From Paraspadella gotoi (lineage: Eukaryota; Animalia; Chaetognatha), in NCBI GenBank assembly GCA_051294375.1, contig CM119264.1, positions 19,227,590 through 19,291,589 on the forward strand: a stretch of DNA of 64,000 nt. The letters are read 5' to 3'. Shown here in pieces: positions 1 to 64,000 of the stretch. The notes under the pieces were generated by a model that saw only the letters and a program-made list of their open reading frames with translations, did no database searches and was not told where the DNA came from. How positions within the stretch are numbered: the first letter of the stretch is position 1; each line of letters begins with the position of its first letter. Both the position numbers and the translations under genes were made by a program.

Positions 1-304
1 GAAGGAAGGGTACTCGGTTTGACTTCGAAACGAGTAAAAGCGTGGCAGGCAAAGCGTGTCAGGGGTGAAGACGTGACAGGGTGGTAATTGTGCGTCATCA
101 CATTTTTTTTTTCTTTCAGATGGGGCGATATTCTGCTTAAGAGGAGTAGCCGGCCTCGTTATTTAGAAAGCTGGATTAACTTTGTAATCACAAGCTTTGT
201 AAAATATTCTGAGGATTATAACCCGTCGACCAAAACGTTGCATTCACGCACCAAAGGACTATCAACAATCGACGCAACAAGCCAAGCATCAGAAAAGGGG
301 CGTC

Positions 305-568
305 TTTGGCACAGCCGGTTTGCTTGTGATTTCCCCTTGGGATGGGGTATCTCACGTTGGCTTTGGGGGCTTCCGACCCTCAGTGCGCCTCCAGTCACTG
401 GCGTGGTTACCCTAGGGACGGTATCGCTTTGCCAACGGTAGAGGAAAGTCATTAGGGGTTACTGTGGAGTGTGGATGGAAACACGTACTGGGATGGTGTG
501 TTCCCCTCTGATCCAATGGTATTTGGTGAACGATGGTGGATGCGAGGCAGTGTGATATACCTGCCACA
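305..568 (-). mobile_element. Twister-bearing solo-LTR-like short element, family A (mirror image of 13310-13570)
   Basis: The minus strand reads TGTGGC...GCCAAA. It aligns by eye with 48075-48274 and 51843-52028. Flanks cgtc/cgaa (gtcg/gacg in the mirror copy) are compatible with a degenerate 4-bp TSD. Confidence 0.7.
355..437 (-). ncRNA. Twister ribozyme-like motif, P5 permutation, family A (general-base G position reads U)
   Basis: Minus strand: CGTTGGC AAA GCGA TA CCGT CCCTAGGG T^AA CCAC GC CAGTGAC..G(T)CACTG A GGG TCGG AAGC CCC CAAA GCCAACG. P5 is 7 bp; P3, P4, T2 (GC/GC) and T1 (CGG/CCG) can all form. Predicted cleavage between 409 and 408. Confidence 0.65.
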
Positions 569-3500
569 CGAAACAAGCTTTGCACGTGACAATGCGCGCC
601 ACGCGCCTCCGCCTCCCCTCCGTTCCTCGCGGTGATTCCCTCTTGAATTACGAGAAGTTAAATTCGGCCTCTCTTCGAATCAAGTTTCGAGGATAGGGGG
701 GGGAGGGAGAGGAGAAAATGGCGAGAACGAGAGCTGAACATGATTCTCTAAACAGAAAGAACATGTGGTTACAATTAATACCTTCTTATGGCCTTCTTAA
801 CGGTTCCCAAAAAAAAAATTTTCCATCATATTACCCGTTCGAATGTTGTAAAAAGAAAAACAATGATCATTGATAGATAAAAAGAGCCACAGGTAATGAT
901 TTCAAAACGGGGGAGACTCGAGCGCTTTCGTTTCATTTATTTTTTTGCGGTGGAATAGTTATCTCGCTAAATCATGAATCGAGAATGAGAGAAAATGACG
1001 AGCCTGTCTCTTCTCTTATGGGGACTTTATGGGAAAAAACGGTTGAAAGCAGGGCGCATCGAACGTAGACCGTCATAACCGCGAAAAGGCGTTAACAACT
1101 TTATGAGCGCGGACAAAAGCAGGGACAAAGCTGGAACGCTCAATTTGGAGCGCGTTTTATTCCAGACCGACACAATACAAGAGACTGTGAGAAGTTATTC
1201 CCAATTATTACTGATCGTATGAATAATATTGGTTAATGTCATGACGGATTCTCACGTATACTTTAAAACTGTAAGTAATAAGTATATTTTGAATAGCAAA
1301 AAAATAAAAATAAGCACAAAACAAAATAAAACAAGCAAAAATTGCACTCGGAATCTCACATTCAAAGAATAAGTTGGAAGGAAAAAACATGTGCAAAGGA
1401 TTTTGATTGATATCAAATTCAACCGAAGTTCGTCGTCGTGCGGCAAAGCGCGCATTACTTTCCAGGACGAAGTCGATTGGTTGTTGGTTGAACTTGTTAA
1501 GGGTCTGGCTCGCTCGTTTCGAATTCATCAATTTTTGAGTGGTCAAAGGATTACAAAGTTTTAAATTAATTTTAGATATTGTATGCAGGGGTGAGGTGAA
1601 TTGATTATTACCGTAGAATGGTTTTTGTTTTTTCCCAAAAAATTTCAATCGTAATATTCGCACTTGGAAAATCTTAACATTATTTTTAAAAAATATTTAT
1701 AGCAACAAATGCTCGAGGGATTTTTAAGCCAAGTTGTGAATTAAGTGTTTTAAAAAATTGAAAAGGTGTTTCAATCCGCAAAACCAAATTCATCCATTAA
1801 GTAATGACAAAAAGTCCCTCCGACGCGCGGGAAAAGTAATTTCAAATTTTAATCGAGAGAGACTCCACCCCCCCCCGCCCCTCCGCCCCCATCTCACGCC
1901 CTTGGAGGATAGAATTTACAAAACTGTGGAAACACTGGAAGAGATTTTTGAGGAGGAAGGGGTTCGAAGAACGTTGCTAATCATATCCGGTGCTTACGAT
2001 CGCGACTCGATTACAACGGCGCAAAATATCATCGACGTCGGTCGTCGTTGTCAGTCCTAATCACCGCCGTCACCACCTGGAGTTGAAACCCGAAAAAAGC
2101 GATTTTATTGAATTCTTCGACTGAGAAAAGGCTACGACAGGGCAAATCTGGGAAACATTGTTGTTGGGTGCGGAGAGAGGTGGGGGGGTAGATGTCAAAT
2201 AGAGATTGGAGTGGGTGGGAGGGAGAAAGAATGAAAGATAAAAGAAAATGGAGGAGGAAAGAGAGTCGAGAAAGTTTGATGGTAGGAATTTTTTAAAAGG
2301 AAAATTGCAAAAACTATACCTTCAATACATGATATTCAATTTATAAAAAGAGGAATATTTTAAATTATCGAATGAAAGATTAAAAAAAAACTTAAAGAAG
2401 AACCATTGCAGTTTAAAATAAAATTGTTTTGGTAGATCTTTGAAAGAATTCGAAATCAAGGGAAGAGCGATTTCAAAATTGCGAAATTGGGGACGCGAAA
2501 CGTTATGTATCTTTCATAAACCCTGGGCGATCCAGTCTAAAATCCCATTTTCACTCCACAGGTAGAGAGAGGACAGGCGATATAAGAATTTGGGATGAGA
2601 AGAACTAGGAAATCCTTGATGATGATCGAGGAGGAGAAAGAAAAACGGAGAAAAATCGGAGGAAGGGTTAATGCTAAGCGGAGAGAAGGAAATTGAAGGA
2701 GGAAAAGAGAATGTGATACATTACGGTTCAAGTTAAAAAAATTGAGTAATTTTGTTTTAATATAAATTAATAAAATATAATACATGAAATGTCTATCTCT
2801 CGACCTGTCTTAAATCGATAATTCTTTACGCTTTACATGCGGAAAGAAAAAATTTTAAGAACGAATGAATCTTATGACTAAAGGAAGACAAAAAAATTAT
2901 CCTAGAAAAGGAAAAAAAGAAAAAGCAACGATCGGAGAGAATCGTGAAAACCAAGGAAAGGGGAATAAGGCGGAGAATTTCCGCGACTTGCATTGTTTCA
3001 CTCGGTTATTTAATCGCGTCGCGCACATTTTTATTGCGTTTTATTATTTTCTTATTTCTAAGAATGAAACTTGGATGAGAGGCGCGCCGCCATCGCGTCT
3101 GAAGATTAAGACGATGCGATCGCGTTGGCTGTGAGTTGTAACGGTTAGTGGAAACGGCAAGTCTATGACTGTGGAGAGTGTTATTTTCTGCACTTTGTGG
3201 TAGAGGTTCTTTAATCTGTCTCTCGTCCTCACTTCTCTCTCTCTCTCTCCTCGATCGTCATCCTATTCTCTCTCTCTCTCTCTCCTCTTCCTCTCTCTCC
3301 TCTCTCTCTCTCTCTCTCATCTCTCTCCCTCCCCCCCCCCTTTCTGTTTTACAATAATTTCTTCAAATCCAAAAGGGAAAAAAGAGAAGCAAAAATCTGT
3401 TAAAAATTGTGACAAAACCGGGTGAGCGGAGCGGGCGGGTTGGTGGGAAGTTTCGGAAGGCTTCGAGCAAAGTATCATTTGAAACCAGGGAAATCGACAG

Positions 3501-6500
3501 CCTTGAAACGAAATTAGCAAGGCGAAAAGGAGAAACAGGCAAGGGGGGTGAAAAGAAGAACGGAAATAACCGATAGAAGGGACCGGAAGAGGGGAAATTG
3601 GAAAGGAACAATGGTTTGCAAAAAAAAAAAAGGGAAGTAAGAAAAGACATTGGCGAGTGAAAAGGGAGAAAAAACACCCAGAAATGGAGAAAAATAATGC
3701 GGAAAGAAAAATAATGGAAATTCCTCGGAATGTTGGAAGATTTTGGGGCTAAAGGGCTCCGTTTGACGCTTAGCAACTGTTTTTTAAAAACAGAAAGACT
3801 GGAGGGAGACTTAGGGTTAATGCGAAGTAACTGAAACGAAATAGAAACGGATATGGAATGAAACAGAAATTCAGGATTGAGAGGGAAAAAGAGACATTTA
3901 AAAGAAGAGAAATTGTCGGAAAGAAGACAGGCAAGTAAGAACGCGGAGAAATTAGACATTAGACACTAGTTTGACCAGACAGAAAAAAGGCAATGAATAT
4001 CAAAGAATTGATTAAACTTACCAAAAGGTGACCAAACTGACCAACGGAAAAGAAACGACTGGACGCAGAAGATAAAACGGAGCGAGGAAATCGTGGAATG
4101 ATGGTCGCAAAGGTCAAACCAACACTAGAGATGGAGACTGGGTGAAGATGTAATAGAAAGTACAGTACTCCAGAACGAGGAGAAGAGTAGAGAAAGGTTG
4201 AAATCTTCGCTCACGGGCAAGAAGAGAAATCCAGCATTTAGGAGAAAAAATACGTGCATTTATCATACAGGAAAAAGAAGGAGAGGAACGGGATTGAAAG
4301 GGATACTGGTTTCCGCTAAGACAGGGCGAGAGGGGTTATATGCAGAGGACGCGTAATAAACGATAGAATTCATGCAGAATTCCTCTTTCTTTTCCTTTTT
4401 TTTTTTTTTCTCTCTCTTTCTTTCTCTACTGTTTTCTCTTTCCTTTCAGACTCTATGTTCCGATTGGCCGCGCAGGACCGATTATCTCTCATCAATTTTT
4501 CCTTCTTTTTTCTTAATCTCCTTTTTTCTTCCCCTGTTTTTCATTCTTCTTCTTTCACTTCAAACTTCATTTCTTTCAACTCCCTCTCACTTTTTTTTAC
4601 AAATCTTTAAACAACTTTTCATTTAAGTTTATTCGCGGTTTGACTCTATTTGTTTCCCTTTTCACTCTCGATTTTTATATAAAACGCCTTGAAGATTCTT
4701 GCGAGATAAGATCTTATAAGGAGCAAAATCTTTTCTCGACGGAGAAAAGAAAAAACAGAACTCGCAAGTGTTTTTTTCGTTTTTTTTTTTTTCTTTTGAC
4801 CCTGCGGTGTTTTCTTTCTACAATTCCAATTTCCAATCTTATAATTTTTCTATTTTATTATTTTTATTTGTTTTTATTATTCCTGTATCGAAATAACCTG
4901 AAAAAGCGTGATTCTTCAACTACCAAAAGTTGTGAGATTCAACCGTCCTTTCTCTTCCGAACCCAAACGAAAATAAATCCTGCATAAATCTCTGGAGATC
5001 TGTCCCATTTTTTGCTAAGGTAATTTCATTACAGTGATTCCCCGTCTTCTCCGTCTCTTTTGGTAGGAGCGCGGAGTCAAATTCCGAGCAGAATCTCGTT
5101 CGCGGATCATCTCTAACCGCGAGACTAAGATTCTCTGTTCATTTTGATTTTTGAGGAAGAAGCATCTGACTCAGGATCGCACCTCTTGAATCGGCTATGG
5201 GTCATCTGATTTGTGTTATGTAACACAATTGTCACTTTAATCTGACTAAAATAATATTTCATTTATCTCTTAATTTGGGAATAAAAACAATCTGATTAGG
5301 TCTTGCTGCATTGTCTTGGAGTTTCTTTCTGGATTCTGGAATTGATAATTTTTATTTATGGTACACTAAGCATTGGGCAAGCATCGGTTTAGTCAAGAAT
5401 TTCACTGTCCATATGATGTGGTTAATCGTGTGATGGTTTTCTGAATTTCTGACTCAGCGTTTACGGTCCATTCTGTTGACTTGTTTTAGAACTTTACATC
5501 TTTTTGGGCGCCAGCGAGTAAACGAGTTGCACTGTCTCAGGGACTAAAAAGGCAAATTTTACATTTCTATGATCAGACCACATTTTTTTCCTAATGCCTT
5601 ACACTCTGTGATGGTAACAAGTCGAGTCCTCACCATTTTTTTTTTCATTTTTCACGCCAAATTTTGTATCTATTTCCACGCTGCCTCTTTTCAATCTTCC
5701 AATCTTCAGTCTCCAACTTTTCCTGTTTTTTTTTTCTTTTTTTTACTCTTTCTCTTACTCTTTCTCCCCTCTTTTTATTTCCGTCCATTTCCGCCATTAA
5801 CATTACCTCGGATACTCGCAACTGAGTTTCGAGATTCTCGTTCCAGGCAGGTTGCTGCAGTGGCAAGGACAAAGATGACAGGTGATGTTGCATCTGCGGC
5901 TGAAGTGTCAATTCGTTCTCCACTTGACGAGGAGGTGTTGTAGTAGGAAGCCGCGTGAGTAGAGTCCGGTTGTGGCGAGATACTGACAGGTGCACCGGGC
6001 AAAAAAAAACAAAAAAAAAACAACATTAACAAAAATAGAAACTTTTTCTACGTAGCGACAATTTTTTTCATGGTTTGCAGTGATTTTAATATACAATTTA
6101 TGAATTACAAAAAAATTATTGGTTTTGCTTCTAGCTTAAAAGGTTTATTAAAGTTAATGTCTTATATAGTGATCTACAATAGTATATCGGTTTTTTTAAT
6201 ACTGACTTTAGTACTTACGAAATTCACAACTCAGTTTGTTATAAAAAATCTACAAAAGGAAAACGCATTCGACCACTTACTGTAGTGTCGGGTCGGCAGA
6301 AAAAAAAAACAACTTAAACCCCGACGAAATAATTTTTATCTCAGTTATTCCTCACACCGACTCTGGACCCGACCGGCTCTGATCGAAGCGTTTTCATAAA
6401 TTTCGAAGCTTCGCTCTCCACTCAAATTCTGAAAATAAAATCGAGCGGAACGAATTGAAAATTCTCCGTCCAACGCATAAGCTCCACGGCATTTTCCGTA

Positions 6501-6891
6501 TTCAGTGTGGCATATTCGCCGTGCCATATGCCACCCTTCGGACTCCTTCTGCTCCTTTCTTTGAATTCAAAAATATTGGACGGGTTTAGGCGTTTGGGCG
6601 GCGCCGAAAACGGCTTTGTATTTCGGCGTAAATGAACGCTAAACCAATTCCTGTCAAAAAATTTGAATTTTTAGTGATTCAAACAAGATGACGTTTTTTT
6701 ATAATTTATTCATAAAATCAAAAGTCCGATCGTTTTGGACGGATTCTGAAACGTCTTAAAACGATCGGTGAATGTCTAAACAGCAAACAAAAAGTGGGAT
6801 AAAAACCGAAAGGAAAAGTATCTTCGAAATGAACTGTACTATCGAAATCGGATACACAATTCATCCCCAATATTGGTAACGAAAAAGCATT

Positions 6892-6894
<3 letters not shown>

Positions 6895-6972
<78 letters not shown>

Positions 6973-7020
6973 ACTCCCGCGGCCCAAAAAACGCCATCTT
7001 CCGATGAGAGAGAGAGAGAG
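6895..7020. repeat. (CT)n and (GA)n microsatellites forming the palindrome apex
   Basis: Directly visible: (CT)n at 6895-6972, unique spacer at 6974-7004, (GA)n at 7006-7020. Confidence 0.95.
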
Positions 7021-8033
7021 GGAAATGCTTTTTCGTTACCAATATTGGGGATGAATTGTTATCCGATTTCGATAGTACAGTTCATTTCGAATGATACTTT
7101 TCCNNNNNNNNNNTATCCCCACTTTTTGTTGCTGTTTAGACATTCACGATCGTTTTAAGACGTTTCAAATCCGTCAAAACGACGGACTTTTGATTTTATG
7201 AATTAAATTATAAAAACGTCATCTTGTTTGAATCACTAAAAAATTCAATTTTTTGACAGAATTGTTTAGCGTTCATTACGCCGAAATACAAAGCCTGTTT
7301 TCGGCGCCGCCCAACGCCTAACCCGTCCAATATTTTTTGAATTCAAAGAAAAGGAGCAGAAGGAGTCCGAAGGGTGGCATATGGCACGGCGAATATGCCA
7401 CACTGAATACGGAAAATGCCGTGGAGCATATGGCGTTGGACGGAGAATTTTCAATTCGTTCCGCTCGATTTTATTTTCAGAATTTGAGTGGAGAGCGAAG
7501 CTTCGAAATTTATGAAAACGCTTCGATCAGAGCCGGTCGGGTCCAGAGTCGGTGTGAGGAATAACTGAGATAAAAATATTCGTCGGGTTTAAGTTGTTTT
7601 TTTTTTCTGCCGACCCGACACTACAGTAAGTGGTCGAATGCGTTTTCTTTTGTGATTTTATAACAAACTGAGTATGTGGGAATTCGTAAGTACTAAAAGT
7701 CAGTATCGTAATAAAAAAACCGATATCTATTGTAGATCACTATATAAGACATTAACTTTAAATAAACCTTTTAAGCTAAGAGCAAAACCCAATAATTTTC
7801 TGTAATTCATAAATTGTACTATTAGAAATCACGATGGCAAACCTATGACAAAAAATTCGTCGCTACGTAGATCAAAAAAGGTTCTATTTTTAGTAATGTT
7901 GTTTTTTTTTGTTTTTTCGCCCGGTGCACAGCTGCTCAGTATTCTCGCCACAGACCGGACTCTACTCACGCGGCTTCCTACTCAACACCTCCTCGTCAAG
8001 TGGAGAAGCGAACTTGGACGCTTCAGCCGCAAG

Positions 8034-39627
<31,594 letters not shown>

Positions 39628-39856
39628 GTGAGTCTACTTTTTTTTAACTCATAAACTTATTATTTTTGCGATGTTCTCTTTGGCTATCGACTCGTGACCA
39701 TTTGAAAACTGCCGCTATAAAAAATATTATGATAATTGATTTTGGTTTGAGTTCGTAATGAGCAAAAAAATATGAGGATTAAAATTTCAAATAAAGGGAA
39801 ATTTTTTTTCTGAAATAAAAGAGGAAATTCGTGGCTCTGTTGAGCAATCATAATCT

Positions 39857-40090
39857 TGTGGCGAATCCTAAATTCGCCTCCCGTATAGCTTGGTGAAACT
39901 CAGCTCGTTCATCAACCGTGATTTCCGGGTTCAATCCCATGACGCTCGCGCTGGTTAAGGTGAGATGGTGTCGCCATAAACACGCCAGTGACATGAGGTG
40001 GTCCCTGCGGGTCCAAAGCCCTGAACGTCAACTGTCGGGATATCTGCCTTCACACCTCGGGCGTTCACACATGGTCTCTGGTGTCGCATA
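39857..40090 (+). mobile_element. Twister-bearing short element, family B
   Basis: Starts TGTGGCGA and ends near GTCGCATA. Same architecture as family A (5' hairpin, twister, 3' hairpin). TSD not resolved. Confidence 0.65.
39940..40030 (+). ncRNA. Twister self-cleaving ribozyme, P5 permutation, family B; catalytic nucleotides apparently intact
   Basis: TGACG(P5)..GTGA(P2') GA TGGT(T1') GTCGCCA T^AA ACAC(P2) GC(T2) CAGTGAC..GTCCCTG(P3) C GGG(P4) TCCA(T1) AA GC(T2') CCT(P4') GAA CGTCA(P5'). Order and spacing match the recalled twister core. Predicted cleavage 39977/39978. Confidence 0.75.
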
Positions 40091-43000
40091 TGCGCATCTA
40101 AATAAGTATTATTAGAAAGCCGTTAAAAATATTATACCTGTCTATTAACTATTCTTAGAACTAATGTAGTTATATTTCTATACCTTGTAACTTTGACTGG
40201 GCCGCATATTTTGTTTTTAAGTACCTGTCGTCAAAATGTCAAAATCTCTTCACGTTTTCCGTTGGTGATTTTTTTCTAGCGGTGCGTTTCAAATAGTCAC
40301 CCAGTATACCCAATACCCATTCTTCGTCTCATTCCAGCGACGACTTTGATTTCTGCCCGAAAAGAATCACTTTTTCACAACAAAAATCAGAAATAATCGG
40401 CGACGCAGCCAACAGAGACGGGCTTGACGTCGCCTCCGACGCTAATATCGGCGCTCACGAAGAGAACGGCGCCGAGTCATTTGATACCATCGGCGGCTCC
40501 TTCACGGGAAATTCGAGCGCCAGCGGCGTCCTGTCGCCATCGCCAGCTCCTCAGACTGATTTGAAGCGGTTCTTGAGTCATCAAATGTGATGTTTTGGAT
40601 GATGCGTCCGCCATGATCCAAAACTAGTATGAGAGGCTTTAGGTCTATTTTTTTGCTTTTATTGAATGTTGGATGAGAGATGATTTCAGTTGCTCTATTT
40701 TTTAATAGTTTTTTTGTTCATGCTTTTTTTTTATAATAAATCTTTCTGTACATATTGGTAGGTTGTTAACAAATTTAAATCTATTGAATATCCAACCTTT
40801 CGTTGCTTGGGAAAACTTTTTCCTTATTTTTAATTGTTTTTACTTTCCATTTACAACATCAACCGATTAACTCGTACATGTTTTTATATTTTGAAAGCTC
40901 ATAAAGTGTTATTTACCGATTTAATTAATATTTGTTTAATTGTTCGATGACAACTTGACCCTAATTTCTGTGTTTTTAAATTTGTTCGTATTCGTACACA
41001 TAATTACCGGGTTTTTCTCTTTTTTATCATCCTGTTAGTTAGATAAATGCAAAAACATTGAAATTATTATTAGCAAGAATAGCAAAAATCAAAATCTGAG
41101 TAACTTAACCAACTGTTTTTCAATTGTACCAACTGAAAGGCTGTTTTAAAATGAATGGGTAAAAATCAAAGAAAGTTGATAAAAGTTAGTTTTTTTGAAG
41201 TTTGAAAAAAAGTTGGTGGAATTAATCCGAAGAAAGAACAAAGAAACTTACGAGGTGAAAAAGGAAGCGATGGCTGCAGAATGAAAAAGAAATCGAAAAA
41301 AGAAGCAAACGAAAGTAAATTAAAGGAGAAGATTTAATCGAATAATTTTTTATTAAAATCAATGATACCAATCAATAAAATAATATTGTTTAAACAGGTG
41401 TAAAACATCTGGATGAAAACTGTCTATGAATTGATTGGAAGTTGAAATGAGATTGATAGGAAGGAGAGGAGTGGAAAAGAAATGGAACCGAGCCAAGCGT
41501 GAAATGTGAAAGTGTGAAAGAAGGAATCCGATCCGGCGCCAATCGAGTAAAGGATCAAAATCGAAATTTGAGAAAAGAGTTGGTATAAAAAATAAAGAAT
41601 TAATAAAAAAATAAAATACCGATAAAAATTTCGACGCATATGAAAAAAATATAACTTATTATTGATTGTACCATTTTCAAATCACATTCAAATAAAAAAA
41701 AAAAATTAAAAAGTGTCGATATGAAATCCTAAATAAATAAAAAAAATACAATAAGAAACAATACTCTTCTAAACCGCTTCAAAAATAAAAATTTTCATTT
41801 TATCTTCAGCTTTTCTCTCTCTCTCTCTCTCTTGCTCTCTTCTTCCTTCAAACTTTCCTCCCTATCTCCCTCCCAGAGTTTCTGCTGATGCGACTGAAAA
41901 AATTTGGTTGCAAAAAAAGTAATAGAAGGTAATGGGAAATAGAAAAAAGTGGAGGGGAGAGAGAGAGAGTTAGAGTTGATTGTAAAATTAAGTAGGTTGG
42001 GAGGACAAAGGAAATAGCACAAGGCAGTAAAAAGAAAATAAAAGGGAGAAAGAGATGAGAGAGAGAGAGAGAGAGAGAGCGAGAATAAATATGTTAAAAA
42101 GGATATAGGTTAAGCTCAGAAGGACAGAAAGAGTTCGAAAGACCATTGCTAATTTGTTTCCTTTTATTCTGCCGTCATTGACGCTGAGGATGTCGAGGAG
42201 ACGCTCACACAAAGTAGTTTCCACCGGAAGTTTTCCGTCGTCTTTTTTCTTTCATCGTTCATTAAAATTCATGTTAAAAATCCAATTTTAATCTCTTTTA
42301 ATTTTAATCTCATTTCTATAACCAGATGAGGGAATATAAAATTCAAATTATCCGTTTACCACCTAACGCATGTGTTATTTTCTGCCACTTCTAAATTCGT
42401 AAATTATTTTTTTTTATCTATATCTGACTCTCTTTTTTTTTCCTTTTTTTAAACTTTTTTTTCTTTTCCTCTCCTCTCCTCTCCTCTCCTCTCCTCTCCT
42501 CTTCTCTCCTCCACTTTTATTACTCTTCATCTTCTTTCATCTTCTCCCTTCCAATATCCTTTTCCTCTCATCCAATTTTCCTCCTTTGCTCTCTTCTCCA
42601 ACCAACGTGACCATCTGAGCAGAATAACTTGTCACAGTTCTTTGCGCCTTCTGCTCGACCAATCGAGAGACAGAAACGGTGAACGTTGCTACGAAACCAA
42701 GTAAAATTTTTTATCACCTCTAAGTGACGGCTCGACACGAAGGATACAACGAAATAAAATAATACTTTTTTAACAATCCTTTATCTATATATATTGTACG
42801 TTGTACGACAGTGTTGTTCCAACAATACATACATACCATAAAATAAACATTTATAACTATATATATTGCAAGATATATTTTCCGCAATGTTCGCACAAAG
42901 ACACCCAACTCTCAAAACGAAAGGGAAAAAAGGAAGAGAGAGAAAAAAGAAAACCGGAATCATAAATTTGTTTCCGACGAACGCGAGACGAATCGATGAA

Positions 43001-43529
43001 CAAAAGAGACGCGACATCGATAGTTGTTGTCATCGTCGTTGTTGTCGTCGTCGTCGACTCCCTGCACGTCGACGTCGAAGTTGAAAAACGGAAGTAATCA
43101 TCGATAATTTTGTTTTGATTTTTATTTATGTCGCGTTGTTTGTCTAACAAGGGAAAGAGAGGTAGAAATAGTGAAATGGAAATTCATAGACATACTCTCC
43201 TCAAAAGTCGAGCCGCTGCGATCGATCATGGGCTACGCATTTGACGTCCTTGTTTTGTCAAAAATGTTGTTCCCGTTGCAAAAATTTAAAACATAAACTA
43301 AAAATATATATTCTTCTGATATGATTAGTCATTTGCTCTTGATGCCATTGGCTTGTTAAATTCAGGTCTCCAGGTCTTTACGGTATAGAAATCAATCGGT
43401 AAACTTTTACTACATATAGAAACGTAGGTTTAATTATTTATACTATTAACGAAAATACTCAAGGTTCGTCTCCTTTTCTCTCATGATCCGTCTACTTCTT
43501 ATTCTTCCTTTTCTTGCTTTTTCCTTAAA

Positions 43530-46500
43530 CTACTCTTCCTCCATGTAAATAAATCGTTTGACCGACGCAGGTAAATCGCGCCACCGGAAGTCAGCTTTCT
43601 TCGTCGCCAGCGTCCGACCCAAGTAACGTCGCAGAGAGATGCGGCAAAGTTGCTGCAGAGGTTGCGGCTGAAAGCAGAATCGATGCAGCCAACAGAGACT
43701 CGAATTTCGCTGCCGAGCGTCGTTTTGGTCGACATCTATTCGTTCTTTCTCTGCGACATCTTCTTCTTCCTCCTCCTTCCCTTCCACCGCCGCCCATAAT
43801 CGGTTAGTCACGTCTCCGCCAACTCGACTTCCCGCCAAAAGCAGCAACTTGCAACTCGTCCAAGAGAATCCGTCCATCGCTAGTCTGGAAGCAAAAGGTT
43901 GGCTAAAATTTACCATAAGAATATTTCATGGGGTGAAAAGAATTCAAATGAATATACATATAATACATACTGAAAGTAATAAATATTAAAAAATGTTATG
44001 CCTTTGTTTCTCCTATTTTTTAATGTATTCGAGCTCAAGAGATACAATAATCACACACACACACACCTCTCTCTCTCTATACATATTGTTGGACCATTCC
44101 CAGGTAAAACTTTCCCTTCTAATATTTTTAACCGCTTTTTTCACTTTTAAAGCCTACATCTATATCTCTGTATCTCTTGTAAAAGAATTTCTTTTCACAG
44201 CCCTTACCAGCCACCTTTTAGGCTTCTTGGTCCCAATCACACATTCCCTTAAACTATTCCAAGTTGCAACTCAATGGACCCGGGTAACCTTGTAACCACG
44301 TGACCTGAGCGGCGTCTCTCCAAAAGCGTTGACGACGTTGGGGTCAGCGCCGGCGCGAAGGAGAAGGCGCGTCCCGGCGTCGAATTTGTGTCGCGTCGAA
44401 ACGTGGAGGGCGCTGGTTTTGTCGGTGTCCTGAAGCCGACGTCAACAGTGTTGTTCCAATAATACATACATAAATAATCCAAATAATCATTTGGATCACC
44501 TTATCTGTGATTTTCTTTCTCCACCACAACTATACTCCAATCTTAAGAAAAAAAAAATCATAAAGTTTTTTTTATAGTTTTGAACTACTTAAATAAAAAT
44601 AGTACGTAAGTCTAGTGAAGTACTTTTATCATGAATTCAGGTAGCACATGCTCATTGTTGTCATTGCCTCTCTCTCGTTTCCCATCTTTCCCCAATTCTC
44701 TCATGTTTCCTTTGGTTATTTCCTCTGTTTGTCTTTAATCTTTTTCGATGTTGAAAGAAAGAGGGGAACCATTTCAAGCCACTCTCGGTTTTCCTCGGAG
44801 ATTTTAATTCACACTGTGAGTCATGCGTAACATTATATATATATTGCATGGCCTCGTTTTCAACCATTCTAGTTAATTTCAATATTTGACGTGTCGAGCT
44901 CGACTTGCTCTTTTCTCTTTCATCCTTTCTCACTGTTATCAGCTTCAAAAGCAGAACCCACATGATTGTTTTCCTCTCGACTGCCAACAAAAGAACGGAT
45001 GACAAAGTTATCTCTCTCCTCTCTTTGTACCCCGTTCTCTTTTCTCTCCCTTTTTTATCTCAATTCCAATTGTTTTCCAAATAATTTTCCCCTCCATTCC
45101 CGACGCGACCAGAGGGCGTCTGAAGTAAACAAAAGACACTATCGTCGCGTTTTTCTTTTCAATCTTCTTTTTTTTTCATTTCGAAAATTGGATCGTTTCC
45201 AAACAATCTTTAATGCTTTTTCATGCCATTCTCTCGATTATCAAGCTCCTCAATTACTCGCGTTCCCTCGTTTTCTCTCCCTCTTCCTTTCCCCCGTCAT
45301 TCGGTTCGTTGGGAAATTGATTCGCGGCTGCGCGAGCGATAAAAATGAACGATTCCTTCGCCGCTGGGGATCGTAGCGGCACCGATCGAGACGAGCTTCA
45401 TCGATGTTCTTTTTTTTTTTATTTCCTTTTTGTTTTGCGCCGAAAGCCATCGAAATCAGGGGATTTGAAACCGAGGAAATCAGGGAAATTTTTGGCGCGA
45501 CCTCCCACGTCTTTTTCTTTATAACTAATTTAGGTATCTCATCTTATGTATTTTCCTTTCTCTTTCGTTTCCTAACAAGCTTCATTCTTTGAATTTTTTT
45601 CAAAATCTGATTACTTTTTAAAACTTTCAAATCATTTTTTTTAACATTCTCAATTATTCGTATCCCTTTTTCTCGATCTTTGCTTACTTCATTCACGTTT
45701 TCTTTTCAATTGCTCATTTATTCCATCGATCACTATCTTCTCTATTTATGTAGTAATGTTATAGTAAGTACAAAGCCTTGTCTCTTTCCAAATTTCCCTT
45801 AACCCTCCACTTTTTTTTTCAATTAACTTCAGCAGCTGACCTTTTCAACCAAACTCTCTAAGCCAAATTCACGTTTTTTAACACTAACGTTTTCACCAGC
45901 TTCGCCGACCGCATTTAAATTCATCACTGAATATTATTACGTATAGCCAAGATATCATTTACTCGTCACCCAACTCCAACGGCTTGAACTCTTTTACATA
46001 CTCGGATCTTACCTTATTCCGCCCTCCGTTGTTTTTATCGTTTTTTTTCCCGATCTCCATTACCCAAGTCACTTTCCTTCCTTCCTTCGTTCGCCTGATT
46101 CACTATCCTTCCTTCATCCTTCCGCCATTTTACCTACCATTTCTTCTTTTCCTTTTAAATCCATCCATGATGCTTTTCCTTGATTTTTTATCACCATCTT
46201 CCGTCTCCCACCGATAACTATTTCTTCTTCCCGTTTCTGTATTTCTCCATCTGCTGTCTAATTTCCGTTTCCTTCTTCGCCCTTTTCCTCTTTCTAATTC
46301 TCCCAACATCCAGTCACCGCTCTCTCACGTTCCCCGCCCCCTTTTTGCGTCAATTTGCGCACACAACGCCGTTCACTTTCAAGAGCCTCTCGGTGTTAAA
46401 AGTTCATCGCCGTTGCTTCCTTTTCGAAGCAGAGGGGGGAATCTCCTTTCAAAACTTTCTCTTCCGCCCCCTCAAACCTTCTTCGTTCCCTCTACCATCA

Positions 46501-46641
46501 CCACTTCCCTTAACTCACTCCTTCACCACCACGGTACGTGGTACACCACTTCCCTCATCTTCACTTGGAACTCGGACTGATGAAACGTGTCAGGATTCAA
46601 GGTCAAAGTTCAAGGTCAAACTCGCGTCGAATCCCTCTCGT

Positions 46642-46681
<40 letters not shown>

Positions 46682-49600
46682 CTATCTCCTCTCTTTCACT
46701 CGCACAGACTCTCTCATCCCCTCTTTGTGGAGAGATGAAGAAAGAAAAGGCATCTTGTTCGCTTTATAGACTTTTTTCTTCTCGGACGCGAAAAACAAAC
46801 ATAAACAAACAGGGAGGAAAGAAGGAGGAATAGGAGTGGGATATTTGATCTTTTTTTAGTTTTCTCTTTCTTCTGCCGCCGAAAAAGAATCGTGAGAAAT
46901 CATTGTTATCGGATGCGAAAAAAGTGACGCGGCACGGATTCATTAATACAAAATGTTTCTTTTTCCTCATTTTGCAAGACTCCGTACTTGTTTGCTTTTG
47001 CCTTTGACGGATTGTCACCTTCGTAACTGTAAATCTTGGTCAGCCGCTTAACGGTTATTTTCCCTTATTGTTATTAACCATTAAATCAGTGCCTTTTCCT
47101 CACCACGACGTTTGGGTCGGCGACTCCTCTTCTCAGTAGGACCTCGCAGCAGGCCACGTCCTTCAACGACATCGCATGCAGCAGCGGGTTGCGGCCGCAG
47201 TCGGCGTCGGCGCCCTCGTCGAGAAGAAGCTCCATCACGTCGCAGTGACCTTCGTTGAGGGCTTTGAGGAGGGGAGAGCTGATCATGGAACCTCGGAGAA
47301 AGAGAAGAATAAACGTTCTAGATTTTTTCATGACATTTCACAATCAAAAACAACGTTTTACTCAAAATTAAGCCAAGCAATTCAATTTTTTAATATCAAT
47401 TTGAATATTATTTTTAAAATGATTTTTTAAACGACATAAAATTTAATTGAAATATGTATGGCAGCAACAACCAATTTGAAAAAAAAAAACAACAAAAGAA
47501 CTAATATCAGAACTAAATAAAATCGAAAACAAACAATTTTTTTCTTAATTTAGTGTTATTTTAAAAGGCTCTAAAAAACTTATAAATACAATGCTCTAAA
47601 CCAAAAAAACTGGTTCAGCTTCGAAACGAATGCAGTAATAGGCAAAATTTGGTATTTAGATTCTCACCATCTTTAATAATAAAATAGAAGAAGGGCATAA
47701 ATCGAATAAAATTGTACATTAGTTTCATACGTTGATGTCTCACTCTCTCTCAAAAATTAAAGTAAATAGTAAGATTATTAACCTTTTTTTTTCCAATTCT
47801 AGACGGGTAAAGCTTTATTCGCCCAAGTTTTTCCAATTATTTTCAAATGCTTATTTTTCCTACCGTCTGTTCGTTTTTTTTTTCCTTTCACTAGGACGAG
47901 CTCGCTTTCCCACTTGGTTCCTCCTTCCCCTTTTCCTCAATCCTCATGCATCCCAACGATAATCACACCAATTTTTCTTTCTCTTTGCGAAGCAAGAAAG
48001 AACTCTTTAAAAACTACAGTTTCACTGGTAAAGGAAAGAACCTTCTTCAAAAATACATTTTAAAACTAAAAGATTAGGGCAACAACCGGGTTGCCTGTAA
48101 TGCCCTTTGGGATGGGGCATCTCACTTTGGGTTTAGGGGCTTCCGACCCTCAGTGACGCCTCACTGGCGCGGTTACCCTAGGACGATATCGCTTTGCCAA
48201 CACAGAGGGAAGTCTTTAGGACTGTGGATGGAACGCAACGCTTGGGATGATGGCGGTGTGAATATATTGCCACAAGATCCTCTTTTCAATTACAAACTAC
48301 ATTTTATTTTTTTTTTGTCAAGGATTTAACAAATTGATAAGCTAATAATTTTACTCACATGAAAAAAAAAGGTTGACAGCCACATCCGCAGAAAATACCT
48401 GTGCAGTAGGCCCCTGTATTTTTGAGGCTGGCGCCTCGTTTGATCAAAAGTTCGCAAGTTTCTCGATGGCCGAATCCCGCGGCGACATAGAGAGGCGTTC
48501 TTCCGAGGCAATCGAGCTGATCTACATCCACGCCGCAATCCAAGAAGACCTCTACAGCATGGGGATGTTGCACATTCTCGTGTATGATATCGGGTTTGCG
48601 CCGAAGGTTGGGCTGAAAAAAAAGGAAGTTTAAGCATGGGTAGATAGGATGGATGGCCGTAAACAAAGTCTCAAGGCATAGGAAGTCAGGAAGATACGTA
48701 GGCATTTTTTAAGGCAAATTTTGAACTTGATTCGCTCCGATTCTCTTGTATCATCTTCTTTGGTTTCTTAATTCATCGTATAACATTTTGGAGCCAAACC
48801 ATCGTTTGGTTGAGTCTTCAATCATCAGGAACCTGCCTCGTTTTATTTTCTGTATTCACTTGAATGTTATAAATGATACATAAGCTTTTAAAAAGATTCA
48901 AACGATTCAAACGTTCCATTGAGCTTCTTGAAATTTTATCACCGAAATACCACCAAAAAAAAGTAAAACGTTGAAACAAATATCAATAACTACTTTTTGG
49001 TGGTTTTATAGACGCAATTACATTAATATTACCAGATATAAAATAAAAAGCAAAAAACGAAAATCGATTTTAAAGACGAAGTCGAAAGTCACGAAGTCTG
49101 CGCAATGCGGAATTGTGAAGGAAAGAGATTAAGGCTGAGAGATGGTGAGAGTGGATTTTCCAAATATGACAGTAGGTCGAATGATGATTAGAAGAACGAG
49201 GAAAAGGTTAAGGTGGGTCAAGGGATGAAAAGAGAGAAGACCGACGAGTGATTAAAGGAAAAAAGGAAGAAGAAAAATCGAAAGAAAACGCGTAAAAAGA
49301 ATTTTGGCGAAAATGGTGAGAATATTCCGCGCCCTTCACCCGCAGAGAATCACGGACAATTCATTCTCACGAAGAAAGTTTGAATTTTGTTTTGGTTTCA
49401 AGTTTTTTCGATAGTTTTTTATTTTTATTTTTAGCGGAATTTTTTCCTTTTTTGAACAACGATAGGGAAATTTTATTAATTTTATTAAAAAAGTAAAAAT
49501 ATATTGAGTTCATTGCGCCGTGCCGAAAATAATATAATAACATTAACGACTGAAAAAAATAAATTTTAGAAATGTAATTTGACGAACGCATCATGCGTAA

Positions 49601-52600
49601 TTAATTGGCAGGAAAAAGACACAAGGAACAGTTTTTGGAGGCGGAAAAACAAGAAGGACGACGACGACATCACGGGGACATGACGACAATGAAACTGTGG
49701 AAACGACGTCATTATCTCTGATTGTAGATGCAGAGCCAGTGAAACATGGCGAAACAAACCGCCCATTTTCTCGTTCTGGATAGGTTTGGAAAAAACACAA
49801 AAGCTAAACAAAACGAGAGACAAAAAAAAACAAAAAAAAATAAAGAGAGAGAGAGAGAGCGTTTTCGGGACGATTTACTACCGTGTACTTAGTGTTAATT
49901 TGTCTTGTTTCCAACAAAATCGCTTTCTTCCTGGATGCAAAACGCTTCAAGAAACGTTTCCACCTCCATTCGTCATTTAAAGGTGCATAAATTTATAAAA
50001 TATAAAGTTTTTGTTCAACATCCGAAAACCAAAGCGGAGGCAACGAAATAACGGAAATTAGAAAACAAAGGGAAGAGAAACATTGTGAAAAGAAAAAGAA
50101 AAAAAGGCGTCATTCGTCTTTCAATGGAAACTTAAGCCGACGACGTCTCATCCCGTTTGTGGTTCCACCTGGATCTTCTTCACTTCCTTTCTTTTTTTTT
50201 GGGGGGGGGGGGTTGGGGGCGAATTTGGTAAGTGGGGAAATGAGGTCGGGGAAAGTGAACTTGGTAGCGAGAATCCTATTTTATCCTCTTCATTTTCCGT
50301 CTTTTCATTCATTCTTTTTCACTCTCCCTTTTTTTCTTCTCTAATTCACCGTCAAAATTGAGACGTGAAAACGGAATTCGATTTTCGGCTGAAAAGTGAC
50401 ATCGAAGACTTGTTTGTTTTTTCAAAAGTCATCTTAAATTTAAATTGGTGAGGCTCAGAAACTTTTTTACCATTTTTAACCAGTTTACTTTTATGGAAGC
50501 AGTTTGCGCCTAAGTTTCTGAAAAAAAAATTGGGTCTATCTTTTCAAAATGTGTTTACTTACATTTATATTTCCATCTAACGATTCCCTTCTCAGTTCTA
50601 TCGTCTTTTGCAGACTTATCGAAAGCAATTCCTTACATCTATCAATATTCTTCACATCCACAATCCTTTCACTTCACGCAACCAACTCGACATTTCACCC
50701 TGGTCCAACGGTTTTCGCCCCGATTATTGGATTATCTCGGGCTCCGTCACCTCACAATCTGCTTTCGAATCCGTCAAAGCGTCGAAAGAAGGGTGAAAGT
50801 CAAAGAAGCGGCTCGAAGGGCGAGGTTCCAATTCGTTAAGGCGAACAAACCGATCTTACCTCCGCGCCTTTGTCCAGCATCTCCACCAGCAGATCCACGT
50901 GACCGCCGCCAGCAGCGTAGCACAGCGGATCGCGTCCCGTCCTGTCGAAGAGCGTGACGTCCGCGCCGCGTTCGAGTAACAACCGCGCCGTGTCGAGGTG
51001 ACCTTGATAGATGGCGCTGTGAAGAGGGTAGAAGCTGCCGCCGTCGCCGCCGACGAAGCGGCCGAAGTCGACGTGGCAACCGCTGGATGGGCGAAAGGAG
51101 GAAAACGAGGAGAATAAGGCGGAGGCGAAATGGTAACTGGCTCGGGATGGACGGCGAGTTCTCTCTTGTATTCATTTCTCTTTCTTTCCCCTTTTTTTTC
51201 CTTGCTTCATTTCTCCATTTCTTAATTTCCCATCCCAGTCGTGCACATTTTCTATTTTTCTTCTCTTCCACAATTTTCCACTCAATTTCACTTCATATGA
51301 TTCAAATTATGCAAAATTTGGTAATAATAGATTAAAATAGATCTACTCTACATTCTAACCCATCCAACAGTCTGCGACACAAATTAGTGAATCCATTGGT
51401 GGCGGCGTAGTAGAGTGGATGCCATCCTTCGCGGTCGCAGATTTGGGGATCGGCCATCAAGTCGAGCAAGGCCACGGCTAAAAGTTGATATAGATATAGA
51501 TGATATAGATGATTTTAAAATGAAACAGTTTCACCGAGAATAATTTTAAGTAATGGTTGACTTTAGGAAACGGCACCTGTGTCCTCGTGCTTGTAATAGA
51601 TGGCGTTGTGTAAGGGATAACTGCCGTCTCCTCTTTGATTGACGTCGGCGCCGCGAGAGACGAGGAATCGGCAAATGTCTGTATGCCCCCCGTTGGCGGC
51701 GCAAAGCAGCGGTGTTGCTCCGTTGACTGTACGAGCGGAGACATCCATCTCCTCCTAGAATTTATACCGTAGTAATTTGGTCACTAAGTTATGTTAGAAA
51801 ATGAGCTGGAGAGGCGTGATGAACCGTTTTTTTACATATATGCTCCCATTGGCTCAGTGGGAGAACACATCCCAAACGTTGTGTTCCATTCCACAGTCCT
51901 AACGACTTCCCTCTCCGAGGCTAACCGCGCCAGTGACAGGAGGCGTCACTGTGAGTCGGAAGCCCCCAAAGCCAACAGTGAGATGCACCATCTCAATGGG
52001 CATCTCAGGCAACCCAACTGTAGCCATAATACTAAAATATTTCCAATTGAAAACTTTAAACATGAAACTTTTTTAAAGAAATTTCTTTATTAATGTGTTC
52101 TTCTCAACAAAGAAAGTAATTTGTCCTTTTCGGTTCAAATTTGAATGAACCTGGAAGGCATTCAAGAGCGCGACGACGACTTTCAACTGTCCCGATTGAC
52201 AGGCCAGAGTCAACGGTGAATGCTCCTCCATCGTTCGATTCACGTCGATGCCTGACGTCCAAATCGCGTCCAACGTCGCCTCAACGTCGCCTAACAGTTT
52301 TTATTTTGTAAATATTTTTTTACGGTCGAGTGATTAAAAAAGGTTAAAAAAAGAAATACAATTCGTTATGTCTTATGGGCTTGACTTTGAAAAATGTTTA
52401 GAAGATTTGTTTTTATTTTATCGCAAAATGGACACCGGTTATTTCGAAGCATTGCTTTTTTCCAGCTTTGATATCATTATACTAAGCTATACATAGTTTT
52501 ACAAAAAAATTATTTTCTTTTCTCACCGTCCATAATGGCGCAAGTGATTACAGTTTCTTCCTCCGTCGGCTCAGCCACAAATTCTTCCCATACAAACGAA

Positions 52601-52605
52601 TCCAT
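43530..52605 (-). CDS. Ankyrin repeat and SOCS box-containing (ASB-family) protein, 9 coding exons, 539 aa
   Basis: Exons 52605-52527, 52290-52151, 51754-51577, 51477-51360, 51082-50860, 48612-48399, 47291-47104, 44429-44305, 43884-43530. All are GT-AG bounded and phase-compatible and sum to 1620 nt. Ankyrin motifs: GATPLLCAANGGHTDICRFLVSRGADVN, YPLHSAIYQGHLDTARLLLERGADV, GRTPLYVAAGFGHRETCELLIKRGA. C-terminal SOCS box: PQPLQQLCRISLRRYLG..DLPASVKRFI. Confidence 0.93.
48075..48274 (-). mobile_element. Twister-bearing solo-LTR-like element, family A, with 4-bp TSD (AGAT), in intron 6 of the ASB gene
   Basis: agat|TAGGGCAA...TTGCCACA|agat, with TSD at 48071-48074 and 48275-48278 and imperfect 8-bp terminal inverted repeats. 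Twister core at 48127-48200 on the minus strand. Confidence 0.8.
51843..52028 (+). mobile_element. Diverged, internally deleted family A element in intron 2 of the ASB gene
   Basis: Contains CCGA GGC TAA CCGC GC CAGTGAC aggaggc GTCACTG T GAG TCGG AAGC CCC CAAA GCCAAC and ends GCCATA. The P5'/P2'/GA segment is absent and the 5' terminus is not recognisable. Confidence 0.7.
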
Positions 52606-54118
52606 TGTTGTTTACGGGTCGCTTTATTTACTTTTTGCATATAAGTTACTTTATTTGCTATTGTTTACATTTGTAGCGGGTTCAGTCTCAAATTATTGCA
52701 CTTGGAATACGAAAGATATTGCCAACGTAACGTTCAAATGTTTTCAGTTTACTTTTTTTCTTACATTCGATAAATTTACCGATGCCTGGCTAGATATTCT
52801 TTCACATTGTTTTCCCTTTCTTTTGATTCTTTGACTCGCCGGTTATGATTTTTCCTTTTCGTTTGAAGAGAATCCGTTTTGTGTTGAATGTTTTGTTTTG
52901 AAAATTCGCTACGATTCGCTAGATTTAGTTTTGTTATGATGATTAATTTCGATCCTCTGTTGCGCGCGAACGTCTTGATCGTGAGCTGTTTGAGATGATA
53001 ATGCGGAGGACGACGACGACGATGATGATAATAATGATGATGATAATGATGATTAAATCGCAGAGCGGGGTTATGACGATAGTTTTTATTAAAGGATGAA
53101 AAATTGTGTGATGAAATCAACTATCCAATGGATAGTATCCATACTCCGTAGTCCGTAGTCCGTACCATTGTACCCCGGCTATCAGTAACGTATATGATAT
53201 ACGTTTATATATTATATACTATGACTGGCCCGATTGATATCTGATGGACAATAAAAAAAAGCTAAATAGATCAGTAAACTAATCTTACTAGTTTAAAAAT
53301 AGGTTGTTTTCTTCCTTTCTAATTCCCTCAGCCATATATTAATTATTATTATTATCACCTAAAAAGATAAACCGAAACAGAACATTAATAACAATATGCA
53401 AATAGATTAAATATATTTTTTTATTTTTAAAAGCAAATTTTTACTTGTCAAGCCGTAAATAGCTAGGAAGCAACAATCGAGATCGTTAAATAACATGTCG
53501 CATAAAATTATTAAATATTACATATATTAGAAGGGGAAGAATAAAGAGAGAAAAAAAATAGAAAAGATAGATCCCGAAAAATACTAATAAAAACAAATGT
53601 AAAGGGACTTGGCATCACTCCTATCCATGAGGATTTCGGAACGAACTCGATTCGAAAGGGAACACAAGAGCAAACATAATTTTTTTTTAATTAATAGTTA
53701 CGTATATATAAATCATAATCTAAGAATACGACCACAGAAACACGGAACAAAATTAAAAATTTAAAATGTTCACAATTTTGATGGATTGACGGCACAGTTG
53801 GAGGGTTTTAATGATCATCAAGAGACGGTGAGAAAATACAGGGCAGGTTGAAAAGAACCGGACCTAATTTAGATAAACGTTATTCAACCCAGTTAGATTA
53901 TTGCTATGTTTATGTGAATCGAGAAGTCAACTTAAAACGCTGATAGAAGATGTCTGCGCCGTATTTTCCCGAAACATAAAACGGATTATACAAAAAAAAA
54001 GTTAAAACTTTTTTAAAATAAAGTAAAAACTTAACCATAATAGCATTAACTGATGAACGAAGAACACGATACAATTTTCGTCCGGTCGCGAAATGCGCGT
54101 TTAACCCACAACCATGCA

Positions 54119-57100
54119 CTACAAATAGGGCAGCGCCCCTGGCCCAACCACCACCTCTTTCTTGCCATATATCAAAAATTTTTCCTGCATGCTTATGATT
54201 CTTTCGGACGATTCCCTGAACTTTTCCTCCTCCCCTTTGTCCAGTTCCAGTGGGTACCAGCCTCTGATTCCCTTGCGGTTGATGTAGCACGGTAGGCTCA
54301 AGAAAACATTTTTTCTTATTCCGAAAAAATCCCTAAAAAAAAGGGCTATTATATAACTTAAAGGGTAAACGCTGAACGCGTTTTCTCCAGTCACCTTTTT
54401 GCCAGCCTTCAAAAAATCTGAACTAGTATATAAATTGTAAAGTGGAAAGTGCATTGATAGGTAAAATAAGAAAAATGCAATTCGTAAATCCTCAAGAATA
54501 AATTCATTGGCTTAGTTATTACTGTTTTATCATTTACAGAAGTTTTAACTTAAAAAAATTTTTACCTCGAATACGCCGCGACTGTGTGAACACGTGGTCC
54601 TTCGATTTCATTTTCAAAAATGTGTTCAATAATATCTTTTATAACGAGTCCAACGCTCCAAACGTAAAACCTCCCCGTGTCCTTTAACCAAGCGTCCCTA
54701 AAAACGACGAAAAATAAGATTACAAAAACGATCAGTCTTTGTTTCTCCCCGGTGGTTATACCGAGAAGAAAATGGTGATTGTAAGGGTGTAGACGACATG
54801 CTTCTATGCTGAAGCAAGTTACAAGTAAAATTTAGCGAGAGTTCAAAAATCAAAGAGCAATGCCATTCTCAGTCATCAACAAAGCATTCCAAAAAATAGG
54901 CTCATAACTTTCGGTATAACCATAGCAAGGTTTTTACATGATCTGATGCTTTGAAAGCGTGCGGGTTGCGACAAATGAAAATAAAACACCTTTGAAGGAA
55001 AAAAATAAGGTGCTTTAATTGAAATAAATATAATTTGTTTTTACATGTGCGCGGCTGGTAGTAGAAAAGTTATTATTATGAATGATAAGAATTCGGACTG
55101 TTAAGTTTTAGTAAAAATGACGCGAGCATATTAAAAAAATATTTAGTGCTATGTTAACTGTCATCAGGGTAATTAATCGTTATTTTACCCTATTTGGTCT
55201 TATTCCGTAGTTAACAGAGTGAAACTTATCTTTTTCTCAATTTTGGGTTTTCTCTTTTTGACGTACGAAAAGTTGCACAAATTTGTATCAAACAACTAAT
55301 GAATGAAAAAGGCAACTATGGTATGAGCGTCTTTCTCAGGAACTAACATAACAAACTAACAAACCAACAAACGAATGAACGAACTAACGAACAACGATGA
55401 AAAAAAGAACGAAGAAACAAATTTGAGAACTGAAACAAAAATATACTAAAAATGAAAATAAAATAAAAATAAAAAAAGAAGAAGAAAGTAAAGAGCGAAT
55501 GAACGAAATTGCGAAATCTTACGACGAACAAAAATTTTCACATATCATAATTTAGAATTTATGTTTATTTTTGGTCTTAAAAATATTTGCAAGTTAGTGG
55601 TTTGTCTATCCTAATCGAATCTTAAAGTGCCATTAAAAGCGCGGCAATGGAATCAAATCAATGAACGAAAATTTTCTTTGCAAAGAACAAAAAGTTTCAT
55701 GCGAATGAAATCTGTTTCAAATATAAACCGGAAAACAGAAAATTTATTAAATAAAAAAAACTAGATACATGCTGTTTAAAATTTATGAGTTCGATCGTAA
55801 CTTTGTTTTTGTGTGTCTCTAAATCATAAAATTACAACACAAAATGAATTATTCACGGCATACATTTGAAACTTTAAAATTTAAATAAACGCCGGCGTTA
55901 AAAGCTTAAAACGACACTTTTAGGCGCGTTTAGCAACTGAGACGATTGGAAAGTTATTATATTATTATTTATTTTATTTATTAAAATTGTCTTGAATTAT
56001 CGTTAAACTTCCGATCGCGTTTTGCTGGAAAAATGAAATTGAGGAATTGAAAAAAATTATACTAGACCCTTGAGAGTAGAAATTTTAAAACGCGTTCGAA
56101 AGCGAGAAAGAGAGAAACGTCTTAGTAGATGAGAAGAGTTTTTTGAAAATCGGAGATTTTTGTCGCGATCGCGTGCAACTTCTGCTCCTCCGCCTCCTCG
56201 AGGCTGATTGTGGTCCAACCCTTGACCCCCAGACGATTCAGGGTCATCGGGGTCGAGAGGAACACCATCTCTTTGATTCCGTAAAGATCCTTCGCGAAGC
56301 TACGGAAGGGAAGGTGGTTTGGGGAAAGAAAATTCGTCTTGTTTTCTTTTCTTTTCGTGAACCGCCGATTAAACGTTAACGATTCGTGCCGTTTTTTAAA
56401 GCTAAGTATTAATCTTACAATATAAAACTGAATCGACGTAGAACTTTAATTGGTAAGCCATTTTAACATTTTATTACACAAAAATTCCTTTTATTTTAAC
56501 AGACTCGGTAGCTATATATTTGTATTTAATTATTTATGAAATTGGTACAACCAATAAAAAAATATATAAGGGAGAGGTCCATAAAATAGTTTTACATGCC
56601 ACCTGGTGAGCGTGAAATTCTCTCCACCGAATCCGTCGGTGAAAATGGAGTAAATGACGTGAGCCAGTGACATTCCGACGGCCAACACGAAACCTTTCTT
56701 CCAGCTCGTCACAACTTGGTTTCTTCACAAAGGAAAATATAAAAATAGTAGCAATAAAATAGAAATGAAATTTTGTTCTTTCTTGTTGTAATCAAAAATC
56801 ATTGTGAAATTTATTTCGATTCTTTGCGTTTTTTCATTTTAAACCATTTTGCCGTTGTTGTAAATCCATAATAAACTGCCTAATGAAAAATCAAATATTT
56901 GATATATACAACGATTTCTCTCGCCAAGAAATAAAACGGTTACTATTATTAGGATTGACATTTAATATTAATAGTTTATAATCAAAATTATTTTTCGTCG
57001 TAGAGAGAACTCAATTCCCGAGAAGCACGAATTGACGTAAAGAGGATCTCTCAGACAACAAAATTAGCTAAGTAGTGACATATAAAGGGGGCACGAAACA

Positions 57101-58874
57101 TAAAAAGCACTGTTCGATGCCTGAGCACATGATTAAGATTTTTATCTCTAATGATTTGTTTTTAAAACGAAATTAAAACTAAAAAGATGTACATAAAAAT
57201 AATAAGCCTTTTTTTTTATTTCCTCATCCGTTTTTAACTCCGTCGATAAAAGTGAACGTAAAAGTTTCAATCTTTTCTTCTACTTCAACTTTCGCTTTTC
57301 ACCAGTCACAAGTTGATAAGTTGATTGCCCTTTTGTTTTGCCAGTCTTCATTCCGCTCGTTATTTGCGTTTTCTTTTTACCATCATTCCTTCATTTCTTT
57401 TAACAGTCATCACTGACACTCACTGACACTCCCCACATTCCGCGCGCACATTATCTTGCTTGTGAAAGCAATCAACTGTTAATACTTAGCTCAACTAGAA
57501 GTAAGATAGACAATACGGAATACTGTTTCAATGCTCTTATTGCATTTTAAAAATTTAATAATGAATAAGAACGCGGCAGAAATGTTTATGTCCTCTTGAA
57601 AACTTCCAAGAGGTATGTCGCTCTGTTAGTAATCATCTTTTTTAGAATTGAATGTCAATATTTCAGATAAATATGGATAAAAAAAATACGCGATGTTCAT
57701 AATCAGCGAAGAAAGTCGCCTCGCCCTTTTTCTTATCCATAGTTATTCCTTCTTTTCTAAAGGCAAACTACGCTGTTTTCAAAACAATTCGAAGATAACG
57801 GAACCGCCTTCCGTTCGAAGTTTATAGTAAAAAAATTAACCAACATTCATCGGCCCACGATTGAGTAGCGCAATCGATGCATGAATCGCCACATCAGCAG
57901 CCCATAGTCATCTCCCGAAGCACAATATCTTCCAGAAGTGAATCGTATCACTATATTGCGCAACAATTTTGATCTTTTTTTTTTCAACAGACACCACAAC
58001 CTAATCCTAGGCTGTTCCCGCTACTCACTCTTCCTTCATAGCGTCCACAATCTCGTTCCACCCTCCGTGATCTTGTGGTGTTCCGAGATGGGGGTTCATT
58101 TTCTTGAAAGAGGTTCCGTTGAGTGTGACGGACATCCAGGCGGGGAAGGGATCCGAGCATTCGCCGATCATGAAACCCTAAAGAGAGTTTTCAAAAACGC
58201 CATGCTATGGCCCAGATAATTTATTTTTTCCGATTAAGCTATCTATATCGACAGGAAACTCGACGATGCACTCCATCACGTGTTTGACAAAACAGCAAAA
58301 CAGCAAAACCGAGCCAACCAACCAAACAAAAACCAAAACAAAAACCAAAACAGCAAAAACAAGACTCAAGAGCGACGACCAGCTCACGTCGATGATCATA
58401 TCGTCGTTGGCTCCCAAGTTCTCACGAATCTTCGTCCGAAATCTAGAGGTGGCCAGGTTCGTTCCGATCCCGATCACACGCGATGTGGAGATGCCCGCGA
58501 TCTTCCACAGCATGTAGCACGCGACTTCGTTTGGCTGCGACGTCACGATGAAAATCGCTTCCGGCGAATTCTTCACGAGTTCCGGGATTAGGCGTCGGTA
58601 GTTCTGATGGAAAGTAATGGAACCAAATATTAAAATATAGAATAAACCATTACAATGAAAATATTTGAATATTTATATTCAAAATTAAACGGAATAGAAT
58701 AGAATAGGATAAATAAATATTAAATAAATAAAATTGAGTAGAATAAAATGAAAAGGAATAAAATTTAATAGAATACAATGGGCTCAGTAGAATGAAGCAA
58801 AATAGAATACGATGGCAAATAATGATGAAAAACAACTTCTCCCACAGTAGCCGAAACCAACATTGAATCCATTA

Positions 58875-58936
<62 letters not shown>

Positions 58937-60917
58937 ACCTGCAGATTGAAATCGGCCAACTGCTCCAGCGAAGTCATATCCTTCCGAAGTCTCGTTCCGA
59001 AGGCGATGACGATGATATCCGAGTTCTTGGTGACTCCGAGATCGAGTCCCGCCTCCACCGTCGTCTTTTTAGTAAAGGATTGACCCTGTTGACGAGGGAA
59101 TGGTTGGGCGGGTTGTGAAAAATAGTGGGCGCCTTCCTTGGTTTGTCGTCACCTTGGTCAATTGTTTAGTTATCGACTCTAGATAGTTGATTTTTCTTGT
59201 AACTACCAAGATTAGATCGACTCCATAATCCACATTTAATCACATATGATATGCATGAAAAGGGTTATTATTTACAGATTTGCGCTGAGTTTTTGTTATG
59301 AAATTGCGTGTGCATAATATAGAAAAAAGCTTTTAAAATGCATTTGCTTTTTTACCAAAAAATATCACTGAAATTGCTAGTGCATATATGTAGGACAGAA
59401 AAGCCTTAGAAAGAACAGCATGAGATCTGAATTTAAATTAAAAATATCGTCCTTTAAGCCAAACTATGGTTTAATTTATATAGTACTTTTATTACAACAA
59501 AACAAATTTTTCTGGAGAAATTTAACCATGTCAAAAAAATATTTTTTAGCTAAAATTCTGCCTTTTTTACAATTTTTTAGATAGAAAATCTAACTCTAAC
59601 AAATATTAAATCCACATAGCCGCATAATTTATCAAAATTGGAGAAAACTTAAGAGATGTTATTTTTTCTGGCAACTGGGTCATTGAATCCTAAAATTACG
59701 AAGAAGTAATATTATAGTAGATCAATTATTACGAGTATAATAATATCTTTTTTAGTTTTTTATATTTAGTTTGGTCAACCTTATAGATATTTAGTTATTT
59801 TCAAGGTTGATCTTTTTTTCAGAAAAACTAAATCATAATTTATTTATAATTGATGTTTCCAAACGATCAACAAACGAGTTTTTTTCTTATCTGCAACCAT
59901 TCGGCATTGACGAATCTTTAGAGATTTTATTAACCATAACCGCTTGGCACCACAACCTTCAATATTCTTTTGCACTCGTGAATTTTTAGGTGCGTACCAC
60001 AGGTTATCCTTTAGAGCGAGTAAATTTTATACTAGGTATGAATTTAACTTCTCACGTTGATATTATCAATAATCATTTCTAAGAAAACTATACTATCAAT
60101 TTAGATGAAAATTTACGCGCTGAATGTTAAAAGTTGAGAGTTCAACTGGAATTCTGGGTCAATAAAATTCTTTCATGCGTAAAATTTAAATCTTGCCTCC
60201 CCTGATTGGGTGAAACGTGTAGTAAAAGACGAGATATTCTCCGTTTTATCCAATGAGCATAAAAATTGTGGCGTAAATGGTCAGTGGCGGGAAAATCGAG
60301 TTCCTGGGCCAATGAAAGACTCTGGGAGTGTGAGGTTAATTTTGGAGCGATGCAAGGATGTGGACCGAAATCAGAACGACGGGAGAGAAAAAAAGGAAAG
60401 GGTTGTGCGCCTTTTTTAAAAGCATCATATTAGATTTTCCGGACTTTGTTTTTCCTTATACCATAAATTCTCATTTAAAAAGAAATAGAAATCGCTTCTT
60501 TTCTCATTTATTATAAATCTTTTTTCCTTCTTTCTCTTTCAAAATTCAACGCGAAAAATTTCATCGTTTGTCTCTTTTTTTTGTTTTTGAAAAAAAAAAT
60601 TCCCTTTTATTTTGTTGTTGATAGAGAATTAAATTCATTTCGTCGCGCCATACATATTTTTTTCTTCCAATGTTTTTCTCGTTTTCTCTTCCTCGTTTTT
60701 TTTCCTTTTCGCTTAGTCGTGTGCTGCTCCACCCACATCAAACTCTCACCCTTCCTTCACACTTTCTATCTTTATTTTCTTTACACTCTCTGTTCACATT
60801 TATTTCTCGGCTTCTAGTTTATCACGCTACGCAACATTCGAGTTATTTGGTTGGAACGTTTCAGTCCATTATCGCTTTGAATTTTGTTGGTTTTCTCATA
60901 ATCTAATAGTTGATTAA

Positions 60918-60976
<59 letters not shown>

Positions 60977-61372
60977 ATCTGACCTGCAGGATATCGAGGC
61001 CTTCGGCGTGAGCTAAGCTGCCATCTTCGTCCAAGAAGACGATTTCTCTGGCCGTCCCTTAAGGGCGAGGTTGAATTAGTGGGTAAGCGGAAGTGGAAGA
61101 ATTAAAAGGAAGAAAACGTTGGCAGGGCAAAGAGAGACGGTTGGATAATGGATAAGCAAAGAAGTCACGACGAAATAGAAATCGCTTATTTTCTCATTTA
61201 TTATAAATCTTTTTTCCTTCTTTCTCTTTCAAAATTCAACGACTATAAACAATTACATAAAATGGAAGGGATTCACCAACCGGTTAATTTCTAATGATAA
61301 ATTGCTAAACTAAACTAAAAAAATCTATATTTTATGTATTTTTTAAATAAATATATAAATAAATAAATAAAA

Positions 61373-61403
<31 letters not shown>

Positions 61404-61638
61404 AAGAATAAATAAAAGAATAAATAAATAAATAAAAGAATAAATAAATAAATAAAAGAATAAATAAATAAAAGAATAAATAAATGAATTAACAAATGAA
61501 AAAATCAAAAAAACAATATATACCTTTCATTGCCAAGGTCATTCCGCAGGCAGTTCCTATGGGTCCGGCGCCTACGATGGTGACCTTGCCCCTTTCCAGG
61601 ACGGCCTGTGGCTCCGGCTCGGGCGAAGACTCGGACAT
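54119..61638 (-). CDS. Divergent L-lactate dehydrogenase-family protein (probable pseudoenzyme with UEVLD-like motifs), 7 exons, 348 aa
   Basis: Exons 61638-61524, 61057-60984, 59085-58939, 58603-58388, 58177-58029, 54697-54566, 54332-54119. All are GT-AG bounded and phase-compatible and sum to 1047 nt. Motifs: Rossmann KVTIVGAGPIGTAC, TKNSDIIVIAFGTR, RVIGIGTNL, WSVGL, VFLSLPC. Confidence 0.93.
56165..56310 (+). ncRNA. Candidate HDV-like ribozyme (possibly degenerate) in intron 5 of the LDH-like gene, antisense to it
   Basis: P1 GCGATCG/TGATTGT, P3 GCC/GGC with L3 TCCTCGA, P1.1 GG directly after P1', long hairpin CTTGACCCC/GGGGTCGAG, and CTAC followed by GGAAGGG pairing 6 of 7 with P2 CTCCTCC. 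Confidence 0.4.
58875..58932. repeat. (ATT)n microsatellite next to the LDH-like exon 3 donor
   Basis: Directly visible. Confidence 0.97.
60482..61241 (+). repeat. 70-bp direct repeat pair (60482-60551 and 61172-61241) flanking LDH-like exon 2
   Basis: gaaatagaaatcgctt(c/a)ttttctcatttattataaatc...aaaattcaacg occurs twice with one mismatch. Confidence 0.9.
61355..61485. repeat. (AAAT)n-type simple repeat
   Basis: Directly visible. Confidence 0.95.
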
Positions 61639-62339
61639 CTTTTCTTTTTGTTGTTCCGATTTCTTTTGTTTCCTCGTTCGTTTTCGTGTTTGGTCGCCTT
61701 TCAAACGGTTTTCTCAATCAATCGCCGGCCAGACAATTATTTTTTTCTACTTCTGCAGAAGCTTATCCCTATTCCTTATCCTTTCCAAAAACGTTTCAAC
61801 CATTATCATAAAGAAATTTTGGCATTATTTCCAAAAACGCCCTCTAAGCGCCGTAATCTTAAATCTAACAATAAGTCTTCAAACTAACTTAATTTTGAAT
61901 TTAAGCTGAAATGTGGCACTTTTGGAAAACGTGGCCGAAATTTTACCCCAAATTCATGACGGTAGGCCTAAATGATTTTTTAATTCTCCCTTTATTTTTT
62001 TCAAGGTAAAAAAAAAACGTTTTTTAAAAATTTTATATGTATTTAGTCAAATTATATTGAAACTATTAACTTCAGAACACACTGTTTCCAGGCGAGCGAC
62101 GCTTCGAGATCAATACTGAAAGTTCTGGTTACGGTGTCGTCGCCGACGCAGTCTCACCGACCCCACGAGTACCGACTCTGGCTTTCGTAGAATCTGAGGA
62201 ATACAACGAAGAGCTTTTGGCGTTGCGCTCGGTGGGCGTTAAGCGACTCTTTTTCTTTTTATTCTTTTTTTCTTAGGTGCTTGGCGTCTCTTAAGACGTC
62301 CAGTGGGAAATCAAGGACGATGACGAGGAAGCCGCAATG

Positions 62340-62378
<39 letters not shown>

Positions 62379-62500
62379 AGAGAGGAGAGAGAGAAAGTGA
62401 TAGAAAGTTAGATGGAGAAAGAGAGTGAGATGGAGAAAAAGAGTAAGAGAGAGAGAGAGAAAATGAGAGGGAGAAAGATAGAGAAAAAAAAAGTTTGAGC

Positions 62501-63304
62501 AACAATGTCGGATCTGCCCACGATCATTATAATTAATTAATTAATAATTAATAAATTAATAATTAATTTAAGTTAATTAATTATTTAATTAATTAATTAT
62601 TAATTTATTCAAATTAATTATTTAATTAATTAGGCAATTAATTCATTAATTTGATCCAAAAAGTTTGTTTTGATTGATTAATTGACTGATTAATTAATTA
62701 TTGGTAAATTAATTGACTAATTGATTAACTGAATAATTATTTGATTAATTAATACATCTTGCATTTACATTTAAAATAGTTAGTGAAACAGATTCTTTGT
62801 TTTTTCTATTTAAACTCATTTCCACTCAAACGATTCCATTCAAACTTAATTTCCAGTTTAATCACACACTTTCCTACCCACATACAAAATTTCAAGTCAA
62901 TCGCCCCATCCACTCATGAGTAGTTGGTGTTCAAATTGTGAATTACATTTTTTGTTTTTTCCATTTAAACTCATTTTCACTCGGACGATTCCATCGAAAC
63001 TTTATATCCAGCTCAATCACACACTTCCCTACCCACACACAAAGTTTCATTCCATCCATCCATCCAATCACGAGTAATTGGTGTTTTTTGCTAAGGTGGG
63101 ACGGACGGACGGACGGACGACGGACGGACGAATGGACGGACGGACAGACAGATGGACGGACATCGTTTTTTGGCATAATTTATCATAATTCGATGTTCTG
63201 ACATGATATAAGTGAATGCCCGACAAGATTGAGGGGGCGGACCGACGGACCGACAAAGTGAATTATAGAGCCGGGATCTGCTAAAAGCAGATCCGACTAA
63301 AAAA
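62501..63304 (+). mobile_element. Non-autonomous Helentron-type element (HINE/DINE-1-like)
   Basis: 11-bp subterminal inverted repeats GTCGGATCTGC (62507-62517) and GCAGATCCGAC (63287-63297). 3' stem-loop GGATCTGCT-AAA-AGCAGATCC followed by an A-rich end. Two ~150-bp tandem core repeats (~62796-62931, ~62951-63088), a (GGAC/AGAC)n microsatellite at ~63100-63161 and an internal TTAA-rich tract. Confidence 0.8.
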
Positions 63305-63343
63305 GTAAGATGCAGAAAAGAGAGAGTAGGAGAAGAGAGCGAG

Positions 63344-63399
<56 letters not shown>

Positions 63400-63831
63400 G
63401 TAAAAAATGGTATTATCAAGAGATATTTTGGCCAACTTTTTTATAATATACATAGTACAACCGAAAGACTGAAAAGAGATTACCAATATAAGAGAAATCG
63501 TTGCGGTTGTTTCGGTTTAATTATCTTTTCTCCGTTTGCTTAAAGAAAATATGTACGGGCCAATTCAGCCTCTGACTATGAGAGCCAACGCAAAAATTTG
63601 AAGAAAAAAAAACCGCTATAAAATATAAGAGAAAAATAGGAGAAAGTAAAAAGAAGAATCGTTGAACAAAAAACAATGACGAAGGCGAATTCCGATTATG
63701 ATGGGTCGAGATCGAATCGGCGAATGTAGAGAAAAAATATTTCTGCAAAACAATGTTTTTTATTGTCAAAGTACTTCGTGAAGAACGAGTCGAAGAGGGG
63801 GGTTGTGACAACCGGCTAGTGAAGGAGCAAA

Positions 63832-63882
<51 letters not shown>

Positions 63883-64000
63883 ATGAGAGAGAGAAAGAGA
63901 GAGGGGGATCATCGCTCGAAACTATCGGGGGAGGAAAGGTAAAGAGGAAAAAAATGTGAGAGAGATTTAAATTCCTGATAAAAAGAAAATCGTAAATTTA

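Follow-up and report, generated by a model that had tools for sequence, protein, structure and literature searches.

Judged from its sequence, a genuine twister-class motif lies at 39960-40023 on the forward strand of the window (the whole 64,000-nt stretch of DNA that we analyzed). It is circularly permuted (type P5), and it occurs in a new setting, a SINE. We consider it rather likely that the motif is the permuted twister core of a SINE-like repeat of ~230 bases, with a predicted cut between U39977 and A39978, and we predict that the element family probably cuts its own transcript. A preliminary description of this DNA had already reported the motif. Its observation is confirmed, and its interpretation is partly supported.

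The twister motif in copy B1

The preliminary description had named a series of strings at 39940-40030 and had read them as a type-P5 permuted twister. All of these strings are present in the copy that we call B1, and the part order and all of the fixed nucleotides of this type are there: U^AA, P2, GC, P3, P4, and the U-CCA-AAGC loop, with GUGA-GA-UGG upstream (Table 1). The parts of B1 agree with the twister parts as they are listed in one table of a published study (P1, UAA, P2, GC, P3, P4, GUCCCAAGC, P4, linker, P2, GAGGG, P1; PMC8501958, Table 1). The end of that list (P2, GAGGG, P1), along with G45/A46 of PMC5408937 and PMC5113685, is also how we placed the catalytic guanine. In the rice twister, four positions tolerate no substitution (G13, G30, A46, and G48; PMC5113685), and all four are kept in B1, as G39984, G40018, A39965, and G39967. 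The L4 pattern G-U-NNN-A-A-G-C-C is present as G40011, U, CCA, AA, GC, and C40020, and at least 3 bp of P4 (CGG/CUG) close this loop. T2 pairs G39984-C39985 with G40018-C40019.

Short-read contigs from runs X1 and X2, which may include the sample behind the assembly, are letter-identical to B1 across 39881-39993 and across 39966-40043, which means that assembly error does not explain the core.

The minimal P1 and the imperfect P2 of the motif are within the range that published assays tolerate. P1 is dispensable in vitro, with near wild-type rates in its absence (PMC5408937), and imperfect P1, P2, and P4 are tolerated among natural candidates, 94% of which were active (PMC11662667). T1 also works with other Watson-Crick pairs in place of its own (PMC5113685). 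Also, the type-P5 topology does not need a P5 stem.

Table 1. Positions of the repeat, the parts of the twister motif, and the related copies in the window.
Feature	Positions	Strand	Remarks
Whole SINE-like element, copy B1	39857..40087	+	5' end sharp; 3' end approximate because the window is indel-rich from 40044
Head module	39857..39908	+	Common to another, more abundant repeat family; peak depth (up to 400,000, X1)
Box A-like (39886-39895) and box B-like GGTTCAATCCC (39928-39938) strings	39886..39938	+	By eye
UGACG, P5 5' strand of the preliminary description	39940..39944	+	Pairs with 40026-40030 in B1 only
Linker CGCUGGU	39949..39955	+	Can pair with GCCAGUG (39984-39990), competing with T2 and P3; this pairing is in the minimum-energy fold
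P2 3' strand GUGA	39960..39963	+	A39963 opposite A39980, a mismatch
G-A of loop L1	39964..39965	+	G39964, predicted catalytic guanine; A39965, partner of A40016
T1 5' strand UGG	39966..39968	+	C40013-G39968, C40014-G39967, A40015-U39966
P1 remnant UGUCGCCA	39969..39976	+	At most 2 bp (U39969-A39976, G39970-C39975), 4-nt loop
U^AA	39977..39979	+	Predicted scissile bond U39977/A39978; directly 5' of P2
P2 5' strand ACAC (39980-83) and T2 dinucleotide GC (39984-85)	39980..39985	+	
P3 hairpin CAGUGAC/GUCCCUG	39986..40007	+	U39989.C40004 mismatch
P4 CGGG/CCUG and L4	40008..40023	+	G40009.U40022 in P4; L4: U40012, CCA (T1), A40016, A40017, G40018-C40019 (T2)
CGUCA, P5 3' strand of the preliminary description	40026..40030	+	Read in sequence; fold
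B2, paralogue of B1 in a 7.5-kb tandem duplication	32306..32400	+	One loop C missing, extra Ts
A1	~357..435	-	Same insertion as A2, within an inverted duplication
A2	13440..13518	+	U at catalytic-G position; A.C in P2; palindrome CCUAGG in P1 region
A3	48124..48200	-	Intron of ankyrin/SOCS-box gene; P2 CGC:GCG; one G.U in T1; P3 shortened, still paired
A4	51915..51975	+	Lacks the upstream half (P5a, P2 3' strand, T1 strand)

T1 pairing is kept between two families

The second family that the preliminary description had proposed, which we call family A, was found at four places in the window. These four copies represent three independent insertions. They read UAA-CC(A/G)C-GC-P3-A-GGG-U-CGG-AAGC-CCC with GCGA-UA-CCG-U upstream and UUGGC/GCCAA as the closing pair of strings, and UAA is present in 4/4. 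The B lineage has a second copy as well: B2, whose loop reads GGGTCAAAGCCC and is short of one C, as had been reported for the copy at 32306-32400. Since A1 and A2 are one insertion and B1 and B2 are duplicates, there are only four independent insertions to compare.

We counted pairs in five rows, which cover 5 of the 6 copies and all four independent insertions in the two lineages. (B2 was excluded because the MAFFT alignment put it out of register in P3-P4.) Across these rows, 87.2% of cells were paired, as compared to 22-40% if the partners were slid. Between the two families, both strands of T1, P2, and P4 are altered, and four pairs in all have a both-sided change. As the preliminary description had claimed, T1 is maintained through sequence change: all three of its pairs are paired in every row, and two of the three changed on both sides (CCA:UGG vs CGG:CCG). 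Its claim for P2 (CAC:GUG vs CGC:GCG) stands for A3 only, with an A.C mismatch in A1 and A2 and no upstream half in A4. T2 is GC:GC in 5/5 rows, and an invariant helix gives no evidence from covariation. The number of both-sided changes was matched in 15 of 500 shuffles, and the covariation amounts to a single contrast of A with B.

Could a GC-rich and hairpin-rich SINE body simply happen to fit a loose twister pattern? The scores of the Rfam models are below threshold and the z-scores of the folds range from -1.63 to +0.44, which would be expected if the resemblance were accidental. Loose patterns do match by chance: a two-block pattern hit 118 metagenome loci in GC-rich DNA, none with UAA or the upstream half. 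(Two of the 118 passed a loose TAA test and neither fits.) A stricter descriptor for permuted twisters, based on the published part list, matched B1, and matched A3 if the G was relaxed. It had 0 matches in 300 simulated 128-kb sequences (38.4 Mb), with the caveat that it was composed after the motif was seen. Coincidence would also have to account for 13 fixed letters along with T1, T2, P2, and P4, all in the correct order and spacing; for pair changes on both sides between the families; and for the three majority letters that mend exactly the three imperfect pairs of B1 (see below). We consider a chance resemblance to be very improbable.

Beyond the window, a scan of viral sequences for family members gave 0 hits, and the one match in a prokaryote genome (L119) was a chance match.

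The B family majority and the state of B1

To describe the B family as a whole, we used contigs that are at least 80% alike and their depth in run X1; beyond 40010 (the rest of L4 and P5b), the family state was judged from the lack of any variant at or above 10%. B1 departs from the family majority at 12 places and is ~12% diverged. Three of the majority letters restore a helix: 39963 A>U (98% of depth) gives a full 4-bp P2 where B1 has A.A, 40004 C>A (97%) completes the 7-bp P3, which has U.C in B1 and is perfect in family A as well, and 40009 G>A (95%) replaces the G.U of P4 with an A-U pair. For P2, this means 3/4 pairs in B1 (A.A at 39963/39980), 4/4 in the majority, and 2-3 of 4 in family A. 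Within the core, the majority differs from B1 at two further positions, in the loops of P1 and P3. One of these, 39974, is G in 98% of the family depth.

In the family, G39964 is kept in ~98% of depth, and its sole variant in X1 is G>A (2.2%), with no G>U or G>C listed. No variant was listed at 39976-39992, which includes UAA, at a depth of over 200,000. The P5 stem is not conserved. The preliminary description had listed it among the covarying helices, but family A and family B form their P5 pairs in non-homologous columns. Also, 39941 is C in 95% of the family depth, which breaks UGACG/CGUCA unless the partner changes too.

In B1, it is a competitor that has the lowest energy (-29.6 kcal/mol, z of -0.24). 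The twister helices reach only -11.4 to -12.3 kcal/mol, and it is the two P1 pairs that shift the energy from -12.3 up to -11.4. The competing pairing AUGGU:GCCAU hides T1; the G at 39974 in the majority takes one pair from it. Family A has an equivalent of the linker pairing of B1 (UUGGC with GCCAG), and its twister helices are at -13.9 vs -27.4 kcal/mol in A2 and at -15.9 vs -23.3 in A3. With the majority letters, the gap narrows to -16.4 vs -20.3 kcal/mol. P3 and P4 are then exact in the minimum-energy fold, while P2 is shifted in register, which buries the catalytic G and T2. Fold z-scores did not single out the motif.

Thus, B1 is a slightly decayed copy of the element and not its best one, and the earlier wording "apparently intact" goes too far. 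Since its P2, P3, and P4 are weakened and the competing fold is strong, B1 is probably a weakened ribozyme, slow or inactive.

Covariance models for known twisters barely see these copies. The preliminary description had pointed to a search with twister models as a check, and at the gathering threshold of Rfam there were 0 twister matches in the window. The best matches were 12.5 bits (B1), 15.2 bits (A2, E = 0.91), and 14.1 bits (A3, E = 1.7), as compared to a cut-off of 67.2 bits, and they were to the P3-P4 half of the twister-P1 model only. Still, twister-P1 was the top of 4227 Rfam families at three independent insertions. The twister P5 model reported no match, and B2 had no Rfam match.

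The host is a high-copy SINE-like repeat

The motif in B1 is part of the body of a ~230-nt SINE-like repeat with a very high copy number. It is not specific to a gene; the preliminary description had placed it in sense orientation just 3' of the last definable exon of the neighboring membrane-protein gene, for which B1 probably has no function. Summed contig depth is 17,000-360,000 within the element, reaching 400,000 in the head module, and ~80 in the flanks (73-89 in X1), and 997-1230 contigs aligned over the element in X1. At 39856/39857, 45-54 loose ends point "before" the element with an agreement of ~0.42, which indicates many differing flanks. In the other direction, the family continues beyond 40040 (loose-end consensus, agreement of 0.80-0.85), and B2 and the family A copies place the end of the element near TGGTTGCC. 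This 3' region includes a further conserved hairpin downstream of the twister, seen in the B family loose-end consensus and in A2 and A3. Another 71-86 loose ends lie "behind" 39908, where the head module has a common but different continuation (agreement of 0.71-0.79).

The box A- and B-like strings of the head, and a box-like string in A4 (TGGCTCAGTGG; also by eye), suggest a possible tRNA-derived pol III promoter. No tRNA ancestry of the head was detected: ARAGORN reported 0 tRNAs, and with Rfam there was no match to a tRNA, even at E values of up to 10. A possible ATAA(A)TC repeat is seen at both sides of B1 and B2, in flanks that are indel-rich. Among the 149 reading frames in the window (18 + 131), none encodes a reverse transcriptase or endonuclease, and there are no tandem copies of the element within the window.

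Proposed function and alternatives

We propose that RNA of the element would be transcribed by pol III from a promoter within the tRNA-like head, or produced by read-through. Loop L4 would pair with UGG (T1) and GC (T2), and the fold would bring G39964 and A39978 to the scissile phosphate, which would leave a 2',3'-cyclic phosphate and a 5'-OH. Multimeric or read-through transcripts could thus be trimmed to unit length, and possibly then form circles, as has been proposed for hammerheads in the SINE-like elements of schistosomes and in retrozymes. Because the cut is internal to the element, we consider trimming of transcripts to be the most likely role. A cut inside a monomer would destroy the template, so this role would need multimers or circles, of which the window shows no sign.

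SINEs copy the tails of LINEs. Perhaps, then, an autonomous retroelement was the source of the module, and the SINE retains it as a structured handle for that element's reverse transcriptase. The twister-derived fold would no longer cut, and catalysis would be irrelevant or even selected against. The likeliest partner would be a Naiad-type Penelope-like element. Genomic copies keep both of the halves into which a cut at 39977/39978 would divide the element, from which we infer that the template must be uncut RNA. Both families have strong competitor folds. In family A, the catalytic G is replaced by U (U-A in A1, A2, and A3, which includes both independent copies that have this region). In natural twisters, G>U at this position lowers mean cleavage from 0.76 to 0.34 (PMC11662667). 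Also, a comparable permuted run of twister-like parts is seen toward the 3' end of a Naiad consensus (supplement of PMC8557442). On the other hand, a mere handle would not need the catalytic G that the B family keeps or the lack of variants in its UAA, and the conserved hairpin 3' of the twister could be the handle instead. The window also offers no frame of a reverse transcriptase or endonuclease for comparison. All told, we think that a non-cutting handle is unlikely. (The U at the catalytic position of family A had passed unremarked in the preliminary description.)

If the motif is a ribozyme, it might be active only as paired copies: P1 would form between two RNAs or tandem units, with the halves swapped, as in the small hammerheads of Penelope-like elements. 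In family A, the sequence of the P1 region can pair with itself (CCUAGG or CCCUAGGG in A1-A3), the corresponding string in B1 (AUGGUGUCGCCAU) is a near-palindrome, and a P1 hairpin would have 2 bp or fewer. The Naiad consensus has two 8-nt palindromes at the same place, according to the supplement of PMC8557442. Against this, the majority P1 region of the B family, with its G at 39974, is not a palindrome, and the window lacks tandem copies. Since twisters cleave at near wild-type rates without P1 (PMC5408937), a dimer is not needed. A strict dependence on pairing seems quite improbable to us.

Relationship to known systems

The twister class reportedly goes back to Roth et al. 2014. Twisters are found in many animals; to our knowledge, the only ones whose biological role has been elucidated are the type-P1 forms at the 5' ends of RTE elements. 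The SINE case differs in that the twister is permuted, internal, and SINE-borne. We found no link between twisters and SINEs in the literature on twister ribozymes, retrotransposons, retrozymes, and circRNA.

Type-P5 permuted twisters correspond to Rfam RF02684 (clan CL00120), and permutations are described in PMC5408937 and PMC6765202. The motif shares their part order (P2 3' strand, G-A, T1 strand, closed P1, U^AA, P2, GC, P3, P4/L4), their fixed nucleotides, and both pseudoknots. It differs from them in that T1 is CCA:UGG or CGG:CCG instead of CCC:GGG, P1 has at most 2 bp, and there is no conserved P5 stem. Its host is a eukaryotic SINE, and its Rfam scores (12.5-15.2 bits) are far from the threshold of 67.2.

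The Perere-3 (RTE) non-LTR retrotransposons of Schistosoma mansoni carry twister variants at their 5' end, as the relevant portions of PMC8501958 describe (for RTE, see also PMC7761336). As in Perere-3, we have a twister-class ribozyme in a high-copy animal retroelement with a proposed role in processing its own RNA. But the Perere-3 ribozyme is of type P1 and lies at the very 5' end, so that cutting leaves the ribozyme as a whole on the element, while the SINE twister is permuted and internal to a non-coding element of ~230 nt, which a cut would split.

Hammerheads are found in the pseudo-LTRs of Penelope-like elements and in animal retrozymes, according to the pertinent sections of PMC7761336 and 10.64898/2026.07.22.740005. 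The SINE twister resembles these in location, since in both cases the ribozyme is carried in a terminal part of a retroelement or of a non-autonomous element derived from one, and its self-complementary P1 region recalls that of dimer-dependent small hammerheads. The window has no Penelope-like reading frame, and the link to Naiad is one that we infer. Naiad elements are reported to lack canonical hammerheads, and the word "twister" does not appear in the available main text of that report (PMC8557442). With a loop-variant probe, we found a run in a Naiad consensus from its supplement that reads GA-GUG, two palindromes, AA-AGCA-GC, and CCGG-U-CAC-AAGCC-CGG. Loop strings of the window itself (GGGTCGGAAGCCC, GGGTCCAAAGCCC, and GTCGGAAGC) had 0 matches in the Naiad consensus file, as available, and GTCCAAAGC had two, neither in a twister-like setting; the sequences in this file wrap at 70 letters, so some matches may have been missed.

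More broadly, permuted twisters that Rfam does not see might be the ribozyme that seems to be missing from a large group of animal retroelements. Under this scenario, Naiad-type Penelope-like elements and their dependent SINEs would share a type-P5 twister with a self-complementary P1, while other Penelope-like elements and retrozymes use a hammerhead. Paired copies would make unit-length and possibly circular RNAs, and the window would represent the SINE branch, with thousands of copies. We offer this tentatively, as a possibility that we doubt more than we believe. If our main reading of the SINE is confirmed, it would provide a lead on how Penelope-like elements that lack hammerheads process their RNA, and it would mean that standard models miss thousands of such ribozyme copies per genome. 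The copies also offer natural variants: U at the catalytic G, T1 of CCA:UGG or CGG:CCG, and a series from individual copy to consensus.

A further parallel is with the hammerhead-bearing SINE-like elements of schistosomes, as the corresponding section of PMC6765202 presents them. They differ in ribozyme class, and tandem copies of our element were not seen in the 64-kb window. Like our element, they are short, non-coding, and present in high copy number, with an apparent pol III promoter (here, boxes identified by eye). Both have a self-cleaving ribozyme (here, a predicted one) within the unit, and in both the cut parts the promoter from the body, so multimers are invoked. If our reading is correct, then non-autonomous retroelements have taken up the twister class, just as they did with hammerheads.

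A permuted twister motif in B1

The published order of twister parts (Table 1 of PMC8501958) is P1-UAA-P2-GC-P3-P4-GUCCCAAGC-P4-linker-P2-GAGGG-P1. The "GAGGG" segment supplies the catalytic guanine, numbered G45 in the rice twister and G48 in env22 (PMC5408937). The motif in B1, a copy of a SINE-like element, has its parts in twister order, with the ribozyme opened in the P5/L2 region (see the table). We placed the B1 positions on the rice twister sequence. The numbering is consistent with PMC5408937 and PMC5113685; according to the latter, G13, G30, A46, and G48 of the rice twister accept no substitution. All four counterparts (G39984, G40018, A39965, and G39967, respectively) are kept in B1. 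The permuted twister of the preliminary description is borne out by the order of the parts and by these four positions, and we judge from its sequence that the motif genuinely belongs to the twister class and occupies a new setting.

Parts of the B1 motif and other features, with coordinates in the window
Feature	Coordinates	Strand	Remark
UGACG	39940-44	+	read in the window sequence
Linker, 15 nt	between UGACG and GUGA	+
GUGA	39960-63	+
G-A	39964-65	+
UGG	39966-68	+
UGUCGCCA	39969-76	+
U^AA	39977-79	+	^, predicted cut
ACAC	39980-83	+
GC	39984-85	+
Hairpin CAGUGAC...GUCCCUG	39986-40007	+
CGGG	40008-11	+
U-CCA-AA-GC	40012-19	+
CCUG	40020-23	+	followed by AA
CGUCA	40026-30	+
Second conserved hairpin, 3' of twister module	about 40037-40070; 13520-13550
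Second conserved hairpin, 3' of twister module	48095-48125	-
SOCS-box and ankyrin-repeat exons of one ASB-like gene	43533-43925, 48358-48708, 50839-51171	-	Pfam
Lactate/malate dehydrogenase exons, weak	56125-56445, 58208-58672	-	Pfam, below cut-offs

The covariance models to which the preliminary description had looked did not recognize the motif. At gathering thresholds, Rfam had no matches in the window, which leaves the window copies outside its twister families. In a relaxed search of 4227 families, three independent insertions had twister-P1 as their best match (12.5 bits, E 8.9; 15.2 bits, E 0.91; 14.1 bits, E 1.7), but these matches span only the P3-P4 half and are far under the cut-off (67.2 bits). 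B2, the paralogue of B1, had no match in the Rfam search. The permuted order, a T1 other than CCC:GGG, and the near-absent P1 would each lower the score. A descriptor that we wrote from the published twister parts matches B1, and also A3 (a copy from the related family A) once a G is relaxed; it had no matches in 300 simulated 128-kb sequences.

The motif lies in a high-copy repeat

The B1 stretch is present in eight DNA-like sequencing runs and one possibly-RNA run. We aligned contigs to 39700-40250 at 90% likeness (997 contigs from run X1, 938 from X2, 535 from X5, and 84 from X9) and summed their depths in X1. Summed depth was 73-89 in the flanks, 150,000-360,000 across 39852-39908, 17,000-37,000 across 39909-39965, about 175,000-182,000 across 39966-40003, and 19,000-39,000 across 40004-40041. 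Summed contig depth is a poor proxy for copy number; the element exceeds its flanks by three to four orders of magnitude. Before 39856/39857 lie dozens of loose ends of unrelated sequence (agreement about 0.42), the picture given by many insertions that share a 5' end.

The element's first 52 bases are common to another, more abundant repeat family, and the loose ends behind 39908 have one common continuation. This head (39857-39908) opens with a hairpin, GGCGAAT...ATTCGCC, and the more abundant family diverges after it. The SINE families of the Paraspadella gotoi genome look modular. Strings resembling box A and box B in the head hint at a pol III promoter of tRNA origin; ARAGORN and Rfam do not support a tRNA there. 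The B family extends beyond 40040 into sequence capable of a 6-bp hairpin (GAUGCC...GGCAUC), with a counterpart in family A (AUGCCC...GGGCAU in A3, ACCCC...GGGG in A2). It is possible that this hairpin is a recognition stem for the reverse transcriptase of a partner element.

We compared B1 with family contigs at least 80% alike, listing variants from 2% upwards. Among the differences listed, which run from 39912 to 40010, the family bulk departs from B1 at 12 or more places, five of them in the core. In X1, 39963 A>U (41,791/42,636 of depth) makes the first P2 pair U-A rather than A.A, 40004 C>A (72,606/74,540) completes the 7-bp P3 stem, which is also perfect in family A, and 40009 G>A (51,115/53,921) turns a G.U in P4 into A-U. 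The majority also has 39974 C>G in the P1 loop and 39996 A>G in the P3 loop. Thus, among the differences listed (to 40010), all those in helices mend imperfections of B1, and the fixed nucleotides are untouched. No variant is listed in 39976-39992 (UAAACACGCCAGUGAC), and the only one listed at the catalytic G is G>A (2.2% in X1). From L4 onwards, contigs at least 90% alike have no variant at 10% or above.

Covariation between families

By pattern search, we located four copies of family A in the window. The same flanks surround A1 and A2 in opposite orientation, so the two represent one insertion; the inverted duplication (180-640 on the minus strand, 13240-13700 on the plus strand) contains the element plus flanks. 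B1 and B2 lie within a tandem duplication of 7.4-7.7 kb that is full of homopolymer indels. The copies thus stem from only four independent events of insertion: B, A1/2, A3, and A4, the last of which lacks the upstream half. Because families A and B can be aligned along the entire element, they are diverged relatives.

We counted pairs on five copies, excluding B2 because MAFFT placed it out of register. Across these copies, 87.2% of 109 cells were paired, versus 22-40% with the partners slid. T1 was paired in all rows, with two of its three pairs changed on both sides. Both-sided changes were also seen in P2 (one pair) and P4 (the outer pair). The number of both-sided changes was matched in 15 of 500 shuffles. 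The pseudoknot covariation claimed earlier is right in kind and thin in numbers: it is suggestive, and essentially a single A-versus-B contrast. The A-U of the B-family majority at 40009/40022, versus G-C in family A, is one further both-sided change.

Folding and catalytic potential

The lowest-energy fold of B1 (-29.6 kcal/mol, z -0.24) is not the twister, whose nested helices reach -11.4 to -12.3 kcal/mol. In competing pairings, CGCUGGU of the linker pairs with GCCAGUG, masking T2 and the start of P3, and AUGGU pairs with GCCAU, masking T1. Family A has a competitor of the same kind (UUGGC with GCCAG), with twister helices at -13.9 versus -27.4 kcal/mol for the lowest-energy fold in A2, and -15.9 versus -23.3 in A3. 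The folding programs ignore pseudoknots, which by our own estimate might add roughly 9-10 kcal/mol; this would bridge the gap in family A but not in B1. With the 12 majority letters, the core (39956-40024) has twister helices at -16.4 and a minimum at -20.3, in which P3 and P4 are exact and P2 is shifted by two. Judged by these energies, a twister fold is plausible for the master sequence of the family, while B1 probably cannot adopt it efficiently. Given also the P2, P3, and P4 pairs that the family bulk mends, B1 is probably weakened within its family, and "apparently intact," as first described, overstates its condition.

The proposed closing stem, UGACG/CGUCA, is present in B1 but does not carry over to its relatives: 39941 is C in 95% of family depth, and UUGGC/GCCAA of family A aligns with other columns. 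Since the chain is continuous through P2, P1, P3, and P4, a P5 stem is dispensable in the permuted topology. P1 has at most two pairs in the window copies; deleting P1 in vitro is reported to leave an almost wild-type rate (PMC5408937). In family A, the P1 region is self-complementary (CCUAGG in A2 and A3, CCCUAGGG in A1), as would suit a ribozyme active only as paired copies, a reading to which we give little credence.

Among about 2,600 natural twisters, 94% of them active, imperfections in P1, P2, and P4 are reported not to lower cleavage, while G>U at the general base lowers its mean from 0.76 to 0.34 (PMC11662667). Both independent family A copies that retain the region have U at this position, so cleavage by family A would be at best weak. 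It seems unlikely to us, if less so than activity in pairs, that the motif does not cut and serves a partner's reverse transcriptase as a structural handle.

Surroundings and assembly

Contigs of single-copy depth (X1, X2) match B1 exactly over 39881-39993 and 39966-40043, but 12 indels and 5 substitutions separate such a contig from the window across 40044-40119. The core can therefore be trusted, and the element's 3' part is poorly assembled and locally unpolished. The tandem duplication (30400-37900 and 38100-45400; period about 7.4-7.7 kb; blocks 73-100% alike) contains a single-pass membrane protein gene (ORFs 30405-31265 and 38101-38964) along with B2 and B1. It may be real, or two haplotypes placed in tandem by a noisy long-read assembly. 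Both of its copies have long (GA)n microsatellites (29890-30040, 34470-34620, 37700-37750, and 42000-42110). Pfam shows an animal gene context, including lactate/malate dehydrogenase matches under its cut-offs (Ldh_1_C, E 8e-4; Ldh_1_N, E 3e-5). A3 lies within an intron of the ASB-like gene, in sense orientation.

A possible partner and comparison with known systems

No reverse transcriptase was among the Pfam matches in the window. Naiads, which are Penelope-like elements, are described as lacking canonical hammerheads (Craig et al., PMC8557442), and that paper's main text nowhere uses the word "twister." We probed its consensus file with loop strings. One Naiad consensus in this supplement, just before Naiad-2_Movir, has a run toward its 3' end that resembles a permuted twister, in which GA-GUG is followed by two 8-nt palindromes, by AA-AGCA-GC, and by CCGG-U-CAC-AAGCC-CGG, with UGCU and AGCA strands that fit as P2. 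Judged by eye, the architecture of this run is that of the twister motif in the window, except that the palindromes stand at the place of P1 and P3 is lacking. This run makes a Naiad plausible as the partner of these SINEs.

The motif, its pairings, its location in a high-copy repeat, and the sounder helices of the majority are observed here; from these we infer that the transcript would most likely fold, that T1 and T2 would dock L4 onto L1, and that the bond between U39977 and A39978 would be cut. With the predicted cut 121 nt in from the 5' end of the element, a cut monomer could not template new copies. This paradox has also been noted for schistosome SINE-like elements that carry hammerheads, for which multimeric transcripts have been proposed (PMC6765202), and for retrozymes, which form circles (PMC7761336). 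By analogy, the likeliest role of the twister is like that in the schistosome elements or in retrozymes, via multimers or circles.

Follow-up and report, generated by a model that had tools for sequence, protein, structure and literature searches.

The short element at positions 48075-48274 raises the question of what kind of mobile DNA places a twister-like fold between fixed ends and whether that fold is likely to cleave. An earlier note, made from the letters of the window (the whole stretch of 64 kb of DNA analysed here), had read it as a solo LTR of an LTR element or retrozyme. The window is part of a draft eukaryotic assembly with uncorrected long-read fill and contains 25-N gaps.

Copy A and its target site

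Inspection of the sequence revealed TG...TA ends and an exact AGAT on either side of the element (copy A); the chance of two random local 4-mers matching was p ~0.006. The 200-bp element with imperfect inverted termini and an exact AGAT duplication described earlier was thus found at 48075-48274, with 6/8 positions of the terminal inverted repeat matching. The following features were assigned to it:

48075-48274, minus strand: copy A, 200 nt; lacks ~60 nt of 5'-half sequence present in copy B, the A box among them
48275-48278, unstranded: target-site duplication (TSD), 5' side in the element sense, AGAT on the plus strand
48071-48074, unstranded: target-site duplication, 3' side in the element sense, AGAT on the plus strand
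48267-48274, minus strand: 5' terminus, beginning with TG and forming one arm of the imperfect 8-bp terminal inverted repeat; homologous end fixed in family contigs
48250-48273, minus strand: 5' hairpin, predicted in copies A, B and D (-4.8, -8.8 and -9.2 kcal/mol, respectively)
48222-48238, minus strand: T-arm/B-box-like remnant of a tRNA-like region, with 3 mismatches to the B-box consensus in copy A
48096-48124 and 48078-48095 (together 48078-48124), minus strand: two predicted 3' hairpins
48075-48082, minus strand: 3' terminus with TA end; loose contig ends at 48078 in four runs

Folding of the whole of copy A did not exceed that of shuffled sequences (z -1.21). The copy is located in an intron of an ankyrin-repeat gene (47105-52292, minus strand) in the sense orientation, and three exons of this gene are joined in one spliced contig from sequencing run X9. 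Another gene of the window, at ~56150-61100 (minus strand), is spliced and encodes a divergent animal-type lactate dehydrogenase (LDH). Its exon had 14 relatives at 81-88%, with C-terminal parts differing as if alternatively spliced, and the best solved-structure matches to the LDH relative were animal LDHs, which makes the host animal-like.

Four loci in the window

The regions 1-13869, 16355-29125 and 30019-45070 were sequenced two or three times (~90% identity) between 25-N gaps, the first being a fold-back read and the last a double read. These repeated reads are assembly artefacts and not duplications. The copies at 305-568 and 13310-13570 represent one molecule sequenced twice (fold-back, 92% identical), and the same applies to those at 32220-32457 and 39857-40090. 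The six copies therefore collapsed to four independent loci in ~41 kb of non-redundant sequence, the number of loci in 64 kb given in the earlier note. Besides copy A, these were:

13310-13570, plus strand: copy B, complete at 261 nt; read again on the minus strand at 305-570
51843-52028, plus strand: copy C, truncated at its 5' end; A box at 51850-51860 exact; deletion of the P2'/G-A segment
39857-40090, plus strand: copy D, of the second subfamily, read again at 32220-32457; B box at 39928-39938 exact; G-A and both pseudoknots present in the core

Copies A, B and C were 82-89% alike among themselves and only 50-57% alike to copy D, in agreement with the second family postulated for 32220-32457/39857-40090. 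A profile built from the six copies recovered those six only within the 64-kb window. The remark that just one target-site duplication is exact also held: beyond copy A, the duplication of copy B matched at 3/4 positions in the 13310 read and 2/4 in the 305 read, that of copy D was uncallable in two noisy reads, and copy C is truncated at its 5' end. Copy C lies antisense in another ankyrin-gene intron, and begins ~7 nt upstream of its A box, which is the expected start of a tRNA-type transcript. No partner LTR, primer-binding site (PBS) or polypurine tract (PPT) was detected at any of the four loci in the 64-kb window (0/4), nor were tandem copies; all four loci are single units. Elsewhere in the window, a 30-bp stretch at 45456-45485 (minus strand) matched the B-box region of copy D at 83%, possibly by chance, and a 155-bp unit is present in two tandem copies, 83% alike, at 62783-63085.

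A high-copy family with fixed ends

The region was present in nine public sequencing runs of one organism, and a family profile was obtained from their contigs. Contigs of runs X2, X5, X7 and X9 were aligned to 47600-52400, and those of X9 and X6 to copy B. Run X9 is presumably an RNA run and contains the spliced contig of the ankyrin host gene. The contig depth summed over the element was thousands of times that of the flanks (485061 versus ~190 in X2); this sum is not a copy number and was read solely as an order of magnitude, corresponding to hundreds to thousands of copies in the genome.

In X6 and X9, the depth over copy B began at 13310 and ended near 13570. At least 55 contigs of X6 departed from the reference at the 5' end and at least 31 at the 3' end (agreement 0.43 and 0.48, respectively), as did at least 19 and 18 contigs of X9 (agreement over both runs 0.43-0.50). 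At 48078, in the 3' terminus of copy A, 19, 16, 15 and 7 contigs left the reference in four runs, with an agreement of ~0.5. Because so many contigs departed at the same points, both ends of the family are fixed, with unrelated flanking DNA and no tail, and the TA at the 3' end is the family norm. The earlier caveat that the 3' ends read TA/AA rather than CA was thus correct as to the letters, which reflect this norm and not decay. In X6, ATAT-like letters adjoined both ends, as a 4-bp palindromic target would give. Poly-A tails and variable ends, the pattern that the earlier note had set against its own reading, were looked for in the family contigs and not seen, and its notion of a mobile family with fixed ends was borne out by the high copy number, two sharp ends, unrelated flanks and a 4-bp-type target signature.

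No head-to-tail joint (from the 3' end back to the 5' start) occurred among the 15 of 16 joints listed, all of which were internal skips, and no PBS- or PPT-like signal was present among the 12 of 213 loose-end rows listed for copy B. Both tests are weak, as conserved junction contigs were possibly too short to align. The joints argue against common head-to-tail tandems and lend no support to two-LTR copies.

The depth profile of the RNA-like run X9 over the element followed that of the DNA runs, which is compatible with passive read-through or DNA background and is not evidence of autonomous expression. A 1998-nt contig of X9, with a depth of 213.6 against 9.5 for the host-gene contig, carried a diverged element copy near one end and may stem from a host transcript or belong to a larger element. 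A 462-nt contig of X6 (depth 187.5, many times single-copy) contained the element to just past the predicted cleavage site, followed by other sequence; it is possibly a subfamily embedded in another repeat. Searches for relatives gave 0 matches in the viral collection, 0 in prokaryote genomes and 0 in one metagenome scan. Seven metagenome matches from a second scan were rejected as chance by eye and with Rfam.

A type-P5 twister-like fold

Descriptor searches, folding and covariation indicated a twister-like fold of type P5 in the element, with the following predicted parts in copy A:

48127-48200, minus strand: type-P5 twister-like fold
48196-48200/48127-48132, minus strand: P5, predicted fold
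48184-48192, minus strand: P2', G-A positions and T1'; U replaces G at 48188
48176-48183, minus strand: P1 segment, 8 nt, self-complementary
48174-48175, minus strand: U(48175)^A(48174), site of predicted cleavage according to the fold and the Rfam P5 consensus
48167-48172, minus strand: P2/T2, predicted fold
48151-48166, minus strand: P3, predicted fold
48136-48149, minus strand: P4/L4, predicted fold

The descriptor found the strand order P2'-GA-T1'-P1-U^AA-P2-T2-(P3)-P4/L4 in copies A, B and D. In its generic form, it passed 25 distinct phage loci among 72 pattern matches. A strict P5 descriptor gave one match in the window (copy D, 39960-40022) and none in 200 shuffled windows. A relaxed one, loosened after the copies had been inspected, matched copy A, both reads of copy B and copy D, as against one match in 200 shuffles, and missed copy C and the 32220 read of copy D. 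Covariation was scored on four rows from three loci and two subfamilies: 70 of the 75 cells were paired (93.3%), compared with 29-51% in slid controls. Both sides had changed in 4/20 pairs, two of them in pseudoknot T1, which is essentially one contrast between the subfamilies. T1 was paired at 3/3 positions in A, B and the 39857 read of D, including the two double-sided changes, and T2 was paired as well; the 32220 read had one broken pair in each pseudoknot. A reading as a type-P1 twister with a downstream G-A was rejected by eye, since its T1 partner was unpaired.

The Rfam models did not report the fold. The scan of the whole window returned no twister match at E<=1. The twister-P1 model gave partial matches of 14.1, 15.2 and 12.5 bits for copies A, B and D, respectively (gathering threshold 67.2), and no twister match for copy C. 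The twister-P5 model (RF02684, threshold 37.6 bits), which the earlier note had named as a check, listed no match for A, B, C or D, and 11/11 phage loci used as positive controls scored 47.5-68 bits, so that this check went against the note. No hammerhead match was obtained in the Rfam scans of the window or of copies A-D. The P5-permuted twister core proposed earlier stands on strand order, pseudoknots and covariation, with no Rfam threshold reached. The phage loci (L008-L079) are type-P5 twisters, several with a long P3, and the 11 tested all pass Rfam.

The window copies differ from the phage cores at two points. Their P2 has 3/4 pairs, with a mismatched first pair (C.A or A.A), and their P1 is 8 nt long with 2 bp, whereas in 34/34 phage P5 cores the first P2 pair was present and the P1 segments had 15-30 nt. 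The general acid A is present in all copies. The general-base G is present in D, replaced by U in A (48188) and B (13452) and deleted in C (~51915); all three subfamily-1 loci of the window have therefore lost it, two by a G-to-T change and one by deletion. This could reflect selection close to host genes, or the three loci could belong to a minor subfamily. In the family depth, the general-base G accounted for 97.6-99.5% over 47600-52400 (runs X2, X5, X7 and X9) and, on copy B, for 375385/375865 in X6 and 31884/31952 in X9 (>99.7%). Most of the family depth keeps G-A, the middle pair of P2 and the P1 segment.

Published sources are cited here and below for the parts of them covered in the analysis. 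Natural P1-type twisters tolerate flaws in P1 and P2, and the change of the general base from G to U lowers their mean cleavage from 0.76 to 0.34 (PMC11662667). Since such P1/P2 flaws are tolerated and the G-to-U change is harmful in P1-type twisters, the common form of the family probably cleaves, by analogy, and copy A probably cleaves poorly.

The palindromic P1

The P1 segment of copies A and B formed no stable hairpin (0.0) and a self-duplex of -11.0 kcal/mol. Among the variants listed for X6 and X9, none at P1 positions reached 3%. In copy D, P1 is symmetric at 6/8 positions around a different self-complementary centre and its duplex is weak (-1.5). The two-strand fold of the core of copy B paired through P5 and not through P1. 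Axolotl hammerheads with a weak stem and a palindromic tetraloop cleave better as dimers (PMC7229834). On this analogy, we hypothesise that the twister may act as a dimer through its palindromic P1.

tRNA-like boxes upstream of the fold

An exact A box is present in copy C (51850) and an exact B box in copy D (39928), in tRNA order, each with a partner box carrying 2 mismatches; no copy has both boxes exact. The A/B-box consensus applied here is consistent with the published description. The majority letter of the family contigs at 13366 improves the A box of copy B to 1 mismatch. Loose pairs of A and B boxes occurred at 11 places in the window, and neither ARAGORN nor Rfam detected tRNA genes in the copies. 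For these reasons, the evidence for putative tRNA-like Pol III promoter boxes upstream of the twister fold is moderate. A run of four T is absent from all six reads.

The family includes ~45 nt ahead of the predicted start, and their depth equals that of the other terminal part. A plain Pol III (SINE-type) retrocopy would lose these 45 nt, so their retention appears to need an LTR or DNA-level mechanism. In copy A, the A-box segment is deleted. Because it has lost both the A box and the general-base G, copy A is probably silent and a poor cutter, and on its sequence it is probably a decayed, crippled copy of the family. The earlier reading lacked the tRNA-like boxes, the palindromic P1 and this probable crippling.

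Nature of the element and its proposed cycle

We put at about even the chances that the element is the solo LTR of a small non-autonomous, Gypsy-dependent, retrozyme-like retrotransposon. The grounds for the LTR reading are the fixed TG...TA ends, one exact 4-bp duplication, the high copy number, the boxes and the covarying fold. Of the earlier proposal of solo LTRs, the fixed ends, the 4-bp target signature and the twister fold are in place, and a two-LTR copy, PBS or PPT was absent from the window and the listed joints.

In the proposed cycle, a non-autonomous element would borrow a Gypsy-type integrase for its mobilisation. Transcription of a two-LTR copy by Pol III would begin ~45 nt into the 5' LTR and would not encounter a T-run. 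Cleavage by the twisters of both LTRs would set free an RNA of unit length that lacks terminal redundancy, and a host ligase would close this RNA into a circle. A reverse transcriptase that copies the circle all the way round would restore the LTRs together with the 45 nt preceding the start, and integration would give the 4-bp duplication. With a weak palindromic P1, the two LTR ribozymes may pair and cut better together than a lone intronic copy that is read through.

The full version of this scheme, an animal LTR retrozyme with a tRNA-derived Pol III promoter and with twisters in both LTRs that yield a circularisable monomer and act as dimers through the palindromic P1, is a speculative one that we hold to be doubtful. 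If true, cutting would take place only when two LTRs share one RNA and thousands of solo intronic copies would be nearly harmless. It would also join Helenus-type TRIMs to retrozymes and provide a natural double twister.

Alternative explanations

It is possible, if rather unlikely, that the 260-bp unit is the whole element, either a MITE-like DNA transposon or an integrase-borne mini-element without an internal region, with a captured tRNA-plus-twister cassette. All four loci are single units, both ends are fixed and the loose ends listed carry no internal-region signal, as such a unit would have it. Short non-coding units that reach a very high copy number are typical of MITEs, and TGT ends with 4-bp TSDs are found among Ginger transposons. 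DNA transposons of the MITE/Ginger type, however, commonly have substantial terminal inverted repeats in common with a transposase-coding partner, and the inverted repeat here is merely ~8 bp and imperfect (6/8). Moreover, compensatory changes have preserved the twister fold in two subfamilies that are only 50-57% alike. This suggests selection on an RNA stage, which cut-and-paste transposition would not need.

A non-autonomous monomer derived from Penelope/Naiad elements, that is, a twister-bearing non-LTR retrozyme that would have integrated by target-primed reverse transcription, is improbable. Animal retrozymes of 150-400 nt are tied to Penelope-like elements and can be monomers (PMC7229834; bioRxiv 10.64898/2026.07.22.740005), and the 5' truncation of copy C would suit this origin. 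Naiads, though, show heavy 5' truncation and partial tandems (PMC8557442), and in animal retrozymes the units are arranged in tandem and the TSDs exceed 4 bp (PMC7229834), whereas here both ends are sharp, no tandem is present in the window and no head-to-tail joint appears among the 15 of 16 joints listed.

There is also a slight chance that the fold is the remnant of a twister, or only resembles one, and no longer cleaves anywhere in the family. The failure to reach any Rfam threshold, the broken first P2 pair, the minimal P1 and the loss of the general-base G at 3/3 subfamily-1 window loci point that way. Against it, most of the family depth retains G-A together with the P1 segment and the middle pair of P2, and the descriptor matches were far above those in shuffled sequences.

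A tRNA-derived SINE carrying a twister, for which the A and B boxes and the start of copy C just before its A box could speak, is disfavoured and very improbable, given the ~45 nt upstream of the predicted start, the lack of an A-rich or repeat tail, the fixed 3' end and the 4-bp TSD.

Novelty and meaning

The sources covered associate twisters with LINEs of the RTE/Perere-3 type, with phages and with RNA viruses, and describe LTR retrozymes as hammerhead-bearing elements of plants (PMC6765202, PMC7761336, PMC5680766, PMC10085705, PMC13725137, PMC8501958, bioRxiv 10.64898/2026.07.22.740005). In the literature covered, which took in part of the Helenus supplement, no description of a twister in an LTR, TRIM or MITE was found, and the retroelement role of twisters known there was restricted to the 5' end of RTE-type LINEs; a twister-bearing LTR may still be listed in that supplement or in Repbase. 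The present analysis adds putative tRNA-like, Helenus-like A/B boxes upstream of a predicted twister, together with a palindromic P1 resembling dimer-dependent hammerheads. If confirmed, the family would show that the ribozyme-circle route can also be taken by another class of ribozyme and in an animal-like host, and thousands of natural variants would be available for asking what eukaryotic twisters do. The twister-like folds of this family escape the Rfam models.

Comparison with known systems

The element resembles a retrozyme LTR in layout, and its membership in the LTR retrozymes, in Helenus or in the Rfam P5 family is not proven. Metazoan non-LTR retrozymes differ in having a type I hammerhead, tandem arrays, longer TSDs and no LTR-type ends (PMC7229834; bioRxiv 10.64898/2026.07.22.740005). 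The Perere-3/RTE twister variants resemble the element in that a twister with a weak P1 is associated with a retrotransposon of animals (Liu et al. 2021, PMC8501958). They belong to a coding LINE, whose 5' end the ribozyme trims, and the TSD lies directly next to the site of cleavage (PMC8501958), whereas here the predicted cleavage site is in the middle of a non-coding unit with fixed ends.

With type-P5 twisters (RF02684), the element has in common the strand order, U^AA, the GC/GC and 3-bp pseudoknots, P4 and L4, as well as the G-A in the family majority and copy D. It differs in an 8-nt palindromic P1 in place of an 8-bp stem and in the mismatched first P2 pair, and is unreported by the model.

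Plant LTR retrozymes, the source of the ribozyme-circle model (PMC4918200), are likewise non-coding, with the ribozyme in an LTR-sized unit, a 4-bp TSD, many LTR-only loci and ~55% GC (Cervera et al. 2016, PMC4918200). They carry a type III hammerhead (PMC4918200), whereas the element has a P5 twister-like fold, an animal-like host and, as a further difference, putative tRNA-like boxes. Two LTRs, PBS, PPT and circular RNA have been demonstrated for plant retrozymes (PMC4918200), and the element is known from solo units; in tobacco, full-length retrozymes occupy only nine of hundreds of loci (PMC9695139).

In animals, Helenus elements carry tRNA-like LTRs, generate 4-bp TSDs and reach LTR copy numbers of up to 5575; the fungal Helenus LTR-1_PGr has TG...TA ends and two bivalve Helenus LTRs start with TGTGGC (PMC10886601). 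The element has parallels with Helenus/TRIMp3 in its putative tRNA-like A/B boxes in a short TG-started repeat, the 4-bp TSD in animals, LTR copies numbering up to thousands and, with some LTRs, the TA end or the TGTGGC start (Kojima 2024, PMC10886601). In the parts of that source covered, a ribozyme is mentioned in a reference title only, and the Helenus LTRs examined have the tRNA-like part near the 3' end, usually followed by a T-rich stretch (PMC10886601). In the element described here, the tRNA-like part belongs to the 5' half, the twister fold comes after it and a T4 run is absent.
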